Source of the DNA: a candidate division WOR_3 bacterium SM23_42
GTDB lineage: Bacteria; Hydrothermota; Tepidihabitantia; SM23-42
Direction of reading: 5' to 3'
Assembly: GCA_001303785.1 (NCBI GenBank)
Contig: LJUJ01000009.1
Location: 43,569-107,568 of the forward strand
DNA: 64,000 nucleotides
The notes under the pieces are model-generated. The model was not told the DNA's origin. It did no database searches and saw nothing but the letters and a program-made list of their open reading frames with translations. Shown here piece after piece: positions 1 to 64,000 of this stretch (position 1 is the first letter of the stretch; each line of letters begins with the position of its first letter). A program made the translations under genes and the position numbers.

Positions 1-659
1 CACTCATGGTTGATCATATCACGATATACCACGGTGCAGTGCGTAAAATAAAAGATCTCATTGACTCACAGAGCGTTGGCGACATTATCTATATTGACGC
101 GGTACGCGTGAATTTAGGGATTTTCCAGTGCGATGTGAATGTAGTATGGGATCTGGCGATACATGAATTCGCGATCATTGATTACCTGCTCGGTGAGATG
201 CCCAGAGCGGTAACCTGTGTTGGTGCTGCTCACTATGGTGAACTGGAAGAGGCAGCTTATGTTACACTTTTCTTCGGACAAGGAGTCATTGCACACATAC
301 ATGTCAGTTGGTTATCTCCGGTGAAAACCAGGAGATTAATCCTGGGTTGTACGAGGAAGATGCTTCTCTTTGATGATACTAGTCCTAGTGAGAAGTTGAT
401 GCTTTTTGATCGGGGTGTAGGTAGGTCTCCAGATGCCGATGTGGACGGACCAGCGATAACCTATCGTGATGGTGCGACTGAAGCCGTTTCCTATGATACC
501 ACCGAGCCATTGTTTACGGTAATAGATGCATTTCTTAGATCAATACATGAGAAACAGGAACCATTAGCAAACGGTGAATCCGGTTTGCGCATGGTGAGAA
601 TCCTTGAAGCAGCCAGTAAATCACTCAAGCAGCAAGGAGTGAGAATTCCGCTGGATTGA
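1..659 (+). CDS. Gfo/Idh/MocA-family oxidoreductase, C-terminal portion (5' end outside window)
   Basis: The reading frame of ORF 6..659 is open back to the window edge. The translation looks like the C-terminal alpha/beta domain of Gfo/Idh/MocA enzymes (IAHIHVSWLSPVKTRRL). No N-terminal Rossmann motif is present, which fits truncation. Confidence 0.6.
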   Translation, partial: LMVDHITIYHGAVRKIKDLIDSQSVGDIIYIDAVRVNLGIFQCDVNVVWDLAIHEFAIIDYLLGEMPRAVTCVGAAHYGELEEAAYVTLFFGQGVIAHIHVSWLSPVKTRRLILGCTRKMLLFDDTSPSEKLMLFDRGVGRSPDADVDGPAITYRDGATEAVSYDTTEPLFTVIDAFLRSIHEKQEPLANGESGLRMVRILEAASKSLKQQGVRIPLD

Positions 660-685
660 TGTGAACTAAATACGTAATATTAGCA

Positions 686-713
686 AGAAATGCTCGCTAT
701 TTCGAGCATTTCT
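686..713 (+). terminator. Hairpin after the oxidoreductase gene (possible intrinsic terminator)
   Basis: Perfect 11-bp inverted repeat AGAAATGCTCG (686-696) / CGAGCATTTCT (703-713) with a 6-nt loop, 27 nt after the stop codon. There is no long U-tract beyond the TTTCT that closes the stem. Confidence 0.45.
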
Positions 714-749
714 GCATTCAAGAACTGCCCAGGAATACAGCTACCGCCG

Positions 750-777
750 TTGACAAAGGTCGAAAAATAGGTATAAT
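750..777 (+). promoter_or_regulatory. Sigma70-type promoter for the acyl-CoA dehydrogenase/ETF/Hdr gene string
   Basis: TTGACA at 750-755, a 16-nt spacer, TATAAT at 772-777. It lies in the only long non-coding gap (660-940) upstream of the operon. Confidence 0.55.
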
Positions 778-940
778 ATGGTGTTTGATAAACACAATTT
801 CTACCCATTTAGAGGTCAGCTTCGCTACCTTCTCATTCATCCACTGCTGACAAGGGCGGTAGCTTAGATATCAGAAACTCTGATAACTTTGGATCTCATT
901 ATCATTTTTAAGTACGAAACGTATTAGGAGATAATTGGGT

Positions 941-2053
941 ATGGGTTTAATAGAAATGAGTAGTGAACAAAAGTTGATTAAGAGTGAAGTCAAGAAATTT
1001 ACCAATGCTGAACTCGAACCGATAGCTTCAGATATCGAGAAAGATTGTCGTTTGCCATCAGAAATCCTAAAGAAGTTGGCGCAGATGGGCTTATTTGGAT
1101 TGACAATACCTGAGAAATACGGGGGTTCAGGATTGGACGCATCGAGCCTTTCTATCGCACTCGAAGAATTTTCGAAATCCTGCGCCTCACTAGGTTTGAT
1201 ATTAGTGGTGAACAATTGTATTGTTGCTAATCTTCTCACAAGATATGGTTCGCCACAAATCAAGGAAGAGTATCTGAAGCGAATATCGCAAGGGGGCATT
1301 GGTGGTTACGGGCTCTATTCGGACACCGAAATTGCTGGCAAGACGAATGCGCTGATTGCTGAGAAGGATAATCTTCATTTCTCGGGCCGAATAGACCTTG
1401 TACTGAATGGCGGTGCCGCTGACTTTTGTATCATTCCCGTGAAGTCTGAGCGGGGCATTGTTTTGCACCTAGTCAACCGAGATGCCGCCGGTATAAATTA
1501 CGTTCCGGTTGAGACCATGGGCATGCGCAGCGCAGGTATCACTAGCCTTGAATTCCAAGGTGTGAAACTCGGGACAGAGAGTTGCTTGGTAGGCGAAGAC
1601 GGCGGTCTTGAGGCAATCCAACGCGCACACGATTTTGCGCACATCGGCTATGCGGCAATTGCACTTGGTTTAACCGAGGCTTCGTTGGAGGCGTCGATTA
1701 AGTATGCGAAGGAACGCAGGCAGTTTGGCCGAGCCATCTGTGAGTTCCCGATGATTCAAGACATACTCGCAGAAATAAAGATTTGCATCGAGAAATCCCG
1801 GTTGCTCGTCCACGACGCTGCACATCGATTCGATAAAGAAGAGGGCTACGGGATGATTGTCCGTATTGCTTGTTTGACAAGCTGTGGGGGTGCCGTGTCT
1901 GCCGCACTTAAGGCAATACAAATTCACGGCGGGTACGGCTATACAAAGGACTACCCAGTTGAGCGCTACTTCCGAGATGCGAAATCGATTCAGCTATTGG
2001 GTGAATCGCCGGTTGATCTAAGAGCTAAAATCGCAAAGGAGCTTCTAGTATGA
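941..2053 (+). CDS. Acyl-CoA dehydrogenase family protein, divergent paralog
   Basis: ORF 935..2053; ATG at 941 follows AGGAG at 926-930. ACAD-like N-terminus (PEKYGGSGLD) and C-terminus (IQIHGGYGYTKDYPVERYFRDAK). The GLTEPxAGSD motif is degenerate (GLYSDTEIAGK). The stop overlaps the next gene's start (ATGA). Confidence 0.75.
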   Translation: MGLIEMSSEQKLIKSEVKKFTNAELEPIASDIEKDCRLPSEILKKLAQMGLFGLTIPEKYGGSGLDASSLSIALEEFSKSCASLGLILVVNNCIVANLLTRYGSPQIKEEYLKRISQGGIGGYGLYSDTEIAGKTNALIAEKDNLHFSGRIDLVLNGGAADFCIIPVKSERGIVLHLVNRDAAGINYVPVETMGMRSAGITSLEFQGVKLGTESCLVGEDGGLEAIQRAHDFAHIGYAAIALGLTEASLEASIKYAKERRQFGRAICEFPMIQDILAEIKICIEKSRLLVHDAAHRFDKEEGYGMIVRIACLTSCGGAVSAALKAIQIHGGYGYTKDYPVERYFRDAKSIQLLGESPVDLRAKIAKELLV

Positions 2054-3186
2054 TATTGGATGAAAAACACGAGGAATTCCGAGCCAGGATTAGGGATTTT
2101 GCAACGCGAGAAGTGGAGCCACGATCCCGGGAATTGGACAGGAAAGGCGAATTTCCCTGGGATTTGGTAAAACGCATGCGCGAACTAGGACTTTTGGCGA
2201 TCTACGTTCCGAAAGAATACGGGGGTGCCGGTCTTGATACGCTGTACTATTCCATCGCCGTTGAGGAGATCGGACGCGTTTGCGGTTCCACCGGCATATT
2301 CCTTGCTGCCCATTCGTCGCTTGGTGTTTTCCCGGTGTATTACGCAGGAAATGAAGCACAGAAGAAGAAGTGGCTTGTACCAATGGCCAAAGGTGAAAAA
2401 ATCGGCTCGTTCGGGTTGACCGAACCGGATGCTGGTTCTGATGCCGCAGCTACCAAGACTACTGCGATTCAGGAAGGCGATGAATATGTAGTTAATGGTG
2501 TAAAAAGATTCATAACCTCGGGTAGTGTTGCCGATGTAATAGTCTTCACCGCGACACAAGATCCGTCAAAAGGTTATCATGGCATATCCGCTTTCGTTGT
2601 GGAAAAGGGAACGCCCGGTTTTACCTATGGTAAGGATGAAGAGAAATTAGGCCTGCACGGATCGATAACTTCGGAGCTCCTTTTTGAGGATTGCAGGATT
2701 CCGAAAGGGAATATCCTGGGTAAGGAAGGAGATGGGTTTAAGATCTTTATGGAGACCCTGGACGGCGGTAGGATTTCTATTGGTGCGCTGGCCCTTGGTA
2801 TAGCGCAGGGAGCGTTAGATGCATCGGTTGAGTTTGCCAAGCGCAACAAGCGAGCAGGTAAACCCATTTACAAGGCACAGTCAACACAGTCCATGATTGC
2901 GGAGATGGCAACCGAGGTCGAAGCGGCTCGTTTGCTTGTTTATCAGGCAGCGGCGTTGAAGGACGCTGGCCTCCCATATTTAAAGGAAGCAGCAATGGCA
3001 AAATACTATGCTTCAACGATCGGCATGAAAGCGGCGAGCATGGCTATTGAAATTCATGGTATGCTTGGCATTACGGATATGTATCCTGTGGAGCGCTTCA
3101 TCAGGGATGAAAAACTCATGGAAATAGGTGAAGGAACGAGTGAGATTCAGAAGATAGTCATCGCGAGACAAATACTAGGCAAATAA
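2050..3186 (+). CDS. Acyl-CoA dehydrogenase (short/branched-chain, butyryl-CoA dehydrogenase-like)
   Basis: 378 aa with canonical ACAD motifs: GLTEPDAGSD, KRFITSG, IEIHGMLG, PVERFIRDEKLMEIGEGTSEIQ. Confidence 0.9.
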   Translation: MILDEKHEEFRARIRDFATREVEPRSRELDRKGEFPWDLVKRMRELGLLAIYVPKEYGGAGLDTLYYSIAVEEIGRVCGSTGIFLAAHSSLGVFPVYYAGNEAQKKKWLVPMAKGEKIGSFGLTEPDAGSDAAATKTTAIQEGDEYVVNGVKRFITSGSVADVIVFTATQDPSKGYHGISAFVVEKGTPGFTYGKDEEKLGLHGSITSELLFEDCRIPKGNILGKEGDGFKIFMETLDGGRISIGALALGIAQGALDASVEFAKRNKRAGKPIYKAQSTQSMIAEMATEVEAARLLVYQAAALKDAGLPYLKEAAMAKYYASTIGMKAASMAIEIHGMLGITDMYPVERFIRDEKLMEIGEGTSEIQKIVIARQILGK

Positions 3187-3277
3187 ATCCGAAGCACGAA
3201 ATCCGAAATACTAAACAATATCAAATAACCAAAGCACTAAATTCAAAACCGTTTTGAGCATTTGAATTTCGAATTTC
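3185..3277 (+). repeat. Intergenic palindromic element, copy A (right arm truncated)
   Basis: AAATCCGAAGCACGAAATCCGAAATACTAAACAATATCAAATAACC...AAATTCAAAACCGTTTTGAGCATTTGAATTTCGAATTTC. It shares the left arm with copies B-H and begins inside the TAA stop of the upstream gene. Confidence 0.8.
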
Positions 3278-3295
3278 TGAGAGTAAGGGGGTATT

Positions 3296-4438
3296 ATGAA
3301 CTTTGATCTGACCAGTGATCAGAAAATGCTTCAGGATCAGGTACGTAAATTTGCAGACACTGAATTAGCACCGGTAGCACCGGAAATCGACCAATCCGCG
3401 GAATTCCCGTGGGAGAACATAAAGAAGATGGCTAAGTTGGGCTTGCTCGGGGTGGTCGTGCCCGAGAAATATGGCGGCTCCGAATTCGATTTTGTATCCC
3501 TGGCAATCGCGATCGAAGAGATATCGCGGGTTTGCGCTAGTACTGGGGTCATTGTCGCGGTTAACAATTCATTGACCACCTATCCTATTCTGCAATTCGG
3601 TAACGAGGATCAGAAGAACAAATTTCTGCCACCCTTGTGCAGCGGCGAGAAGATCGGCGCCTTTGGTCTGACAGAGCCAAATGCGGGTTCGGATGTTGTG
3701 GCCATGGAGGCGACTGCCCGGCCCGAGGGAGATCATTATGTGCTCAACGGCACGAAGAGGTTCATCACCAATGGCGGTGAGGCTGGAATCTTTGTTGTGT
3801 TTGCTTACACTAACAAGGAATTGAAACACAAAGGTATTAGTGCTTTCGTTGTCGAGCGTGATACTCCGGGATTCACTCTTGGCAAGCACGAAGACCTCAT
3901 GGGTATCAGAGCGACCGCGAACTGTGAGCTGATATTTGAAGACACAAAGATCCCGAAGGAGAACCTACTCGGGAATGAGGGTGATGGCTTCAAGATTTGT
4001 ATGAACACGCTCGACGTTTCGAGAATAGACATCGGAGCTCAGGCTGTTGGCATTGCGCAGGCTGCGTTGAATGAGGCGATAAAATACTCGAAAGAGCGCA
4101 AGGCATTCGGGCAGCCGATATGTAACTTCCAGATGATCCAATCGATGTTTGCGGAAATGGCGACCGAGATTCAGGCGGCTCGTTTACTCGTTTACTATGC
4201 GGGTTATTGTAAGGATAAGGGTATGCCAAGGTTTTCCCGGGAATCGGCAATGTGCAAATACTATGCATCGAGTATCGCGGTCGACGTGGCACGCAAGTCG
4301 TTACAGATTCATGGTGGTTATGGATACACAAAGGATTATACAGTCGAGCGATTGTATCGAGATGCTAAGATTCTTGAGCTTTACGAAGGTACGTCGGAAG
4401 TACAGAAGATCGTGATTGCAAGAGATCTCACTAAGTAA
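3296..4438 (+). CDS. Acyl-CoA dehydrogenase (short-chain type)
   Basis: 380 aa with motifs GLTEPNAGSD, KRFITNGG, LQIHGGYGYTKDYTVERLYRDAKILELYEGTSEVQ. RBS AAGGGGG lies upstream. Confidence 0.9.
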   Translation: MNFDLTSDQKMLQDQVRKFADTELAPVAPEIDQSAEFPWENIKKMAKLGLLGVVVPEKYGGSEFDFVSLAIAIEEISRVCASTGVIVAVNNSLTTYPILQFGNEDQKNKFLPPLCSGEKIGAFGLTEPNAGSDVVAMEATARPEGDHYVLNGTKRFITNGGEAGIFVVFAYTNKELKHKGISAFVVERDTPGFTLGKHEDLMGIRATANCELIFEDTKIPKENLLGNEGDGFKICMNTLDVSRIDIGAQAVGIAQAALNEAIKYSKERKAFGQPICNFQMIQSMFAEMATEIQAARLLVYYAGYCKDKGMPRFSRESAMCKYYASSIAVDVARKSLQIHGGYGYTKDYTVERLYRDAKILELYEGTSEVQKIVIARDLTK

Positions 4439-4559
4439 ATCCTAAGCACGAAATTCGAAATCCGAAACAATACCAAATGACCAAAATACGAAAATCCAAA
4501 CGTTTTGAAAATTCGGATTTAGAATTTGTTTCGTATTTAGATATTCGGATTTAGGATTT
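4437..4559 (+). repeat. Intergenic palindromic element, copy B (full length)
   Basis: AAATCCTAAGCACGAAATTCGAAATCCGAAACAATACCAAATGACC...GTTTTGAAAATTCGGATTTAGAATTTGTTTCGTATTTAGATATTCGGATTTAGGATTT. The termini AAATCCTAA / TTAGGATTT are exact reverse complements. It starts in the TAA stop and ends 8 nt before the GGAAGGAGG RBS of etfB. Confidence 0.85.
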
Positions 4560-4580
4560 TTCAGTAGGAAGGAGGTAACA

Positions 4581-5351
4581 TTGGAGTTGATTGTCTGCAT
4601 TAAGAGAGTTCCTCAGACCGCGGAAGCCGAAGTGAAAATAGATGATTCGGGAAAGGATATCGTGAAAGATCGCTTGACCTTTGATATGAACGAAGCAGAT
4701 TCTTACGCACTTGAAGAAGCAATTCTATTAAAAGAAAAATTCGGCGGTGCGATAACTGCAGTTTCTCTTGGTACCGCTGAGGCTGAGGATACGCTGCGCA
4801 TCGCATTGGCGAAAGGCGCAGATAATGCTATCAGAATAAAGGCGGAGGAATTTGGCGAATTGGATGGGTACAAGACCGCGATGATAATCAAGGAAGCGAT
4901 AAAGGATCTCAAGTTCGACGCGATTTTCACAGGGTGCATGGCAACGGATGATAGCTATTATCAGGTAGGCCCGGTGCTGGCGGAGACACTCGGAGTTCCT
5001 CACGCTACACTGGTGAGCAAGATCGAGTTGACTGACAAGAAGGTTCACGTGAATCGGGAACTCGAAGGAGGTTTGATAGAGCACCTTGAGATGTCGTTGC
5101 CAGCGGTCTTCGCAGTACAGACCGGCATCAACGAACCACGCTACGCCTCGCTGATTGCGATAAGACGAGCAGCAGCAAAAGAGATAAAAGTGTTAGGTAA
5201 AGATGACATTGCATCTGAGCCCAAACTCAACAGCACGCTTGAAGAACTCTTTGTACCTCCAGTTGGCAAAAGGGCTGAGTTTCTTACCGGTACGGCGGAC
5301 GAGGTATCTGCCCGGACAGCGGAGATAATCAAAGAAAAGGGATTGATCTAA
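4581..5351 (+). CDS. etfB: Electron transfer flavoprotein, beta subunit
   Basis: 256 aa. TTG start follows GGAAGGAGG. N-terminus IVCIKRVPQT and the overall layout are typical of EtfB. It lies directly upstream of etfA. Confidence 0.9.
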   Translation: MELIVCIKRVPQTAEAEVKIDDSGKDIVKDRLTFDMNEADSYALEEAILLKEKFGGAITAVSLGTAEAEDTLRIALAKGADNAIRIKAEEFGELDGYKTAMIIKEAIKDLKFDAIFTGCMATDDSYYQVGPVLAETLGVPHATLVSKIELTDKKVHVNRELEGGLIEHLEMSLPAVFAVQTGINEPRYASLIAIRRAAAKEIKVLGKDDIASEPKLNSTLEELFVPPVGKRAEFLTGTADEVSARTAEIIKEKGLI

Positions 5352-5357
5352 GGAGGA

Positions 5358-6335
5358 ATGATGGCTGATATTCTAGCGTTGGTTGAACATCGTCAGGGTA
5401 CAATCAGGGACATAACATACGAGCTGTTGACCTACGGACGAAAATTGACCGAAAAGACGGGTGGCAAACTTACGGGTGTAGTATTAGGGCATAATACCGA
5501 CAGATACACAGAGACTCTAAAGAAACACGCGCATCGTCTTGTTGTTGTTGACCATGAGGTATTTAAAGACTTCAATGCGGAAACGTATCAAGTTGCTCTT
5601 GTTGATATCATCAAAAAAGAGAATCCGTTTCTCACATTGATTGGCAATACTGCATTTGGAATAGACCTCTGTCCGGCCCTTGCGACGAAATTGGATATTC
5701 CGTTTACCACCGATTGCATTGGTGTTGAGATCGCTGATACGAGAGTTAAATTGACCCGTCAGTTGTATGATGGAAAGATGGATGCTCACGTGCGTCTGAG
5801 CGACAGTTCCTCATACATGCTGACCTTGCGCAGTGGAACCTGCGCTGCCGAAGAGGGGAGCCTCGCCGCAGAAATACAGAAGATAGATGCCCCAGTGACC
5901 AATCAGCCTGATTACAAGAAATTCATTGAGTACATCGAAGCGGCGGTCGGTGACGTGGATATCACAAAGGCCGACGTGCTGGTTGGTGTCGGGCGCGGGA
6001 TAAAAGAACAGGCGAATTTAGCAATGATTGAGGAATTTGCTAAGGCAATGGGCGGGGTGGTTGCTTGCTCGCGTCCGATCGTTGATGCCAACTGGTTACC
6101 CAAGGATCGTCAGGTCGGGTCTTCGGGCAAGACCGTGAAACCCAAGCTCTATATTGCGGTGGGTATTTCGGGAGCATTCCAGCACATCGCCGGGATGAAA
6201 AGCGCAGATACCATAATCGCCATCAATAAAGATCCAAATGCACCAATATTCAATGAGGCCGATTATGGCATTGTTGATGACCTATTTAAGGTAGTACCGG
6301 CACTCAAGAACAAGATAATGGAGATGAAACAATAA
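5358..6335 (+). CDS. etfA: Electron transfer flavoprotein, alpha subunit
   Basis: 325 aa with the C-terminal FAD-binding signature PKLYIAVGISGAFQHIAGMKSADTIIAINKDPNAPIF. Confidence 0.9.
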   Translation: MMADILALVEHRQGTIRDITYELLTYGRKLTEKTGGKLTGVVLGHNTDRYTETLKKHAHRLVVVDHEVFKDFNAETYQVALVDIIKKENPFLTLIGNTAFGIDLCPALATKLDIPFTTDCIGVEIADTRVKLTRQLYDGKMDAHVRLSDSSSYMLTLRSGTCAAEEGSLAAEIQKIDAPVTNQPDYKKFIEYIEAAVGDVDITKADVLVGVGRGIKEQANLAMIEEFAKAMGGVVACSRPIVDANWLPKDRQVGSSGKTVKPKLYIAVGISGAFQHIAGMKSADTIIAINKDPNAPIFNEADYGIVDDLFKVVPALKNKIMEMKQ

Positions 6336-6337
6336 CC

Positions 6338-9300
6338 ATGAAGAGAGTAGGTGTTTTCATTTGCCATTGTGGTCGAAACATAAGCGGCACGATAGATATT
6401 GAGAAATTGGTGAAAGAGATAAGCAAACATCCAGGAGTCGCACATTGCGAGGATTACAAATACATGTGTTCTGACCCCGGTCAGAGTATCGTTAAAGAGA
6501 AACTGAAAGAAAACAAGCTCGATGGCATTGTCGTGGCCTCCTGTAGTCCGTTGCTCCATGAGATAACCTTTCGCCGTGCCGTGGAAGAAGCGGGGTTGAA
6601 TCCCTATTTGTTGGAAATGGCGAACATCAGGGAACAATGCAGTTGGATCCATGATGATATTGAGAAGGCAACGCAAAAGGCGATTGAGATAATTAAGGCA
6701 ACGGTTGAGAAGGCCAAGTACAATGATGCTTTGGTGCCGGCTAAGATTCCGGTTAATCCACGGGCATTGATACTCGGTGCCGGTATTGCGGGAATCCAGG
6801 CTGCGTTGGACGTTGCCAACGCCGGATATGATGTAGTATTGGTTGAGCGTAGCCCCTCGATCGGTGGACACATGGCCCAACTATCTGAGACATTTCCAAC
6901 GCTGGACTGTTCGCAGTGCATCCTTACTCCTAGAATGGTTGAAGCCGGTCACCATGAGAAAATAAAACTGTACACCTATGCAGAATTGGAAGAGGTATCT
7001 GGTTCGGTCGGCAACTTTCGGGTCAAAATAAGAAGGAAGGCATCGTACGTTGATTTTAAAAAATGCAACGGCTGCGCGGATTGTGACCCCGTGTGTCCCG
7101 TGTTGATGCCCAATGAATTCGATGCGCATCTGTCACAGAGAAAGGCGATTTACCGACCGTTCCCGCAAGCGGTGCCAAATACCTACACTATCGATAAGAA
7201 GGGCGTGCCGCCGTGTCGTGTAGCGTGTCCAGCAGGTGTTAATGTACAAGGCTACGTCGCACTCGCCTCCCAAGGGAAATTCAAGGAAGCACTGGCAATT
7301 GAAAGAGAGGATAACCCCTTTGCTTCGGTATGTGGTCGAGTATGTACGCATCCCTGCGAGAGCGAATGCAAGAGAGGCGACTTTGGAGATGCCGTTTCCA
7401 TTCGGTCAATAAAGCGTTTTATTGCCGACCATGAAACGCAGATACCCGAACCTGATTTGCCCGAGCCGAGGAAGAATAAGATAGCAATCATTGGCGCTGG
7501 GCCGTCGGGGCTAAGTTGCGCATACTTCCTGGCAAAGCGGGGATATGCACCCACCGTGTTTGAAGCGCTGCCCGTTGTTGGTGGGATGTTGATCACCGGG
7601 ATCCCCGAGTTCAGACTTCCGAGGAAAATGCTCCAACAGGACATTGACTATATCAAATCCTGGGGTGTTGAGATCAAAACCGAACATAAGATAGATGATC
7701 CGGAAGGACTCCTCGAAAATGGTTATGAGGCGGTGTACTTGAGTAGTGGTGCTCATATCGAACGTAAATTAGGTATCGAAGGCGAAGACCTGGAAGGTGT
7801 GTACTACGGTATCGATTTTCTTCGCAGGGTGAACCTTGACGATAAACCCGAAATCGGTGCTAGGGTGGCCGTTGTCGGTGGTGGTAACTCAGCTATCGAT
7901 GCGGCACGGACCGCACTAAGGTCAGGTGCTGAGCAGGTGAGCATTGTATACCGGCGTTCTCTCAAAGAGATGCCCGCCGACAAGGATGAGATTGATGAGG
8001 CAATAAAGGAAGGAATTGAAATCAAATTCCTCGCAACCCCAACCGCGTTCATTGGCGAAAACGGCAAGCTGAAGCAGATGCAATGCGTTCACATGAAGCT
8101 CGGCGCACCCGATGAGTCAGGACGTCGCCGGCCAGAGCCGATTATGGGATCCGAGTTCACAATTCCGGTCGACACCGTGGTGGTGACGATTGGTCAGTCT
8201 CCTGATATCGCCTACTTGTCAAAAGACACGAAGATCGAAACGAGCAAGTGGGGTAGTCTCATTGTGGATGATCTGACACGGCAGACGTCGGTTCCCAGAA
8301 TATTCGCAGGCGGTGACGCGGTGCGCGGCCCGGATACTGTGATCTGGGCGATTGCGGACGGTAAGGAGGCAGCAGTCTCCATCGATCGCTTTCTGCGTGG
8401 TGTCGATCTAACTGAAGATCGTACAAAGCCTGAAGCCATCGAGGATATAGCGCTGCCGCGTATCATCAAGGATACTGCGCGACAACAGGTGCGCATGATG
8501 TCGCTTACTGAACGAGCTAACAACTTCAAGGAAGTAAATCTTGGCCTGACCGAAGAGCAGATCAAGGCCGAAGCCTTAAGGTGTTTTGCTTGCGGTGGCT
8601 GTATCGAGTGTGGTGAGTGCAATAAGGCCTGCGAGCAGGATGCGATAAGACATGATATGAAGGACGAAGTGGTCGAGGAGGAAGTTGGTGCGATAGTTGT
8701 TGCAACGGGATATGAGTTGTATCCGATTGAAAAGATTCGTGAGTATGGTGCTGGTAAATTTGAGGACGTGATCGACGGTCTGCAGTTTGAGCGCCTGCTT
8801 TCGGCCTCCGGGCCTACCCAAGGTGAAGTCCTCAGACCATCTGATAAGAAGGTGCCCAAGAGGATCGCCTTCATCTCTTGTGCAGGGTCGCGTGATCCCG
8901 AACATCATCTACCGTACTGTTCAAAAATATGCTGCATGTACAATGCAAAGCACGCCTTGCTCTATAAGGAACGGGTGCCCGATGGCGAGGCTATCGTTTT
9001 CTCGATAGATATCAGGACAGCGGGTAAAGGCTACGAGGAATTCTTCATACGGACAAAGGAAGATGAGAATGTCCTGTATGTTCGCGGTAAGCCTTCACGA
9101 GTCATGAAGGAAGGCGATGAATTGGTCGTATGGACTACCGATACGCTGACCGGGCGTCCGCTCAAGGTTAAGTGTGATATGGTTGTACTCTCGATGGCGG
9201 TTGTACCTTCGATTGAGACTTTTGAACTTGCCAAGAAATTGAGAATTCAGACAAATATACATGGGTTTTACAACGAGGCACATCCCAAACTGCGTCCGGT

Positions 9301-9670
9301 TGAATCGTTGGTTCCCGGGTTCTTTTTGGCTGGCTGTGCTCAAACGCCAAAGGACATTCCGGAGACAGTTGCTCAAGCATCCGCAGCTGCTGCCAAGGTT
9401 CTGGAGATGTTTTCGAAGAAAGAAATATCTGCAGAACCGATGGTCGTGGCGATTGACGAAGATATGTGTAGTGGCTGTAAGCTATGTGTTATTACATGTC
9501 CTTATGAAGCACGCGAGTTCGATGAAGAAAAGAATATTGTTAAGATAAATGAAGCATTATGCATGGGATGTGGTTGTTGTGTTGCAGCATGTCCGAGTGG
9601 AGCTTCACAACAGAAGAATCTGGTAGAGGAACAGATCTCAAGAATGGTGGAGGTAATCCTTGGCGAATAA
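6338..9670 (+). CDS. HdrA-like flavo-iron-sulfur protein with an inserted GltD/NfnB-like NAD(P)H-binding module
   Basis: 1110 aa. HdrA N-terminal domain (VGVFICHCGRNI...YKYMCSDPGQ...ASCSP). HdrA FAD fold (ALILGAGIAGIQAAL...LDCSQCILTP). First ferredoxin motif CNGCADCDPVCP. A GltD-like insert at about nt 7202-8400 (CRVACPAGVNV, CGRVCTHPCESEC, IAIIGAGPSGLSCAYFL, VAVVGGGNSAIDAA, RIFAGGDAV). The HdrA fold then resumes (CFACGGCIECGECNKAC ... CSGCKLCVITCP, CMGCGCCVAACP). Confidence 0.8.
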   Translation: MKRVGVFICHCGRNISGTIDIEKLVKEISKHPGVAHCEDYKYMCSDPGQSIVKEKLKENKLDGIVVASCSPLLHEITFRRAVEEAGLNPYLLEMANIREQCSWIHDDIEKATQKAIEIIKATVEKAKYNDALVPAKIPVNPRALILGAGIAGIQAALDVANAGYDVVLVERSPSIGGHMAQLSETFPTLDCSQCILTPRMVEAGHHEKIKLYTYAELEEVSGSVGNFRVKIRRKASYVDFKKCNGCADCDPVCPVLMPNEFDAHLSQRKAIYRPFPQAVPNTYTIDKKGVPPCRVACPAGVNVQGYVALASQGKFKEALAIEREDNPFASVCGRVCTHPCESECKRGDFGDAVSIRSIKRFIADHETQIPEPDLPEPRKNKIAIIGAGPSGLSCAYFLAKRGYAPTVFEALPVVGGMLITGIPEFRLPRKMLQQDIDYIKSWGVEIKTEHKIDDPEGLLENGYEAVYLSSGAHIERKLGIEGEDLEGVYYGIDFLRRVNLDDKPEIGARVAVVGGGNSAIDAARTALRSGAEQVSIVYRRSLKEMPADKDEIDEAIKEGIEIKFLATPTAFIGENGKLKQMQCVHMKLGAPDESGRRRPEPIMGSEFTIPVDTVVVTIGQSPDIAYLSKDTKIETSKWGSLIVDDLTRQTSVPRIFAGGDAVRGPDTVIWAIADGKEAAVSIDRFLRGVDLTEDRTKPEAIEDIALPRIIKDTARQQVRMMSLTERANNFKEVNLGLTEEQIKAEALRCFACGGCIECGECNKACEQDAIRHDMKDEVVEEEVGAIVVATGYELYPIEKIREYGAGKFEDVIDGLQFERLLSASGPTQGEVLRPSDKKVPKRIAFISCAGSRDPEHHLPYCSKICCMYNAKHALLYKERVPDGEAIVFSIDIRTAGKGYEEFFIRTKEDENVLYVRGKPSRVMKEGDELVVWTTDTLTGRPLKVKCDMVVLSMAVVPSIETFELAKKLRIQTNIHGFYNEAHPKLRPVESLVPGFFLAGCAQTPKDIPETVAQASAAAAKVLEMFSKKEISAEPMVVAIDEDMCSGCKLCVITCPYEAREFDEEKNIVKINEALCMGCGCCVAACPSGASQQKNLVEEQISRMVEVILGE

Positions 9671-10853
9671 GAAGAACATAGTGGCCGAGATTAACCCTGA
9701 AATCAGGGAGGCCCTTGTAGAAATGGGGGCAGTCGATGCATACAAGTGTTATCAGTGTGGTAAATGTGCCAGCGTATGCCCATGGTTTCAGGTTGGAACG
9801 TATGAATTCCTCGTCTTCAGATTTCCTCTGGAAACAGTACTCGGCTTGATCGCGAGCAGCGAAGATAAAGAAGAACTGGCAAAGGAGGTCGACAAGATAT
9901 ACCGTTGTGTCGGATGCGAAGCATGTGTCGATCAGTGCCCATTGGGTGTGAAGATACCCGACATCCTGAGATCAGCAAGAAGAATATTAGTTGATTTCGG
10001 ATCCTATCCTGAGACGCTCAAGTCCGTAGTGCAGAAGATTCGCAACGTGGGGAATCCCTTGGGCGAACCGCGTGAAACCCGTGGTGATTGGGCAAAAGAG
10101 CTGAACGTCGAGACCTACTCTGCAGATAAGGAATTATTGTACTTCCCATGCTGTATACCATCATATGATGACCGCATAAGCCGTGTCGCTAAAGCTACTT
10201 CGCTCATACTGAAACATGGCGGGGTATCCTTTGGTATTCTTGGAACGAGAGAGAGTTGTTGTGGTGAGGCAATACGAAGAGCTGGTGCCGAGACAGTGTT
10301 TAATGAAACTGCGAAGGCTAATATACAAGCATTCACGGAAGTTGGCGTCAAGCAGATACTCGTGAGCTCTCCGCACTGCTATGTTACATTCAGTAAAGAG
10401 TATCCCGAGCTTGGTGGCAGCTTCGAACCACTACACACTACGCAATATTTTTGGCAGCTCATTGAGAACGGTAAGATCCGACCAAACAAAAGTTATGAGA
10501 AGAAGGTTGTCTATCATGATCCATGTACTTTAGGACGCCAGAGCGGGGTCTACGAAGAACCGAGGAATATTCTGAAAAGCATTCCCGGGTTGGAATTACT
10601 GGAGGTTGATGATTTCTCGCGTAACCTGAGTCTTTGTTGTGGCGCGGGGAGTGGTGCGCTCTGGATCGATTGGCCAAAAGGCGAACGCATGGCGGACATA
10701 CGAATTAAACAATTAGTCGACACAGGTGCGGAAGTCATTGCGGTTGCGTGTCCTTACTGTCTGCAAATGTTCGAGGAAACTGTGAAGGCAATGAATATCG
10801 ATATTACAGTAATGGATGTTTGCGAAATACTACACGAGTCATTGAGTGGGTAG
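9660..10853 (+). CDS. HdrD-like (Fe-S)-binding protein: 2x[4Fe-4S] ferredoxin domain plus two CCG cysteine-rich domains
   Basis: 397 aa. TTG start is 6 nt after GGAGG and overlaps the previous gene by 11 nt. Motifs CYQCGKCASVCP, CVGCEACVDQCP, two CCG motifs (ESCCGEAIRRAG, LSLCCGAGSG) and ACPYC. No obvious TM segment. Confidence 0.75.
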   Translation: MANKKNIVAEINPEIREALVEMGAVDAYKCYQCGKCASVCPWFQVGTYEFLVFRFPLETVLGLIASSEDKEELAKEVDKIYRCVGCEACVDQCPLGVKIPDILRSARRILVDFGSYPETLKSVVQKIRNVGNPLGEPRETRGDWAKELNVETYSADKELLYFPCCIPSYDDRISRVAKATSLILKHGGVSFGILGTRESCCGEAIRRAGAETVFNETAKANIQAFTEVGVKQILVSSPHCYVTFSKEYPELGGSFEPLHTTQYFWQLIENGKIRPNKSYEKKVVYHDPCTLGRQSGVYEEPRNILKSIPGLELLEVDDFSRNLSLCCGAGSGALWIDWPKGERMADIRIKQLVDTGAEVIAVACPYCLQMFEETVKAMNIDITVMDVCEILHESLSG

Positions 10854-10859
10854 TAATAT

Positions 10860-12347
10860 ATGAAACTCAAATCACTCGTAGGCAGATTACCGGCTGAACA
10901 AGATCTCAGTGTTAAGCCGAGGCCTTATTTGAACCATTCAGTGGAGTTGAAAAAGCTCTTCACGGCTGAAGAACGTGCGGACATGTTGGAGAAAGTTGGG
11001 TTGAATGTTTTCTTTTTTCCGTCGGAGATGATCACTGGCTGTGATTTGCTCTCTGACTCAGGAGTCACGACCATGACCAGCGAGCAATGGGCAGCGCTAC
11101 ACTTGGGCGATGAGGCATATGGCTCGAATCGGGGATATTTTTTGCTGAAAGATCAGATTCGGGCTAGTTTTGGTGAAGCGTTCTTTAACGAACCTGGTGT
11201 AGGCGACTCCAATGCCTTCATCTTTCATCAGGGCCGGGCGAGTGAAGACGCCCTGTTTACGCAATTGGGTAAGCTAGGTGTTGGTCAAATAATCCCTAGC
11301 AATGGTCATTTTGACACAACGGGCGCGAATATTGAGGCCAACAAGATGCAGGCTGTCAACCTGTTTTCCGAAGAATTGCTCGAGTCCGACACAAACGTCC
11401 GTTTCAAGGGTAATATGAACATAAGGAAGCTAAAGGCGCTGCTTGAGAAGTCTCACGACCGTATTCCCCTTGTATATTTGACGGTAACCAACAATACGGC
11501 AGGCGGACAACCGGTATCCATGGCAAATATCAAAGAAGTCTCACAGATCGTTCATGGTTATGGTATTCCGCTATTCTTTGATGCCTGTCGGTTTGCTGAA
11601 AACGCCTGGTTCATCAGGAATTATGAAAGTGGCTACAAAGACAAAGACGTGGCGATCATTGTTCATGAGATGTTTTCGCATGTTGACGGTTTCACAATCA
11701 GTTACAAGAAAGATGGTCTGGTCAATATGGGTGGCGGGTTGTTTTTGAGAAACAATGGTTTGTTCACAAAGAAATATCCAAAAATGCCCGGCGCGATTGT
11801 TGGTTATCAAATAATAAAAGAGGGGCACCCAACGTACGGTGGGCTTTCCGGCCGGGATATCATGGCCCTCGTTGTTGGCTTGCGATTGGTTACTCGTGAT
11901 GAATATTTGACTTATCGGATTAATCAAGTTTCCGAGTTTGGTGAAGAGATGCACCGCCAAGACATTCCCGTTGTGAGACCCGTGGGCGGCCACGCTGTCT
12001 ATGTTGATGTTAACAAGTTTTTTCATGATACGGCTATGGGACCGGAGGATTTCGGCGGTGTTGCTTTGTGCGCGATCTTACTCGCTGGATATGGCCATAG
12101 GGCATGCGAACTTGGATATTTTAGTTTTGGGCATTTTGACAGAGAGACAGGAAAGGAGGTCCTGCCTGAGGTTAATTTCGTACGTTTCGCGGTACCCAGG
12201 CTTCGGTACGAGAAACAAGATTTAGACTCTGTCGTTGCGGCGTTGAAAGTCTTGCATGAATGCCGGAAAGAAGTTCCAGGCGTGCAAGTGACGTATGGCC
12301 GAGAACTTCCTTTGCGTCATTTCAAGGCACGGTTTGAATTCAAGTAG
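10860..12347 (+). CDS. Beta-eliminating lyase family PLP enzyme (tryptophanase / tyrosine phenol-lyase-like)
   Basis: 495 aa with motifs DLLSDSGVTTMT, YLTVTNNTAGGQPVS, FFDACRFAENAWFI and the PLP-lysine context SYKKDGLVNMGG. Confidence 0.75.
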   Translation: MKLKSLVGRLPAEQDLSVKPRPYLNHSVELKKLFTAEERADMLEKVGLNVFFFPSEMITGCDLLSDSGVTTMTSEQWAALHLGDEAYGSNRGYFLLKDQIRASFGEAFFNEPGVGDSNAFIFHQGRASEDALFTQLGKLGVGQIIPSNGHFDTTGANIEANKMQAVNLFSEELLESDTNVRFKGNMNIRKLKALLEKSHDRIPLVYLTVTNNTAGGQPVSMANIKEVSQIVHGYGIPLFFDACRFAENAWFIRNYESGYKDKDVAIIVHEMFSHVDGFTISYKKDGLVNMGGGLFLRNNGLFTKKYPKMPGAIVGYQIIKEGHPTYGGLSGRDIMALVVGLRLVTRDEYLTYRINQVSEFGEEMHRQDIPVVRPVGGHAVYVDVNKFFHDTAMGPEDFGGVALCAILLAGYGHRACELGYFSFGHFDRETGKEVLPEVNFVRFAVPRLRYEKQDLDSVVAALKVLHECRKEVPGVQVTYGRELPLRHFKARFEFK

Positions 12348-12375
12348 GCGTATGTGATATCAATAGGGAGGAAAG

Positions 12376-12681
12376 ATGACCGAAGAATCATCAGATGATG
12401 GCCGGACATGGGTTGAAGAAATAGAAATTGCGGGCAGCGAATTGGTAGGACGCGTTAAAGAATTGATTGCTGAAGGTAATGTGCGTCGATTGATAATTAA
12501 GAAACCGGACGGAGGATTTTTGCTCGAAATTCCCCTCACCGCCGGTGTCGCGGTCGGCAGTATATTTACCATTTTTGCGCCCGTGCTTGCTGCTTTGGGC
12601 GCCATGGCGGCATTATTGGCTCGTGTAAAGGTACAGATCGTGCGTGTCGAAAAGAGCAAGAAGCGAGGGAGAAAAACATGA
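12376..12681 (+). CDS. DUF4342-like small protein
   Basis: 101 aa. Pattern EIAGSELVGRVKELIAEGNVRRLIIKKPDG...EIPLTAGV followed by a hydrophobic segment. GGGAGG RBS upstream. Confidence 0.55.
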   Translation: MTEESSDDGRTWVEEIEIAGSELVGRVKELIAEGNVRRLIIKKPDGGFLLEIPLTAGVAVGSIFTIFAPVLAALGAMAALLARVKVQIVRVEKSKKRGRKT

Positions 12682-12962
12682 AGAAAGTAACCAAGAATGA
12701 TGAAGCGTACCTCAGAGCAAAGAAACGCGTCGCCGAATTGAAGGGTTTTTATGCACACCTAATTGTTTTCGTCATCGTAAACATGATTTTGGTGATTATC
12801 AATCTCGTCCTCACCCCACGATTCTTGTGGTTTCTAATTCCCCTCCTGGGGTGGGGTGTAGGTTTGTTTTTCCACGCCGTCTTTGGGTTTGGACTGTTCG
12901 GAGTGTTCACGAAGGAATGGGAAGAGCGGAAGATAAAGCAGTACATGGGCGGGGAAAGCTAA
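12678..12962 (+). CDS. 2TM-domain small membrane protein
   Basis: 94 aa with two hydrophobic helices after KKRVAELKGFYAHL. ATGA overlap with the previous gene. Confidence 0.55.
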   Translation: MKKVTKNDEAYLRAKKRVAELKGFYAHLIVFVIVNMILVIINLVLTPRFLWFLIPLLGWGVGLFFHAVFGFGLFGVFTKEWEERKIKQYMGGES

Positions 12963-13016
12963 TTTCCCGATATCTAGACACGCAACTGTAAGGAAAAGAG
13001 CAAAGGGGGTCTTTTT

Positions 13017-13865
13017 ATGTCTAATAATATGCAGGACATCAAGCATGAGAAAATAGAAGACATGCTGGTGGCGTACATTGCAGCGCGCGGTACGTTTGAA
13101 GACTCGCCCCCGAAATGGATGTCGAGATTCAATGTATTGAGGGAATCCTGTGAGGGCCTTATCTGTGGCTCAGCCATGGCATTGTACGATTACGGAGTGT
13201 ACACGAAAGGTGTACATGTAGACTTGTGTTATCCGGTCACAGAACGCGTGGAGTCGGATGATATTAAGAGCAAAATTATCGAAGGAGTCGAAGTCCTGTC
13301 GCTCACTCACTATGGTCTGTACGAAAAGATGGGCGAGACCTACAAAAAGCTCTACAGTTTCATGAGAGAGCATGAGGTGGTGCCGACTGCTTATGGCCGA
13401 GAGGTGTATCTGGAATACCATGCCGATGAGCCGGAAAGGAATGCTACCGAATTGCAGGCAGTGCTGCACAAATGGGAAACTCGGTTCGCACGACACGTAG
13501 AGCGCGTGCTCGGCTTGAAGGCGAGGGAAGCGGTAATGAAGGACAGCGATTTGTTGTACACCATCGAATCGACTGCTCACGATAAGGCAAAGTGGCTGAA
13601 GGCGGCGATGGAGACGTTGGATGGTTTGACCGATGAAGAACAGAAATTCGAAATACTTTCTTGCTGTGCTCACGAATTTTCTGATAGGCGTACTGCAAAG
13701 CTGCGTGCTGTTTATAAAGAAGCAGGAAATATCGAAGCAGTCATTAAGTTTATGCATGAAGACCCTGATTGGTATGACTGGAAGAGGGCATATCGCCGAC
13801 GTTCTGCTACTGCGGAACTGGTTGGTACCGACAGTACTGGGAAGGTGTACTGGGTGAACCAGTGA
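13017..13865 (+). CDS. GyrI-like effector-binding domain fused to a cysteine-rich domain paralogous to 13979..14665; the 3' end appears frameshifted (true tail continues in another frame to 13933)
   Basis: The N-terminal ~150 aa look GyrI-like (VAYIAARGTFED...LSLTHYGLYEKMGETYKKLYSFM...REVYLEY). The C-terminal part aligns with the next gene (EILSCCAHEF vs EIMTRCACEYP). The conserved tail ISPTFCYCGTGWY...VKIEVLKSLLKGDDHCELAIHLP is encoded at 13787-13933 in the -1 frame. Confidence 0.6.
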   Translation: MSNNMQDIKHEKIEDMLVAYIAARGTFEDSPPKWMSRFNVLRESCEGLICGSAMALYDYGVYTKGVHVDLCYPVTERVESDDIKSKIIEGVEVLSLTHYGLYEKMGETYKKLYSFMREHEVVPTAYGREVYLEYHADEPERNATELQAVLHKWETRFARHVERVLGLKAREAVMKDSDLLYTIESTAHDKAKWLKAAMETLDGLTDEEQKFEILSCCAHEFSDRRTAKLRAVYKEAGNIEAVIKFMHEDPDWYDWKRAYRRRSATAELVGTDSTGKVYWVNQ

Positions 13866-13978
13866 AGATCGAAGTTCTTAAGTCATTGCTTAAGGGCGAT
13901 GACCACTGTGAGTTGGCTATCCATCTACCTTGATGACGGCGATTAAGAAGAAGATTACGGAGATTTATCGAGAAAAAC

Positions 13979-14665
13979 ATGAAAGAGGATTTTGAGAAAT
14001 ACTGGTTAGGGAAATTCTCACGTAGCATGGAGGACATAATCGGCAAGGAAGCCAAAGATAAGATAATGGATGGAAGTGATGGCTTCTCGGACAGCTCAGA
14101 TAGGAACGAAGTCATATCGTGGTCGAAGAGAGCCATGGAAGATTTGGATGAGCTCGTTGATGCCGAGAACCGCATTGAGATAATGACTCGCTGCGCTTGT
14201 GAGTATCCGAAATCCGAATTAAGAGAGATGAGAAAGAAGTACGAAGAAACCCGTAGTGTGGAAATGGCCCATGGAATGCTGCGAGATAAGTTCGTGTTTT
14301 TCTTGAAAGACGCTCTGCACCTGGATACAGGTTTGATTAATGATATTATGGACCGGGGATGGGGTGTGGCTGGTAGGTTGGAGGGAAACAAAATCATCGC
14401 CACAAAAATACCTAAGAGCGGGTATCTCGTTGATTATATGAATGAAACAGACGCCGTGAAGAAGCGAGCCATATACTGCCATTGTCCGAGGGTCCGCGAA
14501 GCCCTGAAGAGAGGCGTACAGATTTCGCCAACTTATTGCTACTGTGGTGCTGGGTTCTATAAAGGAATCTGGGAGGAAATTCTGCAGAAGCCCGTGAAGG
14601 TGGAAGTGTTGGAGAGCGTTATGCGGGGAGATGATGTTTGCAAGATCGCAATTAGCCTTCCTTGA
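13979..14665 (+). CDS. Cysteine-rich uncharacterised protein (CAC / CHC / CYC motifs)
   Basis: 228-aa ORF, paralog of the C-terminal half of the preceding gene. Motifs RCACEYP, YCHCPRV, YCYCGAGFY. No family assigned with confidence. Confidence 0.65.
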   Translation: MKEDFEKYWLGKFSRSMEDIIGKEAKDKIMDGSDGFSDSSDRNEVISWSKRAMEDLDELVDAENRIEIMTRCACEYPKSELREMRKKYEETRSVEMAHGMLRDKFVFFLKDALHLDTGLINDIMDRGWGVAGRLEGNKIIATKIPKSGYLVDYMNETDAVKKRAIYCHCPRVREALKRGVQISPTYCYCGAGFYKGIWEEILQKPVKVEVLESVMRGDDVCKIAISLP

Positions 14666-14677
14666 AGGAGATGGCAG

Positions 14678-16381
14678 ATGACATCGGGTGATAGACCAGG
14701 GCCACGTAACTTCATTGAAGAAATAGTCGAAGAGGACATCCGCACCGGCAAATATGGCGGACGGGTGCACACTCGTTTTCCCCCTGAACCGAACGGCTAT
14801 CTGCACATCGGTCATGCCAAGGCGATTTGCATCAGTTATGGTATTGCCGACAAATACAATGGCTTGTACAACTTGAGATTCGACGACACAAACCCGACGC
14901 GGGAAGAACAGCAGTACATTGATGCAATAAAAGAAGATATTCGCTGGCTGGGTTTTGACTGGGAAGACCGAGAGTATTATGCATCTGACTATTATGAGCA
15001 GCTTTATGAATGGGGTCTGCAGTTGATTAGGAAAGGCAAGGCGTACGTCGATGATTTGACTGCCGAGCAAATCAGGGAACATCGAGGAACCCTGACCACT
15101 CCGGGTAAGGAGAGTCCTTTCCGTAACCGCTCGGTCGAGGAAAACCTCGGTCTATTTGAAAGGATGCGCAAAGGTGATTTCCCAGATGGTAGCCGGGTAT
15201 TGCGTGCCAAAATCGACATGGCGGCAGCGAACATGAATATGCGGGACCCCGTGATGTACCGGATATTGCATGCCACACACCCTCGCACCGGTGACAAGTG
15301 GTGCATATACCCTACTTATGATTGGGCTCATGGCCAGTCAGATTCAATTGAGGGAATCACCCACTCGCTTTGTTCATTGGAATTCGAAAACCATCGACCT
15401 CTGTACGATTGGTTCTTGGAAGAATTAGAAGTGCATCACCCTCAACAGATTGAATTCGCACGTCTTAACCTCAACTATACAATCACAAGCACGCGCAAGT
15501 TGCGTACACTCGTAGAAGAAGAATTCGTCAGCGGCTGGGATGATCCGCGCATGCCGACGCTCTCAGCTATGCGCAGGCGGGGTTATACACCAGAGGCAAT
15601 ACGCAGGTTTTGTGACAACGTTGGTGTAGCAAAGGCCGACAACGTTATCGATATCGCAAAACTCGAGCATTACTTGCGTGAGGATTTGAACAAAACAGCG
15701 CCACGCGTCATGGCCGTTTTACGTCCTCTGAAGTTAGTCATTGATAATTATCCCGAAGATAAGATTGAAGAATTAGATGCAGTCAACAATCCTGAAGATC
15801 CGAGCATGGGGATGCGCAAGGTTCCTTTTTCACGATTATTGTATATCGAACAGGACGATTTTCGGGAAGAACCGCCGCCGAAGTATTACCGTCTCGCCCC
15901 AGGTCGCGAAGTGAGATTACGCTACGCTTATTTCGTGAAATGCGTTGATGTAGTGAAGGACAAAGACGGTAAGGTCATTGAAGTCCATTGCACATACGAT
16001 CCCGAGACCCGCGGTGGTGATGCACCGGACGGCCGTAAGGTAAAGGCGACTCTGCATTGGGTATCATCAGCTCAAGCGATCCGTGCCGAAGTCAGGTTGT
16101 ATGACCGTCTCTTCACGAGGTCAGATCCCAACGAAGTCGAGGGTGAAGGCAAGGACTTCAGGGCAAACTTGAATGCTAATTCACTCGAAACCTTGACCGA
16201 TTGCAGACTCGAGCCGAGCTTGAGTAGCGTCAAGGCTAGTGATCGCTATCAATTTGAGCGTCTCGGCTATTTCTGTGTTGACCCTGATTCGCGGGTGGAC
16301 AAACTGATATTCAATCGAACCGTATCGTTACGTGATACATGGGCGAAGATCGAAGAAGCACAAGAGAAGGGTAAGGGATAA
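14678..16381 (+). CDS. glnS: Glutamine--tRNA ligase
   Basis: 567 aa. Class I HIGH region [19 protein letters not shown] followed by NLRFDDTNP. Overall GlnRS layout including the C-terminal anticodon-binding beta-barrels. Confidence 0.92.
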
Positions 16382-16383
16382 AG

Positions 16384-16710
16384 ATGTTGCGAATAATTAA
16401 CTTAGAGGACAAGATCAAAGAAATACGCAAGCCTTGGTCTCCGGTTGATATTGCGCGGGTTAATGACCAGGTTGTGAGGATGGCTCTAATCAAGGGAGAG
16501 TTTCATTGGCATAAACACACCCATGAGGATGAGCTTTTCTACGCATACAAGGGGAACATTACTATTCAGCTGAAAGATCAACCCGACATTGTTTTGCACG
16601 AAGGTGAGATTGTGGTCATTCCCAAGGGTATGGAACATTGCCCGAAGGGTGATGAACCTGCGTATAATCTGCTATTTGAACCTTCTTCTCTACAAACGCG
16701 GGGCGACTAG
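16384..16710 (+). CDS. Cupin domain protein
   Basis: 108 aa with a cupin metal-site pattern (HWHKHTHEDELF ... GEIVVIPKGMEHCP). Paralog of 47107..47436. Confidence 0.7.
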   Translation: MLRIINLEDKIKEIRKPWSPVDIARVNDQVVRMALIKGEFHWHKHTHEDELFYAYKGNITIQLKDQPDIVLHEGEIVVIPKGMEHCPKGDEPAYNLLFEPSSLQTRGD

Positions 16711-16719
16711 GGAATCTAT

Positions 16720-17661
16720 ATGGATATGATAATTGAAGGACTACAGCAGCGATTGAGTAGTGTTGATTTTAAGAATGCTGTTGTTTCTACTCGACACTTA
16801 CCCGAGCTTCGGCGTGACTTTGAGAAACTCCTTGAAGAGAAATCACTGGATAGAAATTTCTACGATGAGATTGTATCGCGTTATGGTCTACAGTGGCATT
16901 TCGACCCCCCGGACACCATCCCCCCCGCTAAATCCGTGATAATTACTGCCACACCTCAGCCCAAGGTTAGTTTAGAATTCCTACTCTCTGGCAAGGGATA
17001 TTACGCTATTATTCCGCCTACCTATGTACATGATACGGACAAGAAGGCAGCCGATGTAATTTCACGGTACTTAAGCGAGCACGGCTATGAGGTCTGTGAT
17101 GCATTACTTCCGACAAAACTTCTGGCTGTGCGCAGTGGTCTAGCAAGATATGGAAGGAACAATATTACATACATTGATAATTGGGGAAGCTATCATAGAT
17201 TGAGAGCGTTCTTTTCGGATATGCCGTGCGATGATGATTGTTGGCAGGAACCGGTAGCGATGGAATTATGCAACACGTGTACGACATGCCTGAAAGAATG
17301 TCCTACGAAGGCTATCCAGCAGGATAGATTTCTGGTGAATGCAGGGAAGTGTTTGACTTTTTTCAATGAAAAAGCTGATGAGTTCCCCCAATGGTTTGAC
17401 CCTGAGTGGCATAATTGTCTCATAGGTTGTATGATATGCCAAGATATGTGTCCAGCCAACAAAGATCATACTGCTTGGATTATGCCGGGCGGGGAGTTCT
17501 CAGAAGAAGAAACGGTGATGATACTCGATGGTGTATGCAAAGACAAGCTCCCTTCGAGGACTATTGAAAAACTGACAAATGTGTGTATGCTCGAGGAATA
17601 TGATTTGCTCAGGAGAAATCTGAGCGTGTTGATAAACAAACAGAAAAGATCTAAGACATAG
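16720..17661 (+). CDS. 4Fe-4S double-cluster protein, epoxyqueuosine-reductase (QueG)/reductive-dehalogenase-like
   Basis: 313 aa with CNTCTTCLKECPTKAI and CLIGCMICQDMCPANK cluster motifs. Family placement is tentative. Confidence 0.5.
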   Translation: MDMIIEGLQQRLSSVDFKNAVVSTRHLPELRRDFEKLLEEKSLDRNFYDEIVSRYGLQWHFDPPDTIPPAKSVIITATPQPKVSLEFLLSGKGYYAIIPPTYVHDTDKKAADVISRYLSEHGYEVCDALLPTKLLAVRSGLARYGRNNITYIDNWGSYHRLRAFFSDMPCDDDCWQEPVAMELCNTCTTCLKECPTKAIQQDRFLVNAGKCLTFFNEKADEFPQWFDPEWHNCLIGCMICQDMCPANKDHTAWIMPGGEFSEEETVMILDGVCKDKLPSRTIEKLTNVCMLEEYDLLRRNLSVLINKQKRSKT

Positions 17662-18468
17662 ATGGCAGACGATTCAAAACTAAAACCAATGGGATTGGGT
17701 TTGTCAATTGTGCTGTTCGGGATTCCATCGGTTGTGTTTTTTCTGATCACGAGAGTCTTGATTCCATATTTTCGTGAGAATTCCTCTACACATCCTATTT
17801 TGGTGTGGTTTATTTCTGGCGGTTTGTTCCTTTTCATACCCCTGTTTGTTTTAACATTGATTCTTTACAAAAGTGACAAATATGATTTGGATATGAAAAC
17901 ATTAATTATGCGGTTTCGGTTGACCGAATTACATAGACAGGACTGGATTTGGTCCCTGTGTGCCTTTCTACTGATTCTTATCTTAATGGGAGTAATAATG
18001 GGTCTATGGAAATTACTTTCATTGCACCTTGGTTTGATGCCATTAGATACGACAGCGCCCTTCCTTCAATTTAATCCGCTGCGAGGAGCTGAGGTGTTGT
18101 TTCTGTTGGTTTGGATACCGTTTTTCTTTTTCAATATCGTAGGCGAAGAATTGCTGTGGAGAGGGTATATCCTGCCTAGGCAGGAATTGACGTTTGGAAG
18201 ATACGCTTGGTTCATAAACGGAATATTATGGACCTTCTTTCATTTGTTTTTTGGTTTGCATCTCTTGATTCTGTTATTACCTTCATTATTTATCATTCCG
18301 TATGTTGTTTATAGAAGACAAAAGACACTAATCGGTATAATCATACACGCATTGTTGAACGGGGTTGATTACGGGGTCATTGCCTCTAGCCAAAAGCCGA
18401 CAATGGTTCAGTATATTATTAGGAAGCGCTATGGCGTACTTCTGCAAAGCATGGAAAAGAGCGAGTAG
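17662..18468 (+). CDS. CPBP-family intramembrane glutamic endopeptidase (CAAX protease-like)
   Basis: 268 aa, polytopic, with signature motifs EELLWRGYI, FFHLFF, HALLN. Confidence 0.8.
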   Translation: MADDSKLKPMGLGLSIVLFGIPSVVFFLITRVLIPYFRENSSTHPILVWFISGGLFLFIPLFVLTLILYKSDKYDLDMKTLIMRFRLTELHRQDWIWSLCAFLLILILMGVIMGLWKLLSLHLGLMPLDTTAPFLQFNPLRGAEVLFLLVWIPFFFFNIVGEELLWRGYILPRQELTFGRYAWFINGILWTFFHLFFGLHLLILLLPSLFIIPYVVYRRQKTLIGIIIHALLNGVDYGVIASSQKPTMVQYIIRKRYGVLLQSMEKSE

Positions 18469-18471
18469 ATA

Positions 18472-18816
18472 GTGTTTGTTAAAATATACCGTTATCATAT
18501 CCGGCCCAATAAAACAGAGGAATTTCTTGATATTCAGAAACGCGCCGGCAAGATTTATAGAAAGCATGTTTCTTATCGTGTTGTCTATCTAAAGAATAAG
18601 GAAGATCCTAGAATGTGGTTGGAAATCCAATGGTGCGCTGATGAAGATACGTATCGCCAGGCCATGAACCTAATAAATGCCGAACCAGGAATCAAGAGAC
18701 TATGGCAGGAATTCCAGGAAATACTTGATCCGAGCGATCCAGAAATTCATGAGGAGTATTATGAACAAATTCATTCTGAGGATGGGGGTCCGAAGCGTTC
18801 GTTAGAAGGCTCATAA
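18472..18816 (+). CDS. Small protein, possibly dimeric alpha/beta-barrel (ABM-like)
   Basis: 114-aa ORF with a GTG start 4 nt after the preceding stop. The resemblance to ABM-fold proteins is weak, so function is uncertain. Confidence 0.4.
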   Translation: MFVKIYRYHIRPNKTEEFLDIQKRAGKIYRKHVSYRVVYLKNKEDPRMWLEIQWCADEDTYRQAMNLINAEPGIKRLWQEFQEILDPSDPEIHEEYYEQIHSEDGGPKRSLEGS

Positions 18817-19042
18817 TTTGTGAACAAGAATTACGTTCTTTCCACGATTTGGCGAAATCGAGCCGAAAGACTGATTGATTGGGTCGATGGTGAACGGGTG
18901 ATGAGAGAGTATTCGAGTGACGCCTAGGGCGTCAATAATGTGAGCGCTTTGTGAGAACGACTCTTTATAATTAATAGGAAAGTGCTGTGGCGCTGCTAAT
19001 GGTGTGCAAGACAGGGGTGCACTTGCGGTCTCCGAAGGAACC

Positions 19043-19945
19043 ATGGTTACAATAGCGTGTTTCTTAGTAACGGTTTTAGTGGTTGGCCCAGGTCCAAAGC
19101 AAACCGAGGCACCGCAGAGCATGACCCGGTATTTGCCGGGTGAGAGTGACCTGGAAATGTGGCGACCTGAGGACAGTTCACAGATCTTTGTCGGCGAAGA
19201 CCTTTATGAATTAATCGATGGTGGGGCGGTAATATACTACGAATATGGTTTCAAACAGGTCATTGTGCAGGAGTATCAGAAACCCGATGGCAAGTCAATC
19301 AATCTTGAGATATATGAGATGGATAACTCGGCCAGCGCGTATGGGATATACACATTTCAAAGTGCTGAGGGCGATGAAGTGGAGGTCGGTAGTGAAGGGA
19401 TACAATCGACATATTACTTGCAGTTCTGGAAAGATAAATTCTTTGTAATATTGATCGCTTCCGATACTGAAGAAACTACTTCCAAGGGCCTACTAACGAT
19501 CGCGAGAGAGGTGGATGACAGAATAGCAACCCAAAACCAGCGCCCATCTTTGTGTAATCTAGTAGCGTTAGAAGGCTTGACTCCATCTCATATAGTATAT
19601 ATGAAAGGTCCTTTAGCCTTATCCAACATTTATGATTTTTCCTCAGATGACATCTTCGGATTAAGAGAGGGTGTTGTTGGGAATTATGGAGATTTCAGTG
19701 TATTCGTATTCAAATATCACAGTGATAAGGAGAGTCGTGATCGGTTCACGAATGCACGAGATGAGATGAGTGCTAATCCGCAGATTGAGAATTTTGCCAG
19801 GTATAACGGTGAATGCTTCATGATGGATGAACAAGCTGGAGTAATTCAAATGAGATTGCATCGTAACTACATCTTTGTCTACACCGGTACCGATAAGACG
19901 GATCCACGGGCCATATTCAATAAGTTAGAGAATAATCTTCGCTGA
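19043..19945 (+). CDS. Hypothetical exported/membrane-anchored protein
   Basis: ORF 19004..19945. The internal ATG at 19043 yields an N-terminal hydrophobic anchor (MVTIACFLVTVLVV). No recognisable catalytic motifs. Confidence 0.55.
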   Translation: MVTIACFLVTVLVVGPGPKQTEAPQSMTRYLPGESDLEMWRPEDSSQIFVGEDLYELIDGGAVIYYEYGFKQVIVQEYQKPDGKSINLEIYEMDNSASAYGIYTFQSAEGDEVEVGSEGIQSTYYLQFWKDKFFVILIASDTEETTSKGLLTIAREVDDRIATQNQRPSLCNLVALEGLTPSHIVYMKGPLALSNIYDFSSDDIFGLREGVVGNYGDFSVFVFKYHSDKESRDRFTNARDEMSANPQIENFARYNGECFMMDEQAGVIQMRLHRNYIFVYTGTDKTDPRAIFNKLENNLR

Positions 19946-19990
19946 ATATTTAGGTACTTAGGTGTTTAGGTATTTATCAAGGTGGTGTTC

Positions 19991-21490
19991 ATGAAAATAA
20001 CTCCGTCAAAATCAGCGGTAGTGTCGTTTTTGCTTTTTCTTTTACCGATCTGTATCATACTAGCAGATGATATGAGCCCTTTCGAATATGCGAATGAATT
20101 GCTGTGGGAGCAGAACTACTCCGAGGCAGTAAGTGCTTATGCTAAATTTTTGGAGGCAAATCCTAATCACCGTCTCGCACCTGCGGCTAGGTGGACAATA
20201 GCAAACATCTATCTTGTCATGAACAATGACTATATAAGCGCAGCAGGACTTTTCCAGAAAATAGTCAATGGAAATCTGAACACAGAGTGGGAGATTTTCG
20301 CGTACGACCGGTTAGGTTACTGTTTGGAGGAGCAAGAAAAATGGAAAGAGGCCGCAGAAGTGTATGAACCAGCGGTTCGAAAACTATCGACTTCACGCGA
20401 TGACGTTGTAACCACGGCGTGGATCAATGGGCTTAAGAACAGGCTTCTCTCGTGCTATCGTACCACGCAAGATCATGAAAGCATTATTCTCACGTATCAG
20501 GGAATTCTATCAGAGAATCCCGCTGCTCCGTCCGCCCCAGAAGATCAGTACAATCTTGCCCAAACCTATCTCGATATCAATAATTCAACGGCAGCTGCTG
20601 AAAATTTCGTCTTGGTGGTGGAGCGCTACCCAGTTTCTGACTACGCCCAAAGAGTTCACACCGAACACGCCGATGTGTTGACTTCCCAAGTTGGCTATGA
20701 CTGGGCACCATTTTCTACGTTTCAATCTGGGTTGAGCTTGAGCCAAACAGGACAATATGCAGAGGCTTTGACCCAATTCGATCAGGTCCTCGAGGTCAAA
20801 CGCAATAAGGGAATGGCTTATGCGGCCAGATTCCAACAAGAATTGATTGAATATCGAAAAAGCGGCGACGCGGTTGCCTTAAGAGAGAAAATAGCCTCAA
20901 GCCGTGATGATTACCCCTATGGATTAGGAGGCGTACGCGTTGACCAATTGGATAATCTTTTGGGAGGGATTATCGAGGCACAGGATGGGCTCGCCGCAAA
21001 TCCTGAGGATGTCGGGGGCTACGTGCAAATGGGGCAATGCTATTATTTTACGCAAGCCTACTATCGTGCAATTGAGGTTTATGAGAAGGGTGTAGCCATC
21101 GCGCCTGATAACTCGTATTTTCATAATATGTTGGGTTACAGCTATATGAATTTACAGCAGTACGATGAAGCAATTTCAGCTTTCCAGAGGTTGATTGATA
21201 TTGCCCCTGAAGACCCCAATTCTTATGACAGTATGGCCGAAGGTTACTGTCTTAAAGGGGACACCACCGTGGCCATGCAGTTCTATGAGAGAGCTCTGGC
21301 CACAGACTCTAGTTTTAGTAATCCGTATTTCATGTTGGGGCAGATTTATTATGAACGTGGACAGAATGAGAAGGCCGTTGCTCACTTACGGAGATATCTT
21401 GAAATCGACGCTGGCGGTTTTCGGTCTCAGGACGCCCAACGTCTGTTAGAGCAATTGAATCCACCTTCTTCAAACGATGATGAGCCGTAG
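19991..21490 (+). CDS. Tetratricopeptide-repeat protein with signal peptide
   Basis: ATG at 19991 lies 6 nt after AAGGTGG. Signal-like N-terminus (SAVVSFLLFLLPICIILA). Multiple TPR-like units, e.g. AISAFQRLIDIAPEDPNSYDSMAEGY and AMQFYERALATDSSFSNPYFMLGQIY. Confidence 0.75.
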   Translation: MKITPSKSAVVSFLLFLLPICIILADDMSPFEYANELLWEQNYSEAVSAYAKFLEANPNHRLAPAARWTIANIYLVMNNDYISAAGLFQKIVNGNLNTEWEIFAYDRLGYCLEEQEKWKEAAEVYEPAVRKLSTSRDDVVTTAWINGLKNRLLSCYRTTQDHESIILTYQGILSENPAAPSAPEDQYNLAQTYLDINNSTAAAENFVLVVERYPVSDYAQRVHTEHADVLTSQVGYDWAPFSTFQSGLSLSQTGQYAEALTQFDQVLEVKRNKGMAYAARFQQELIEYRKSGDAVALREKIASSRDDYPYGLGGVRVDQLDNLLGGIIEAQDGLAANPEDVGGYVQMGQCYYFTQAYYRAIEVYEKGVAIAPDNSYFHNMLGYSYMNLQQYDEAISAFQRLIDIAPEDPNSYDSMAEGYCLKGDTTVAMQFYERALATDSSFSNPYFMLGQIYYERGQNEKAVAHLRRYLEIDAGGFRSQDAQRLLEQLNPPSSNDDEP

Positions 21491-21565
21491 ACTATATGTC
21501 ATGTAAGAATGAAATCAATAAGCTATCTGGTAACTTTAGTGTGAAATTGAAATAAAGGAGCCAAT

Positions 21566-22486
21566 ATGGATAAGATATCTCGAAGGGAGTTCTTGATTAG
21601 AGGAGCCGCTATGGGGCTTGCATATGCGGGTTTGGGGCTAATCTCAACGCCGAATATTTTAGAAGCAGTGACTGAGCCAGCTCCTTTAGGTACGTTAGAC
21701 TTAGCCGTAGCCAAAGGAGGCGACCCTGCCAGTAATACACTAAAGGCTATTCAAGCCTTGGGCGGCATCGAAAGATTTGTCAAGAAGGGCTACAAAGTAG
21801 CGCTGAAGCCCAATTGTCTTGCGGCGAACCCGCCTGAAATAGGATCAACCACTAATCCCGCTGTGATGGAGATAGTGGTGAAGATGTGTCTGCAGGCTGG
21901 CGCCCGTGAGGTGGTGGTAGTAAGCCATGACCCCGAAAGAAGTTTTCAGATCAGCGGAGTCATGGAGGCATGTTCTATGGCTGGAGCGAGGGTGGTAGCT
22001 GCAAACAGTAGAGACCTTTATCAAAGTGTACCCGTGCTACGAGGGAGATTGCTTCAGAATGTTGAGATTATCAAAGAAATTTTGGATGCAGATGTGTTTG
22101 TTAATATACCGATTGCCAAACACCATAGTCAGACAGGCTTGACGCTTAGTATGAAAAATCTGATGGGCATTAATTGGGACCGACGCTATTTTCATCTGAA
22201 TGGACTGGATCAAGCCATTGCAGATTTGAGTACTGTGCTTAGACCCCACCTTATTGTTATGGACGCTAATAGAATTCTATTGACCAATGGTCCAGGTGGG
22301 CCTGGTCAAACCAGGGATACGCAAACTGTCATCGCTGGGACCGATCAAGTTGCTGTTGATGCCTATTGTACCACCCTTTTCAATAGGACTCCCCAAGAAA
22401 TACGGCACATTCAGTATGCATATGAACTAGGCGTGGGCGAGATGGACCTGAAGAATCTCAACATCAAGGAAATTTCTGTGAATTGA
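21566..22486 (+). CDS. DUF362-domain protein with twin-arginine (Tat) signal
   Basis: 306 aa. Tat-like N-terminus SRREFLIRGAAMGLAYAGLG. DUF362-like core (ALKPNC...AKHHSQTGLTLSMKNLMG). Confidence 0.65.
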   Translation: MDKISRREFLIRGAAMGLAYAGLGLISTPNILEAVTEPAPLGTLDLAVAKGGDPASNTLKAIQALGGIERFVKKGYKVALKPNCLAANPPEIGSTTNPAVMEIVVKMCLQAGAREVVVVSHDPERSFQISGVMEACSMAGARVVAANSRDLYQSVPVLRGRLLQNVEIIKEILDADVFVNIPIAKHHSQTGLTLSMKNLMGINWDRRYFHLNGLDQAIADLSTVLRPHLIVMDANRILLTNGPGGPGQTRDTQTVIAGTDQVAVDAYCTTLFNRTPQEIRHIQYAYELGVGEMDLKNLNIKEISVN

Positions 22487-22514
22487 TGACCATGCAATAA
22501 AGAAAAGGAGGGGC

Positions 22515-22784
22515 ATGATGTTGCCAGACAAGCAAGACAAGGCGTTTTCTGATTTCTATGACTCGGCTCGTCATAATGACATACTTGAACCCAAAATGAC
22601 CCTCATGATCCACCTGGCGAGTGCCATGGCGGTCGGATGTGGTGCCTGACTCAGGCATTACCTTGGCGTGGCCAAGGAGCAGGGTATTACCGATGATGAA
22701 GTCGGGGTCGTGCTCTCGATTGTGATGACGGTTGCCGCAGGTAGAGTCAAGACCCGCGTTAAGGAAGCGTGTGCTTTGGAGTAA
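22515..22784 (+). CDS. Carboxymuconolactone decarboxylase (AhpD-like) family protein with in-frame UGA: probable selenoprotein (CxxU)
   Basis: Absent from the ORF track because of the TGA at 22647-22649. ATG at 22515 follows AAAGGAGGGG. The same frame reads MMLPDKQDKAFSDFYDSARHNDILEPKMTLMIHLASAMAVGCGA[U]LRHYLGVAKEQGITDDEVGVVLSIVMTVAAGRVKTRVKEACALE. TGA replaces the second Cys of the CMD/AhpD CxxC redox motif. A hairpin lies downstream. Confidence 0.7.
22661..22677 (+). promoter_or_regulatory. Candidate bacterial SECIS hairpin
   Basis: CCTTGGC GTG GCCAAGG: a perfect 7-bp stem with a GUG apical loop, starting 14 nt after the U of the in-frame UGA at 22647. Confidence 0.5.
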
Positions 22785-22946
22785 AAGAGCTGGAAGCGAG
22801 TTCCATCTGCTCGCTTTCGGGGCTAAGCAATGCATCTGTCTTTGTTGAGCCGTTGGGTTTCGTGTCGAAGATTATTCATAAGATAGCAAAGCAAAGATTT
22901 GACCCGATAGCATATTTTTGGCAATAAGACCGGGAGGAAGTGTACG

Positions 22947-24806
22947 ATGAAAGAAATGTTTCGTGTTTGGGTGATCATAATCATGGCTCTTGTTTGTGTA
23001 GTATTTAGTGGTTGTGACTTGGGGTCTGGAAAACAAGGTGTCAACGCTCTGCTCTTGGTACCACGCAATGCCGGTGCGAATTATTACCTGATGCGTGATG
23101 TGCTGGAAGAATACGGTTGGAATGTGATACACACTGGGGTGTTGGATACAATCACGCCTTGCCCGTGGTTCGCGACACACGGCGTGGTGTACCCGTTTGT
23201 TCCTGATGTGCGGTTAGAAGACATAACCGATATCAGAGACTATGATTGTCTAATAATAACGCCCGCTGCAGGCAATGCTGCTCCTATCGAGAATTCACAT
23301 GCTGACATTCTTGAAAGTTCACAAGCGCTCAGCCTCATAAAGCGGGCAGACTATTACGGCCTTGCTGTGTTTAGTATGTGTGCCGGGGTTCGTGTCTTGG
23401 CTGCGGCCGATGTCGTGAGAGAAAGGTTTATTGTCGGCGCACCTCGCTTTCGAGAAGAGTATGTGGCAGCCGGCGCCAACTATGTGGGGCGTCCGAGAAA
23501 CGATAACCCTCCTACGATTGATAGGAATATCATTACCAGTGCGCGCGGGCAGACTTATAACTACGCAAATGTAATGGCTATCGCTACGGTCATCGAAGGT
23601 AATCAGGGCAGGGGCGGTAAGAAGTCGCCAAGCAAAGACATTGTCTCTATGAGTTCTATTGATTATTCGCATGAGGATGTTGTCTGGGCGAAATCCTATG
23701 GCGGGTCAGGTGCTGATGGTGGCCGTGCTTTCTGTGAGACGCCTACAGGAGGGCACCTGATTGTGGGTTATACATTTGCTCCCGGCGCAGTCGACGCAGA
23801 TATGCTTGTGCTGAAAGTTGATGCGAATGGGGATATGGTTTGGTCGAGGTCGTTCGGAGGTGTGGGTACTGAATATGGTAATGCTTGTCTAGCTCTGGAC
23901 GATGGGTATTTGCTCCTCGGCTACACAACATCTTATGGCGAGGGTTCCAAGGATGTCTATTTGGTGAGAATAGATGAAGATGGTAACGATATATGGTCGA
24001 AGACCTATGGCGGGAAGAGTTGGGACGTTGGTACCGCGATGTGTAGAGCCGATAATGATAATTACTACATCTGCGGGTTTAGTCACTCATTTGGTGTAGG
24101 TGAGGAAGACATATATCTGATAAAAATCGACCAAGAGGGTAACGAAATTTGGTCAGAGAGATTTGGAGGTTTCAGGATCGACATGGCAAACTCGATCCAC
24201 AGCACGCCAGACGGCGGTTGTCTAGTCGGTGCTACTTGTGGCAGTTACAGCCCCAACACAGATTTTTGCCTGGTGAAAATAGATGCTTCTGGCATGCAGG
24301 AATGGAGGAAAACTTATAGCGCAACCGGTACTCACGGCCACGGTTTTGATTGGTGCAAGAGTTCGTCCGCTACCAATGACGGGGGCACCGTTATGACGGG
24401 CTATTCTGACTGTAACGACATGATGGACGTGGTAGTAGTCAAGACTGACGATGAGGGCAATGAACAGTGGTTGCGTACTTTTGGCAATCACCCGTTTTAT
24501 GATTATGGTAATGCCGTATGCCAGTCATACGACGGTTATATCGTGGCCGGTATTACAAAGTCAATGACAAAACCAACCGATACGAGCCGGAAAATATACA
24601 ACAACGATATTTATCTCGTGAGACTAGACACCAAAGGAAATATAAGAGGCAAACAGACAATCGGTGGTATTGGATCAGACTGGGCGAACACGGTAATGGC
24701 TACGCAGGGGGGTAATGTTTTAGTATGTGGTCACGCGGAGAACGGTGCTATGGCTTCGCTCGATGTATGTTTACTAAAAATCAGAATGTCGGATGAAGGG
24801 CGATAA
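22947..24806 (+). CDS. Lipoprotein: DJ-1/PfpI-like domain fused to about seven tandem beta-propeller-like repeats
   Basis: 619 aa. Signal peptide with lipobox (VVFSGC). DJ-1/PfpI nucleophile-elbow context (FSMCAGVRVLAAA). This is followed by ~50-aa repeats with the pattern DGGYL-VGYT...D-YLVKID--GN--WSKTYGG. Confidence 0.7.
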   Translation: MKEMFRVWVIIIMALVCVVFSGCDLGSGKQGVNALLLVPRNAGANYYLMRDVLEEYGWNVIHTGVLDTITPCPWFATHGVVYPFVPDVRLEDITDIRDYDCLIITPAAGNAAPIENSHADILESSQALSLIKRADYYGLAVFSMCAGVRVLAAADVVRERFIVGAPRFREEYVAAGANYVGRPRNDNPPTIDRNIITSARGQTYNYANVMAIATVIEGNQGRGGKKSPSKDIVSMSSIDYSHEDVVWAKSYGGSGADGGRAFCETPTGGHLIVGYTFAPGAVDADMLVLKVDANGDMVWSRSFGGVGTEYGNACLALDDGYLLLGYTTSYGEGSKDVYLVRIDEDGNDIWSKTYGGKSWDVGTAMCRADNDNYYICGFSHSFGVGEEDIYLIKIDQEGNEIWSERFGGFRIDMANSIHSTPDGGCLVGATCGSYSPNTDFCLVKIDASGMQEWRKTYSATGTHGHGFDWCKSSSATNDGGTVMTGYSDCNDMMDVVVVKTDDEGNEQWLRTFGNHPFYDYGNAVCQSYDGYIVAGITKSMTKPTDTSRKIYNNDIYLVRLDTKGNIRGKQTIGGIGSDWANTVMATQGGNVLVCGHAENGAMASLDVCLLKIRMSDEGR

Positions 24807-25452
24807 ACTCGTTGTCAGAGAAGAACATACCAAGGCTGCTCGCAAGATAGCAAAGTTGCTCTTTCCGCCGAATACGAGGCGGGAAGGGAAATTCATTCTC
24901 ACCATAGCCGGTGAATCTGGCAGTGGGAAATCTGAGATTGCCTCGGCTCTTTCGGAATTGCTTTCTCATAAAGGCATAAAGAGTATTATACTACAACAGG
25001 ATGATTACTTTGTATATCCCCCTAAAACAAACGCTGGCATGCGAAAGAAGGATATCCGGCATGTTGGACTGCAGGAGGTCAGGCTTGACTTGCTTGATGA
25101 GAATCTTGTAAGTATCATGGAGGGTAGCGTCACGATCGATAAGCCATTGGTCATTTTTGACGAGGATAGAATTACTCAGGAAACCGTAAACCTAGATGGG
25201 GTCGGCGTGGTCATTGTTGAGGGGACTTATACCACTGTTCTGAAGCATGCCCACCAACGTGTTTTCATTGACCGAACGTTTCTTGACACTAAAGAAATAC
25301 GCAAAAAAAGAGCCAGGGAAGAGCAGGACAGATTCCTTGATGAAATCCTACAGATTGAGCACAGAATCATATCATCTCACCTGCCCCAAGCAACAATCAT
25401 CGTGACCCGTGATTACGATGTGAGAGAGGTTAAGAGGCATCGGGGAACATAA
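24793..25452 (+). CDS. P-loop kinase of the uridine kinase/phosphoribulokinase family
   Basis: 219 aa. Walker A IAGESGSGKSEIA, then QQDDYF and VIVEGTY spaced as in uridine kinases. Overlaps the previous gene by 14 nt. Confidence 0.6.
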   Translation: MKGDKLVVREEHTKAARKIAKLLFPPNTRREGKFILTIAGESGSGKSEIASALSELLSHKGIKSIILQQDDYFVYPPKTNAGMRKKDIRHVGLQEVRLDLLDENLVSIMEGSVTIDKPLVIFDEDRITQETVNLDGVGVVIVEGTYTTVLKHAHQRVFIDRTFLDTKEIRKKRAREEQDRFLDEILQIEHRIISSHLPQATIIVTRDYDVREVKRHRGT

Positions 25453-25471
25453 GAACAAAATTGCTAACCAC

Positions 25472-26710
25472 GTGTGCATGCTGAGCACACACGGTTATTT
25501 TGACCCGGTACCTCAGTTGGGCAGGACCGACACCGGGGGACAAGTGGTTTATGTGCTTCAACTCGCCAAGGCTCTTGCTCGGCAGGGGATGAGAGTGGAT
25601 ATTTATACGAGATGGTTTGATCCCTCGAGTAAGCAGGTCGCCCCCGTTCCTGAGAACCAAGATGTCAGAGTCATCCGCATACGCGCCGGAGCCTGGCAAT
25701 TCATCCCCAAAGAGGATATTTATGGTGTTCTGCCAGAACTGGCAAAAAACATGATCGGATTCATCAAGAAAAATGGATTGCGCTATGAATTCTTCCACGG
25801 CCACTACGTAGATGCTGGAATCGTCACACTCGAGGTTGCCAAGGCATTTGATAAACCTTCCTTTTTCACGGCGCATTCAATAGGAGCATGGAAGCGTGAG
25901 CAGATGGGTGGAGATCCTGAAGTGATGGAGAAAAAGTACAAATTCAAACACCGGGTATCAGAGGAGCTTCGCATCTTCAAATCGGTGAGGGCACAAACCG
26001 TAACAACCGAGACCCAGAGAAAAAAAATTGAGGAGTTGTATGGGTTCTCCTCAGACAATATTGTTGTGATATCTCCGGGAGTGGATGTTCACACCTTTCG
26101 TCCTGCTGACGCCACCGGAGTAGTGTTAGAAACAGGATTACCAAAAAAGTACATTTTCTGTTTGAGTCGAATCGACTCTAATAAAGGGCATGCGCTTTTG
26201 CTCAGAGCTTTTGACCATGTAAGAAAGGAGATACGAGACATCCACCTTGTCATTGGTGGTGGATCAGCCCAACCCCAGCGAACTGAACAAGAAGTCTTTG
26301 ATACGATGAAACAAATCGTCGATGAGTTAGGTATGCATGAATGCGTGCATATCATAGGCTATGTGGCCGATGAACTTCTTGTGCCGTGCTATCAGCACGC
26401 GGAGTTGTTTGCACTACCGTCCATCTTTGAACCCTTTGGCATGACCGCCTTGGAGGCCATGGCCTGTGGCAAACCGGTCGTAGCCTCTAGATTCGGAGGC
26501 ATCAGAAATGTCATTTCCTCGGGGGAAAGTGGTTTGTTGATAGATCCATCGAATGAAAAGGAATTTGCTGACGCAATGATCAAACTGTTGAAGGAACCGC
26601 AGTTGGCTGAGCGTATGGGGCAGAAGGGATGTGAAACCATCAAGGGACATTTCAGCTGGGAGGCTATTGCGGAGAAACATATCGGCTTCTATGAAAAATT
26701 CACAAGTTAG
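25472..26710 (+). CDS. GT4-family glycosyltransferase, sucrose-phosphate-synthase-like
   Basis: 412 aa. N-terminal STHGYFDPVPQLGRTDTGGQVVYVLQLAKAL is the SPS/sucrose-synthase-type signature. C-terminal GT-B motif PSIFEPFGMTALEAMACGKPVVAS. The GTG start is uncertain. Confidence 0.65.
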   Translation: MCMLSTHGYFDPVPQLGRTDTGGQVVYVLQLAKALARQGMRVDIYTRWFDPSSKQVAPVPENQDVRVIRIRAGAWQFIPKEDIYGVLPELAKNMIGFIKKNGLRYEFFHGHYVDAGIVTLEVAKAFDKPSFFTAHSIGAWKREQMGGDPEVMEKKYKFKHRVSEELRIFKSVRAQTVTTETQRKKIEELYGFSSDNIVVISPGVDVHTFRPADATGVVLETGLPKKYIFCLSRIDSNKGHALLLRAFDHVRKEIRDIHLVIGGGSAQPQRTEQEVFDTMKQIVDELGMHECVHIIGYVADELLVPCYQHAELFALPSIFEPFGMTALEAMACGKPVVASRFGGIRNVISSGESGLLIDPSNEKEFADAMIKLLKEPQLAERMGQKGCETIKGHFSWEAIAEKHIGFYEKFTS

Positions 26711-26760
26711 TATTACGACAAGGCTTTGATGAAATGGTATGAAACACCGAGGCGACAAGA

Positions 26761-28560
26761 ATGAGTATTAGATGGCGAAGTTGTTGGGACGCTGATCCAC
26801 AGATTCACGGGCTTTTAAAAGAGAGTGATAATCTTGAGCTGGCTAGGGAAAGATTAGTGAGGCATCTTGAAGAGTTGGACTGGGTGTACCGTCGTGATGT
26901 CGATAAGGCAGTCGAGTCATGGAGGTATATTTTGATCAAAGAATCTGTGCGCTGCATGAAGAATATTATTTCTCAGAGAAATGAGCGTTTAGCCGAAACG
27001 TCACCAATAAAATACTTATGGACCGCAGCGAGAACAGGGGATGCCGAGGTTAGTGATGATTTCATTGAAGAATTAACGCATCTTTTTAAGGCGATAAACG
27101 GGCGTGCAGAAGTCTATCCACCTCACTTCATGCGCGGTCTCAGATCGCCTGATTTTGAGAAATACAAAGGAAGAGCGGCTGCCCAGAAACGCTCGGCTTT
27201 TCTTGAACGAATTGGCGAGCGTATGGAGGAATACCTTTCGAAGTACCCTAGCGGCTTGGTGCCTGAGATCATAGAAAGACGCGCTAGGAATAAGCGGCGG
27301 ATTCTTGATATTTTGAAGGCAAGTAACAAGGATTGGAATAGCTGGCGATGGCAGTTCAATAACGTTTTCAAGGATAAGACCGGATTTGAGGTAATCAAAA
27401 AAGCGATAAGGTTGACCCTCGATGAAGAACGTGGCATTAGACTAGCCATCGAAAACAGAGTTCCATTTGGCGTCACTCCACACTATCTCCACCTCATGGA
27501 CCAGGAACCCAGTGAGATTGATTTTGCGGTGAGGAGGCAGGTATTCCCGCCACCGCATTATGTTAGGGCAATGATGGAGCACCGAAGGGATAGGAAGATC
27601 GTCTTCGATTACATGCGTGAGCGTGATACTTCCCCGCTCAAGCTTGTTACGCGCCGTTACCCACGGGTCGCGATTATGAAACCCTACGATTCATGCCCGC
27701 AGATTTGTGTCTATTGTCAACGAAATTGGGAAATCACTTCACCGTTCTATGTGGGAGCGGGGGCGGCACATGAAGATATGGAGGCGGCGATTGATTGGTT
27801 TGCTGAACACAAAAGCATTATGGATGTGCTAATCACCGGAGGGGATCCGCTCGTCATGGACGATGAGAAAATCGACTACATTCTGCAACGCTTTTCTCAA
27901 ATACCGCACATCCGTAATATCAGGTTAGCAACGCGTATACCGATAACCGTGCCCCAGCGAGTGACCGACGAATTGTGCAACATTTTTTCAAAATACTACG
28001 AACTTGGAAAACAAACGCTATGCATGGTTACACATTTCTCTCATCCCTATGAGGTCACATTTGAAACTGCCCGAGCGATAAAGCGCGTCAAGATGCACGG
28101 CCTGCATGTTTATAACCAGGAGGTATTCGGTTTTGCAAATAGCCGGCGATTTGAGACTGCGGCCCTCAGGATTGCAATGAAACAGATCGGGGTGGATCCG
28201 TACTACATTTTTAATATGAAAGGTAAAACGGAGATTGAAGATTATGCTGCTCCTGTGGCACGAATTCTGCAAGAACAGAAAGAAGAGGCTCGACTCCTGC
28301 CCGGTGTCTTCAGGACCGATGAGGCAGTATTCAACGTGCCGTTTCTGGGCAAAAATTACCTGAAAGCCTGGCAGGAGCATGAACTCATATCCATAGCACC
28401 CGATGGCAGAAGGATATATTCCTTTCACCCTTGGGAGAAAAACATTGCAAAAACCAAACCCTATATTTACACCGATGTTACGATAAAAGACTACCTCGGC
28501 AAATTAGAGGCGCGCGGTGAGGATTTGGATGATTACAAGAGTATTTGGTATTACTATTGA
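26761..28560 (+). CDS. KamA-family (lysine 2,3-aminomutase-like) radical SAM protein with ~190-aa N-terminal extension
   Basis: 599 aa. KamA-type entry motif WNSWRWQFNN...VTPHYLHLMD. Radical SAM cluster motif CPQICVYCQR. ITGGDPL. Confidence 0.8.
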   Translation: MSIRWRSCWDADPQIHGLLKESDNLELARERLVRHLEELDWVYRRDVDKAVESWRYILIKESVRCMKNIISQRNERLAETSPIKYLWTAARTGDAEVSDDFIEELTHLFKAINGRAEVYPPHFMRGLRSPDFEKYKGRAAAQKRSAFLERIGERMEEYLSKYPSGLVPEIIERRARNKRRILDILKASNKDWNSWRWQFNNVFKDKTGFEVIKKAIRLTLDEERGIRLAIENRVPFGVTPHYLHLMDQEPSEIDFAVRRQVFPPPHYVRAMMEHRRDRKIVFDYMRERDTSPLKLVTRRYPRVAIMKPYDSCPQICVYCQRNWEITSPFYVGAGAAHEDMEAAIDWFAEHKSIMDVLITGGDPLVMDDEKIDYILQRFSQIPHIRNIRLATRIPITVPQRVTDELCNIFSKYYELGKQTLCMVTHFSHPYEVTFETARAIKRVKMHGLHVYNQEVFGFANSRRFETAALRIAMKQIGVDPYYIFNMKGKTEIEDYAAPVARILQEQKEEARLLPGVFRTDEAVFNVPFLGKNYLKAWQEHELISIAPDGRRIYSFHPWEKNIAKTKPYIYTDVTIKDYLGKLEARGEDLDDYKSIWYYY

Positions 28561-28627
28561 TGTTTTCTGACGAAGATAGCATGGAGATGTGGACAATGGG
28601 TGTACGCATTGATTTCCTTGGAGGCTC

Positions 28628-29569
28628 GTGTCGATACTGAAGAGCCTTCTGGCTGGAGACAAGAGGGCGATCGCCCAGACGATAAGCATGGTTGAGAACG
28701 ATATCGACACCGCAATCTTGGAGAGAATTTTCAGACATACGGGCAGAGCCTATCACGTCGGAATCACGGGGCCGCCCGGTGCCGGAAAGTCCACATTGGT
28801 GAATGCGATTTCTAAGAGGCTACTGAAGAAAAACAAAAAGATAGGTATAATTGCCGTAGATCCTACGTCGCCTTTTTCGGGTGGTGCCCTACTCGGTGAT
28901 CGTGTACGCATGACCGATTTGGCACTACACGAGAATATCTTCATCAGGAGTATGGCGTCACGTGGCAGCTTGGGTGGTCTCGCACAGGCAACCAAGGATG
29001 CCGCCCTCGTGCTCGACGCAGCTGGTATGGATTACATCCTTATCGAAACAATAGGTGTGGGTCAGGTGGAATTGGATATTGCCGAGGTATGTGATACGAC
29101 GGTGGTTGTATTAGTACCCGAGTCCGGTGATAGCATTCAGGCCATGAAAGCGGGTTTGCTGGAAATCGCCGATATCATGGTTGTTAACAAGGGTGATCGT
29201 GAAGGCTGTGAGCGACTCGTTACAGAATTGAAATTTGCCCTCGAGATGAGGGAACAGAAAAGCGGCTGGCCTTATCCGATTATGAAGACAACTGCGACTA
29301 AGGACGAAGGAATTGAGGAACTCGTGTCGGCGGTAGAATCACATGCTGGTCATCTGGTTAAAACTGGCAGTCTGGAGAAGGAGAGGAAATCTAAATTGCT
29401 GTTGCGGGTACACGAGTTGATTGAGCAGAAGATAAGGTTACATCTCAGGGAAAGTTTCATTCGGGAAAACGAACTTGTGAAGTTGGTGGATAGAATATAC
29501 AAGCGTCAACTTAGTCCCTATCGTGTTGCTGAAAGAATCACGAAAGAACTCGTCAGGAGTAGCCGATAG
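28628..29569 (+). CDS. meaB: Acyl-CoA mutase-associated G-protein chaperone (MeaB/ArgK family)
   Basis: 313 aa with P-loop [13 protein letters not shown], and motifs [30 protein letters not shown]. Confidence 0.85.
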
Positions 29570-29577
29570 GAGGTTTA

Positions 29578-31209
29578 ATGAAAAGAGAAGAATGGGACAA
29601 GAAGTTAGGAACGTGTAAGGAAAGAAATTTCGAATTCACAACTGTATCCGGGTTGCCGACTAAAGTAGTCTATACGCCCGATGATATTACCGGCTTTGAA
29701 CACGACCGAGACCTGGGTTATCCGGGAGAATTCCCTTATGTACGGGGTGTTTACACGAACATGTACCGCGGCCGCTTGTGGACGATGCGGCAGTTCTCTG
29801 GTTTCGGCACGCCTAGGGATACGAATAAACGCTACAAGTATCTGTTGAAGCACGGTCAAACCGGACTTTCGGTGGCTTTCGATTTTCCCACGCTTTATGG
29901 CCGGGATTCTGATGATTCATTTTCTCGTGGCGAGGTCGGTAAGTGTGGCGTGGCGGTGGATAGCTTGCGGGATATGGAAATTCTTTTCTCCGGGATACCA
30001 CTCGACAGAATATCGACCTCAATGACAATCAACCCTCCGGCCGCGATGCTTCTCGCAATGTATATTGCAGTCGGAGAGAAACAAGGAGTGCCGCCGCGTG
30101 TTCTGACCGGGACTATTCAGAATGATATGCTAAAGGAGTATCAGGCTCAGAAAACTTGGATCTATCCGCCCAAGCCATCGATGAGGATCATTACGGATAT
30201 CCTTAAGTATTGTTCAGAAAAAGTCCCGAGATGGAATACGATTTCGATTTCTGGGTATCATATTCGCGAAGCGGGCTCGACTGCCTTACAAGAGCTTGCG
30301 TTCACTTTGAAAAATGGATTCACTTATGTTGAACACGGAATGGCCGCTGGGTTGCCCGTCGATAAGTTTGCACCACGCCTTTCTTTCTTCTTCAATGCGC
30401 ACCTGGATTTCTTTGAGGAGATCGCGAAATATCGAGCCGCACGTAGGATCTGGGCGCACATGATGCGCGAGAAATTTAATGCTCAGGATCCGCGTTCATT
30501 TTTGATGCGCTTTCATACCCAGACTGCAGGTTGTACCTTAACCGCGCAGCAGCCAGAAAACAACATTATGCGTACTGCATATCAGGCGCTTTCGGCGGTG
30601 CTCGGTGGTACGCAGTCCTTACACACTAATTCGATGGATGAGACATACGCCTTACCAACTGAGAAGGCAGTAAAGATTGCCTTGCGTACGCAACAACTAC
30701 TTGCATATGAGACTGGTGTTGCACATACCATTGATCCACTGGGCGGTTCATATTATGTTGAGGCGCTGACCAACGAGTTAGAGAAGGGTGCTAACGAATA
30801 CTTCGAGAAGATCGATAGGCTTGGTGGCGTAATTCCGGCAATCGAAAAAGGATTCTTTCAGAAGGAAATCTCGCGAAGTGCGTACAAATATCAAAAGGCT
30901 TTGGAAAAGCACGATAAGTATCATGTCGGGGTGAATATTTTCGAGGAGGAAGAGAAACCAGGGATCGAGATATTGAAGATACCGCCTGAGGTAGAAAGGT
31001 ATCAGATAAGACAACTCCGGAAACTCAGGAAAGAACGCAACAATCGGAGAGTTAAGGAGGCTCTAGGTTTATTGCGAAAAGCGGCAAGAGACGGAGGCAA
31101 TCTAATGCCCCGAATTCTTGATTGCGTCCGCGAATACACAACATTGGGAGAGATGTGTAGTACACTGAAGGAAGAATTCGATGTCTATCATGAACCGATC
31201 ATATTCTAG
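29578..31209 (+). CDS. Acyl-CoA mutase large (substrate-binding) subunit, isobutyryl-CoA-mutase-type signature
   Basis: 543 aa, clear MCM-family TIM-barrel sequence. MCM Tyr89 (P. shermanii MutB numbering) corresponds to Phe (MRQFSGF, codon 29794-29796). Arg207 corresponds to Gln (KEYQAQKTW, codon 30148-30150). Confidence 0.8.
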
Positions 31210-31248
31210 AAAATGTAGGATTACTGCGGTTATGTGTTGGGAGGTTTT

Positions 31249-31707
31249 ATGTATAAGAAAATTCGAGTGCTAGTTGGCAAGCCGGGCTTGGATGGACATG
31301 ATCGTGGTGCTAAAGTAGTTGCCGCTGCGTTGCGTGATGCAGGAATGGAAGTTGTATATACGGGTTTGCATCAGACATGCGAAAGTATCGTCGAGGCAGC
31401 GGTCCAGGAAGATGTTGATATCATAGGTCTTTCGATTCTGTCCGGTGCGCACATGACGATATTCTCCAGGATACTCAAATTACTGAAAGCAAAGAAGGCA
31501 ATAGATATATTAGTCATCGGTGGCGGGATTATCCCTGACGATGACATGAAAAGACTGCAGCGAATGGGTGTGCGCAAACTTTTCGGACCTGGAACGCCAA
31601 CATCTGAGATTGTTGATTGGATCAAAGCTAATGCCGGTAAATCCAAAAAGCGTCCCGCAAAGAAGACGAGAAGGACCAGGCGGGCTCCAAAGAAGAGCAC
31701 GAAATAG
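31249..31707 (+). CDS. Cobalamin-binding small subunit of acyl-CoA mutase
   Basis: ATG at 31249 follows GGGAGG. B12-binding DxHxxG context [13 protein letters not shown]-terminal ~23-aa Lys/Arg-rich tail. Confidence 0.85.
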
Positions 31708-31731
31708 CATTTCTCTAAACTTGAACACACT

Positions 31732-32580
31732 ATGAAGTTTGGTGACGTCGAACTGTTTGTGATATCAGACGGGTACTTCTGGCTCGATGGTGGGTCCATG
31801 TTTGGGGTTGTGCCTAAAGTTCTTTGGAATAGACTTATGCCGTCGGATGAGGATAATAGAATCAGGCTCGCGCTTAATTGCCTGCTCATCAGGACAGCCG
31901 ATAAGAACGTGTTGGTAGATACTGGTATTGGCGATAAATTTGACAAGAGACTCATGGAAATATACAAGACAGAACGGGATACAAATCTACTTTCTTCTTT
32001 GACAAATCTTCGTATACAGCCGCCGGATATCGATATCGTAATCAATACCCATCTTCATTTTGACCACTGCGGAGGTAACACCCTTGAGGAGAATGGGAAA
32101 TATTTGCCTACTTTTCCCAGGGCGAAATACGTGATTCAAAAAAAGGAATGGTATGCTGCGCTGAACACGGATGAGAAAACACAATCGAGTTACCGCAGGA
32201 GTGATTTCATACCTCTCGAAGAGACGGGGCAGCTGATTTTGGTCGATGGTGAATATGAAATTGCACCTGGCGTGATGGTATTGTTAACTGATGGTCACAC
32301 GCGCGGTCATCAGTCGGTCCTCGTCACAAGTAATGCGCAGCGTGTACTCTATTTGGGCGATCTAATACCCACTACATATCATCTCAAAATACCGTATATG
32401 ACAAGCTATGATCAGTACCCGGTCGCTCTCGTCGCGTGCAAGAAAGAAATCATCAAGAAGGCTGTGGAGAACAACTGGTTACTTGTCTTCGAACATGACC
32501 CGAATATCACGTTTGCTCACCTGAAAGTTGAGAATGGAAGAATAATACCAGCACCGTTCACTGTGAAAAATCAAATGTAA
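31732..32580 (+). CDS. MBL-fold metallo-hydrolase
   Basis: 282 aa with the HxHxDH motif (THLHFDHCGGN) and the later GHTRGH. Confidence 0.75.
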   Translation: MKFGDVELFVISDGYFWLDGGSMFGVVPKVLWNRLMPSDEDNRIRLALNCLLIRTADKNVLVDTGIGDKFDKRLMEIYKTERDTNLLSSLTNLRIQPPDIDIVINTHLHFDHCGGNTLEENGKYLPTFPRAKYVIQKKEWYAALNTDEKTQSSYRRSDFIPLEETGQLILVDGEYEIAPGVMVLLTDGHTRGHQSVLVTSNAQRVLYLGDLIPTTYHLKIPYMTSYDQYPVALVACKKEIIKKAVENNWLLVFEHDPNITFAHLKVENGRIIPAPFTVKNQM

Positions 32581-32670
32581 TGGATAGAATACTAAAATGA
32601 TTTGTTTTATGTTTGGAACTTGTGATTTATTGGTGATGCGGTATTTGAGATTTGTAGTTTTGGAGGTTTG

Positions 32671-34218
32671 ATGAAAATAGATGATAGGTTGAAGCATCTC
32701 GAGGACCTCGAAAAGCAGGCATTGCTTGGCGGAGGAGAAAAGAGAATAAAGGCACAACACGAAAAAGGCAAGCTGACTGCTCGTGAACGAATAGATTTGA
32801 TGCTCGATAAAGGCACCTTCAGAGAAACCGACAAGTTCGTCACGCATCGTTGTACTGACTTTGGACTTGAGAAGAATAAGATACTGGGTGACGGTGTGGT
32901 AACAGGCTATGGTAAAATAGGCGGTAGGACAGTCTGCGTATTTTCTGAGGATTTCACGGTCTTCGGAGGCTCGCTGTCATTGGCTTATGCCGAGAAGATT
33001 GTCAAATTACAAGATTTATCAATGAAAATGGGATGTCCGATAATTGGTCTTAAGGACTCAGGGGGTGCGAGAATCCAGGAGGGCGTCGATAGTCTCGCCG
33101 GCTATACCTACGTGTTTTTGAGAAATGTTCTCTCTTCTGGTGTGGTACCACAAATTTCAGCGGTTATGGGGCCTTGCGCAGGAGGTGCTGTTTATTCTCC
33201 CGCAATGACCGATTTCGTCATCATGGTTACTGGTTCATATATGTTCTTGACTGGGCCTGACGTTGTTAAAGCAGCGACTCATGAGGATGTGACCTATGAG
33301 GAACTCGGTGGCGCGATGGTTCACAACGAGAAGTCTGGAGTCGCGCATTTCGCAGTTGATTCGGAATTAGAATGTATTGACTTGATTAAGAAATTGCTGT
33401 CTTATGTTCCTCAGAATAATCTCGAAGATCCGCCTTTTGTTGAGCCGACCGACGACCCAAATCGTGGTGACAAAGAGCTAGATACTATTATTCCTGATAG
33501 TCCGAATAAGCCATATGATATGCTTGACGTGATAAAAAGAGTTGTAGATAATGGCGATTTTCTGGAGGTACATAAACACTACGCGCCGAATTTGATCGTG
33601 GGTTTTGCACGGTTCAACGGCAAGGCTGTCGGTATTGTTGCGAACCAACCAGCCGTGCTTGCTGGGGTACTGGGCAGGAATTCCGGTATGAAGGGTGCTC
33701 GCTTCGTCCGTTTTTGTGACTGCTTCAATGTTCCGATAGTTACCTTCGTGGATGTTCCGGGGTTTTTGCCAGGTACCGCACAGGAATGGGGTGGCGTGAT
33801 AAAAAACGGTGCCAAGCTTCTCTACGCCTTTTGTGAAGCAACGGTTCCGAGAGTTACCGTAATAACGCGTAAAGCCTATGGTGGTGCTTATTGTGTCATG
33901 AGTTCCAAACATACGCGTGCCGATGTGAATTTCGCTTGGCCGAGTGCTGAAATTGCAGTCATGGGGCCTGATGGTGCGGTGAAAATTTTGTACAAGAAGG
34001 AGTTGAAGGAAGCCAAGGATCCAAAAGCTCTCGAGAAAAAGCTTATCGATGAGTATACTGAGAAATTTGCCAATCCTTTTGTGACTGCGAGCAAAGGTTA
34101 CATAGATGCGCTGATAAAGCCGTCCCAGACACGTCCACGGATTATTGAAGCACTTGATATGATCGACAACAAACGCGACACGAACCCACCCAGAAAACAC
34201 GGGAATATACCACTCTAA
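32671..34218 (+). CDS. Acyl-CoA carboxylase carboxyltransferase (beta) subunit, propionyl-CoA carboxylase / methylmalonyl-CoA carboxyltransferase type
   Basis: ATG at 32671 (the ORF track starts one codon earlier at TTG). About 515 aa with [40 protein letters not shown]. Confidence 0.85.
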
Positions 34219-34343
34219 CCAGGAGACGCAGGAGCGCTCTGCTTGCATGAAACGCAGTACCGCTGCGTTCGCAGGACACGCTGATATGAACCGAAGACGA
34301 TACTGCGAATCCCGTAGGGGTGATACTGCATTATTAAGGAGTT

Positions 34344-35843
34344 ATGTTTAAAAAGATATTAGTGGCTAACCGTGGTGAGATAGCGGTCCGAGTGCTTCGG
34401 GCATGCCGTGAGATGGATATTGCGTCAGTAACTGTTTACTCTGATGCAGACCGTAATGCTTTGCATGCCCGGTATGCAGATGAAGTATACCATTTGGGTC
34501 CAGCTCCCGCGACTGACAGCTATTTGAGAATAGAGAGGATTATTGAGATCGCCAAGAATGCTGGTGCTGAAGCGATTCACCCAGGCTACGGATTCTTGGC
34601 CGAGAATACCGAATTCGCACGCGCGTGCGAAGATTCAGGCATTGTCTTCATCGGTCCCACATCGCAGGCCATCGAACTGCTCGGCGATAAGATTGCCTCG
34701 AAGAAGACCATGACAAAGGCAGGAATACCAGTGATTCCCGGCAGCGAGGGAGCAGTCGGCAAGGAGGACATCGCACATAGGATAGCTGCGGACATCGGAC
34801 TCCCTGTTTTAATTAAGGCAGCCGGTGGTGGTGGTGGTAAGGGTATGCGTGTGGTCCGGGATGAGAAGGATCTCTCAAGTTCAATGAAACAAGCAATGAA
34901 TGAAGCCCGGTCTGCGTTTGGTAATCCCACAATCTTCATTGAAAAATTCTTGGAATCTCCGCGGCATATCGAGTTTCAGATTCTTGCTGACAATCACGGC
35001 AATGTTGTTCATCTGTTCGAACGCGAGTGTTCAGTACAGCGGCGTCATCAGAAGCTGATCGAAGAATCTCCTTCTGCCATCATGACACCCGAATTGCGTA
35101 TCAAGATGGGCGAGGCGGCGGTAAAAGCGGTAAAGGCATCCAACTACACCAATGCCGGTACTGTTGAGTTTATGGTCGATAGGGATCGTAACTTCTACTT
35201 TCTCGAGATGAATACGCGACTACAGGTTGAACATCCGGTAACCGAGTTGATTACCGGTATTGATATTGTCAAAGAACAATTCCATATCGCTTCAGGTGAG
35301 ATACTGGAACTCAAACAGGATGATATCAAGATGAATGGCACGGCGATTGAGTGCCGGATCTCCGCCGAAGATCCCGAGAACAACTTTGCCCCCTCAACAG
35401 GCAGGATTACCGAACTCATTGAACCAGGAGGTATAGGTGTAAGGGTAGATAGTGGTATCTACGAGGGCTTCGAAGTGCCGATATACTATGATCCGCTCAT
35501 TGCGAAACTCTTGGCATGGGCACCGACTAGACAGGAAACCATCGCTCGCATGAGAAGAGCCCTTGCCGAATATACCATAAGAGGTGTAAAGACTTCCATA
35601 CCATTTCACCTGCTTGTGATGGCGCACGCGAGTTTTGTAAATGGCGATTATGATACTACTTTCATCGACAAAGTGCTTGGGAAAATTGTCTATGAGAAGC
35701 ACAATCATGAAGTTGCCGCCATTGCATCGGTGCTCCATAACATTATTAAAGGCGAGCGTGTAAGCGTTGCTAGACCAAAGAAGGGGTATTCAATCAGTCC
35801 GTGGAAGATGGCTGGTCGTCAGGCAATGATGAAGAGGGGTTGA
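34344..35843 (+). CDS. Biotin carboxylase subunit (stand-alone, no BCCP domain)
   Basis: 499 aa with MFKKILVANRGEIAVR, GYGFLAEN, KAAGGGGGKGMR, ERECSVQRRHQKLIEE, NTRLQVEHPVTE. Confidence 0.9.
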   Translation: MFKKILVANRGEIAVRVLRACREMDIASVTVYSDADRNALHARYADEVYHLGPAPATDSYLRIERIIEIAKNAGAEAIHPGYGFLAENTEFARACEDSGIVFIGPTSQAIELLGDKIASKKTMTKAGIPVIPGSEGAVGKEDIAHRIAADIGLPVLIKAAGGGGGKGMRVVRDEKDLSSSMKQAMNEARSAFGNPTIFIEKFLESPRHIEFQILADNHGNVVHLFERECSVQRRHQKLIEESPSAIMTPELRIKMGEAAVKAVKASNYTNAGTVEFMVDRDRNFYFLEMNTRLQVEHPVTELITGIDIVKEQFHIASGEILELKQDDIKMNGTAIECRISAEDPENNFAPSTGRITELIEPGGIGVRVDSGIYEGFEVPIYYDPLIAKLLAWAPTRQETIARMRRALAEYTIRGVKTSIPFHLLVMAHASFVNGDYDTTFIDKVLGKIVYEKHNHEVAAIASVLHNIIKGERVSVARPKKGYSISPWKMAGRQAMMKRG

Positions 35844-35844
35844 G

Positions 35845-36336
35845 GTGGCCTATATTGTCAATGTAGAAGACAGAGAATTCAGAGTGGATGTTGAAAAAGA
35901 AGGAAAGGAGTACACTGTTACCTTAGATGGCAAGACTGCGAATGTGGAAGTTGCATATCATGAAGGCACCCAGTTGACGCTCATCGTGAACGGTAAACCG
36001 TTTACCATAGTCATTGAATCAGAAGAACAAATCCTGGTGGACGGCGAGACGTATTCGGTTGGTGTATTTGATGAACAAGTTCGGAAATTCATGAAAGCGA
36101 CACCCGATAAGCTCCGCAAGAAAGAATTAGCAATCAAGGCGGTCATGCCCGGCCTGGTAGTTGATTTGAGTGTTCAAGAAGGTGATTCCGTCAAAACGGG
36201 CGACGGACTTCTTGTCGTAGAGGCAATGAAAATGCAGAATGAAATGAAGGCAACTAGCGACGGCGTAGTGAAGAAAATTCATGTGAAAAAGGGACAGACA
36301 GTTAATAGTGGAGATGTACTACTCCTCATCGAATAG
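35845..36336 (+). CDS. Biotin carboxyl carrier protein (biotinyl domain)
   Basis: 163 aa. GTG start 2 nt after the BC stop. Biotinylation motif VVEAMKMQNEM. Confidence 0.85.
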   Translation: MAYIVNVEDREFRVDVEKEGKEYTVTLDGKTANVEVAYHEGTQLTLIVNGKPFTIVIESEEQILVDGETYSVGVFDEQVRKFMKATPDKLRKKELAIKAVMPGLVVDLSVQEGDSVKTGDGLLVVEAMKMQNEMKATSDGVVKKIHVKKGQTVNSGDVLLLIE

Positions 36337-36342
36337 AAGCGT

Positions 36343-37893
36343 ATGTTATATTCTCCTGAAGATCTGAAGGAATTCGATTATAGGCGCGATTTAGGTGATC
36401 CTGGTGAATATCCATTTACCCGCGGGATCTACCCTAGTATGTATAGTGGTAAGTTGTGGACGATGCGTCAGTATGCTGGCTACGGCACGGCCGAGGAATC
36501 GAATCGACGCTACAAATACCTGCTCGACCATGGACAAACCGGTCTGTCCGTTGCCTTTGACTTGCCGACACAGATGGGTTACGATTCTGACCATCCATTG
36601 TCCGAGGGCGAGGTGGGAAAGACAGGTGTGGCTATTGATACAATTGAAGATATGGAGATTCTATTTGCTGGCATCCCATTGGATAGGGTCAGCACATCAA
36701 TGACGATCAATGCGACAGCAGCGATTCTGCTGGCTATGTATATTGCGGTCGCAGAGAAAAGGAACATACTACCTGATGTTTTACAGGGTACTGTCCAGAA
36801 TGACGTACTCAAGGAGTATATTGCGCGTGGTGCGTACATTTATCCACCCGCAGCGTCAATAAAGATAACTGTCGATATAATCTCGTTTTGCAGCAAGCAC
36901 CTTCCGAAGTGGAATACAATTTCGGTATCTGGTTATCATATAAGAGAAGCTGGTGCTACTGCGGCACAAGAAGTAGCATTTACGCTTGCAAATGGTATTG
37001 CGTATGTGCAGTCGGTGATCGAACAGGGCGGTTTGGAAGTTGATGCTTTTGCACCGCGTATTTCTTTCTTCTTCAATGCTCATGTCGATTTCTTTGAAGA
37101 AGTGGCAAAGTTCCGCGCGGCAAGAAGGATTTGGGCAAAGATTATGAAGAAGGAATTCGGAGCCAAAAACCCTAAGTCGTGTATGTTAAGGTTTCACACG
37201 CAGACTGCCGGTTCATCACTCACCGCTCAGGAGCCCACCAACAATGCGGTTAGGGTAGCTTTTCAAGCATTAGCTGCAGTTTTGGGCGGTACACAGAGTT
37301 TGCATACGAACTCATTTGATGAAGCTCTGTCGCTACCTGCTGAGGACGCGGTTCGACTTGCATTGCGTACACAACAACTCATAGCCTACGAGAGCAATAT
37401 ACCCAGCGTTGTCGATCCAGTCGGTGGTTCGTACTACATCGAGTCTTTGACGGACAAATTAGAGACCGATGTAAACGATTATCTTGGAGAAATCGAAGCG
37501 ATGGGTGGTTCGGTAAGTGCTATCGACAAAGGGTATTTTCAAAAAGAAATACACAAATCTGCCTATACATATCAGAGGGCTGTGGAACGCGGTGAGAAGA
37601 ATGTCATTGGCGTAAACAAATTCGTCGATAAGCGGAAGATCAGGAGAAACGTTACTCTGAGGGTTTCGCCAAAGTGGGTGAGGAAACAGAAGGCGAGAAC
37701 GAGGAGAATTAGGCAGAAAAGGAAAAATAGATTTGTGCAAAGTGCACTAGGAGCATTAAGAAAAGATGCAATCGCCAATCGCAATGTGATGAAACCGATC
37801 ATCGACTGCGTAAGAGAATATGCAACCGTGGGTGAAATCTCTGACGTTTTGAGAGAAGCTTACGGTGTTTACAAAGAAAAGATAATATTTTAG
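36343..37893 (+). CDS. Methylmalonyl-CoA mutase large subunit (Tyr/Arg signature), no adjacent B12-binding subunit of its own
   Basis: 516 aa. MRQYAGY (Tyr codon 36472-36474) and KEYIARGAY (Arg codon 36826-36828) match the MCM Tyr89/Arg207 positions. Confidence 0.85.
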
Positions 37894-37952
37894 TGTTTAT
37901 GACATTAATGATAAGTTGTTACTAACTGGGTGTTAAAGAAGAGGGAGGTTAA

Positions 37953-39041
37953 ATGATTTTTGGAGTACCTAAAGAATTACCGCCCTTCAAGGGAATCGAG
38001 GAGTATCGAGTCGGCCTTTCACCTATGGGTGCTCAAGAATTGGTGTTATGCGGCGCCAAGGTATATGTGGAAAGCAAGGCTGGCCAAGCTGCCGGGTTTT
38101 CAGATGCTGACTACGAGAAGGCAGGTGCCACAGTCGTTTACTCCAAGGAAGAGGCATATCGCCGTGCCGAGATTGTGCTTAAGGTCAGAAGACCCCAACA
38201 AGATGAGTATCCTCTGATAAAAGAAGGGCAGGCCATAATGGGCTTCATCCATCTCATTACCGCCCGCAAGGAATTCTTGAAGACAATAGCCGACAAGAAG
38301 ATTACACTCGTTGGATATGAGATAATGCAGAAAGAAGATGGTCGGCTTCCCGTTGTAATACCATTTAGCGAAATGGCGGGCAAGCTTTCTGTCCAGATAG
38401 CGGGTCGGTTGCTAGAATCTCCACGTGGTGGCCGTGGTATACTACTAGGCGGCATACCCGGTATACCACCGGCTGAGGTTGTGATTTTGGGCGGCGGTAC
38501 ACTAGGGTGTAATGCAGCCAGGACTTTTGCTGGTGTCGGTGCAAACGTGTATGTACTGGACATCGATCGTAACAAGCTTGACCACCTTGCTTGTCATACT
38601 GCGAGTATGAAAGTTACGACTATGTTTGCGACCAGGCACAACATTGAAAAAATAGTCAGGTTTGCGGACGTTGTGGTTGGAGCAGTGTTGGTGCCTGGTA
38701 AGAGGGCACCGATTTTGGTGACCAAAGACATGGTCAAGACTATGCGCCGCGGGTCCGTAATCATCGATTTTTCGATTGATCAAGGTGGTTGCGTGGAGAC
38801 TGCGAAGGTCGCGCCGAGCGGGAAGTTTATTTACACCATCCATGACGTCATACACTTCTGCATGCCTAATGCGACGACATTGGTTGCGCGCACCGCGACC
38901 CACGCGCTTACGTCGAGTGCCTTTCCTTATCTCAAGATGATTACCGAGTTGGGTTTCGAGCGTGCGCTACGAGAGAGTCATGATCTGACAAAGGGTGTTT
39001 ATGCAGACAATGGTGAGATACGGAAGGAGTTCTTACCATGA
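37953..39041 (+). CDS. Alanine dehydrogenase / PNT-family NAD(H)-dependent dehydrogenase
   Basis: 362 aa. N-terminus MIFGVPKE...EYRVGLSPMGAQELV...GFSDADYEKAGA is typical of the AlaDH family. Rossmann motif VVILGGGTLGCNAA. Confidence 0.7.
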   Translation: MIFGVPKELPPFKGIEEYRVGLSPMGAQELVLCGAKVYVESKAGQAAGFSDADYEKAGATVVYSKEEAYRRAEIVLKVRRPQQDEYPLIKEGQAIMGFIHLITARKEFLKTIADKKITLVGYEIMQKEDGRLPVVIPFSEMAGKLSVQIAGRLLESPRGGRGILLGGIPGIPPAEVVILGGGTLGCNAARTFAGVGANVYVLDIDRNKLDHLACHTASMKVTTMFATRHNIEKIVRFADVVVGAVLVPGKRAPILVTKDMVKTMRRGSVIIDFSIDQGGCVETAKVAPSGKFIYTIHDVIHFCMPNATTLVARTATHALTSSAFPYLKMITELGFERALRESHDLTKGVYADNGEIRKEFLP

Positions 39042-40333
39042 GTTGGTTTGATGATTACAAAAAGAAGCTTTGCTCGGTTGCGGAAGCCGTATCTGTAGTA
39101 AAGAGCAAGAATCGTGTTTACATTAGTGGCAATGCAGCGACTCCTTTTCGTCTGACCGAAGCTTTAGCGCAAAGGAATGAAGAACTCCAGAGTGTTGAGA
39201 TTACCCACGTGCTGCTCTTGGGCGATGACCCTTTGTCGAAACCAGGCATGGAAGGGCACTTTCGTCACAATTCGCTCTTCGTAGGCCCCGCAGATCGAGC
39301 CGCAGTCAACGATGGGCGAGCCGATTACACACCCGTTTTTCTCTACGAAATACCACAGCTATTTTATGCAGCGATGCTACCACTCGACGTTGCCTTTCTG
39401 CATGTCTCACCACCGGATGAACATGGTTTTGTGAGTCTGGGTGTGGAATGTCTTGCATCGAAGGCTGCTGCCGAAACTGCCAAACTCGTCGTAGCACAGG
39501 TTAATGACCGCATGCCGAGGACACTCGGCGATTCATTCCTCCATATTTCTCGATTTGCAAAATTCGTGGAGGTGTCGGACGAATTGCCTGAATTGAAGAT
39601 TCCTCCCTTCACCGATGTGGAGAAGAAAATTGGAGATCATATCGCAGATCTTGTTGAAGACGGGTGCACACTGCAGTTGGGTATTGGGGGTATTCCTAAT
39701 GCTGCTTTGAAGGCGATGTTCAACAAAAGAGATCTAGGGATTCATACTGAGATGGTTTCAGATGGAATCGTTGAAGCGATAAATGCCGGGGTCATTACTG
39801 GTGCGAAGAAAACCTTGCATCCGGGAAAAGTGATAGCTACGTTCTATTTTGGCACGAAGGATTTGTATGACTTTATCGATAATAACCCGGTTTTTGAAAC
39901 GCATCCTACAAATTACACGAATCATCCGTATGTGATAGGTCAGAATGAGAAGATGATTGCGATAAACTCGGCGATTGAGGTAGACCTGACCGGTCAGGTC
40001 TGCGCGGATTCTATAGGTACGAGAATCTATTCTGGCTTTGGTGGGCAGGTTGACTTCATTCGTGGCGCAGCTCAATCCAAAGGCGGGAAGCCGATTATTG
40101 CGCTTACTTCATCGGCTAAGAATGATACGATTTCGAAGATTGTACCGACCCTGCAAGTTGGCGCGGGTGTTGTTACGACGCGCGCCGATGTTCATTATGT
40201 GGTCACCGAGTTCGGCGTGGCTTACCTGCATGGAAAAAACCTTAATGAGCGCGCCCATGCATTGATCAACATCGCACACCCTAATTTCAGGGACGATTTG
40301 ACCAAAGCAGCCAAAGAGCGAAAGCTAATATGA
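39038..40333 (+). CDS. Acetyl-CoA hydrolase/transferase family CoA-transferase (4-hydroxybutyrate/succinyl-CoA:acid CoA-transferase-like)
   Basis: 431 aa with LQLGIGGIPNA, AINSAIEVDLTGQV, SGFGGQVDF. ATGA overlaps with both neighbours. Confidence 0.8.
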   Translation: MSWFDDYKKKLCSVAEAVSVVKSKNRVYISGNAATPFRLTEALAQRNEELQSVEITHVLLLGDDPLSKPGMEGHFRHNSLFVGPADRAAVNDGRADYTPVFLYEIPQLFYAAMLPLDVAFLHVSPPDEHGFVSLGVECLASKAAAETAKLVVAQVNDRMPRTLGDSFLHISRFAKFVEVSDELPELKIPPFTDVEKKIGDHIADLVEDGCTLQLGIGGIPNAALKAMFNKRDLGIHTEMVSDGIVEAINAGVITGAKKTLHPGKVIATFYFGTKDLYDFIDNNPVFETHPTNYTNHPYVIGQNEKMIAINSAIEVDLTGQVCADSIGTRIYSGFGGQVDFIRGAAQSKGGKPIIALTSSAKNDTISKIVPTLQVGAGVVTTRADVHYVVTEFGVAYLHGKNLNERAHALINIAHPNFRDDLTKAAKERKLI

Positions 40334-40731
40334 AGCTAGAACATATTGGTATTGCTGTGAAAAGCATTGAGGAGCGATTAAGGCTCTGGCGAGATCTTTT
40401 TGGATTTTGTTTTGAAATGGATGAAGAGGTGCCAGAACAAAAGGTAAGGGTCGCAACGTTAGATATCGGAGGAGTGGCTATAGAACTCTTAGAACCGCTT
40501 TCCGATGATAGCCCGATCGCCAAGTTCATCGAGAAACGAGGTGAAGGTCTGCATCACCTAAGTTTTAAAGTAGATGACATAGAAAGCAAGATAGAGGAGT
40601 TGAAAGACAGGAACATAAGAATGATTGATGAGGTTCCAAGGAAAGGAGCCCATTGTTCAGCGATAGCATTTATTCATCCTTCAGCTACTGGTGGTGTTTT
40701 GATAGAACTGAGTCAAAAGGAAGACAACTAA
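40330..40731 (+). CDS. mce: Methylmalonyl-CoA epimerase (VOC superfamily)
   Basis: 133 aa with LEHIGIAV...VAIELLEPL...IAKFIEKRGEGLHHLSFKVDDI...GGVLIEL. Confidence 0.85.
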   Translation: MKLEHIGIAVKSIEERLRLWRDLFGFCFEMDEEVPEQKVRVATLDIGGVAIELLEPLSDDSPIAKFIEKRGEGLHHLSFKVDDIESKIEELKDRNIRMIDEVPRKGAHCSAIAFIHPSATGGVLIELSQKEDN

Positions 40732-40739
40732 GAGGGGGT

Positions 40740-41909
40740 ATGATGCATATTGAGACCGATGTTGTGCACGGTGGGCAGCATCCTGATAAAGTCACCGGGG
40801 CTTTATCCCCACCGATTTATCAGACTTCGACATTTGCCTTTCGTGATGCTGACCACGGCGCACGGCTTTTTAAGGACGAGGAGGAAGGTCATATATACAC
40901 ACGTATCAGCAATCCAAATATCGATTTGCTGGCAAGTAAGATGGCGTTGTTGGAATCTGCCGAGGCTGGATCGGTATTCGCTTCCGGTCTTGCTGCCATT
41001 TTCAATACCGTAGTGAGCGTTGCCAAATCAGGTGAACATATTGTTTCTGATGATACGATATACGGTGGTACATTTACGCTCTTGAAAGAGATCATGCCCA
41101 CACTCGGCATCGAGGTTACTTTCGTCGACGCTACAGATCTGAACAAGTTGTTCGATACAATAAATGATCGTACGAGAATGTTATTCATCGAGACACCGGC
41201 AAATCCGACGTTGAAAATAATCGATATCGGTGAATGTGCGAAACTTGCGCGCGATAAGAGTGTGTCACTGTGTGTGGATAATACTTTTGCGACACCGTGT
41301 CTGCAGAGACCAATTGAACTTGGTGCCGATATTGTTCTGCATTCAGCAACAAAATACCTGAGCGGTCATGGTGACATCATTGGTGGAGTGGTAGTCGGGA
41401 AAAAAGACTTCAACAAAAGGCTATGGGATAAAGGTAAAGAAATCGGTGCATCAATTTCCCCATTCAATGCGTGGTTAATCCTGAGGGGGTTGAAGACACT
41501 AGCGGTCCGCATGGAGAGGCATTGTTTCAATGCCTTTAAAATCGCCAATTATCTTGCCAAGCACAAGAAAATTGAGCAAGTATATTATCCTGGATTATCA
41601 ATACATCGCGGACATGATCTGGCAAAGAGACAGATGAGTGCTTTTGGTGGTATGATTGGATTTGATGTGAAGGGTGGAAAGGAAGCGGGTAAAGTACTTA
41701 TGAACTCAGTCGAATTGTGCACCCTCGCTGTCAGCCTTGGTGATGTCGATACTCTTATCGAACATCCTGCTTCGATGACCCATTCAACATATAATGAAGA
41801 AGAGCTGAGAGCTTGTGGCATAGGTTTTGGTTATGTACGACTGTCGGTGGGGCTTGAGTATGCTGACGATCTCATCGATGATTTGGAACAAGCACTAGCT
41901 AAAATATAG
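40740..41909 (+). CDS. Cys/Met-metabolism PLP enzyme, methionine gamma-lyase-like
   Basis: ATG at 40740 follows AGAGGGGG (the ORF-track start 40653 overlaps the epimerase). PLP-lysine context HSATKYLSGHGDIIGG. N-terminus TDVVHGG. Confidence 0.8.
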   Translation: MMHIETDVVHGGQHPDKVTGALSPPIYQTSTFAFRDADHGARLFKDEEEGHIYTRISNPNIDLLASKMALLESAEAGSVFASGLAAIFNTVVSVAKSGEHIVSDDTIYGGTFTLLKEIMPTLGIEVTFVDATDLNKLFDTINDRTRMLFIETPANPTLKIIDIGECAKLARDKSVSLCVDNTFATPCLQRPIELGADIVLHSATKYLSGHGDIIGGVVVGKKDFNKRLWDKGKEIGASISPFNAWLILRGLKTLAVRMERHCFNAFKIANYLAKHKKIEQVYYPGLSIHRGHDLAKRQMSAFGGMIGFDVKGGKEAGKVLMNSVELCTLAVSLGDVDTLIEHPASMTHSTYNEEELRACGIGFGYVRLSVGLEYADDLIDDLEQALAKI

Positions 41910-41914
41910 TCTAT

Positions 41915-41973
41915 GGGTTGAGGTTGAGATGCTGGATATACTTATATTTAATCCAGCTTCATAACCCCAACCC
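41915..41973 (+). other. Long imperfect hairpin after the lyase gene (possible terminator or second repeat type)
   Basis: GGGTTGAGGTTGAGATGCTGGAT (41915-41937) pairs with ATCCAGCTTCATAACCCCAACCC (41951-41973), with 3 mismatches, 1 G-U wobble and a 13-nt loop. No U-tract follows. Confidence 0.4.
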
Positions 41974-42000
41974 AATACTTGTCTTTCGGAAGGAGGTTTG

Positions 42001-43047
42001 ATGGTCGGTATTGTCGGATACGGTTCTTATTTGCCGAGATATCGGATAAAGGTTGAGGAGATTGCTAAGCAGTGGGGACGCAATGCAGAAGCAGTGAAAC
42101 GCGGGCTGTTACTCAAGGAGAAGACGGTACCTGGGATGGATGAGGATACAATAACAATCTCGGTTGAAGCAGGGAAGAATGCATTGAGACGTGCTCAGAT
42201 CGACCCGACCGAAATCGGCGCTCTTTATATTGGTTCGGAGTCACATCCTTACGCGGTGAAACCATCCGGTACCGTGGTCGCAGAGGCGTTGGGGATAGTA
42301 CCTGATGTGCACATCGCCGACTACGAATTCGCTTGCAAGGCAGGCACCGAAGCCATGTTTGTGGCATATAGCCTGGTGAAGGCGGAACAGATGAAATACG
42401 CGATGGCCATCGGTTCGGATACATCACAGGGTGCGCCAGGCGATGCCCTCGAGTTCTCTGCTTCTGCAGGAGGTTCGGCGTTTATTTTTGGCAAAGAAAA
42501 CACCGTTGCCGATGTGATAGAGACACATTCGTATACAACAGATACGCCCGATTTCTGGCGGCGCGAAGGTGCTTTCTATCCACTCCATGGTGGTAGATTC
42601 ACCGGTGCCCCTGCTTATTTCAAGCACATTTTGGGTGCCGGCGAGGCCATTCTGAAGAAGAGCGGTCTTAGGGCATCTGATTTTACTTATGCGATATTCC
42701 ATATGCCTAACGGTAAGTTCCCTTTATCTGTGGGTAAGAAGTTAGGATTCAAAAAGGAGCAGCTTGAGCCCGGCTGGGTCGTTCCGTTAATGGGCAATAC
42801 CTATTCGGGTTCGTCACCGACCGGCTTTTCGGCAACCCTGGATGTTGCGCAACCTGGTAATCTTGTTCTCTTAGTTTCTTTTGGATCTGGTGCGGGTAGT
42901 GATGCATTTGTGTTTAAGGTGACCGAAAAAATAAATGAGGTAAGAGACAGAGCGGAAAAGGTTAAGGATCTACTCGAAAATGGTCGTATCTACTTGGACT
43001 ACGGTCAATACGCCAAATTCCGCGGTAAAATCATAATGAACGAATAA
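42001..43047 (+). CDS. Hydroxymethylglutaryl-CoA synthase, archaeal type
   Basis: About 348 aa. N-terminus VGIVGYGSYLPRYRI...DEDTITI, Cys context YEFACKAGT, and a short (~350 aa) length typical of the archaeal HMGCS that partners with thiolase and DUF35. Confidence 0.85.
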   Translation: MVGIVGYGSYLPRYRIKVEEIAKQWGRNAEAVKRGLLLKEKTVPGMDEDTITISVEAGKNALRRAQIDPTEIGALYIGSESHPYAVKPSGTVVAEALGIVPDVHIADYEFACKAGTEAMFVAYSLVKAEQMKYAMAIGSDTSQGAPGDALEFSASAGGSAFIFGKENTVADVIETHSYTTDTPDFWRREGAFYPLHGGRFTGAPAYFKHILGAGEAILKKSGLRASDFTYAIFHMPNGKFPLSVGKKLGFKKEQLEPGWVVPLMGNTYSGSSPTGFSATLDVAQPGNLVLLVSFGSGAGSDAFVFKVTEKINEVRDRAEKVKDLLENGRIYLDYGQYAKFRGKIIMNE

Positions 43048-43064
43048 ACCACTGAACACACTGA

Positions 43065-43550
43065 ATGGAAAAGATACAGAAAACACTGAACGAAAGGGAT
43101 ACTGAACGCACTGAAGCGGAAAATGGCGAAGTGGGATTACAGGAAATAGAGAGAGCGAGAGAATTGTACAGCAAAAAATACGATGAATACCCTTACTCGG
43201 ATGTCACGCAGAAAATAATCGGATGCGCAATACATGTCCACAAGAATCTAGGTCCAGGTTTCAAAGAGTCTGCGTACGAGAACGCACTTTTAGTTGAGTT
43301 AGATAGACGAGAAATACCCTATGAGCGTCAAAAACCAGTGGCGATCAACTACAAGGGCAAAGAGGTTGGAACATATAGGATAGATCTGGTGGTCGCCGAA
43401 AAGATAATAGTTGAACTGAAGGCTGTTAAGAGTATCAATATTGAAGATCGCAGGAATCTTTCGAAATATTTGAAAGCAACTAACACGAGAGTGGGTTTGC
43501 TATTGGATTTCTCTAAGCCTACAATAGAGATAAAGCGACCAGTCTTATAA
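43065..43550 (+). CDS. GxxExxY-family protein (PD-(D/E)XK-like fold) with N-terminal low-complexity extension
   Basis: 161 aa. Core IIGCAIHVHKNLGPGFKESAYENALLVELDRREIPYERQ...RIDLVVAEKIIVELKAV contains the GxxExxY motif. The N-terminus is encoded by CACTGAA heptamer repeats. Confidence 0.75.
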   Translation: MEKIQKTLNERDTERTEAENGEVGLQEIERARELYSKKYDEYPYSDVTQKIIGCAIHVHKNLGPGFKESAYENALLVELDRREIPYERQKPVAINYKGKEVGTYRIDLVVAEKIIVELKAVKSINIEDRRNLSKYLKATNTRVGLLLDFSKPTIEIKRPVL

Positions 43551-43586
43551 GGAGGCTGTTGGGTTTTCAGTGTTAAAGGGGGTATA

Positions 43587-44738
43587 ATGAGAGAGGTTGC
43601 GGTAGTAGGATGTGGTATGACGAAGTTCGGAGAGTTATGGTCACAGTCTTTGCGGGACATATTCGTCGAAGCTGCACTAAAAGCAATTGATGATGCACAT
43701 GTCGATCACATTGATTCGATGTACGTTGGTTCAATGACGCCGGGTCTTTTTATCGGTCAGGAGCACATCGGAGCGCTCATGGCTGACTATCTTGGTACGG
43801 CATCAATTCCAGCTGTGCGTGTTGAATCCGCCTGTTGTTCTGGTGGAATGGCAATGCGCCTTGGATATTTTGAAATCGCCTCGGGTCATAGTGAAATCAT
43901 TCTCGTGGGAGGTGTTGAGAAGATGACCGATGGCGCCGATGTTACGTATGCGCTTGCAACGGCTGCGGATCAAGAGTACGAGGTATATCACGGTATCACA
44001 TTCCCGGGATTGTATGCCATGATCGCAAAGGCACATATGTACAAGTATGGTACGACACGCAAGCAACTTGCCATGGTTTCAGTGAAGAATCACCACAACG
44101 GTGCATTCAATCCTAATGCTCAGTTCCCAGGCGAAGTCACCGTTGAACAGGTTATCAACGCGACTATGGTAGCCGATCCTTTGACCGTGCTTGATAGCTC
44201 ACCGGTGTCAGATGGGGCGGCCTGTGTGATTCTGGCGTCGATGGATGCTGCAAGTAAGTTGCAGATTCCTTTGATCAAGGTTTTGGGTAGCGGCGCGGCT
44301 ACCGATACTTTTGCACTCCACGCTCGCGAGGATATCACGGCGCTGAAAGCGGTCCAACTTTCTGCCAAAGCTGCGTATGAGATGGCCAAAGTGATGCCTA
44401 CTGATATAAATTTCGCGGAGGTCCACGACTGCTTCTCCATTGCAGAAATATGCATTATTGAAGAACTTGGTTTTACGGATAAAGGCAAAGGGGGGTCTTT
44501 CACTGAACAAGGCCGCACAGCCCTCGAGGGACCGATACCGGTAAACCCCTCAGGAGGACTGAAATCCAAGGGCCATCCAGTGGGTGCAACTGGTGTTGCT
44601 CAAATTGTCGAAACCGTGGAACAATTGCGAGGCGCTGCAGGGAAACGACAGGTCAAGAATGCGAGAATAGGTTTGACACAGAACATGGGTGGGTCAGGCG
44701 CATCGTCGGTCGTACATATTTTTGCTCTGCAAAAATGA
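43587..44738 (+). CDS. Thiolase (acetyl-CoA acetyltransferase), archaeal/SCP-x-like type
   Basis: 383 aa with active-site Cys context [11 protein letters not shown] and the C-terminal motifs [10 protein letters not shown] and GHPVGATG. Confidence 0.9.
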
Positions 44739-44759
44739 TGATTCAAACAGATATGCACA

Positions 44760-44809
44760 GATGCAGACGGATAGCAATCGTTTTGCATCAGCCTCAATCC
44801 GTTTGCATC
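44760..44809 (+). other. 13-bp stem hairpin in the thiolase-DUF35 spacer
   Basis: GATGCAGACGGAT (44760-44772) pairs with ATCCGTTTGCATC (44797-44809): 12 Watson-Crick pairs plus one G-U. It is followed by GGTTTTC. Confidence 0.4.
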
Positions 44810-44836
44810 GGTTTTCACGAAAGAAAGGAGTGAAAA

Positions 44837-45226
44837 ATGCCATCACCAAGATACCATAGAGAGATACCACAGAGATATCGACTCGAAGCCGCAAAGTGTA
44901 AGGAATGTGGTCGGATGTCGTTTCCTCCTCGGAGGGTTTGTAGTAACTGTGGAGCACGGGAATTTGAGATGACAAAATTGTCAGACCATGGGAAAATATT
45001 GACCTATACCACAATACGAGTAGCACCCAAGGATTTTGAGAATCAGGTACCTTACAATGTGGCAATTGTTGAGTCAGAAAATGGTGTAAGGGTGACGACC
45101 CAAGTTGTTGATTGCAAACCAGAGGACCTGGAGATTGGTAAGAGGGTTAAATTCGTTTTCCGCAAGTTGTATTCCGAAGGTCACACAGGAATAATCTGTT
45201 ATGGATATAAGGCAGTACTTATCTAA
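44837..45226 (+). CDS. DUF35 Zn-ribbon/OB-fold protein (thiolase/HMGCS scaffold type)
   Basis: 129 aa with Zn-ribbon CKECGRMSFPPRRVCSNCG followed by an OB-fold segment. It lies directly after the thiolase. Confidence 0.85.
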   Translation: MPSPRYHREIPQRYRLEAAKCKECGRMSFPPRRVCSNCGAREFEMTKLSDHGKILTYTTIRVAPKDFENQVPYNVAIVESENGVRVTTQVVDCKPEDLEIGKRVKFVFRKLYSEGHTGIICYGYKAVLI

Positions 45227-45340
45227 GCACGAAATCCTAAACAATATCAAATGACAAAAATCATAAATCCGAAACTTGTAAATCATTGTGGTTTTGAAAT
45301 TCGGATTTGTTTCGGATTTCGATATTAGGATTTCGGATTT
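45221..45340 (+). repeat. Intergenic palindromic element, copy C
   Basis: ATCTAAGCACGAAATCCTAAACAATATCAAATGAC...GGTTTTGAAATTCGGATTTGTTTCGGATTTCGATATTAGGATTTCGGATTT. The DUF35 stop codon is the TAA of the conserved CTAAGCAC box. Confidence 0.8.
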
Positions 45341-45349
45341 GAGAGGCTT

Positions 45350-46957
45350 ATGTACAAAATAGAATCAAAGATAAAAACAAATAGCCGCGAGTTTAGGGAA
45401 AACAAGGCAGTGATGGAAAAGGCCGTAAGCACTCTGAAGGACCGTTTGAAGCAGGTGAGGAAAGGCGGCCCTGAGTATATGCATAAGAAACATGCAGAGC
45501 GAGGTAAGTTGTTCGTCCGTGAGAGACTGGAGCGACTCTTTGACCCTGATACACCATTCATGGAGCTAAATCAATTGGCTGCTTGGGACATGTATGATAA
45601 TGGTCATCCTGCTGCGGCGATGGTTACGGGCATTGGTCTCGTCCATAACCGTGAGGTAATGGTTGTCGCTCATGATGCTACGGTAAAGGGTGGCACTTAT
45701 ATACCTGAAACGATTAAGAAGCATATTCGAGCTCAAGAGATTGCAATCGAAAACAGGTTACCGTGTATATATTTGGTTGATTCGGGTGGCATTTTCTTAC
45801 CGCTGCAGGTGGGTACTTTCCCTGACAAGTATCACTTCGGCAGAATCTTTTTCAACCAGGCTCGCATGTCTGCAGATAATATACCTCAGATATCTGTAGT
45901 ACTTGGCTTTTGCACGGCTGGCGGTGCCTACCAACCTGCGATGAGCGATGAAGTGGTCATCGTGAAGGGTGCGGGTACCATCTATATAGGTGGACCCCCT
46001 TTGGTTAAGGCCGCGACTGGTGAGGTCGTGACAGAAGAAGATTTGGGTGGCGCGGATGTTCACTGTCGGATTAGCGGCGTGGCGGACCACTATGCAATGA
46101 ATGATGAACATGCCCTGGAGATGACGAGGAATATTGTTGAGAACGTATCGAGGATAAACAAGTACCCACTGGAACGCGTGCAGACCGTGGAACCAGCATA
46201 TGACCCAAGTGAGCTTTATGGTATCATCCCGGCTGATCTTAGAAAACCGTTTGATGTGCGCGAGGTCATCGCCCGTATCGTTGACGGTAGTGAGTTTCAT
46301 GAATTCAAAGCGCTCTATGGTCCCACTCTGGTATGCGGTTTTGCTCGCGTGATGGGTTACCCGGTGGGAATTTTGGCTAACAATGGAGTATTATTCTCTG
46401 AGTCATCGCAAAAGGGTTCCCATTTTGTATCCATGTGCGCGGTACGCAGGATTCCAATTCTCTTCCTGCAGAACATCACTGGGTTCATTGTTGGTAAGCG
46501 GTACGAACACGGGGGAATAGCAAAGGATGGCGCCAAGTTGATTCATGCGGTAGCCAATGCGCAGGTGCCGAAATTTACTATTATCATCGGTAATTCCTAC
46601 GGCGCGGGCAACTATGGTATGTGTGGGCGTGCCTATGATCCGCGTCTGTTATGGATGTGGCCAACGGCGAAGATCTGTGTGATGGGTGGCGAACAGGCCG
46701 CAGGTGTGTTGACCGACATCAAAGTGAGGGCTTTGACCAAACAGGGGAAGAAGCTAACCAAAGACAAGATAGAAGAGATTAGAAAGCCGATACTGGCGAA
46801 GTATGAGTATGAGTCGAGCGCCTATTACTCTACGGCAAGGCTCTGGGACGATGGTATAATAGATCCATCGGACACGAGAGAAATATTGGGTCTCGCCATT
46901 TCCATGTCCTTGAATGCACCGATACCCGAACATAAGTTCGGCGTGTTCAGGATGTAG
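45350..46957 (+). CDS. 3-Methylcrotonyl-CoA carboxylase beta (carboxyltransferase) subunit
   Basis: 535 aa with [62 protein letters not shown]. The length and motifs match the MCC-beta type more than the PCC-beta type. Confidence 0.8.
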
Positions 46958-46965
46958 TCGATCGC

Positions 46966-47094
46966 AAATCCGAAGCACTAAATCCGAAATTCGAAACAAT
47001 ACCTAATGACCGAAATCCAAAATTCTAAACTGTTTTGAAAATTGGGATTTGGAATTTGTTTCGGATTTCGATATTAGGATTTCGTATTTAGAAT
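46966..47094 (+). repeat. Intergenic palindromic element, copy D
   Basis: AAATCCGAAGCACTAAATCCGAAATTCGAAACAATACCTAATGACCGAAATCC...TGTTTTGAAAATTGGGATTTGGAATTTGTTTCGGATTTCGATATTAGGATTTCGTATTTAGAAT. Confidence 0.85.
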
Positions 47095-47106
47095 GAAGGG
47101 GGTTTG

Positions 47107-47436
47107 ATGGCAAAGATAAGCTTGAAAAAACTGGTCAGGGAAATTAAGGAACCGTGGCAGCCAAGGGACATATTACATGTTCATCAAACCGCGCTTAGAA
47201 TAGCCAAACTTGATGGAGCTTATGGTTGGCATGTGCATTTGCACGAGGATGAGTTCTTCTTGGTGTTGAAAGGTAGGATATATATCGATACTGAAGAAGA
47301 CTCGATCGAGCTTAAAGAATACGAAGGATATCTTGTGAAACGCGGGATCAGACATCGTTCGCGAACCAAGAAACCTGCTTGGGTGATGCTCGTTGAGCCG
47401 GTTATAACTAAGACAAAGGGTGAGCGTACTGATTGA
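47107..47436 (+). CDS. Cupin domain protein (paralog of 16384..16710)
   Basis: About 109 aa with WHVHLHEDEFF...GYLVKRGIRHRS. Aligns along its length with the cupin next to glnS. Confidence 0.7.
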   Translation: MAKISLKKLVREIKEPWQPRDILHVHQTALRIAKLDGAYGWHVHLHEDEFFLVLKGRIYIDTEEDSIELKEYEGYLVKRGIRHRSRTKKPAWVMLVEPVITKTKGERTD

Positions 47437-47473
47437 TTAGCGAGTTTACATAAGAGTTAAGGGGGTGTTTCCC

Positions 47474-48265
47474 ATGCGAGAAGCGAAGTATCAAACAATT
47501 GTTTATGAACTTCAAGATGACATCGCACGCGTGACTTTCGATCGCCCTGATGTCCATAATGCCTTTAATGACATAATGATCAGCGAATTGATTGACGTAT
47601 TCGATGAAATAGACAAGCGTTCAGAAGCACGCGTGGTGGTGGTGACTGGTAGGGGTAAGTCTTTTTGTGCCGGCGCCGACCTGAATTGGATGCGTCGAGT
47701 CAAGGATTATTCATATGAAGATAACCTCCGCGAATCACTAGAGCTCTCAGACATGCTCTATAAGATATACGCCTCTTCGAAACCGACGATCGCCCGAGTG
47801 AACGGAGCAGCAATAGGAGGTGGGACCGGACTCGTTGCGGTTTGTGATATTGCAATTGCAGCTGACAGCGCGAAGTTTAGTTTCAGTGAAGTGAAGATCG
47901 GACTCATCCCCGCTTGTATTTCGCCGTATGTCGTCAAGAAGTGTGGCGAGGGACAATGTCGGGAGTTTTTTCTGACCGGTGAAAGGCTGACGGCAGATAA
48001 AGCACAAAGGGCTGGCCTCGTTAACAAAGTAGTGGCGTTAGATGAGCTTGATGATACTGTCGATCAGTTTGTCAATCAGTTAAAATCCAGCGGGCCTGAA
48101 GCAGTCACAAGATGCAAAGAACTGTTGAGAAATGTGCCACACATGTCCTATGATGATGTTAAGAAATATACGGCAGAAGTGATTGCTCAAATACGCATGT
48201 CAGATGAGGGGCAGGAAGGGATGCTCGCGTTTCTTGAAAAACGGAAACCGAAGTGGAACGAATAG
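47474..48265 (+). CDS. Enoyl-CoA hydratase/isomerase family; likely methylglutaconyl-CoA hydratase by context
   Basis: ATG at 47474 follows AAGGGGG. Crotonase motifs VVVVTGRGKSFCAGADL and NGAAIGGG. Located between the MCC beta and MCC biotin carboxylase genes. Confidence 0.75.
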   Translation: MREAKYQTIVYELQDDIARVTFDRPDVHNAFNDIMISELIDVFDEIDKRSEARVVVVTGRGKSFCAGADLNWMRRVKDYSYEDNLRESLELSDMLYKIYASSKPTIARVNGAAIGGGTGLVAVCDIAIAADSAKFSFSEVKIGLIPACISPYVVKKCGEGQCREFFLTGERLTADKAQRAGLVNKVVALDELDDTVDQFVNQLKSSGPEAVTRCKELLRNVPHMSYDDVKKYTAEVIAQIRMSDEGQEGMLAFLEKRKPKWNE

Positions 48266-48303
48266 CATGCGGTATCGCTATGCTCGCAGGAAACGCGCCG
48301 TGA

Positions 48304-48435
48304 AAATCCTAAGCACGAAATCCGAAATACTAAACAATCTCAAATACCAAAATACCAAATTCAAAACAGGTTTTGGAGTTTTGAACATTAGAATTTTGGA
48401 TTTGTTTCGGATTTCGAAATTCGGATTTCGAATTT
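48304..48435 (+). repeat. Intergenic palindromic element, copy E (long-apex subtype)
   Basis: AAATCCTAAGCACGAAATCCGAAATACTAAACAATCTCAAATACCAAAATACCAAATTCAAAACAGGTTTTGGAGTTTTGAACATTAGAATTTTGGATTTGTTTCGGATTTCGAAATTCGGATTTCGAATTT. Confidence 0.85.
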
Positions 48436-48439
48436 AAAA

Positions 48440-49942
48440 ATGATGTTCAAAAAGATTTTAATCGCTAATAGAGGTGAAATAGCCATCCGCATTGCCAGGG
48501 CATGCAGGGAACTTGGCATACGAGCGGTCGGGGTATACTCAACAGTCGACGAGAATGCCCATCATCTTCGATACATGGATGATACCCACTGGATAGGTGA
48601 TTCGCCACCCCAGGCAAGCTATTTGAATATTTCAAACGTTATCGATGTCGCTGGGCGAGCCGGTGCTCAAGCAATTCATCCGGGCTATGGGTTTCTGGCG
48701 GAAAATTCAGATTTTGCTAAGGCATGTGAGGAGAGTGGTCTTGTATTCATAGGTCCTAGTTCGAATGCATTGGCTCTGGTTGGTGACAAAGTAGCATCGC
48801 GCAATACGGTTCAGAAAGTTGGTGTGCCGATAATACCCGGTATGCGAACCGTTGGTAAAGATTCAAGCGGCTTTAAGAAAATGGCCAAGAAAGTCGGATA
48901 CCCGGTCATTGTGAAGGCATCTATGGGTGGTGGTGGTAAGGGCATGCGTATCGTTCGCACCGAAAAGGAATTGGAAGCGAGTATTGCCGCCGGACAAAGG
49001 GAAGCCAAGAGTGCATTCGGGGATGCATCGGTTTACTTGGAGAAATACATAGAAAAACCACGTCACATAGAATTTCAGGTGCTCAGGGATCACCACGGCA
49101 ATGTGGCTCATCTTTTCGAACGCGAATGTTCGATTCAGCGTCGTCATCAGAAGATAATTGAAGAGACTCCTTCCGCGGCGCTCGACGATGAGCTACGCAT
49201 GAATATGGGCGAGGCTGCAAAAAAGGTCATTGAGATTGCCGAGTACACCAATGCCGGTACGGTGGAGTTCCTCCTCGATGAAAACCGTAACTTTTACTTT
49301 CTCGAGGTTAATGCGCGAGTGCAAGTTGAACATCCAATCACCGAGATGGTGACTGGAGTCGACTTAGTTCGACAGCAAATACGTATTGCCGCTGGTGACA
49401 AAATTAATTTGAGTCAAGCAAGTATCAAACAGCGCGGTCATGCAATTGAGGCAAGAATCTACGCCGAGGACCCAGAGAACAACTTCCTGCCATGCCCGGG
49501 TAGGATTCTGTACCTGAATGAACCGAGTGGTCCTGGTATTAGGGTTGATTCTGGTATATATCAGGGTTGGGATGTGCCACCGCATTATGATCCCATTCTA
49601 TCCAAATTGATAGTCTGGGCAGAGAATAGGGATGTTGCGATAGAGCGAATGTCCAATGCACTGAAAGACTACATCGTCTTGGGTATAAAAAACAATCTCG
49701 GCTACTTGAAACGTATTATGGGTACGTCGAAATTCACCAAAGGGGATTATGACACGCATTTCATTGATGAAAACGAAGAGGAGCTGAGTATACCTAAAGA
49801 AAACATCCATGTGGTTCTGGTTGCAGCAGCGTTGCTTGCTGCAGAAAAGAAAGGCGTATCAGTGGAATCGGGTGGCACTCAGGTACGGCGTGACACCACA
49901 CCATGGCAAGAACTTGGGCATTGGGAGATATGCGAAGATTGA
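48440..49942 (+). CDS. Biotin carboxylase subunit (stand-alone), MCC-alpha-like
   Basis: 500 aa, paralog of 34344..35843, with KILIANRGEIAIR, GYGFLAEN, KASMGGGGKGMR, ERECSIQRRHQKIIEE, NARVQVEHPITE. Confidence 0.9.
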   Translation: MMFKKILIANRGEIAIRIARACRELGIRAVGVYSTVDENAHHLRYMDDTHWIGDSPPQASYLNISNVIDVAGRAGAQAIHPGYGFLAENSDFAKACEESGLVFIGPSSNALALVGDKVASRNTVQKVGVPIIPGMRTVGKDSSGFKKMAKKVGYPVIVKASMGGGGKGMRIVRTEKELEASIAAGQREAKSAFGDASVYLEKYIEKPRHIEFQVLRDHHGNVAHLFERECSIQRRHQKIIEETPSAALDDELRMNMGEAAKKVIEIAEYTNAGTVEFLLDENRNFYFLEVNARVQVEHPITEMVTGVDLVRQQIRIAAGDKINLSQASIKQRGHAIEARIYAEDPENNFLPCPGRILYLNEPSGPGIRVDSGIYQGWDVPPHYDPILSKLIVWAENRDVAIERMSNALKDYIVLGIKNNLGYLKRIMGTSKFTKGDYDTHFIDENEEELSIPKENIHVVLVAAALLAAEKKGVSVESGGTQVRRDTTPWQELGHWEICED

Positions 49943-49990
49943 TGCGGTTGTTGTGGATAATTATCATTCGCCTCAGCAGGTAGGCATAAA

Positions 49991-50497
49991 ATGGAAAACC
50001 GTTTGCGACATCTAAACGAAATACACTTGATCAAACTGGCTAAAGAAAAGGACGGGTACAAGGCAATAATCGGTGATGCTGAGTATAAAGTAAGCGATCT
50101 TTTCGTAAAGGAAAACTTGATTTGCTTTAGGATTGACGGTGAGCTGCGTGTGATATATCATGCTCAGGATAGCGGAACAAGATATATGGCACTTGCTGGA
50201 GAACACTATGTAGTCGAAACAGTTAAGGCTCGGGAATCTGGTGCGAAGAGTACTGTCCCGCAAGAGGAAAACAGCGTTACATCACAAATGCCCGGACTGT
50301 TGGTCAAATTACCAGTTGCCGTGGGTGATAAGGTCAAGGCGGGTGAGACACTTGCGATCGTGGAGGCAATGAAGATGCAGAATGAACTGCGCGCACCCCG
50401 CGACGGTACAGTCGAGAAAATCAACTTTCAGGAAGGTGAACAGGTAGATGCTCTGCAAGCCATAGTTGAACTCGCTGACCTACATGAAAAGCAGTGA
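49991..50497 (+). CDS. Biotin carboxyl carrier protein (biotinyl domain)
   Basis: 168 aa with biotinylation motif IVEAMKMQNEL. Paralog of 35845..36336. Confidence 0.85.
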   Translation: MENRLRHLNEIHLIKLAKEKDGYKAIIGDAEYKVSDLFVKENLICFRIDGELRVIYHAQDSGTRYMALAGEHYVVETVKARESGAKSTVPQEENSVTSQMPGLLVKLPVAVGDKVKAGETLAIVEAMKMQNELRAPRDGTVEKINFQEGEQVDALQAIVELADLHEKQ

Positions 50498-50532
50498 ACG
50501 CGGATTCTCTCAGCTCGTCGTCGAAGTCGGTG

Positions 50533-50665
50533 AAACGCGAAGCACTAAATTCGAAATACTAAACAATATCAAATACTAAATCACAAATTTCAAAACAGGT
50601 TTTGGAGGTTCCAACATTAGAATTTTGAGTTTGTTTCGTAATCTCGGTATTCGTATTTAGGATTT
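50533..50665 (+). repeat. Intergenic palindromic element, copy F (long-apex subtype, more diverged)
   Basis: AAACGCGAAGCACTAAATTCGAAATACTAAACAATATCAAATACTAAATCAC...AAAACAGGTTTTGGAGGTTCCAACATTAGAATTTTGAGTTTGTTTCGTAATCTCGGTATTCGTATTTAGGATTT. Confidence 0.8.
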
Positions 50666-50672
50666 GAAAGGT

Positions 50673-51494
50673 ATGCATTTCTTAGCAATCGTGGCATCGG
50701 AGCGACGCAACGGCAATAGCGACCTCCTGGGCCGTCTTGCTATTCGCTATGCTTTGAAGGTTGGCGCGGACTCCGGGGAGATGATATACCTGAAGGACTA
50801 CGACATAAAGCAATGTCGCGGTTGTCTCAACTGCATCAGTAAGCAACAGAAATGCCGGCTTGACGATGACCTGTATGAATTGCTCGACGTCATGAAAGAT
50901 GCGGACAAAATGCTCCTGATTGCGCCGGTCTATGTTCTTACGATACCGGGTAAGTTGAAAATGCTCCTAGACCGTTACCTGGCAATATCAAAGTATCTGA
51001 GCATCCAGGATGCAGGGCATGCGACGAGTATTGGAGTTGCCGCTCTTCCTGAATGGCATCAATTCCAATTGCCGCTTATGAACATTGTTCTTTTATCTCT
51101 TGGTAGGCGTGTCGTTGAGAGTTTTATCGTGTACGGCGCTGGGCCGGGTGAGGTCTTGCTCAATGACAGCGTAGCAAATGTGCAAGCGGCGGTGGACCGA
51201 TTGGTCAGTTATCAGGACGAACGCTATGAGTCGGTCGTGACTAGGAGCTGTCCGATTGACTTCAGTAATATTTTCGAACACGTGAAAGGGAACCAATATC
51301 GTTGCCCGGTCTGTTTGACGCCGGCAAGATTGACAGAGGGCGGATTTTACTTCGATGCTTCTGATCTCAACAGCCACCGTTGGACGCAACAAAAGCTTGC
51401 AGATCATTTCAATAATTGGATTTTGCAAACGAGGCCGCGCTTCAAATCTATGTTGAAGGAAATAGTGAAGAAAAAGAGAGAAATGGGTTTTTGA
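50673..51494 (+). CDS. Flavodoxin-like fold NAD(P)H-dependent FMN reductase / iron-sulfur flavoprotein-like protein
   Basis: ATG at 50673. N-terminus LAIVASERRNGNSDLL...CRGCLNC...LLIAPVY is typical of the family. C-terminal extension has a CPVC motif. Confidence 0.6.
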   Translation: MHFLAIVASERRNGNSDLLGRLAIRYALKVGADSGEMIYLKDYDIKQCRGCLNCISKQQKCRLDDDLYELLDVMKDADKMLLIAPVYVLTIPGKLKMLLDRYLAISKYLSIQDAGHATSIGVAALPEWHQFQLPLMNIVLLSLGRRVVESFIVYGAGPGEVLLNDSVANVQAAVDRLVSYQDERYESVVTRSCPIDFSNIFEHVKGNQYRCPVCLTPARLTEGGFYFDASDLNSHRWTQQKLADHFNNWILQTRPRFKSMLKEIVKKKREMGF

Positions 51495-51509
51495 TAGGGA
51501 GTGTACCGA

Positions 51510-51968
51510 ATGGATAGAATACTACACGAGAAATTGAGGTGCGATATACAGCAGAAGATGAATTCAAATTTGGATACACAGGAGAAACTGAGTGTGGTCT
51601 GTAGATTGGTTAGAGAACATGTACCAAAGTACGACTGGGTTGGGTTTTATATAGTATCTTCGAATAAAGAACTCATCCTTGGCTCTTATGCAGGTGAGCC
51701 AACGGAACACACACATATTCGCTTCGGCCAAGGCATTTGTGGGCAAGCAGCTGAGCAGAAGAAAACATTAGTTGTGCAGGATGTCAAAAAGGAGACAAAT
51801 TATCTCTCTTGTAGCCCCAAAGTACAATCGGAGATAGTCGTGCCGATATTTAGGAACGGCGAAATTATTGGTGAACTAGATATCGACTCTCATCGGCTCG
51901 CGGCATTTGATGAGAGCGACCGCGCATTTCTTGAGGATATTTGCGACGTGGTGTCGCGTCTTTTGTAG
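51510..51968 (+). CDS. GAF-domain protein (free methionine-(R)-sulfoxide reductase-like)
   Basis: ATG at 51510 follows AGGGAG. WVGFYIV...GQGICGQAA...LSCSPKVQSEIVVPI...GELDIDS matches stand-alone GAF/fRMsr-like proteins. Confidence 0.65.
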   Translation: MDRILHEKLRCDIQQKMNSNLDTQEKLSVVCRLVREHVPKYDWVGFYIVSSNKELILGSYAGEPTEHTHIRFGQGICGQAAEQKKTLVVQDVKKETNYLSCSPKVQSEIVVPIFRNGEIIGELDIDSHRLAAFDESDRAFLEDICDVVSRLL

Positions 51969-52137
51969 GAGCGGTAACAGCAAATAGTGGAAACAAGCCA
52001 GGCGAATTTGAATTTTGTGTGTACGCGGGGAAAGATGTGGCAACTCGTTGAAGAACGTGATATGTTTTGCGTGTCTAATTGTGCTTGTCGGGAAGAAAAG
52101 ACTGGTTCTGAATGCAAAATTCATGAAAGGAGGCGAC

Positions 52138-52914
52138 ATGCCTTATGAGTACATACTTGTTGACAAAGCTGATAAAATAGGGTTTGTGAAAATCAATCGC
52201 CCTGATGTGTATAATGCAGTCAGTGTTGAGGCAATGCTAGAGTTGGAAAAGGCCGTGCAGGATTTCAATAATGATCGTGAAGTTTCGGTCGTCGTTATCA
52301 CCGGCGAGGGGAAATCTTTTGTGTCTGGTTCAGATATTTCAAGACTAGTAGAGATGGATTCACTGACAGCCCGTGAATACAGCCAAATCGGACAGAGGGT
52401 TTTAGCGTTCATCGAAAACATGGAGAAGCCAGTAATTGCTGCGGTTAACGGTTTTGCCCTTGGTTCGGGATGCGAGCTGGCAATGGCATGCGATATTAGA
52501 GTTGCTTCCGAGAAAGCAAAGTTCGGGCAGCCTGAGGTGAAACTTGGTCTGATACCGGGACATGCTGGTACCCAAAGGTTAGCCAGGATTGTAGGCATCG
52601 CTAAGGCGAAGGAGCTAATCTTCACCGGCGAGATGATCGATGCCCAGGAAGCCTTGCGTTTGGGATTGGTGAACAAAGTCGTAGCACCCGATGTACTTCT
52701 TGAAGAAGTGAAAAGTATTGCGAGAAAGATAATAGAAGTTGGCCCGACCGCCGTGCGCATTGCGAAGACAGTCATTAATCGCGGGATTGATGCCAATCTA
52801 ACCACGGCAAATTCTTATGAAACAGAAGCTTTCAGTATACTCTTCTCAACTGAGGAGGCTAAGGAAGGAATGACCGCGTTTCTCGAGAAGAGAAAACCAA
52901 ACTGGAACAAATAA
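52138..52914 (+). CDS. Enoyl-CoA hydratase (crotonase)
   Basis: ATG at 52138 follows AAAGGAGG (the ORF-track start 52015 is an upstream extension). VVITGEGKSFVSGSDI, NGFALGSGCELAMACD, FGQPEVKLGLIPG. Confidence 0.88.
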   Translation: MPYEYILVDKADKIGFVKINRPDVYNAVSVEAMLELEKAVQDFNNDREVSVVVITGEGKSFVSGSDISRLVEMDSLTAREYSQIGQRVLAFIENMEKPVIAAVNGFALGSGCELAMACDIRVASEKAKFGQPEVKLGLIPGHAGTQRLARIVGIAKAKELIFTGEMIDAQEALRLGLVNKVVAPDVLLEEVKSIARKIIEVGPTAVRIAKTVINRGIDANLTTANSYETEAFSILFSTEEAKEGMTAFLEKRKPNWNK

Positions 52915-53062
52915 ATCCGAAATACAAATAGTAAGTATCTTACTAGCGTTGGGGTTGGGATGCTGGAACTACTGAGAACGAAGAAATTCATTTTTCTGTT
53001 TTTGTTTGGGACATTAGGATTTGGAATTTGTTTAATATTTCGATATTCGGATTTCGAATTTT
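52913..53062 (+). repeat. Intergenic palindromic element, copy G (left arm disrupted by ~80 nt of unrelated sequence)
   Basis: It starts AAATCCGAAATACAAATA inside the TAA stop. The right arm ACATTAGGATTTGGAATTTGTTTAATATTTCGATATTCGGATTTCGAATTTT is intact. The interior (52931-53010) is unrelated to the other copies. Confidence 0.7.
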
Positions 53063-53081
53063 CCGCTAGGAAGGAGGTTTG

Positions 53082-54419
53082 ATGAACTTGGATGAGAGAC
53101 TCCAGGATGTGACTGTTATAGGTGCTGCAGGGAAGATGGGCAGTGGTATCGGTGTATTGATTGCCCAAGAGATGGCGAAGCTGAAGCTGAAGCCCGAAAA
53201 CAAAGACAAGGTTTATCGATTGAATTTGATTGACGTGAGCGAGCAGGCATTGGATGGCCTGAGGGCGTATATGAAGGCACAGCTCCTCAAGGTAGCAGAG
53301 AAATCAACTGTTCTGCTCCGTAGTCTTTACGAAGATCGGAAGGATCTCGTTGAGAATAGTGAAATAATAAATGCCTTCGTCGATGATTCAACGCGCGTTC
53401 TGAACTTCGGGACGGATCTGGCCATGGCTAAGAACAGCCATCTTGTGTTTGAGGCTATCTTTGAAAATGAGAAAGTGAAAACAAAAATCTACAGGCGACT
53501 GAATAAGATGTGCGGTGCGGATGCATTTTACCTCACGAATACTTCAAGTATCCCGATCGGCCATCTGGATGAAAAGGCCGGTCTTGGTGGTCGGCTCATA
53601 GGCTATCACTTCTATAATCCACCCGTTGTCCAGAAATTGGTGGAAGTCATTACCGCTAAGAACACAATCGATGAGTTGAAAGAGATAGCCAAGGAGCTTG
53701 GTAATCGGTTGCGCAAGACGTTGGTGCCGGCAAGCGATATTTCGGGTTTCATTGGTAACGGCCACTTCATGCGTGACGGACTACACGCAATCAGCGAGGT
53801 TGATCGGCTCAAGAGCAGGTTCCGATATGTAGGTGCGGTTTATGTGATGAATCGAATTTCCCAGGATTTTCTAGCACGGCCGATGGGGATATTCCAGCTC
53901 ATCGACTATGTGGGTATCGATGTATTTCAATGCATATTGAAGGTGATGCGAACTCATCTTGGTGATAAGGCATTGAGGAGCAGATTGATCGACAAGATGG
54001 TTAAGGAAAAAGTGCTGGGTGGTCAATATGCTGATGGTTCACAGAAAGATGGTTTTCTGAAGTACGAGAAGAATCGGCCGGTTGGCATATATGATATCAG
54101 AAAGCACGAATACCAACCCGTTACAGAAGACTGGAAAAAGAGAGTTGACGCGAAAATAGGATCTTTGCCTGAGGGCTTCGTATCCTGGCGGGCCCTACTC
54201 ATGGATAGTAAGAAGGATGAGAAACTGAAAGCGCATTTTACACAACTAAAGGAGATGGATACGCTCGGTGCTGAACTTGCAATGGACTATTTGAAGCAGA
54301 CCGGAGCAATTGCTCAAGACTTGATAAGTCAAGGTGTGGCGAAGACGAAGGATGATGTAAACGCAGTGCTCAAGAACGGATTTTTCTGGCTATATGGACC
54401 GATTAATGACTACCTCTAA
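53082..54419 (+). CDS. 3-Hydroxyacyl-CoA dehydrogenase (long form)
   Basis: ATG at 53082 follows GGAAGGAGG. NAD-binding VTVIGAAGKMGSGIG. The HADH core segment YHFYNPPVVQKLVEV follows. About 445 aa. Confidence 0.8.
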   Translation: MNLDERLQDVTVIGAAGKMGSGIGVLIAQEMAKLKLKPENKDKVYRLNLIDVSEQALDGLRAYMKAQLLKVAEKSTVLLRSLYEDRKDLVENSEIINAFVDDSTRVLNFGTDLAMAKNSHLVFEAIFENEKVKTKIYRRLNKMCGADAFYLTNTSSIPIGHLDEKAGLGGRLIGYHFYNPPVVQKLVEVITAKNTIDELKEIAKELGNRLRKTLVPASDISGFIGNGHFMRDGLHAISEVDRLKSRFRYVGAVYVMNRISQDFLARPMGIFQLIDYVGIDVFQCILKVMRTHLGDKALRSRLIDKMVKEKVLGGQYADGSQKDGFLKYEKNRPVGIYDIRKHEYQPVTEDWKKRVDAKIGSLPEGFVSWRALLMDSKKDEKLKAHFTQLKEMDTLGAELAMDYLKQTGAIAQDLISQGVAKTKDDVNAVLKNGFFWLYGPINDYL

Positions 54420-54422
54420 GGC

Positions 54423-54556
54423 AAAATACGAAGCACTGAATTCGAAATACTAAACAATACTAAATGACCAAAACACAAAATTCAAAACAGGTATTAGAAT
54501 TTAGAACATTTGGATTTTGAATTTGTTTCGGATTTCGATATTCGGACTTAGGATTT
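54423..54556 (+). repeat. Intergenic palindromic element, copy H (long-apex subtype)
   Basis: AAAATACGAAGCACTGAATTCGAAATACTAAACAATACTAAATGACCAAAACACAAAATTCAAAACAGGTATTAGAATTTAGAACATTTGGATTTTGAATTTGTTTCGGATTTCGATATTCGGACTTAGGATTT. Confidence 0.85.
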
Positions 54557-54574
54557 GCTCAGAAAGGAGCTATT

Positions 54575-55822
54575 ATGTCTTTTTTCAGAAAGAAAGTATA
54601 TGCTTGCGCCGGATTCTATACTGTTTCATTGGGGACCGGGAGAAAGGAATTTCATCCTAAGAAACCACGTCCGGGTCTTGAGCATTACATCAAGGATGCC
54701 GGACTCGGGTCGATCGAACAGATAAGAAACCCCGAACATATTGATGAAGGGGTCATTGGGAATTTTGTAGCCGCAAGATTCTGCCATCAAGGCAATCTCG
54801 GCGGTTTCTTCCCCTATATACACGATACTTTCCAATACAAGCCTTGCGTGCGGGTTGAGGGCGCATGTGATTCAGGAGGCTTGGCACTAGTTGCTGCGGT
54901 TAAGACGATTCTTGCTGACCTGGCTGATTCGGTATTGTGCATTGGTGTTGAAGTGCAAAACTCGGTGAAGGCGGTCTATGGTGCAGACTACCTTGCCGCT
55001 GCGGGCTGGTACTCGGGAGAGAGAAAGAAGGGGCATGCTTATTTCTTCCCGGATCAGTTCTCGCAGCGTGCGGGTGCTTGTTTTGACAAATTCGGTTTTG
55101 AGAAATTCCGTCCTGGTATGGCTCAGTGGTATGTTAACGCAATCGAAAACGCTCGTAAGAATCCCAAAGCACAAGAATACCACAACAGGAATTCCGACCT
55201 ACACGCGACTGGAATGACATCGCCAAACCCAAAGGCGTTTTGTGAATATATCAATGTTTTTGATTGTTCAAAGGTATCGGATGGTGGCGCCGCACTTATT
55301 TTTGCTTCCGAAGAAGGCTTGAAAAAAATCGGCGTGGACAAAAAAGATGCCGTCGAAGTTGTTGCATACGCCCAGGTCCAGGATAACCTAACTACACCAC
55401 CACCTGATTTGACTAAGTTGACGACTTGCGAGATTGCCGCAAAGCGAGCATACGAGCGGGCGAATATACAACCGAAAGACCTCTGTGTATTAGACGTTCA
55501 TGACTGCTTCACGGTTGCTGGTTTGTTGGCGGTTGAGGCCGCAGGTTTCGCGGGTTACGGTGAAGGCGCTGATTTCGTGAAGGATGGTAATACAAAGCTT
55601 GATGGAACCATACCCACCAATACGTCGGGCGGTTTAATTGGGTACGGTCATCCAACCGGCGCGACCGGGGTCAGACAGGCAGTAGATGTTGTGCATCAAC
55701 TATCTAGTAGGGCCGGTGACTATCAGGTACGGATCAGCGCTGATAGACCGTATGGTATGATATCAAGCATGGGCGGTAATGACAAGACCGTGGTGGCCAT
55801 GATATTCAGAAAGACTGAATAG
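54575..55822 (+). CDS. Thiolase-domain protein (SCP-x-type acetyl-CoA acyltransferase)
   Basis: 415 aa with nucleophile context VEGACDSGGLA and the C-terminal motifs DVHDCFTVAG and GHPTGATG. Confidence 0.85.
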   Translation: MSFFRKKVYACAGFYTVSLGTGRKEFHPKKPRPGLEHYIKDAGLGSIEQIRNPEHIDEGVIGNFVAARFCHQGNLGGFFPYIHDTFQYKPCVRVEGACDSGGLALVAAVKTILADLADSVLCIGVEVQNSVKAVYGADYLAAAGWYSGERKKGHAYFFPDQFSQRAGACFDKFGFEKFRPGMAQWYVNAIENARKNPKAQEYHNRNSDLHATGMTSPNPKAFCEYINVFDCSKVSDGGAALIFASEEGLKKIGVDKKDAVEVVAYAQVQDNLTTPPPDLTKLTTCEIAAKRAYERANIQPKDLCVLDVHDCFTVAGLLAVEAAGFAGYGEGADFVKDGNTKLDGTIPTNTSGGLIGYGHPTGATGVRQAVDVVHQLSSRAGDYQVRISADRPYGMISSMGGNDKTVVAMIFRKTE

Positions 55823-55839
55823 TCCAGAATGGGATTCTG

Positions 55840-56544
55840 ATGATCGTCGGCAGGAAGTTCTATCAACTCACTGAGATTGGTTCCACTAACGATTATGTCA
55901 AGAGCGAACTCAGTGATGCACCAGAAGGAACTGTAGTCATTGCTGATGTTCAGACCGCAGGCAAGGGAAGAATGGGGCGGGATTGGTATTCCCCGGAAGG
56001 CGGCTTATGGATGTCGGTTTTACTCCAGCACAGCGAAAATTGCCTGATTCCATTGACGGCCGGCGTTGCGATATGTGAGGCATTTCATAACTACAGCATT
56101 AGACCAAACATCAAATGGCCTAATGATATATTGCTGCATGGTAAGAAAGTTGCCGGCATCTTGACGGAGGTCATTGACGACAGGGTCATATTGGGCATGG
56201 GTATTAATCTGAATGTTCGCCAGTTCCCGGACGATTTAATAGGCAGGGCGAGTTCTGTACTCATTGAGACCAGGAAGCATTTTGACGCGCAAGCGTTCTG
56301 CCAGCATCTGTGTAAAACACTCGATGAGAATTATAGGATCTTAAAAGATGAACAGGTTGATACATTACTTGCCAAATGGCGTAACTACTCGGTAATGCTT
56401 GGCCGCGATGTGACAATCAAGCTTCCCGATAGAACGGTATTTGGCCGGGTATTGGATATCGACCGGCGGGGCGCTTTGATCGTCGTGCGTGCCGATTATG
56501 GCGTTGAGCATATTATCGCAGGCGAATGTAGATTGTTGAACTGA
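55840..56544 (+). CDS. birA: Biotin--[acetyl-CoA-carboxylase] ligase (group I, no HTH domain)
   Basis: 234 aa with the signature QTAGKGRMGRDWYSPEGGLWMS and KWPNDIL..GKKVAGILTE. Confidence 0.88.
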   Translation: MIVGRKFYQLTEIGSTNDYVKSELSDAPEGTVVIADVQTAGKGRMGRDWYSPEGGLWMSVLLQHSENCLIPLTAGVAICEAFHNYSIRPNIKWPNDILLHGKKVAGILTEVIDDRVILGMGINLNVRQFPDDLIGRASSVLIETRKHFDAQAFCQHLCKTLDENYRILKDEQVDTLLAKWRNYSVMLGRDVTIKLPDRTVFGRVLDIDRRGALIVVRADYGVEHIIAGECRLLN

Positions 56545-56595
56545 TAAAGAAGGAATAGTTGTTATATTTTTCGGATTTTTCATGAGACATAAGAT

Positions 56596-57105
56596 ATGAT
56601 ACAAATCTACACGGGTAACGGAAAAGGGAAAACAACTGCAGCTCTGGGTCTCGCCATGCGTGCTGCAGGTCACGGCATGAAGGTGATCGTCATACAGTTC
56701 ATGAAGGGAAAGATCAATTATGGTGAGTTACAGGCTGTGAAGATGATTTCGGGTATTACAATCGAACAATATGGCCGAGCTGATTTCGTTGACCATGATA
56801 ATCCGGATCCAGAAGACATACGTCTGGCTCAAGAAGGACTGAAGCGCGCCGAGGAAACGATCATTTCCAAGGACTATGACTTGGTCATCCTTGACGAGAT
56901 AAACGTAGCCGTTGATTTCGGTCTGATCCGGGTTGCAGATGTAGTCACGTTGTGCAATAAGAAACCCGAGGAAGTAGAATTAGTGCTCACCGGCCGGTAT
57001 ATGCCCGAAGAATTAGCAGAGTGTGCCGATCTTATCACCGAGTGTCGTGAGCTAAAACACTATTTCCAGAAGGGTGTGCGGGCGAGAAAGGGTTTTGATT
57101 ACTAG
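56596..57105 (+). CDS. cobO: Cob(I)yrinic acid a,c-diamide adenosyltransferase (CobA/CobO/BtuR type)
   Basis: 169 aa with IQIYTGNGKGKTTAALGLAMRAAGHG..V.VIQFMKG and LVILDEI. Confidence 0.85.
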   Translation: MIQIYTGNGKGKTTAALGLAMRAAGHGMKVIVIQFMKGKINYGELQAVKMISGITIEQYGRADFVDHDNPDPEDIRLAQEGLKRAEETIISKDYDLVILDEINVAVDFGLIRVADVVTLCNKKPEEVELVLTGRYMPEELAECADLITECRELKHYFQKGVRARKGFDY

Positions 57106-57150
57106 GATTGACACAGCAGCTTATTTGCGTAGAATAGGCAAGGAGGTCTA

Positions 57151-57336
57151 ATGATAGTTCCCCTTGAGAAAATTTGGCACAAATTCCAGAACAAGTACAA
57201 GGCAATAAATATTGCGTCTTTGGAAGCGAGGAGGTTGAAGGAAGAGCAAGGTAAAGGGCTCGTGGACGAAAAAATGAATCCAGTTTTGGAATCAATAAGA
57301 AAGCTGTTGGGTGGGAAGATCAAGTATAACGAATGA
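57151..57336 (+). CDS. rpoZ: DNA-directed RNA polymerase subunit omega
   Basis: 61 aa. NKYKAINIASLEARRL resembles the RpoZ core. It lies immediately upstream of coaBC with an ATGA overlap, which is the classic rpoZ-coaBC arrangement. Confidence 0.65.
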   Translation: MIVPLEKIWHKFQNKYKAINIASLEARRLKEEQGKGLVDEKMNPVLESIRKLLGGKIKYNE

Positions 57337-58505
57337 AGGTATTGTTGGGCGTATGTGGCTCAATTGCAGCCTACAAATCCCTTGAGTTAGCCAGATTGCT
57401 GCAGAAGCAGGGTGCTGAGGTGCGCTTTTTGCTTACAAAATCAGCACAGCATTTTGTCACCCCGCTAACCTGTCAGACATTATCGAAAAACGAAGTGTAT
57501 GAAGAGCAGTTTGTGTTGACCAAGGGTATTAAGCATTTGACCCTATCCGAGTGGTCAGATATTTTTGTCGTTGCCCCGGCAACGGCCAACATCGTTGGCA
57601 AGGCAGCCTGTGGCATTGGTGATGATCTTTTGTCAACAACACTACTTTCATTCACTAAACCGGTACTTTTTGTGCCGGCAATGGATCAGGGCATGTGGGA
57701 TAATGCGATAGTCCAGAAGAACGTCATGATTTTGCGTGGTCACGGGTTTCATTTCTTGGAGCCAAGCGTCGGTGTGCTTGCTTCAGGCAAGATTGGACGT
57801 GGGCGGTTTCCTTCAATCGAAACTATTCTGAAAAAAATCGTTGCCGTGTTTGAGGGGCGATGTTCATTGAACAACACTAATTTCCTGGTCACAGGCGGGC
57901 GGACCGAGGAAGATCTCGACCCGGTGCGGGTCGTGACAAACCGTTCTTCTGGGCTAATGGCCGCCGAGTTGATGCGCGCGATTTATTGTCGTAATGGCAA
58001 TGTGAGGGGCATTATTGGTGAAGTGGCGTGTACATTGCCCGAGGAGGTTGAGATAACAAGGGTACGCACAGCCAATGAAATGTCCGGTGCGCTCAGCAAA
58101 AACTTCGGCTGGTGTGATTGCTTGATCATGGCCGCCGCAGTTGGCGATTACAGGCCGAAGCGCGGGAGTTCAACCAAGATACATGATGCGGCGTATAGAG
58201 TGGATCTTGAGAAGAACGTGGATCTGACTAAAGAAGTGACGAGGCAGAAGGCGGGGCGAGTTGTGGTGGGTTTTTCTCTTGAAGATAAGAATCAAGTGCA
58301 GCGCGCGAGAGAAAAGATGAAGAGCAAGAGATTGGATTATGTTGTGATGAATTCATCTTCAGCAGTTGGAGATACGCGCATCAGGGCGAGCATACTGAAG
58401 CCTAAGGGCAAGCCGATTGTATGCGAGGAGCAAACAAAATGGCAGTTGGCAAACAGAATCCTCGACGAGTGTTTGCCGCAACTAGCACGTCGGAAAAAGA
58501 AGTAG
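57333..58505 (+). CDS. coaBC: Bifunctional phosphopantothenoylcysteine decarboxylase / phosphopantothenate--cysteine ligase
   Basis: 390 aa. N-terminal flavoprotein domain (LLGVCGSIAAYKS...VAPATANIVGK). C-terminal CoaB domain (VTGGRTEEDLDPVR..TNRSSG, AAAVGDYRP). Confidence 0.9.
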   Translation: MKVLLGVCGSIAAYKSLELARLLQKQGAEVRFLLTKSAQHFVTPLTCQTLSKNEVYEEQFVLTKGIKHLTLSEWSDIFVVAPATANIVGKAACGIGDDLLSTTLLSFTKPVLFVPAMDQGMWDNAIVQKNVMILRGHGFHFLEPSVGVLASGKIGRGRFPSIETILKKIVAVFEGRCSLNNTNFLVTGGRTEEDLDPVRVVTNRSSGLMAAELMRAIYCRNGNVRGIIGEVACTLPEEVEITRVRTANEMSGALSKNFGWCDCLIMAAAVGDYRPKRGSSTKIHDAAYRVDLEKNVDLTKEVTRQKAGRVVVGFSLEDKNQVQRAREKMKSKRLDYVVMNSSSAVGDTRIRASILKPKGKPIVCEEQTKWQLANRILDECLPQLARRKKK

Positions 58506-58508
58506 TAT

Positions 58509-59870
58509 ATGGAAGAGAAAAACATCCCTCCTCATTCCCTTGAGGCCGAAGAATCAGTCCTGGGTGCAATACTTCTCGACTCAAATGCACTGCCTAAGGC
58601 GATGGAGATACTGAACGAAGAACACTTCTATCAGGCGGCAAATCAAAAGATATACCGGGCCATTCTTCATCTTTTTAACCGAAACGTGACCTCGGATCTT
58701 GTGACGGTTACTGACTGGCTAAAGCAGAACAAAATGCTTGATGAGGTAGGTGGTCCTGAATACCTTTCTAATCTGGTAGCCAATGTCCTCACAACGGCAA
58801 ATATCGAACACCACGCGCGTGTGGTATTGGATAAAGCGATAAAGCGTAACGTCATTCATGTATCAATGGAGATGCTGAAGAATAGTTTTGAAGATAGCCA
58901 GACCGCCGCAGAATTGGTTGATTATGCGCAGAATACTGTCTTCCAGATCAAGGAGAAAGGGCTGCGCAAAGAGCCGGTTAGCATTAGGGGTTACATTACT
59001 AAAATCATAGAGACTGCCGAATCGATGCGTGGGGCAAGGATGGTGACCGGTGTTGAAACAGGATATTATGAACTCGACGAAATAACATCTGGATTGCAGA
59101 AGGGCGATTTCATTGTGGTTGCGGGAAGGCCGTCGATGGGGAAGACCGCGTTTGTCCTCAATGTCGCTGCTTTCGCGGCGATTAAGAACAACCTCCCAAT
59201 CGGTATCTTTTCGGTAGAAATGTCTGGCGAGGCACTGGTGCAGAGGCTGTTGTGCAGTGAAGCGAAGGTTAGTCTGAGAAATCTTCGTAGGGGTATGCTG
59301 CGCAATGAGGATTGGGTGAACCTCGCTACTGCGGCCGGTAATCTTGACAAGGCTCCGATCTTCATCGATGACTCTGCCCAGCTTTCGATTTATGAGCTGA
59401 AGGCGAAAGCCCGGCGTCTGAAGGCTGATTACAACATCGAGATGTTGATTGTTGACTATCTTCAGCTGTTGGAAGGGCCAAAAATCGCCCGAGCAGTATC
59501 GAGACAGCAGGAAATTTCTGAAATATCAAGGTCGCTTAAAGCTTTGGCCAAGGAACTGGACTGTCCTCTGGTTGTGGTCTCCCAGTTGTCGAGAATGCCG
59601 GAACATCGAGAGCATAAGAGACCCATTCTGGCTGACCTGCGCGAGAGTGGTGCTATTGAGCAGGATGCCGACGTGGTCATTTTCATTTACCGCGATGAGG
59701 TCTATGACCCACAGACCGAGAAGAAGGGTATTGCCGAGATAAACGTGGCGAAGCAGCGTAATGGGCCCACTGGCATCCTCGAGTTAGGATTCTATAATGA
59801 GTATACGCAGTTTGCTAATTTGACTCTGAGAGAAGAAGAGATCGTTGAGGAGCCGGGTGAACCTTTTTAA
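58509..59870 (+). CDS. dnaB: Replicative DNA helicase
   Basis: 453 aa with PPHSLEAEESVLGAILLD, Walker A AGRPSMGKTAF, IVDYLQL, SQLSR, RESGAIEQDADVV. Confidence 0.95.
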   Translation: MEEKNIPPHSLEAEESVLGAILLDSNALPKAMEILNEEHFYQAANQKIYRAILHLFNRNVTSDLVTVTDWLKQNKMLDEVGGPEYLSNLVANVLTTANIEHHARVVLDKAIKRNVIHVSMEMLKNSFEDSQTAAELVDYAQNTVFQIKEKGLRKEPVSIRGYITKIIETAESMRGARMVTGVETGYYELDEITSGLQKGDFIVVAGRPSMGKTAFVLNVAAFAAIKNNLPIGIFSVEMSGEALVQRLLCSEAKVSLRNLRRGMLRNEDWVNLATAAGNLDKAPIFIDDSAQLSIYELKAKARRLKADYNIEMLIVDYLQLLEGPKIARAVSRQQEISEISRSLKALAKELDCPLVVVSQLSRMPEHREHKRPILADLRESGAIEQDADVVIFIYRDEVYDPQTEKKGIAEINVAKQRNGPTGILELGFYNEYTQFANLTLREEEIVEEPGEPF

Positions 59871-60594
59871 CGCAATCGGCGATTATTCTTCTTTCTTTTT
59901 CCGTAGCATATTTATCCCTTGGCAGTTAAAGCAAACGGGGTATCGGATATTGCGTCAAGTCTATGAGGTGGGCATCAACTCTCTACCGATTATTCTGCTC
60001 ATCGCTGCCTTTGTCGGGTTAGTATCCGTCGTGCAGACTTCTTATCAGATTGCGGGCACAATGCCCCGATACATTCTCGGCGCTACTGTTGGCCGCATGG
60101 TCATGATTGAATTGGGGCCGATTCTTACTGCACTCATGGTTAGTGGTCGCTGTGCTTCCTCAATGGCTGCTGAGATTGGTACCATGCGTGTAACCGAACA
60201 GATCGACGCACTAGAAATCATGGCGATTGACCCATACCGATTTCTGAATTTACCGAGGATCGTTGGTACTTTCATCGCGCTCCCTCTACTCACCGTGATC
60301 GCCGAGTTCGATGCGTTGATTGTGAGTAGTACATACGCTCATTACTTCCTGGATGTACCTTTTGATGTTTTCAACTATGGTCTCACGCACTACTTCTACA
60401 CAAGGGAATTCTTTGGTGGTCTGGTTAAGGCTTTTTTCTTTTCAGGTGTTATCGCAACGTCGGGTTGCTATTTTGGCTTTAAGGTTCGCGGTGGAGCACG
60501 TGAGGTGGGCAGAGCGGCTACTCATGCGGTCGTCACTGCTTCGATTCTCGTGCTTGTGTTGGATTTTTTGGTTGCCCTGGTGATATTTGGATGA
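59845..60594 (+). CDS. mlaE: MlaE-family ABC transporter permease
   Basis: 249 aa, polytopic, with conserved MlaE segments (ELGPILTALMVSGRCASSMAAEIGTMRVTEQIDAL). The start codon is uncertain (TTG 59845 or GTG 59857). Confidence 0.8.
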   Translation: MRSRVNLFNAIGDYSSFFFRSIFIPWQLKQTGYRILRQVYEVGINSLPIILLIAAFVGLVSVVQTSYQIAGTMPRYILGATVGRMVMIELGPILTALMVSGRCASSMAAEIGTMRVTEQIDALEIMAIDPYRFLNLPRIVGTFIALPLLTVIAEFDALIVSSTYAHYFLDVPFDVFNYGLTHYFYTREFFGGLVKAFFFSGVIATSGCYFGFKVRGGAREVGRAATHAVVTASILVLVLDFLVALVIFG

Positions 60595-61277
60595 TTGAGG
60601 TAAAGGATTTATCGAAGCGATTTGATTCTCTGGTTGTCCTCGACCGCGTGACTTTTCAGATAAGCGATGCGAGCCTGGTTGTGGTACTCGGACCGTCGGG
60701 TACGGGCAAGAGCGTACTGTTGAAGGCGATGTTGGGTCTCATGCCGGTAGACGGCGGAGAGGTACTGTTTGATGAGAAGTCAATCCAGACGGCGAGCGAG
60801 CTTGAGATTTACAACATAAGAAAAAAGGTGGGTTTTGTGTTCCAGGGTACTGCTTTGTTCGACTCGATGAATGTCTGCGATAATATTGCGTTGCCGCTGA
60901 TTGAACATACCCGTCTTTCATCAAAGGAAGTGAAAGATCGTGTTTGTCATCTTCTGGATGTCGTTGGCATGGCAGGCAAGGCGCATCTTTATCCGCAATC
61001 GCTTTCAGGTGGTATGAAACGTCTCGTCGCCGTAGCGCGTGCGTTGGCCTTGAAGCCTAAGTATCTTTTTTATGATGAACCGACAACCGGTCTTGATCCA
61101 ATCATGACCGATAGAGTCGTCGCGCTAATCAAGAACTTGAAACAGAGCCATACTAATAGCGGAATTGTCGTGACGCATGATTTGGACACGGCCAGAGCTG
61201 TGGGCGATGAAATATATATGCTCAAGAAAGGGCGCATGAACAAGCTCACAAAAATTGAAAAGGAACTTTATGACTAG
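60591..61277 (+). CDS. mlaF: ABC transporter ATP-binding protein (MlaF-like)
   Basis: 228 aa with Walker A GPSGTGKS, signature LSGGMKR, Walker B LFYDEPT. Confidence 0.88.
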   Translation: MIEVKDLSKRFDSLVVLDRVTFQISDASLVVVLGPSGTGKSVLLKAMLGLMPVDGGEVLFDEKSIQTASELEIYNIRKKVGFVFQGTALFDSMNVCDNIALPLIEHTRLSSKEVKDRVCHLLDVVGMAGKAHLYPQSLSGGMKRLVAVARALALKPKYLFYDEPTTGLDPIMTDRVVALIKNLKQSHTNSGIVVTHDLDTARAVGDEIYMLKKGRMNKLTKIEKELYD

Positions 61278-61998
61278 AGGAATGAGAGAAAGTCTTGTTG
61301 GTATATTTGTCATTGTTGGCGTTATTATCTTCATAGCACTGTATACATGGCTATCCGGAAGACTCAGTTTGACTAACACCTACGATGCTGATGTATATTT
61401 CGAGGATGTCGAAGGATTGAGAGTTGGCGATCCGGCTTTCGTTTTCGGGATAGAAAAAGGAAAGGTAAAGTCATTAAAGATTGAGGGTGATCGGGTATTG
61501 GTTGTTCTGGCAATGGACAGCGATATCGTTCTCCCCGAGGACACGCGTTTTGTCATCCGCGCGGTGAGCTATATTGGTGCTGACAAATATGTCAAGGTAA
61601 CACCGGGTAAGAGTGACAATATTCCTGAGTTTTATATTGGCATGAGTGGCTCGCTCGAACTCGAGGCGGTGGTGAGCCAACTCGATAGTCTGATCACAAC
61701 ATTCAGCAAGATAGAGATTCCCGATCTAAATGAGGCGGTGGGCAAACTTTCCAGGGACATCACAAGGAATCTCGAACGCCTGTCATCCGTTGTCCGACAC
61801 CCAGTAGCCAGAATAGAGACACTTGTCATCAGAATGGATTCGATTTCGATGCTGTTGAAGGGCGATGGCACGATGGGTAAGCTGTTGCAGTCCGATGAGC
61901 TCTATGAAGAGATTAGGGAAACAAATCTTGCCTTGAAAGCACTCATTACAGATATCAATGAGAATCCCAAGAAATACTTACAAATAAAAGTATTCTAA
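61270..61998 (+). CDS. mlaD: MlaD/MCE-domain protein
   Basis: ATG at 61270 overlaps the mlaF stop. N-terminal TM helix, then an MCE domain (VYFEDVEGLRVGDPAFVFGIEKGKV). Confidence 0.75.
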   Translation: MTRGMRESLVGIFVIVGVIIFIALYTWLSGRLSLTNTYDADVYFEDVEGLRVGDPAFVFGIEKGKVKSLKIEGDRVLVVLAMDSDIVLPEDTRFVIRAVSYIGADKYVKVTPGKSDNIPEFYIGMSGSLELEAVVSQLDSLITTFSKIEIPDLNEAVGKLSRDITRNLERLSSVVRHPVARIETLVIRMDSISMLLKGDGTMGKLLQSDELYEEIRETNLALKALITDINENPKKYLQIKVF

Positions 61999-62026
61999 GT
62001 TTTTTGCTATATAGTGACCGAGTGAT

Positions 62027-63361
62027 ATGAAGACTAGATTCGTGTGTCAGAATTGTGGTGCCTACGCGCCGAAGTGGCTAGGAAAGTGTCATGAGTGTGG
62101 TGCGTACAACACAATGGTTGAAGAGCTCATTGAGAAAAAGATTGTGACTAATAAGACGCGACGTTCCAGACCGGTGTCAATACGGGATATTCCTTTTACA
62201 TCCAGGGATCGTCGTGCTGTTGGCATTTCAGAACTTGACCGCGTATTGGGCGGTGGTTTTGTCAAGGGCTCGCTAGTCTTATTGGGTGGAGACCCAGGTA
62301 TTGGCAAATCGACCCTGATGCTACAAATATCTGCGCTCATTGCTGAGAACGGCGGGCGTATTCTCTATGTGAGTGGTGAGGAGTCGCCTTATCAAATCCG
62401 CATCCGTGCCGAACGCCTGGAAAGCGCGGCTACAAACATTGATTTGCTCTCGGAGACCGAACTCGATGCAATCCTTGAGTCGGCAAGCGAGTTGAAACCA
62501 GAACTCATGGTGGTTGATTCGATACAAACAATATACAAACCCACTTTATCTTCGGCACCTGGCAGTGTTGCGCAGGTCAGGGAGTGTGGGGGCGACCTGA
62601 TGCGTTTTGCAAAAGAGAGAGATATTACTACTGTGTTGATTGGCCATGTGACGAAATTCGGTGCTATTGCAGGACCAAAGACGCTGGAACATCTCGTTGA
62701 TACGGTTCTCTATTTCGAAGGCGATAAAACCCAGCAGTATCGTATCCTGAGGGCGATCAAGAATCGCTTTGGTTCGACCAACGAAATTGGAGTATTTGAG
62801 ATGACCGAGGCGGGCTTGAGAGAAGTCGCGAATCCGTCGAGTCTGTTCATATCGGATTCAACGGCGTCAGGTTCTACAGTAACCTCGATAATCGAAGGCA
62901 GCAGACCCTTACTAGTTGAAGTGCAGGCCCTGACCAGCCCGGCTTCGTTCAATTATCCTCAGCGGGTGGCCACCGGTATTGATTATAAGCGATTGGCGAT
63001 GCTTCTTGCCGTTTTGGAAAGGCGTGTCGGCATCGGTGTCTGCACTGTGGATTGCTTTGTGAATGCCGTCGGTGGTATAAAAGTGGTTGAACCGTCATGC
63101 GATTTGGGATTGATTTTGGCCATCGCTTCTTCTATAAAAAACAAGGCGGTTGAGAAAGGCATCGTGGTAATCGGTGAGGTTGGTTTGGGTGGTGAGGTGA
63201 GGCCGGTTTATGGTTTGCAATCAAGGTTGAAGGAGGCCGAAAAACTGGGTTTCAAGACTGCAATTATCCCCCGTAAGGGTTTGCGTGATCGTGACAAATC
63301 CAAGATTGAAATTGTGGCAGTCGATGAAGTGAAAGATGCTGTAAAACTTACATTGGGTTGA
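62027..63361 (+). CDS. radA: DNA repair protein RadA
   Basis: 444 aa with Zn-ribbon CQNCGAYAPKWLGKCHECG, Walker A GGDPGIGKSTL, the KNRFG motif and a C-terminal Lon-like domain. Confidence 0.93.
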   Translation: MKTRFVCQNCGAYAPKWLGKCHECGAYNTMVEELIEKKIVTNKTRRSRPVSIRDIPFTSRDRRAVGISELDRVLGGGFVKGSLVLLGGDPGIGKSTLMLQISALIAENGGRILYVSGEESPYQIRIRAERLESAATNIDLLSETELDAILESASELKPELMVVDSIQTIYKPTLSSAPGSVAQVRECGGDLMRFAKERDITTVLIGHVTKFGAIAGPKTLEHLVDTVLYFEGDKTQQYRILRAIKNRFGSTNEIGVFEMTEAGLREVANPSSLFISDSTASGSTVTSIIEGSRPLLVEVQALTSPASFNYPQRVATGIDYKRLAMLLAVLERRVGIGVCTVDCFVNAVGGIKVVEPSCDLGLILAIASSIKNKAVEKGIVVIGEVGLGGEVRPVYGLQSRLKEAEKLGFKTAIIPRKGLRDRDKSKIEIVAVDEVKDAVKLTLG

Positions 63362-63389
63362 AACTTGTAGGAAAAGTTAGGAGGAAAAA

Positions 63390-64000
63390 ATGCTTTTTTT
63401 CAAACGCGAGAACAGATTTGTGCTGGATTCGTCGAGTATTCTTGATGGTCGGATAATTCAACTGTTCAACAAGAGATTCTTCGAAGGTAGGATTATCGTT
63501 CCGCAACTGGTCAGTTCCATCGTAAAGAAGGTGAGTGGATATAATGGCGAGAAGACACTATCGCTACTACAAAAGAGCGTGCCAGTTGAGTTTGTAACTG
63601 ATAAGAGCAATGGGTTGATCGAGGAAGTTTGCGTCTTGAGAATTGCCGATAAGCTAAAAGCAAAGGTCTTCACGACTTCCGATGAACTCTGCAGACAGGC
63701 GAAGTCCTATCCCAAGGTAAGAGTCATTGATATAAGGGATCTCTATCGTGCCCTGACTCCGATATTTACACCGGACCGTCTAATCTCGGTAAGGATTCTC
63801 AAGAAGGGGTTGCGATCCAATGAAGGTGTGGGCTACATTGAGGGTGTAAAAGTTGTCGTTGAGAACGCGGCAATGCAAGTTAATCATGTGGTCAACGCTA
63901 GAGTATTGACCATGATTTCTTCGGACAAAGGCAGTCTCGTGTTTTGCAGTCTGCAAGACGGCCAGGCAACTGCGAAACGTTACCGCAAACCGAGACGCTG
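63390..64000 (+). CDS. PIN/TRAM-domain protein (YacL-like), 3' end outside window
   Basis: Not in the ORF track because there is no stop inside the window. ATG at 63390 follows AGGAGG. The frame is open to 64000. PIN-like FVLDSSSILDGRI...GRIIVPQLV and a TRAM-like segment (EGVGYIEGVKVVVENA). The position after radA matches the radA-yacL arrangement. Confidence 0.7.
   Translation, partial: MLFFKRENRFVLDSSSILDGRIIQLFNKRFFEGRIIVPQLVSSIVKKVSGYNGEKTLSLLQKSVPVEFVTDKSNGLIEEVCVLRIADKLKAKVFTTSDELCRQAKSYPKVRVIDIRDLYRALTPIFTPDRLISVRILKKGLRSNEGVGYIEGVKVVVENAAMQVNHVVNARVLTMISSDKGSLVFCSLQDGQATAKRYRKPRR

Follow-up and report, generated by a model that had tools for sequence, protein, structure and literature searches.

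A gene cassette of WOR-3 bacteria combining ETF with a soluble EtfD/EMO-like protein and an HdrA that carries a GltD/NfnB-like insertion: a candidate quinone-free outlet for acyl-CoA oxidation

In a 64,000-nt stretch of contig LJUJ01000009.1 of the uncultured, anaerobic candidate division WOR_3 bacterium SM23_42 (the window), a flavoprotein that takes up electrons of acyl-CoA oxidation is encoded beside soluble relatives of the methanogen heterodisulfide reductase and not beside a membrane quinone reductase. The forward strand at positions 4581-10853 carries etfB, etfA, a gene for a 1110-aa HdrA-type protein, and a gene for a 397-aa protein with 2x[4Fe-4S] and two CCG domains, all of them 3' of three acyl-CoA dehydrogenase (ACAD) genes. 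The reading that we somewhat favor is that the proteins form a soluble complex whose HdrA flavin would confurcate electrons of ETF and ferredoxin onto NAD(P)+, so that ETF would be re-oxidized without a quinone. If true, ETF would be re-oxidized to yield NAD(P)H with the help of ferredoxin, and the overall reaction of Bcd-EtfAB would be reversed on different hardware. A literature search returned neither a biochemical nor a genomic description of an ETF-linked HdrA/HdrD-like cassette, in agreement with the first-pass annotation, which had considered an ETF-linked HdrA::GltD protein to be biochemically uncharacterized.

The genes etfB, etfA, hdrL, and hdrD are spaced by 6, 2, and -11 nt. These values were obtained again from the ORF coordinates, and identical metagenome contigs that were called independently gave the same gene set. 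The gap between ACAD3 and etfB amounts to 142 nt, and the intergenic gaps from 935 to 10853 showed no terminator-like site. ACAD1 (935..2053, +, 372 aa) is a divergent acyl-CoA dehydrogenase paralogue with a weak middle domain and "LGESP" at the place of the "YEGT" of ACAD3, and it overlaps ACAD2 by 4 nt. All three Pfam domains were found in ACAD2 (2050..3186, +, 378 aa), for which the top NCBIfam matches were short-chain ACAD and acryloyl-CoA reductase types, every one of them under its equivalog cut-off. ACAD3 (3296..4438, +, 380 aa) was assigned as an acyl-CoA dehydrogenase by Pfam and NCBIfam. The ACAD trio also occurs 5' of the cassette in loci L091 and L094.

Cassettes of the type etfB-etfA-hdrA-hdrD are widespread and were found in WOR-3, Marinimicrobia, and Cloacimonadota, with HdrA either carrying or lacking the insertion, and the order ACAD-etfB-etfA-hdrL-hdrD was identical in one complete WOR-3 genome. 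Adjacency by chance was rejected because the etfBA-Hdr arrangement recurs in several phyla. The soluble HdrD-like homologues that were sampled, including one from Marinimicrobia and one from Cloacimonadota, were located inside such cassettes in 4/4 cases. Among 80 metagenome loci of HdrD-like homologues, HdrA adjoined 41 of the 62 soluble and 0 of the 18 membrane-type proteins. HdrA::GltD proteins occurred with MvhD, and usually with HdrCB too, at 62 of 80 genomic loci, and the ETF cassette also came with a plain HdrA of 650 aa, which lacks the NAD(P)H module. The linkage to ETF does not track the GltD insertion but the soluble HdrD-like protein and the HdrA clade belonging to it. In the co-occurrence survey suggested by the first-pass annotation, conservation across phyla was borne out for etfAB and ACAD genes with the cassette, but not for the HdrA::GltD class, which is mostly found without ETF. 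In a distinct set of metagenome loci (L103, L139, L147, and L152), Bf-type EtfB motifs stand alongside HdrA-MvhD-HdrD.

The 1110-aa protein (6338..9670, +) was delimited by Pfam, NCBIfam, and alignment to solved HdrA proteins. Its N-terminal part (aa 1-288, 6338..7201, +) aligns to residues 5-291 of 5ODC_A and comprises the cluster domain (C9, C11, C44, C69...), the FAD motif GxGxxG at aa 147-152, TLDC191SQC194, and the first Cys motif of the inserted ferredoxin domain (C243, C246, C249, C253). The C-terminal part (aa 755-1110, 8600..9670, +) aligns to 5ODC_A 293-647 and 8RVU_a 301-655. It holds the inserted ferredoxin domain's second Cys motif (C755-C765), what remains of the TrxR-like FAD domain (C848...C861xxxC865C866), and a 2x[4Fe-4S] ferredoxin domain at the C-terminus. 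Every cofactor motif of HdrA is kept, both ferredoxin domains included, and the match to methanogen HdrA reached E ~1e-200. A GltD/NfnB-like insertion of 466 aa (aa 289-754, 7202..8599, +) replaces a single residue of 5ODC HdrA. It contains a Fer4_20 2x[4Fe-4S] domain (Pfam, 291-368; C293, C297, C332, C336, C340, C344) and Rossmann folds for FAD and NAD(P)H (Pyr_redox_2, 381-675), and the motif "YRRS" is present at aa 538-541. Pfam and NCBIfam likewise placed HdrA2 at aa 3-298 and ~754-1108 and an NAD(P)-binding module of GltD/NfnB type at aa 283-780. The NAD(P)H module named earlier was recovered by PRK12771 (546 bits, cut-off 516) and by matches to the solved proteins 9BOV, 9N5U NfnA, 5JCA NfnI-L, and 4YLF, with further matches to DPD and GltD. 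Both parts of the supposed HdrA::GltD chimera are present; the alignment to 5ODC indicates a domain insertion and not an end-to-end fusion. Judged by these alignments, the protein is an intact HdrA with a GltD/NfnB-like module inside its "inserted ferredoxin domain" (HdrL type).

The 397-aa protein (9660..10853, +), whose gene shares its first 11 nt with the end of hdrL, has two CCG domains and a dicluster ferredoxin domain and resembles a soluble EtfD/EMO. Its HdrC-like 2x[4Fe-4S] part comprises C30-C40 and C83-C93, and its non-cubane-cluster (CCG) motifs comprise C165, C200C201, and S237-P-H239-C240 as well as C289, C326C327, and C364xxC367. Nine CCG-motif cysteines are invariant and a tenth, C164, nearly so; Ser237 is invariant in place of one cluster ligand Cys, and the invariant H239 corresponds to the His of EMO/EtfD that fills the CoM (heterodisulfide) site. 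Among solved structures, M. smegmatis EtfD (9OJN) ranked first by sequence (E 1.4e-56), and the fold search with Foldseek gave E 3e-21 for 9OJN vs ~2e-6 for HdrB. By experiment, EtfD/EMO is a membrane ETF oxidase with its non-cubane clusters as the docking site of ETF (PMC13083937; bioRxiv 10.64898/2026.08.18.745454). No TM-length hydrophobic segment was found by Kyte-Doolittle analysis in either Hdr-like protein, as had been stated on first inspection: the highest 19-residue means were 1.54 in the HdrL-type protein, within a Cys-rich ferredoxin motif, and 1.18 in the 397-aa protein, both under the threshold of 1.6. The same counter scored 4-7 segments in membrane-type homologues, which served as the positive control. 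The contrast with membrane FeS oxidoreductases is smaller than drawn earlier: the 397-aa protein is a soluble homologue of the cytoplasmic half of EtfD/EMO, with which it shares the His, and it lacks the haem-b membrane domain.

The small ETF subunit EtfB (4581..5351, +, 256 aa) starts with TTG behind a GGAGG Shine-Dalgarno sequence, and the large subunit EtfA (5358..6335, +, 325 aa, or 324 aa if the second ATG is used) lacks an N-terminal ferredoxin domain; Pfam and NCBIfam assigned ETF and ETF_alpha to the two subunits. The zipper motif of EtfB at aa 123-128 reads DDSYYQ vs DGDTAQ of bifurcating ETFs, and its T94/T97 region reads FGELDGYKTAM (LDGYKTA) vs GADTxATS. Motif comparison found neither of these two bifurcating signatures in the window EtfB or in any cassette orthologue, and the closest solved relative was the AMP-containing M. 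methylotrophus ETF (1O94_C, E 4e-40). EtfB was accordingly classified, from two motifs, as non-bifurcating-like, a comparison that the first-pass annotation had suggested.

The cassettes are embedded in clusters for leucine/valine/isoleucine and propionyl-CoA catabolism, with MCC-like carboxylase, enoyl-CoA hydratase, HMG-CoA lyase, CoA-transferase, B12 mutase, and PCC-like genes at their flanks, which points to oxidative Leu/Val/Ile degradation. In the window, Pfam assignments on the identical contigs L009 and L010, mapped to the window ORFs, revealed an acyl-CoA catabolic gene island (28628..55822, +). It contains MeaB, two MM_CoA_mutase genes, a B12-binding subunit, two sets of carboxyltransferase, biotin carboxylase, and BCCP, a glyoxalase-family (epimerase-like) protein, a CoA-transferase/hydrolase, two enoyl-CoA hydratases, a 3-hydroxyacyl-CoA dehydrogenase, and thiolases.

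In the favored scheme, the three ACADs would oxidize short or branched acyl-CoA and reduce a canonical one-FAD ETF, which would dock at the non-cubane-cluster end of the EtfD/EMO-like protein. The two cubane clusters of this protein would feed the high-potential arm of HdrA, the FAD of which would combine one ETF electron (~0 mV) with one that reduced ferredoxin supplies at low potential and pass the pair, at intermediate potential, through the GltD/NfnB-like module to NAD(P)+. Overall, the scheme would amount to acyl-CoA + Fd(red) + 2 NAD(P)+ -> enoyl-CoA + Fd(ox) + 2 NAD(P)H, reversible in principle, with the bifurcating flavin in HdrA and not, as in Bcd-EtfAB, in EtfB. From each branched-chain amino acid, the 2-oxoacid step would yield one Fd(red) and the ACAD step one reduced ETF, in line with a 1:1 confurcation. 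Confurcation is endergonic under standard conditions and requires that products be removed and that the NAD(P)H/NAD(P)+ ratio be low. The cassette holds no gene for a ferredoxin, 2-oxoacid:ferredoxin oxidoreductase, Rnf, or hydrogenase. We infer complex formation, ferredoxin as the third partner, and the HdrA arms for ferredoxin and NAD(P)H, and the preference for NADPH or NADH and the physiological direction are presumed likewise. The variant with a plain 650-aa HdrA implies that NAD(P)H is not the universal third partner. In methanogen HdrA, the inserted ferredoxin domain reportedly carries low-potential electrons (a view associated with Wagner 2017 and Watanabe 2021), and external ferredoxin is reduced by the HdrA ferredoxin domain. 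Since the GltD-like module sits in this low-potential domain, the wiring may differ from the scheme. Solubility, the conservation of the cassette across phyla, the acyl-CoA pathways, and the cofactor motifs agree with the soluble ETF-to-NAD(P)+ complex suggested earlier, with confurcation as its presumed mode.

The same complex could run in the reductive direction, where the electrons of NAD(P)H would be split at HdrA between ferredoxin and, via the HdrD-like protein, ETF, and ACAD, an enoyl-CoA, with the energy-conserving enoyl-CoA reductases Bcd-EtfAB and CarCDE as analogues. This would be exergonic under standard conditions, as follows from Bcd-EtfAB thermodynamics (PMC5861303), and AcrABC acryloyl-CoA reductase provided the best NCBIfam matches, below cut-offs, of the ACADs and Etf subunits. 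However, the conserved carboxylases of MCC/PCC type, lyase, transferase, mutases, hydratases, and thiolases are Leu/Val/Ile catabolic, and no 2-hydroxyacyl-CoA dehydratase or other enoyl-CoA-generating gene of a reductive branch was seen in the window or the loci, which renders this direction unlikely. It is quite improbable that the complex is a non-bifurcating NAD(P)H:ETF oxidoreductase with electrons running downhill from NAD(P)H and the GltD module to ETF, by way of the HdrA clusters and then the HdrD-like protein, independent of ferredoxin. The lack of a ferredoxin gene in the cassette would suit it, HdrA homologues with such roles exist (the sulfur-oxidizer sHdrA-like 6TJR is among the matches), and many enzymes, with DPD and GltD among the matches, use a GltD module as a plain entry for NAD(P)H. 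Against it stand the full cofactor set and the close similarity to bifurcating HdrA, the cassette variant devoid of an NAD(P)H module, and a catabolic setting in which electrons would have to be driven uphill, for which coupling is required.

Even less probable is that ETF itself bifurcates as in FixAB, with HdrD-like/HdrL as a high-potential acceptor like FixCX. The N-terminal "KRVPQT" of EtfB resembles bifurcating ETFs, EtfA scores about equally against bifurcating (CarE, C. difficile EtfA) and non-bifurcating structures, and Bf-type EtfB motifs are paired with HdrA-MvhD-HdrD in the four loci named above; the absence of both signatures throughout the cassettes and the AMP-type relative of EtfB speak against it, and there would be no need for HdrA as a second bifurcating flavoprotein or for another NAD(P)H site. 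The lowest probability falls to an NAD(P)H-dependent (hetero)disulfide or DsrC-type reductase made of HdrL and the HdrD-like protein, with etfAB adjacent for co-regulation only. Such a role has been proposed for HdrL of sulfate reducers, with DsrC or heterodisulfide-type acceptors associated with it in D. autotrophicum and S. fumaroxidans (PMC2702500, PMC5947623), and most HdrL loci have HdrCB and MvhD and no ETF. Nevertheless, the gene order with etfBA is kept across phyla, DsrC and MvhD are absent from the window, and the HdrD-like protein is far nearer to EtfD than to HdrB. The invariant CCG cysteines, only nine in number, the Ser replacement, and the retained His where the CoM site is blocked in EMO/EtfD speak against this reductase and also disfavor a thiol/disulfide, which had been offered as an alternative second partner to ferredoxin.

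At the borders of the gene group, a promoter-like site (TTGACA-16 nt-TATAAT, 750..777, +) was found 158 nt 5' of ACAD1 and is a possible operon promoter by its 12/12 consensus match only. A gene of the tryptophanase/beta-eliminating lyase family (10860..12347, +, 495 aa; Pfam/NCBIfam) starts 6 nt past hdrD. It also neighbors the cassette in the WOR-3 relative L001, while MeaB-mutase takes its place in L091 and L094, and it is a lineage-specific neighbor outside the cassette core.

The genes etfB (4581-5351), etfA (5358-6335), the gene of the large, 1110-aa HdrL-type protein (6338-9670) and the 397-aa gene (9660-10853) follow three ACAD genes (ACAD1, 935-2053; ACAD2, 2050-3186; ACAD3, 3296-4438), all as ORFs on the + strand. 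The tight packing described in the first-pass annotation was reproduced by the ORFs, with gaps of 6, 2 and -11 nt between the cassette genes. Pfam/NCBIfam assigned ETF and ETF_alpha to the two Etf proteins, HdrA2 and a GltD/NfnB-type module to the large protein, and the two expected CCG domains plus a dicluster ferredoxin domain to the 397-aa protein. Good Shine-Dalgarno sequences were found for etfB and the 397-aa gene. A promoter-like TTGACA-16-TATAAT, matching the consensus perfectly, is located at 750-777, and consensus matching returned no terminator-like site in any intergenic gap up to 10853; these matches fit a putative single operon of the cassette and the upstream ACADs. The same cassette genes were called on three identical metagenome contigs, and in several metagenomes the window sequence lies on contigs as long as 188 kb. 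The nearest named relatives of the large protein belong to candidate division WOR-3, the best with 81% identity in the complete genome CP070802.1.

The best solved sequence match of the 397-aa protein was M. smegmatis EtfD (9OJN, E 1.4e-56, aa 75-395 against 404-745), followed by HdrC over the N-terminal part only (E 8e-11). A fold search with its AlphaFold model also placed 9OJN first (E 3e-21), before LutA (5e-13) and HdrB (about 2e-6); the AF2 model has a mean pLDDT of 67 and falls below 50 at aa 22-137, so that only its CCG half backs this comparison. EtfD/EMO is a membrane ETF:(methyl)menaquinone oxidoreductase whose cytoplasmic HdrBC-like part takes ETF electrons at non-cubane clusters and in which a His occupies the former CoM site (PMC13083937; bioRxiv 10.64898/2026.08.18.745454). 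Examples are the M. smegmatis protein, the EMO of Syntrophus aciditrophicus and 'HdrF3' of D. autotrophicum. The 397-aa protein shares with them an HdrC-like 2x[4Fe-4S] part and two CCG/non-cubane-cluster motifs in a single polypeptide, the His at the former CoM site (H239 = H583) and a gene that adjoins etfAB. In the alignment, C165 corresponds to EtfD C503, C200C201 to C538 and T539, and S237-P-H239-C240 to C581-P-H583-C584; the 397-aa protein thus keeps CCG where EtfD has CTG and has Ser at EtfD Cys581. The second CCG motif is complete (C289, C326C327, C364xxC367). Unlike EtfD/EMO, the protein lacks the five-helix haem-b membrane domain with its quinone site (there is no N-terminal extension) and the disordered C-terminal tail, and its gene is translationally coupled to an HdrA.

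The SPHC motif was invariant in 13/13 and 19/19 aligned homologues, distant Syntrophorhabdus and Syntrophobacterales proteins included. The catalytic HdrB/HdrD pattern of ten Cys in two CX(31-39)CCX(35-36)CXXC motifs with an open CoM/CoB site was not present, the first motif ending in S237-P-H239-C240. As read earlier, neither Hdr-like protein contains a hydrophobic stretch long enough for a TM segment: 19-residue Kyte-Doolittle means peaked at 1.54 in the large and at 1.18 in the 397-aa protein, and the same test on membrane-type homologues gave 4-7 TM segments. Because of its EtfD affinity, the missing membrane domain, the EtfD-like His and SPHC, the 397-aa protein is, judged by its sequence, a soluble, membrane-domain-less form of an ETF-oxidising module, of the electron-transfer and not the heterodisulfide-cleaving type. 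The first-pass annotation had described the module as unlike the membrane ETF oxidoreductases, which holds for the membrane domain and quinone site but not for kinship, as EtfD is closest by both sequence and fold.

In the large protein, HdrA2 matched aa 3-298 and about 754-1108, and the GltD/NfnB-type NAD(P)-binding module covered aa 283-780 (PRK12771, 546 bits, above cut-off). Residues 3-288 align to 5-291 of M. thermolithotrophicus HdrA (5ODC_A) and residues 755-1105 to 293-647, and 466 residues (289-754) therefore replace a single HdrA residue. The chimera proposed before was correct in that both modules share one polypeptide, but the 5ODC_A alignment indicates an insertion into HdrA and not an end-to-end fusion. 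The insertion point lies between both CxxCxxCxxxC motifs (C243-C253, C755-C765) of the HdrA "inserted ferredoxin domain", and both motifs are kept. This domain is said, in the work of Wagner in 2017 and of Watanabe in 2021, to carry the low-potential electron in methanogen HdrA. The TrxR-like FAD domain has its GxGxxG as GAGIAGIQ (aa 147-154), and the CxGSRD-x(6-8)-CSxxCC motif was recovered as C848AGSRD...YC861SKIC865C866 in alignment with 5ODC_A and 8RVU_a. Other HdrA motifs are likewise intact, namely the N-terminal cluster Cys, TLDC191SQC194 and the C-terminal 2x[4Fe-4S] domain. Scores for the curated HdrA equivalogs stayed under their cut-offs (NF040770 HdrA2, 809.9 against 1100 bits; NF041778, 585.9 against 1400), by which the protein is related to the named HdrA/HdrA2 equivalogs yet not one of them.

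The insert consists of Pfam Fer4_20 (2x[4Fe-4S], 291-368) and Pyr_redox_2 (381-675) with FAD and NAD(P)H Rossmann folds, which bears out the NAD(P)H module of the earlier reading. Its best solved relatives were 9BOV, 8OH5, the Bfu-type NfnA 9N5U, NfnI-L 5JCA (5JCA_L) and NfnB 4YLF (4YLF_B). Behind its second Rossmann strand the insert has an almost invariant YRRS motif, which presumably resembles that of NADPH-specific GltD/NfnB enzymes, which we take as a hint only. Neither the ORFs nor the Pfam calls around the cassette included an NfnA/PyrK-like partner ([2Fe-2S] and second FAD, needed for Nfn-type bifurcation).

The ETF was classed by alignment of EtfB, as had been suggested, and both the zipper and the T94/T97 region came out as non-bifurcating-like. 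The zipper is DGDTAQ in bifurcating ETFs (G 95%, T 100%) and DDD(S)NQ in canonical ones (PMC8958531); the window EtfB has DDSYYQ and the cassette orthologues DD[GAS]Y.Q. Loss of two Thr (T94/T97 of RpaETF) makes a bifurcating ETF AMP-binding, with AMP in place of the Bf-FAD (PMC8958531). These residues were placed on the GGADTxATS motif of bifurcating ETFs by alignment and reading of the same paper, and the window has GELDGYKTA in this region. The seven closest EtfB orthologues (64-82% identity) have Gly or Ala in place of the first Thr, and more remote ones have Gly, Ala, Ser, Asn or Pro. The same procedure found genuine Bf-type EtfB motifs in five surveyed loci (L030, L103, L145, L147 and L152). 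The best solved match of EtfB was the AMP-containing non-bifurcating ETF of Methylophilus methylotrophus (1O94_C, E 4e-40), with CarD at 5.8e-32, and EtfA was about equally similar to both kinds. A bifurcating ETF of group 2 (Bcd-Etf, CarDE, LctBC, FixAB) was rejected, both EtfB signature motifs being absent. On these two motif tests the window ETF appears not to be of the bifurcating kind, a classification that is not airtight because the N-terminal KRVPQT of EtfB resembles bifurcating ETFs.

Gene neighbourhoods were surveyed from both Hdr-like proteins. Among 80 loci of HdrA/HdrL relatives in species-representative genomes, MvhD was present in 62 and HdrC-HdrB in most. ETF stood beside the HdrA/HdrL gene in only six: co-directional in L011 (same lineage as the window) and L071 (Cloacimonadota), co-directional as hdrD-like-etfB-etfA-hdrL-mvhD... 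in L038 (Syntrophobacterales) and L074 (Syntrophorhabdus), and divergent on the opposite strand in L030 and L014. The idea that HdrA::GltD proteins are ETF-linked as a class was dropped, as most of the 80 loci read HdrC-HdrB-HdrL-MvhD and two closer paralogues also stand without ETF. The synteny check proposed in the first-pass annotation therefore gave a divided answer, cassettes with ETF recurring in several phyla and ETF being rare beside the HdrA/HdrL genes of the 80 loci.

Paralogues of the window HdrL (58-64% identity) were seen in other settings (L004/L005, 7440-13731; L002, 7826-16146). In TA06 DG_78, a GcvH-domain protein, HdrC, HdrB, HdrL and MvhD lie directly upstream of rpsF-ssb-rpsR-rplI, and in a Stahlbacteria MAG a CCG protein, HdrL, fumarase and citrate synthase lie beside a NiFe hydrogenase. 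Given these differing contexts, HdrL is seemingly a reusable NAD(P)H-linked module with several high-potential partners.

The best 120 clusters of 397-aa homologues were all 358-405 aa long and came from WOR-3, Marinimicrobia, Cloacimonadota and other bacteria. Four homologues were sampled (64-70% identity), and 4/4 stand in etfB-etfA-hdrA-hdrD cassettes. L091 (Marinimicrobia) carries three ACADs, EtfBA, a 1111-aa HdrL, HdrD-like, MeaB, mutase and carboxyltransferase. L092 (Cloacimonadota) has EtfBA, a plain 650-aa HdrA, HdrD-like, carboxyltransferase, hydratase and biotin carboxylase, and L093 has the same genes followed by ACAD, CoA-transferase A/B and HMG-CoA lyase, a full leucine/isovalerate pathway. 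L094 holds three ACADs, EtfBA, a plain 646-aa HdrA, HdrD-like, MeaB, mutase and PCC-like genes. Chance adjacency of the ETF and Hdr-like genes is ruled out by cassettes conserved in several phyla. The more distant homologues on metagenome contigs (80 loci, 32-63% identity) comprised 62 soluble loci with HdrA in 41, ETF genes in 23 and both in 15, and 18 membrane-type loci with HdrA in 0, ETF genes in 5 and both in 0; these counts are minima because many contigs are short. In a rough NJ tree of the HdrA part, drawn with no support values, the ETF-linked HdrAs of WOR-3, Marinimicrobia, Cloacimonadota and L094 fell into one clade, in which insert-bearing and plain forms are mixed. The surveys and this mixed clade point to ETF, a soluble EMO-like protein and HdrA as the conserved unit, with the GltD/NfnB insert optional.

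Two further ETF-Hdr arrangements were observed. In metagenomes, HdrA-MvhD-HdrD-like-EtfA-EtfB occurred in L103, L139, L147 and L152 (also L113), with bifurcating-type motifs in EtfB (GGADTLAT; zipper with G and T); such a cluster would bring two potentially bifurcating flavoproteins together. In the MAG loci L074 (7140-18672) and L038 (5499-17254), the HdrL-like region behind HdrD-like-EtfB-EtfA is broken into two ORFs of about 904 and 568 aa that are read in different frames; the first of them begins at the FAD motif and lacks the N-terminal domain of HdrA. Further downstream come MvhD, two FeS proteins, a protein with one CCG domain and a further HdrA-like protein, making this a bigger, differently built ETF-Hdr cluster.

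HdrA is the bifurcating flavoprotein of Hdr complexes, with the high-potential electron going to HdrC/HdrB-type clusters, and GltD/NfnB modules pass electrons between NAD(P)H and FeS chains. In the cassette, electrons would travel from ACAD to ETF and over the non-cubane clusters and cubanes of the 397-aa protein to the FAD of HdrA. There, the ETF electron would be joined by a low-potential ferredoxin electron, and the pair would leave via the GltD-like module to NAD(P)+. The net reaction would be that of Bcd-EtfAB reversed, the bifurcating flavin being shifted from EtfB to HdrA. We lean slightly towards such a soluble complex, in which the HdrA flavin confurcates ETF and ferredoxin electrons onto NAD(P)+. 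By our reckoning, Leu, Val and Ile would each yield one reduced ferredoxin (2-oxoacid:ferredoxin oxidoreductase) and one reduced ETF (ACAD), which would be the exact ratio for confurcation. The reaction would be endergonic at standard conditions; it could plausibly be pulled by ATP-driven carboxylation of the enoyl-CoA or by its hydration, and by H2 or formate removal that keeps the NAD(P)H/NAD(P)+ ratio low. Cassettes with a plain HdrA must have their third partner in trans, or a different one.

Run reductively, the same complex would be an energy-conserving enoyl-CoA reductase, which we regard as unlikely because the catabolic gene context argues for the oxidative direction. Electron exchange between NAD(P)H and ETF by a non-bifurcating oxidoreductase receives a distinctly lower probability. 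A Fix-like scheme, in which the ETF itself bifurcates and HdrD-like/HdrL act as its high-potential acceptor, would agree with the KRVPQT of EtfB but not with the zipper and T94/T97 comparisons, and is rated slightly lower again. The least probable of these readings is an NAD(P)H:disulfide reductase that is only co-regulated with ETF, against which the invariant SPHC and the EtfD affinity of the 397-aa protein weigh. The same two features make a heterodisulfide or DsrC partner for the cassette unlikely, and with it the disulfide previously offered as a second redox partner.

With confurcation at HdrA as the preferred reading, etfB-etfA-hdrA-hdrD may represent an unrecognised class of HdrA-based confurcating enzyme whose high-potential substrate is ETF and not a heterodisulfide. 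This class may also be a general quinone-independent outlet for ACAD electrons in candidate phyla of fermenters and syntrophs (WOR-3, Marinimicrobia, Cloacimonadota and others), with an interchangeable third partner, supplied by the GltD/NfnB insert in some lineages and in trans in others. Taken jointly, these three statements are tentative, and we place them a little short of an even chance.

The HdrA part of the large protein matches the HdrA of MvhAGD-HdrABC and other HdrABC bifurcating complexes (5ODC, 7BKB, 8RVU) over nearly the whole chain (E about 1e-200), and its partner also has HdrC-like and HdrB-like parts. Unlike in HdrABC, however, a single protein of the electron-transfer (EMO) type unites the HdrB and HdrC equivalents, MvhD, hydrogenase and formate dehydrogenase are missing from the cassette, the 466-aa NAD(P)H module lies inside HdrA, and the predicted high-potential partner is ETF instead of the heterodisulfide. 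No MvhD, HdrB or second HdrA was found anywhere in the 64-kb window. Bcd-EtfAB, CarCDE and Ldh-EtfAB share the ACAD and EtfAB components and the predicted coupling of NAD(P)H, ferredoxin and acyl-CoA/enoyl-CoA, but their bifurcating flavin is a second FAD in EtfB, whereas the window EtfB lacks the signatures and a separate HdrA flavin is available. In BamDE of class II benzoyl-CoA reductase, the HdrA-like BamE passes the high-potential electron to the HdrD-like BamD, which resembles the 397-aa protein in its blocked heterodisulfide site and a Cys-to-Ser change at the distal cluster; in contrast to the cassette, Bam feeds a tungsten benzoyl-CoA reductase with electrons from the NuoF-type BamGHI and has no ETF. 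The HdrA plus GltD-like architecture, a single soluble protein with an NAD(P)H-binding part, was named HdrL in Desulfobacterium autotrophicum, as the earlier mention of HdrA-NfnB-like proteins in sulfate reducers had anticipated, and it appears in Syntrophobacter fumaroxidans proteomes (PMC2702500, PMC5947623). In the published HdrL loci, mvhD comes next and the associated genes are hdrABC, dsrABC or fdh, with no ETF link (PMC2702500, PMC5947623), whereas the window HdrL has no MvhD and is flanked by etfBA and the EMO-like gene.

Each component is of a known family (ETF, EtfD/EMO-type HdrD, HdrA, HdrL), and what appears to be new is the combination, an HdrA-based bifurcating-type system with ETF as partner. 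Full-text literature searches under several names, with subscription-only literature outside their scope, returned no description of a soluble ETF-linked HdrA module and no biochemical characterisation of an ETF-linked HdrA fusion, as the first-pass annotation had supposed. Related literature comprised genome and proteome mentions of HdrL, work on membrane EMO/EtfD, and ETF/"Fe-S reductase" (membrane) annotations in syntrophs. The ETF-HdrA-HdrD association has good support as a conserved group of genes, and its working as an enzyme is a proposal.

In the anaerobic oxidation of fatty acids and branched-chain amino acids, no redox step is harder than the re-oxidation of ETF (about 0 mV). The outlets known to us either sit in the membrane (ETF-QO, EtfD/EMO with reverse electron transport, FixABCX) or consist of a bifurcating ETF running backwards. 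If correct, a soluble outlet based on HdrA would solve this step in another way, would explain complete Leu/Val/Ile and propionyl-CoA pathways in abundant uncultured sediment and digester fermenters and syntrophs, and would make ETF a new substrate class for Hdr-type bifurcating enzymes. HdrL-type proteins, to our knowledge known since 2009 from genomes and proteomes alone, would gain their first testable function. With four compact, apparently soluble genes, the cassette lends itself directly to heterologous expression and cryo-EM.

Elsewhere the window contains MeaB, two methylmalonyl/isobutyryl-CoA-mutase-family genes, a B12-binding subunit, a glyoxalase-family (epimerase-like) protein, a CoA-transferase/hydrolase, two enoyl-CoA hydratases, a 3-hydroxyacyl-CoA dehydrogenase and thiolases. 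Two carboxyltransferase/biotin carboxylase/BCCP sets were identified, one PCC-like at 32668-36336 with mutase, MeaB and the epimerase-like gene, and one MCC-like at 45350-50497 with enoyl-CoA hydratase. As annotated, this gene content is that of branched-chain amino-acid and short acyl-CoA oxidation with propionyl-CoA processing. The genes of 28628-55822 are all co-directional with the cassette and form a large catabolic island, in which both biotin-dependent acyl-CoA carboxylase sets are complete and which also holds a thiolase with a DUF35 protein, an HMG-CoA-synthase-like gene, BirA and a cobalamin adenosyltransferase.

Among the ACADs, ACAD1 is a divergent paralogue, with its Pfam middle domain under the cut-off and 'LGESP' at the position of ACAD3's catalytic 'YEGT', and its gene shares 4 nt with that of ACAD2. 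The divergent/normal/normal trio also occurs upstream of the cassettes of L091 (1-1612) and L094 (838-3053), and ACAD1 is cut down to 153 aa in the WOR-3 genome L001. ACAD1 and a partner may form a heteromeric (alpha2beta2-type) ACAD with one non-catalytic subunit. A gene of the tryptophanase/beta-eliminating-lyase family (10860-12347; PRK13238, 489 bits, above cut-off) begins 6 nt past the 397-aa gene; this neighbour is kept in L001, and MeaB and a B12 mutase take its position in L091 and L094. Three metagenome contigs (L006-L008) that are otherwise 99.9-100% identical to the window contain two stretches missing from it, 130 nt after 13777 (L006 17441-17570) and 68 nt at 18363 (L006 22157-22224), the latter inside an Rce1-like gene. 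The 130-nt gap reduces a GyrI-like/DUF6144 gene of 348 aa to a 282-aa ORF (13017-13865), and both differences could be strain variants or assembly differences. GC skew was positive in all 2-kb bins of 1-64000 and nearly all long ORFs lie on the + strand, a strong gene-strand bias, so that the whole 64 kb is apparently on one replichore.

Follow-up and report, generated by a model that had tools for sequence, protein, structure and literature searches.

An archaeal-type HMG-CoA synthase trio in the probable place of HMG-CoA lyase beside the methylcrotonyl-CoA carboxylase genes of a WOR-3 bacterium

Background

HMG-CoA synthase is regarded as working in the direction of synthesis only, and its gene is read by annotation pipelines as a marker of the mevalonate pathway. 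Calls of leucine or isovalerate degradation, for their part, require HMG-CoA lyase, as in the formula 'carboxylation + lyase + beta-oxidation' (PMC7382037). What, then, does a trio of archaeal-type HMG-CoA synthase, thiolase and DUF35 protein do directly in front of the genes for 3-methylcrotonyl-CoA carboxylase (MCC) in a bacterium?

Here we address this question for a stretch of 64,000 nucleotides (the window) from SM23_42, the genome of an uncultured WOR-3 bacterium, whose completeness is 97.2 %. We propose, with a probability of roughly 70 %, that the trio fills the HMG-CoA-cleavage slot in leucine/isovalerate catabolism. If the trio replaces the lyase, WOR-3, Zixibacteria and like groups are mis-reconstructed on both counts, and a role may emerge for part of the ~1,000 bacterial trio loci for which PMC12960953 has no explanation. 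Our search for literature on a lyase-free or reversed-synthase leucine route, or on this operon, returned nothing relevant. The genomes compared are metagenome-assembled throughout and comprise 61 relatives, 50 trio genomes, 201 Zixibacteria and the 121 genomes of the class around Ignavibacteria genome G078.

Organisation of the locus

A preliminary description made from the sequence alone had placed the archaeal-type trio directly before MCC-beta, a hydratase and a split MCC-alpha. Its gene order and coordinates stand, and the placement is borne out by the order of reading frames and by profile matches. Two genes that it did not mention lie within the run, one between synthase and thiolase (GxxExxY) and one between MCC-beta and hydratase (cupin). 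The features are as follows.

935..6335, + strand: three acyl-CoA dehydrogenases with EtfBA, which may provide the isovaleryl-CoA dehydrogenase step
28628..40731, + strand: MeaB, mutase with isobutyryl-CoA mutase signature, B12-binding subunit, propionyl-CoA carboxylase, methylmalonyl-CoA mutase, alanine dehydrogenase, CoA-transferase and epimerase (valine/isoleucine/propionate branch)
42001..43047, + strand: archaeal-type HMG-CoA synthase, 348 aa from the ATG at 42001 (profile models, 6ESQ match, intact tetrad)
43065..43550, + strand: GxxExxY protein of the PD-(D/E)XK family, an accessory insertion missing in most relatives' operons
43587..44738, + strand: archaeal/SCP2-type acetoacetyl-CoA thiolase (C83, HDxF with H280, and GH motifs intact)
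44837..45226, + strand: DUF35 scaffold (zinc ribbon C21/C24/C35/C38 and OB fold)
45223..45340, no strand: intergenic palindromic repeat, copy 1 (sequence repeat)
45350..46957, + strand: MCC beta, LiuB-like carboxyltransferase (structure-sequence matches)
46962..47089, no strand: intergenic palindromic repeat, copy 2 (sequence repeat)
47104..47436, + strand: small cupin protein, in the same position only in close WOR-3 relatives
47465..48265, + strand: LiuC-like crotonase of the methylglutaconyl-CoA/carboxygeranoyl-CoA hydratase group (under curated cut-offs)
48304..48437, no strand: intergenic palindromic repeat, copy 3 (sequence repeat)
48440..49942, + strand: biotin carboxylase half of split MCC alpha, ATP-grasp (profile and sequence matches)
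49991..50497, + strand: biotin carboxyl carrier (BCCP) half of split MCC alpha (profile matches)
52015..56544, + strand: crotonase, 3-hydroxyacyl-CoA dehydrogenase, second thiolase and biotin ligase (context)

The synthase had been called short and archaeal-type, and it exceeds both archaeal-type cut-offs (TIGR00748, 529 bits against 353; PRK04262, 535 against 244) while falling below that of the bacterial MvaS model TIGR01835 (104 against 360). Among solved structures, synthase and thiolase both match chains of 6ESQ, the Methanothermococcus complex, best (E 9e-133 and 6e-115, respectively). The E-C-H-N tetrad is complete (E81, C113, H235 and N267, numbered from the TTG at 41998), its H and N being invariant in 80 of 80 bacterial relatives, and 131 of the 349 columns of the synthase alignment are at least 95 % conserved. 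The thiolase also keeps its CxS motif.

Judged by its scores, the carboxyltransferase groups with MCC-beta (3U9R, 732 bits; human MCC, 709) and not with geranyl-CoA carboxylase (462) or propionyl-CoA carboxylase (PCC; at most 281); its best match of all, 9TPS (764), carries the depositors' label PCC. The Liu-pathway genes for MCC beta, MCC alpha and the hydratase are all present, the hydratase's substrate being suggested by context since its scores lie under curated cut-offs. None of the three acyl-CoA dehydrogenases in the window exceeds a specific cut-off. Scans for promoters (34 against 29.5) and terminators (19 against 16.6) were at chance level and have no bearing on co-transcription. No PKS/NRPS genes were seen among the reading frames of the window.

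Gene content of the genome

The preliminary description found no lyase, HMG-CoA reductase or mevalonate kinase in the window, and reasoned that a canonical lyase or a full mevalonate pathway elsewhere would explain the two gene sets independently. The absences extend to the whole genome. A profile search returned no protein of the HMG-CoA lyase family PF00682 and tblastn no canonical lyase (LiuE); HMG-CoA reductase and mevalonate kinase were likewise not found genome-wide, the GHMP kinases being IspE and ThrB only, and the MEP genes Dxr and IspG are present. Genome searches also failed to find AtuA, IlvD, LeuA, the beta subunit of a sodium-pumping decarboxylase as a partner, and PF01144, the family-I CoA-transferases of acetoacetate/AibAB type to which we take AibAB to belong; the aibA/aibB-like genes proposed earlier as a search target thus have no counterpart of that fold here. 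For leucine entry, the genome encodes VorB, above its cut-off, and a class-IV aminotransferase.

Trio, lyase and AtuA beside one MCC core

Synthase and MCC-beta travel together among the 61 relatives: both occur in 45 and neither in 14, the two exceptions being contig breaks, although Fisher tests of such presence and absence overstate the association because kin are not independent. HMG-CoA lyase was found in none of 60 relatives, where the PF00682 matches are LeuA-, oxaloacetate-decarboxylase- or other synthase-type proteins. Trio and MCC-beta are linked in further loci as well, among them loci titled Zixibacteria and Aminicenantes. Across phyla, the minimal conserved unit of operons with the trio only is trio, MCC-beta and hydratase, with or without biotin carboxylase and BCCP, and we found no further gene conserved with it.

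The same MCC core is paired with the trio, with canonical lyase or with AtuA in Zixibacteria, an observation that is new. Among 201 genomes, the synthase is found in 165, MCC-beta in 180 and canonical lyase in 9. All nine lyases adjoin BCCP within the same MCC core, and eight of these nine genomes have no linked trio (not found in three, unlinked and diverged in five); the lyase-bearing operons form one clade, so that the swap may be a single event. AtuA lies directly 5′ of MCC-beta in 11 of 14 inspected synthase-negative MCC operons, and the synthase was not found in the genomes of those 11. On the tree, the AtuA-only state requires at least three changes on well-supported branches. A tentative assignment makes AtuA a lyase that releases acetate from an analogue of HMG-CoA (PMC4847356; PMC13689101), and the bond proposed for it is the one that a reversed synthase would break.

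Because trio, lyase and AtuA exchange beside one MCC core, the cleavage slot is the most likely place for the trio, and because the complex trades places in another phylum with two enzymes that cleave HMG-CoA-type substrates, the synthase complex probably runs backwards in this bacterium. Several observations weigh against this reading. Among 40 Zixibacteria trio operons, 15 also carry AtuA and one carries lyase; the three therefore do not exclude one another strictly and may instead be complementary. Of the 50 trio genomes, 8 have a second lyase-family protein, encoded in a distinct CoA-transferase cluster, and some have neither a close MCC-beta nor a reductase. The archaeal complex, moreover, has been demonstrated in the synthetic direction only (PMC12960953). 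In the class around G078, 11 of 121 genomes have the trio, 16 a lyase-family protein and one both, numbers that do not bear on exclusivity; AtuA follows the trio in Ignavibacteria, away from MCC.

Proposed route and its alternatives

In the proposed route we infer the substrates, direction, complex formation, co-transcription and fate of the acetyl group. The cluster would serve the leucine/isovalerate branch of branched-chain amino-acid catabolism. From leucine, the aminotransferase and Vor would produce isovaleryl-CoA by transamination and oxidation, and an acyl-CoA dehydrogenase with ETF would dehydrogenate it; MCC would carboxylate the product with ATP, and the hydratase would then give HMG-CoA. 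The reversed synthase would split this into an acetyl group, held on the enzyme cysteine, and acetoacetyl-CoA; the attached thiolase would take over the latter and draw the reaction forward by its exergonic thiolysis. That acetyl group could go to CoA, for a total of three acetyl-CoA and one thioester above the lyase route, or be hydrolysed, leaving two acetyl-CoA and acetate.

Running backwards, the complex possibly saves energy. The reaction HMG-CoA + 2 CoA to 3 acetyl-CoA is uphill by ~10-15 kJ/mol and needs a push from ATP-driven carboxylation. A physiological reverse HMG-CoA synthase that conserves the thioester, driven from one side by ATP consumption at MCC and from the other by channeled thiolysis, is put forward tentatively, at somewhat below even odds; AtuA would then be a third, acetate-releasing solution to the same step. 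In many uncultured phyla of anaerobes, such an enzyme would gain one ATP-equivalent per leucine or isovalerate relative to the lyase route, which would matter for organisms near the thermodynamic limit. A back-reaction of the synthase was reportedly observed by Theisen et al.; we do not count it as evidence.

The preliminary description had offered two readings. That of the trio in place of the lyase gains from the three alternative MCC partners, while the AIB-like route is weakened, in part since leucine can itself supply isovaleryl-CoA. In the wider form of that route, the trio would make HMG-CoA from three acetyl-CoA in its known, exergonic direction (PMC12960953), and hydratase, MCC acting in decarboxylation (with possible recovery of ATP) and dehydrogenase/ETF would lead on to isovaleryl-CoA. 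This product could prime iso-fatty acids, give leucine through reductive carboxylation or serve as a sink for electrons; Myxococcus, with MvaS, LiuC, AibAB and AibC, is a precedent for the route (PMC5389471). Without LeuA the genome also lacks standard leucine synthesis. In anaerobes, Vor and dehydrogenases linked to ETF can work in both directions, which favours the same route. However, neither the AibAB-type fold nor the sodium-pumping beta subunit was found in the genome, the operon retains BCCP together with a biotin carboxylase that depends on ATP, and IlvD is missing too, as expected of a peptide feeder. LeuA coexists with trio and MCC in relatives G011, G021 and G038, which rules out the trio as a LeuA substitute. 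The core would also have to reverse direction between relatives, because with lyase or AtuA it is catabolic. We consider this synthetic route unlikely.

Less probable again is that an unrecognised enzyme cleaves HMG-CoA and the trio merely helps, its thiolase handling acetoacetyl-CoA or the complex balancing the HMG-CoA pool both ways. The operons that combine AtuA and trio and the Ignavibacteria arrangement agree with such a role, and in one known bacterial complex the synthase is dead and the complex acts as a thiolase only (PMC12960953), but the intact, strongly conserved synthase and the lack of any further conserved gene in trio-only operons speak against it. That the trio belongs to a mevalonate pathway and is a chance neighbour of MCC is very improbable and largely refuted: reductase occurs in 6 of 50 trio genomes and as one partial gene across the 61 genomes of the relatives, but it is missing in the other 44, the genome under study has MEP genes in place of reductase and mevalonate kinase, and linkage and joint presence or absence hold over relatives and phyla.

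Comparison with known systems

The archaeal complex (PMC5879682, as related in PMC12960953), a physical assembly that channels through a common CoA site, consists of the same three adjacent families and provides the best solved relatives; its E-C-H-N, CxS, HDxF and GH motifs and four zinc cysteines (motifs per PMC12960953) are kept here. The present locus differs in being bacterial, in a genome with MEP genes and neither reductase nor mevalonate kinase, in its linkage to MCC and hydratase, and in the cleavage direction proposed. With the Liu pathway (liuABCDE) of Pseudomonas and its relatives it shares a single run of genes for MCC beta, the domains of MCC alpha and a LiuC-like hydratase, with acyl-CoA dehydrogenases in the same window, but LiuE is absent from the genome, MCC alpha is two genes, and there is a trio in front in place of a lyase behind. 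The AIB pathway of Myxococcus xanthus (PMC5389471) likewise ties an HMG-CoA synthase to methylglutaconyl-CoA chemistry without mevalonate, whereas here AibAB is absent, the synthase is archaeal-type and not MvaS, and the carboxylase depends on biotin and ATP. The Friedel-Crafts acyltransferases PhlABC and MucABC (PMC12960953, PMC6392133) also combine these three families in bacteria, but have lost the tetrad and HDxF, both intact here.

AtuA resembles the trio in its place before MCC-beta in Zixibacteria and in its proposed 3-oxoacyl-CoA product, which a reversed synthase would also leave, but it belongs to an unrelated family, absent from this genome, and its own activity is tentatively assigned; no solved structure matched it by sequence. 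HMG-CoA would be a simple test substrate for this long-unassigned family. The intergenic palindromic repeat, of which the cluster holds four copies, occurs at ~40 places genome-wide.

Operon structure and catabolic surroundings

The genome measures 2.53 Mb, is 97.2% complete and 1.8% contaminated, and has WOR-3/Stahlbacteria as nearest named relatives. The window, on its contig C31, is a gene cluster for the catabolism of amino acids and acyl-CoAs, with the following features.

42001-50497, + strand: nine-gene run of HMG-CoA synthase, GxxExxY protein, thiolase, DUF35 protein, carboxyltransferase, cupin, crotonase, biotin carboxylase (BC) and BCCP
43065-43550: GxxExxY gene between synthase and thiolase; single copy in the genome, also in genome G007 and missing from most relatives
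45223-45340, 46962-47089, 48304-48437, 50533-50665: four intergenic copies of a palindromic repeat some 120 bases long
4581-10853: EtfBA, then an HdrA/GltD-like flavoprotein, then an HdrD-like protein
29578-31209, 36343-37893: large subunits of two B12 mutases, which have a single B12-binding subunit of the cluster in common

Operon spacers of 120-175 bases are occupied by the palindromic repeat, which has about 40 sites genome-wide. Promoter and terminator consensus scans scored at chance level and carry no information on transcription. The trio of synthase, thiolase and DUF35 protein is archaeal-type by every sequence feature tested: the synthase passed two archaeal-type profile models and failed the MvaS model, and 6ESQ chains are the best solved relatives of both synthase and thiolase. 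The E-C-H-N and HDxF residues required for HMG-CoA synthesis (PMC12960953) are kept in the window's trio. H235 and N267 are invariant in the synthases of 80 bacterial relatives, as are C83, HDxF and GH in the thiolases of 71. The carboxyltransferase is far closer to that of 3-methylcrotonyl-CoA carboxylase (MCC) than to those of PCC or geranyl-CoA carboxylase.

Three acyl-CoA dehydrogenases are present with ETF and Hdr-like partners, and the run from EtfBA to the HdrD-like protein is their likely electron outlet. One mutase carries the Phe/Gln signature of isobutyryl-CoA mutase, the other the Tyr/Arg of methylmalonyl-CoA mutase. The window also encodes a tryptophanase-family lyase, propionyl-CoA carboxylase, an epimerase, alanine dehydrogenase, a crotonase, a hydroxyacyl-CoA dehydrogenase, a second thiolase, a biotin ligase and a methionine gamma-lyase-like protein, the last named from sequence alone. 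Valine and isoleucine breakdown are covered by surrounding genes following established pathways, and in the leucine route HMG-CoA cleavage is the sole step without a standard gene.

Gene content of the genome and its relatives

The preliminary description had reported no HMG-CoA lyase, HMG-CoA reductase or mevalonate kinase in the window, and this holds genome-wide; a lyase or mevalonate pathway elsewhere, which would account for the genes independently, was sought and not found. The HMGL-like family (PF00682) has zero proteins in the whole genome (control 14/14), a whole-genome search found no HMG-CoA reductase, and IspE and homoserine kinase account for both GHMP kinases. Also not found in the genome were family-I CoA-transferases of acetoacetate or AibAB type, the sodium-pumping decarboxylase beta subunit, IlvD and AtuA; the genome does encode Dxr, IspG, VorB, a class-IV aminotransferase and two members of the glutamate-dehydrogenase family. 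From this content, isoprenoids would come via MEP, branched-chain amino acids appear not to be makeable by the standard route, and conversion of leucine to isovaleryl-CoA appears possible.

Among 61 same-class genomes, 45 carry synthase and MCC-beta together (one synthase being a contig-end fragment), 14 carry neither, and 2 carry the synthase on a contig that breaks directly after the thiolase. None has a lyase; their HMGL-like matches are LeuA, oxaloacetate-decarboxylase-type or other synthase-type proteins. One same-genus genome, G009, has a partial HMG-CoA reductase alone on a 3.9 kb contig (L127, G009:C186), which may be mis-binned. The order of trio then MCC-beta recurs outside WOR-3, in loci whose titles name Zixibacteria, Aminicenantes and other groups, and reductase was not found in 44 of 50 sampled trio genomes.

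Exchange of the trio with two other enzymes in Zixibacteria

Across 201 Zixibacteria genomes the synthase occurs in 165, MCC-beta in 180 and a high-scoring lyase in 9. Every one of the nine lyases comes after BCCP in the same core of MCC-beta, hydratase, BC and BCCP. Three of the nine genomes gave no synthase match, five have a diverged trio unlinked to the lyase operon, and one carries both. The unlinked trios share one long branch and retain catalytic motifs; their identity to the window is about 50/45/30%, versus roughly 62-67/57-66/41-61% in linked copies. In these five stand-alone trios (L244-L248) ESP replaces ESH after the catalytic glutamate and the first DUF35 cysteine pair is apparently missing, motifs being otherwise intact.

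No synthase match occurs in 24 MCC genomes, three of which have the lyase; of the remainder, 15 were inspected and six left out. In 11 of the 15, AtuA (PF07287 + PF23544) lies directly 5' of MCC-beta (L249-L251, L253-L260, in genomes with neither trio nor canonical lyase); the other four comprise three trios cut at a contig end and one operon ending at a contig edge. AtuA also stands between DUF35 and MCC-beta in 15 of 40 trio-type operons, and in Ignavibacteria (L012/L014) a split AtuA follows the trio. On the MCC-beta tree, AtuA-only operons lie interspersed with trio+AtuA operons, which takes no fewer than three changes along well-supported branches, a count that carries no direction; the six lyase operons group as a single clade. 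This is most simply explained by loss of the trio where AtuA or a lyase is present. AtuA is tentatively a lyase removing acetate from an HMG-CoA analogue to leave a 3-oxoacyl-CoA (PMC4847356; PMC13689101), and its predicted reaction here is HMG-CoA to acetoacetyl-CoA and acetate. Since the trio exchanges with two cleaving enzymes, AtuA's activity being tentative, gene content points to the trio as likewise a cleaving device.

Proposed mechanism

The MCC step would spend one ATP, and the hydratase would yield HMG-CoA. Reversal of the synthase aldol step would then give acetoacetyl-CoA and acetyl-cysteine. The archaeal complex has a fused CoA site (PMC12960953). Through such a site, acetoacetyl-CoA would be taken over by the thiolase at once. 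Thiolase condensation stands at about +25 kJ/mol and the synthase step at about -35 to -40 kJ/mol, so that full reversal would be uphill by 10-15 kJ/mol, which the ATP step could supply. Alternatively, the acetyl-enzyme would be hydrolysed, making the overall sum clearly downhill. Sequence would look alike for both variants, and the missing acetoacetate-activating CoA-transferase is compatible with either because no free acetoacetate would form.

Comparison with known systems and alternative readings

The set does not belong to a mevalonate pathway and is an incomplete Liu pathway; it would work most like Liu with a different last step. We found no paper on a trio-MCC operon. We favor the trio as a catabolic replacement of the lyase, with a probability of roughly 0.72. 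By the features compared, the set belongs to neither the AIB pathway of Myxococcus nor the PhlABC acyltransferases. An opposite, biosynthetic direction is improbable. That the trio is only a helper of another cleaving enzyme is less probable still. Least credible, and very unlikely, is that trio and MCC are unrelated gene sets, a reading to be set against their recurrent linkage.

Some findings fit the favored reading poorly. Trio and AtuA are frequently together, and trio genomes from Gemmatimonadota, Planctomycetota and other groups, several in all, have neither a close MCC-beta nor a reductase. In L020 and L176-L178, trio and MCC-beta, mostly with the hydratase, have no adjoining BC/BCCP, and the alpha part may be common to another carboxylase. 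A second lyase-family protein occurs in 8 of 50 trio genomes (L142, L144-L146, L148, L149, L151, L153), clustered with a CaiB-type CoA-transferase, an isocitrate/isopropylmalate-dehydrogenase-like gene and a transporter; it probably acts on another substrate. The window's genome carries the dehydrogenase-like gene (70% identity) on contig C18 and none of that cluster's other genes. Taken together, these observations suggest that bacteria may put the trio to several uses.

Follow-up and report, generated by a model that had tools for sequence, protein, structure and literature searches.

What are the imperfect palindromes that occupy gap after gap in two strings of acyl-CoA genes from a candidate division WOR-3 genome, and do they act in the RNA of the operons that contain them? 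The stretch that we analyzed (the window) is 64,000 nt of the SM23_42 genome (LJUJ01000009.1:43569-107568); a preliminary description of its sequence had listed eight copies of a MITE-like element and proposed that they were co-opted for a post-transcriptional role.

Eight copies in two acyl-CoA gene strings

The window contains eight AT-rich imperfect palindromes of ~105–150 nt, all on the + strand and each located in an intercistronic gap of one of two acyl-CoA gene strings. The family profile recovers them at the coordinates first listed or a few nt away, with scores of 70–113 bits on the + strand vs 12–50 bits on the − strand; a 17-nt core (TTTGTTTCGGATTTCGA) is found 11 times with ≤3 mismatches, vs 0.33 occurrences expected by chance. 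The copies are clustered (six within 9.3 kb, two within 1.4 kb) and occupy 8 of the 28 gaps of ≥30 nt in the window; the 17 kb that flank the window on the same contig contain no further copy. The stretch 32581–32667, previously regarded as a doubtful half-match, gives no match to the profile even at E ≤ 10. All of the genes and all of the copies in the window are on one strand and, as first described, every copy (8/8) has the gene orientation and lies between a stop codon and the next ribosome-binding site, that is, co-directional genes flank it and the next Shine–Dalgarno (SD) sequence or start codon is always 3′ of its end. Promoter and terminator signals are absent from the copies.

Copy A (3185..3290, +; 76.9 bits, profile positions 1–107) separates two acyl-CoA dehydrogenase (ACAD) genes (2050–3186 and 3296–4438) and consists of the left arm, the start-codon remnant region, and the apex; most of the right arm is missing. 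Copy B (4437..4561, +), a full short copy (105.5 bits) that retains the ATG of a lost ORF (CAAATGACCAAAAT), lies between the second of these ACAD genes (3296–4438) and the gene encoding ETF-beta (4581–5351). In the second string, copy C (45221..45341, +) matches profile positions 13–124, so that the first ~12 positions are missing, and has a divergent apex; it is located between a DUF35/ChsH2-type gene (44837–45226) and the methylcrotonyl-CoA carboxylase carboxyltransferase gene (45350–46957). The latter is followed by copy D (46966..47094, +; a full short copy, 113.2 bits) and a cupin gene (47104–47436). Copies E (48304..48436, +; 101.9 bits), F (50533..50666, +; 89.0 bits), and H (54423..54557, +; 102.9 bits) are full short copies of the long-apex subtype: E lies between genes for an enoyl-CoA hydratase (47465–48265) and biotin carboxylase (48440–49942), F between those for BCCP (49991–50497) and an FMN reductase-like protein (50664–51494), and H, which retains the ATG remnant of the ORF, between those for 3-hydroxyacyl-CoA dehydrogenase (53079–54419) and thiolase (54575–55822). 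Copy G (52913..53062, +; 70.3 bits), between a second enoyl-CoA hydratase gene (52015–52914) and the 3-hydroxyacyl-CoA dehydrogenase gene (53079–54419), has an intact right arm, whereas its left side retains only ~13 nt of left arm, after which comes unrelated sequence that has a small hairpin of its own. The first bases of copies A, B, and G overlap the upstream TAA stop, with which they share their first A's.

Full copies can indeed fold as first suggested: long imperfect hairpins are predicted (−23 to −37 kcal/mol; z = −2.2 to −5.0), the best of the set being that of copy D (−37.1 kcal/mol, z = −5.0). The two apex subtypes, short and long, are as noted earlier.

Anatomy of the family

Each arm of the element is composed of ~5 degenerate heptamers, CGAAATY in the left arm and the complement in the right. 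The left arm contains 4–7 units of GAAATCC/GAAATTC/GAAGCAC/GAATATC, the last of them GAAACAA before the ATG, and the number of heptamers differs from copy to copy. The ends are sharp (5′-AAATYCGAA...TTCGRATTT-3′). Among 51 full copies we found neither target-site duplications nor a target consensus, the flanks being random in composition; a conserved 4–5-nt target beside the left end, as IS200/IS605 elements need, was also not found. The right arms of the window copies contain 3–5 GGA triplets.

The family is MITE-like in form, as proposed: short, non-coding, with inverted terminal arms and many dispersed copies (eight window copies; 146 copies across 112 genome loci, vide infra). We use ‘MITE’ as a label for form, not for mechanism.

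An ORF-carrying form of the element

In four genome loci from three phyla, the same arms are located 395–525 nt apart and enclose an ORF that matches PF05635 (E = 3e−14 to 6e−11) and TIGR02436 (64–75 bits). This form is ~460–620 nt in length, and the enclosed ORF encodes a ‘four helix bundle’ (S23p) protein of 120–130 residues, a type otherwise known from the intervening sequences (IVSs) of 23S rRNA; the carried proteins are 63–66% identical across phyla and match PDB entry 2rld (E = 1e−13), which has five chains. Metagenome loci that encode this protein subfamily agree: both arms are present in 46 of 80 and at least one arm in 64 of 80, and most of the other 16 have arms built from sister heptamers. 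Among the 300 ORFs that neighbor the 80 PF05635 genes, only leu-operon genes recur as a family, and neither a reverse transcriptase nor template/variable repeats were found beside the PF05635 ORFs. The carried protein is no known transposase, and autonomy of the parent form is putative.

The short copies and the PF05635-carrying form have their ends and sub-terminal regions in common: the short copies can be aligned with both the 5′ and the 3′ parts of the latter, and the alignment covers the ORF start ATG ACC AAA...AAT TCA AAA C. Since the short copies keep the start codon and first codons of the ORF, they are, as judged from these alignments, internal-deletion miniatures of the PF05635 form. 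An ORF-carrying copy belonging to the window genome is absent from the 81 kb examined; an origin from a PF05635-carrying element is not visible from the window sequence alone.

A motif scan of ~200 loci identified no insertion of the family in an rRNA gene (two chance matches to an rRNA-like 12-mer were obtained, and Rfam finds no rRNA there or in the window). Because none of these loci lies in an rRNA gene, identity with the classical 23S rRNA IVSs rests on the protein family and the architecture.

Distribution, orientation, and turnover

Of the genome loci that we collected with a 17-mer (n = 120), 112 contain the full element, in 146 copies. By their MAG labels the carriers belong to more than a dozen phyla (Planctomycetota, Desulfobacterota, Verrucomicrobiota, Patescibacteria, Omnitrophota, Nitrospirota, Aminicenantes, and others), and they include closed chromosomes (OY969715.1, OZ246403.1) and one single-cell genome. 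Elsewhere the element is found in ribosomal spc operons, in leuCD (leucine-biosynthesis) operons, and beside ABC transporters, among other contexts. The restriction to acyl-CoA operons that was noted at first is thus correct locally but does not extend to the family.

Gene orientations in these loci were assigned with a crude ORF picker. Between co-directional genes, the ORF form is sense in 35 cases and antisense in 1, and its upstream neighbor is co-oriented in a ratio of 57:8 (p = 3e−10); short copies are co-oriented 39:21, or 27:10 where the orientation is confident. Strict co-orientation, also claimed earlier, therefore describes the window and the ORF form but not the short copies elsewhere. 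The distance from the upstream stop to the ORF form has a median of 5 nt; it is ≤10 nt in 31 of 49 cases, and 10 overlap the stop. The co-orientation of all eight window copies follows from this behavior, because ORF-carrying copies are nearly always sense and abut the upstream stop; that placement, in turn, is most likely explained by a parent form without its own promoter or SD sequence.

In relatives of the window genome at 84–91% identity, the orthologous gaps are empty or contain other elements. Gaps C, G, and H are unoccupied in relatives that are 84–87% identical. Sister families occupy other gaps, and the operons of the relatives also contain PF05635 genes flanked by sister arms (of other heptamers). 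Gap C is only 12 nt in relative L127 and is a rearrangement breakpoint in the same-species contig L122; in relative L128, the genes that flank copy G overlap each other, as at an empty site, and gap H is an empty 51 nt. A copy is present in gap F of relative L129, and the same gap in L127 contains a RAYT-like gene whose inverted repeat is a different one. Occupancy of these gaps therefore turns over.

Tests for a selected RNA structure

We compared pairing at 41 mirrored positions in 34 copies with pairing to shuffled partners. Within copies, 81.4% of the positions pair, vs 82.3% with shuffled partners, and 492 of 500 shuffles reach or exceed the pairing of the true partners. The check for compensatory substitutions that had been proposed at the outset detected no covariation (score 0.080 vs 0.084 shuffled), and G·U pairs are not favored over A·C in the sense strand (93:93). 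No RNA helix is under selection; with neither covariation nor a G·U bias, the evolutionary record gives no sign that the helix matters. The GGA triplets fare no better as a binding platform for CsrA: although present in the window copies, they are not conserved across the family, the position being G or A in about equal proportion (50:50) and G being replaced by A/T in ~40–50% of the units, and they are located inside the predicted stem, not in a loop.

No Rfam family covers the element: Rfam 15 gives no match in the window at the gathering threshold, and below it only chance-level matches to miRNA precursors (28.5 and 21.6 bits vs cut-offs of 82 and 65). We also found no paper that describes it.

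A probable selfish element of 23S rRNA IVS design

We consider it probable that the eight elements are non-coding, MITE-like miniatures of a horizontally spreading selfish element with the design of a 23S rRNA IVS, and that their transcript is cut by RNase III. The parent form inserts, or survives, almost exclusively in sense where the genes on both sides are co-directional, its left end at the upstream stop, most likely because it relies on read-through of the operon and on ribosomes that terminate immediately before it. When the body of the ORF is lost, a hairpin of ~130 nt remains in which the ATG and first codons are still visible, as in the window copies. We infer transcription by read-through, cleavage by RNase III, and any effect on expression; in the transcript of the leucine/beta-oxidation polycistron, the arms could pair as an imperfect duplex of ~40 bp that RNase III, by analogy with the 23S IVSs, probably cuts, so that the operon mRNA would be severed wherever a copy lies. 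An RNase processing site, one of the roles first suggested, remains the most plausible consequence at the RNA level. For the local clustering in acyl-CoA strings, the model offers only an operon that is permissive or heavily transcribed, or copies that hop locally.

The elements might instead be a co-opted post-transcriptional regulator of acyl-CoA operons, in which a selected hairpin serves as mRNA stabilizer, translational insulator, or GGA/CsrA platform. The window itself invites this reading: all eight copies in 81 kb lie within two acyl-CoA strings, in sense, from stop to ribosome-binding site, with stable predicted hairpins. However, the family occurs in unrelated operons of many phyla, the orthologous gaps of relatives are empty or otherwise filled, the arms do not covary, sense-strand folding of the window copies is no better than antisense folding, and the GGA triplets are unconserved and lie within the stem; as a family property, regulation is largely refuted, and we judge it very unlikely. 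A REPIN/REP-type origin, that is, movement in trans of single-stranded DNA hairpins by a single-copy Y1 HUH transposase (RAYT/IS200-like), would make orientation track the replication strand instead of transcription. It accommodates the long imperfect palindromes, the sharp ends without target-site duplication, the single strand of all window genes and copies, and the RAYT-like gene, flanked by inverted repeats, in the same operon of L127. That gene, however, has on either side a different 22-nt repeat, which also recurs on its own; tblastn with the product of the gene detected no Y1 homolog in either the window or the 120 element loci; the gene that does lie between the arms is PF05635 (4 genome loci, 64/80 metagenome loci); the left end lacks an IS200/IS605-type target; and the elements, AT-rich and ~130 nt long, are unlike REPs. 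We therefore give this origin little credence.

More serious is the possibility, to which we assign an appreciable but minor weight, that the element is selfish purely at the DNA level: its heptamers would bind the carried pentameric four-helix-bundle protein or a host protein, sense orientation would reflect only the need of the ORF for expression, and the RNA hairpin would be inconsequential, the sole point of departure from our explanation. In its favor, conservation is seen in the heptamer motif and not in the base pair, each arm varies independently of the other, mismatches are strand-symmetric, the heptamer number varies between copies as in Coxiella, and the orientation bias is far stronger in ORF-carrying than in short copies. 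Nevertheless, ~80% Watson–Crick complementarity over ~40 bp still yields duplex RNA once transcribed, and RNase III does cut IVSs that share this design. A bolder extension, which we regard as improbable, is a distinct transposase-less mobile class in which an Avd-like pentamer reads the ~5-unit arrays and a borrowed reverse transcriptase, an enzyme of the kind that Avd assists in DGRs, copies back the hairpin RNA that RNase III has excised. If true, mobility by way of the transcript would account for the sense-only insertion, the sharp ends without duplications, and the spread across phyla; on this view the class would also take in, as special cases, the classical 23S rRNA IVSs and perhaps the intergenic heptamer arrays of Xanthomonas and cyanobacteria.

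Comparison with known systems

The enterobacterial ERIC/IRU sequences are 100–150-nt imperfect palindromes that are dispersed, are co-transcribed within operons, and form RNA hairpins. The Correia elements of Neisseria (CREE/NEMIS) resemble the WOR-3 elements in the same respects, and in one account RNase III binds or cuts them (PMC2649163). The present family differs in its lack of a TA target duplication, of promoter-like hexamers at its ends, and of sequence similarity to either; its spread is across phyla instead of restricted to a genus or family, and its coding parent form is known. With REP/REPIN–RAYT systems it shares palindromic intergenic repeats, hairpin doublets, the lack of target duplications, and, in a WOR-3 relative, a RAYT-like gene; it differs in that no RAYT accompanies these arms and in being AT-rich, much longer, and the carrier of PF05635.

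The intergenic tandem heptamers of Xanthomonas (GGGAATC) and Nostoc/Calothrix (GGGGAYT, STRR) (PMC4692102) are likewise 7-nt arrays of variable unit number, often in convergent (inverted) pairs, that lie closer to the end of the upstream ORF and mostly between co-oriented genes. Their units, in contrast, are G-rich and are interpreted as G-quadruplex-forming SSRs, and that study draws no link to an S23p/PF05635 ORF (PMC4692102). The DGR accessory protein Avd is a PF05635 homolog (PMC10053308), so the carried protein has the same fold and family; unlike in DGRs, the ORFs stand alone between heptamer arms in housekeeping operons, with neither reverse transcriptase nor template/variable repeats.

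The closest likeness is to the ORF-containing 23S IVSs (Coxiella, Leptospira, Brucella, Xanthomonas-type S23p; PMC4990558). In the Coxiella IVS, terminal inverted repeats form a stem that is cut by RNase III, the S23p ORF is in the loop, and tandem heptamers in variable number precede the ORF start (PMC4990558). Like these IVSs, the present family has terminal inverted repeats that can pair into a long stem, a PF05635/TIGR02436 ORF in the hairpin loop, tandem heptamers in variable number directly before the start of that ORF, an SD sequence that is weak or missing, and a sporadic distribution ascribed to horizontal transfer. It differs in being intercistronic in protein-coding operons instead of inserted in 23S helices 9/25/45, in its longer heptamer-array arms, and in its abundant ORF-less miniatures. 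The shared protein ties inserts that split rRNA to a family scattered through ordinary operons.

Eight copies of one repeat

The window contains eight copies of a single repeat, all on the + strand: copies A (3185–3290), B (4437–4561), C (45221–45341), D (46966–47094), E (48304–48436), F (50533–50666), G (52913–53062) and H (54423–54557). Six are clustered in 9.3 kb (DUF35 to thiolase) and the other two are in the ACAD/ETF string; they occupy 8 of the 28 gaps of ≥30 nt in the window. The core TTTGTTTCGGATTTCGA occurs 11 times with ≤3 mismatches (0.33 expected), and a profile made from the copies scores 70–113 bits on the + strand and 12–50 bits on the − strand. Most of the right arm is absent from A, the first dozen bases from C, and the left arm, except ~13 nt, from G; for the full copies, long imperfect hairpins are predicted (z = −2.2 to −5.0). 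A TAA stop overlaps the first A's of copies A, B and G, all eight terminate upstream of the next SD, and no promoter- or terminator-like signals, including intrinsic terminators, are found within them. The preliminary description of the repeat, including its ability to fold, is therefore accurate in coordinates, strand and placement, and the profile scores agree with it. At E ≤ 10 the profile finds no further match in the window, in keeping with the earlier statement that other gaps hold no clear full copy and with the earlier rejection of a doubtful half-match at 32581–32667; the 17 kb that flank the window on the same 188-kb contig contain no additional copies.

Other repeats are found nearby. 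The sequence at 32581–32667 is T/G-rich (…TTGTGATTTATTGGTGAT…GGTATTTGAGATTTGTAGTTTTGG) and looks like the right arm of a sister heptamer family standing alone, with no partner arm. Two other gaps in the same gene string hold strong hairpins (41910–41997 and 44739–44836; −33.3 and −26.5 kcal/mol) that are unrelated to the family; they could be additional palindromic elements, or terminators. An intergenic gap ~4 kb to the left of the window start (L223, 4041–4200) contains a perfect ~50-nt tandem duplication (CTTTACGCGAAAAGGTTAAAAATGTTATGCCTGTCCCCAAGCAGCTTC).

A parent element that encodes a PF05635 protein

In aligned copies, the ends of the element are sharp (5'-AAATYCGAA ... TTCGRATTT-3') and the flanks have random composition, with neither a target-site duplication nor a target consensus. 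Each arm is ~5 degenerate heptamers in a row (GAAATCC, GAAATTC, GAAGCAC, GAATATC ... GAAACAA), the right arm mirroring the left. The left arm includes an A-rich segment (CAAATGACCAAAAT..AAATTCAAAAC) that is followed by a variable apex, frequently a GC-rich mini-hairpin, and then by GTTTTGA..TTTGGATTT.

When we search for widely spaced left and right arms, we find four loci in which the same arms are separated by 395–525 nt (a Gemmataceae, a deltaproteobacterial MAG, a closed Saccharibacteria chromosome and one other MAG). The ORF between the arms encodes 121–132 aa and matches PF05635, '23S rRNA-intervening sequence protein', above the Pfam cut-off (E 3e-14 to 6e-11); the NCBI name for the product is 'four helix bundle protein' (TIGR02436), and a profile of the four proteins, which share 63–66% identity across phyla, matches PDB 2rld (a five-chain entry). 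The start of the ORF, ATG ACC/ACA AAR .. AAT TCA AAA C, coincides with the A-rich segment kept by the short copies, four of which in the window (B, C, D and H) still have its ATG. Given the shared arms and the retained ORF start, the ~130-nt elements are internal-deletion miniatures of the ORF-carrying element.

A metagenome scan anchored on the protein confirms at least 565 relatives. In the best 80 of these loci, both family arms are found in 46 and at least one arm in 64; most of the remaining 16 have arms of the same design from sister heptamers (e.g., CCTAAAT, ACAAATT, AACAAAT). No reverse transcriptase recurs beside these 80 PF05635 loci, so we rejected their identification as DGR Avd genes. 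In up to 10 metagenome loci (L150, L157, L171, L180, L186 and others) the ORF-carrying element lies between leuC and leuD in a leuA-leuC-leuD-leuB operon, apparently a single insertion inherited within one lineage.

Distribution across phyla

A 17-mer query of one genome per species (596 Gb, in which ~70 occurrences of a 17-mer are expected by chance alone) matches at least 120 loci; among the matches listed, 112 of 120 loci hold the whole ~125-position element, with 146 copies altogether. The labelled hosts among these matches include Planctomycetota, Desulfobacterota, Verrucomicrobiota, Kiritimatiellia, Victivallales, Aminicenantes, Nitrospirota, Omnitrophota (including a single-cell genome), several Patescibacteria lineages, Chloroflexia, Ignavibacteria, Calditrichota, Binatia and others; because the labelled hosts are many and two of them are closed chromosomes, a binning artefact is ruled out. 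The genomic contexts of the listed matches are varied (ribosomal spc operons, ABC transporters, kinases); in one spc operon (L101), for example, the element lies between S8 and L6. An otherwise near-identical copy upstream of ribosomal protein L6 at another locus (L033, 1077–1257) has a nested GC-rich palindrome (CCCTGCCTGCGCCTGCCTGCGGTAGGCAGGGCAGGCAGG) in its left arm that is missing from L101.

The possibility that an existing Rfam family already describes the element, raised in the preliminary description, finds no match at the gathering threshold or at E ≤ 1, and our literature search with sequence strings and keywords found no paper that prints or describes the family. PLSDB plasmids give no match and GenBank phages only distant protein matches (39–41%). 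In IMG/VR, 7 of 12 matches (L210–L214, L216, L220) contain real family copies, five of which span essentially the whole profile; these are on short contigs that are viral by prediction and may be phages, prophage edges or misclassified host fragments, so they hint only weakly at a phage vector.

Orientation and placement

Between co-directional genes, the ORF-carrying form is sense in 35 cases and antisense in one; the short copies are sense:antisense 39:21 (27:10 where the strand call is confident) and are also found in convergent and divergent gaps. The ORF-carrying form is co-oriented with its upstream neighbour in 57 cases and opposed in 8 (p = 3e-10), and with its downstream neighbour in 50 and 13, respectively. 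Its left end is a median of 5 nt from the upstream stop codon (≤10 nt in 31 of 49, with the stop overlapped in 10); the median for short copies is 19.5 nt. Most 'intragenic' copies (24 of 28) were discarded as read-through artefacts of the ORF picker. Within the window, 57 of the 59 long ORFs chosen are on the + strand, so gene, replication and element orientation are inseparable there.

The strict co-orientation and fixed placement that were noticed in the window (8/8 sense) are real, but they are inherited family traits, as is the abutment to stop codons, and so are no sign of local co-option; the same family is hosted by the ribosomal, transporter and kinase contexts, which leaves the suggestion of pathway-specific co-option without support. 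We infer that the element relies on operon read-through for its transcription, which fits the absence of promoter and terminator signals; translation of the ORF would probably depend on ribosomes that terminate just upstream.

Turnover among relatives

The source of the window is a candidate division WOR-3 bacterium, the label borne by carboxyltransferase homologues with 84–91% identity, some of them from closed genomes. Same-species contigs have all copies in common with the window; in WOR-3 relatives at 84–91% protein identity the copies are not shared as a set. Gap C measures 12 nt in L127; in L128, the genes on either side of gap G overlap and gap H measures 51 nt; and L129 has a copy in gap F. 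Other orthologous gaps contain hairpins of the same design from sister families with CCTAAAA, GCCAAAT, AGTAG or ACGATAC units (L128 9380–9510 and 11609–11787; L126 9861–10000; L129 9911–10000, 11609–11676, 12004–12131, 12936–13101 and 14608–14723), and the relatives' versions of the operons include PF05635 genes with matching sister arms (L129 4784–5212; L126 16915–17325). In a same-species contig (L122 2200–2365, compared with window 45150–45352), the right arm of copy C contains the junction between a different upstream gene (TPR protein) and the carboxyltransferase gene; this junction is a rearrangement breakpoint at an element. In their differing gap occupancy and in this junction, the copies behave as mobile, replaceable DNA. 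In several WOR-3 lineages the acyl-CoA operon has been a landing site repeatedly, a recurrence that our model explains only in part.

Other insertions occur in the same operon. A gene at window 43065–43550 encodes a 161-aa GxxExxY / PD-(D/E)XK protein (TIGR04256, 139 bits; PF13366); the corresponding gap is only 8–10 nt in L127, L128 and L129, so this gene, too, is a small ORF that was inserted in the operon. Short inverted CACTGAA units flank it (…ACCACTGAACACACTGAA|ATG … TTTTCAGTGTT…), an arrangement that is a miniature of the 'ORF between inverted heptamers' design. At the site that corresponds to copy F, L127 (14971–16009) has a gene for a RAYT-like Y1 transposase (332 aa; its NF047646 score of 64 bits is under the cut-off of 80) and, after it, a DUF559 gene; the RAYT-like gene lies between the copies of a perfect 22-nt inverted repeat (GGGTCAAATCTCGACATTGGAC), which occurs twice more nearby (18768, 18892).

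The hairpin as a by-product of inverted arrays

The preliminary description proposed a co-opted, selected RNA structure. In 34 short copies, 81.4% of 41 mirrored positions pair, compared with 82.3% when right arms are shuffled among copies, and 492 of 500 shuffles pair at least as well as the real arms. The check for compensatory substitutions that it suggested gives a covariation score of 0.080 (0.084 shuffled) in the same copies; at variable heptamer positions the two arms vary independently, and at columns 5/84 a non-standard pair is the commonest state (17 of 34 copies), mostly C·A from the column letters. For strand asymmetry we used protein-anchored copies, for which the sense strand is known, because the 17-mer-selected genome set is biased by its search word: sense G·U and sense A·C are equal (93:93) in 44 elements, and the window's own copies give 13:20. 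The sense strand of the window copies folds no better than the antisense strand, and in the window folding energy is inconsistent as an RNA signature. With no covariation, no excess of G·U over A·C and no sense-strand folding advantage, the conserved unit is the heptamer motif, and two inverted arrays of it produce the hairpin incidentally; a selected regulatory RNA thereby loses its evolutionary support. A role as a CsrA platform is likewise unsupported. Conservation of the motif also marks the arrays as putative protein-recognition sites.

Likely consequence and comparison with known systems

Upon transcription of an operon, ~80% complementarity over ~40 bp would form duplex RNA that RNase III could cut at each copy, segmenting the polycistron. 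Because such a duplex is expected, RNase III cleavage is the most likely consequence, a proposal for which we judge the chances to be about even; the WOR-3 copies probably punctuate the catabolic operon transcripts. From the earlier reading we retain a MITE-like, sense-oriented element that is possibly a processing site, but not pathway-specific co-option, a selected structure or CsrA binding.

How bacterial 23S rRNA IVSs arose and move, and what the S23p/four-helix-bundle ORF found in many of them does, have been open questions since ~1990 (PMC4990558). The family provides hundreds of recent, dispersed copies of the IVS design; they lie in ordinary operons of many uncultured phyla, some with the ORF and some lacking it. 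With this number of copies and clear placement rules (sense orientation, stop-codon abutment, sharp ends, no target duplication), the question becomes tractable. The AT-rich repeats also break short-read assemblies, mark rearrangement breakpoints and may be taken wrongly for regulatory RNAs.

The ERIC/Correia/MITE likeness that was first proposed holds in part: the elements are MITE-like and work as Correia/ERIC-type co-transcribed palindromes do, but they lack the target duplication of classical MITEs. They are not REPINs; the RAYT gene of L127, considered as a mobiliser, belongs to a separate REP family/RAYT system in that WOR-3 relative, and no RAYT is associated with the family in the window or at the 120 listed loci. 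Neighbouring transposases do not recur, the ORF clusters at the 120 listed loci being only ABC ATPases, histidine kinases and binding proteins. Integron attC sites were set aside on inspection because GTTRRRY/RYYYAAC cores are absent and the intervening genes form a syntenic core-metabolic operon that relatives conserve. The anatomy is similar to that of intergenic heptamer arrays in Xanthomonas and Nostoc, which have been interpreted as G-quadruplex repeats with no S23p link (PMC4692102). In the Coxiella 23S IVS, terminal inverted repeats form a stem that is cut by RNase III, an S23p ORF with a poor SD is in the loop, and 2–3 tandem heptamers precede its ATG (PMC4990558); IVSs generally are RNase III substrates and are thought to be horizontally transferred. 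The family lacks the location in rRNA that defines a 23S IVS (in a scan of ~200 loci, the two matches to a 12-mer rRNA motif are chance), but its layout is the same as that of the Coxiella IVS. We therefore consider it very probable that the repeats belong to an IVS-type, PF05635-carrying hairpin element with miniatures, new in that it colonises protein-coding operons across phyla and spawns these short forms.
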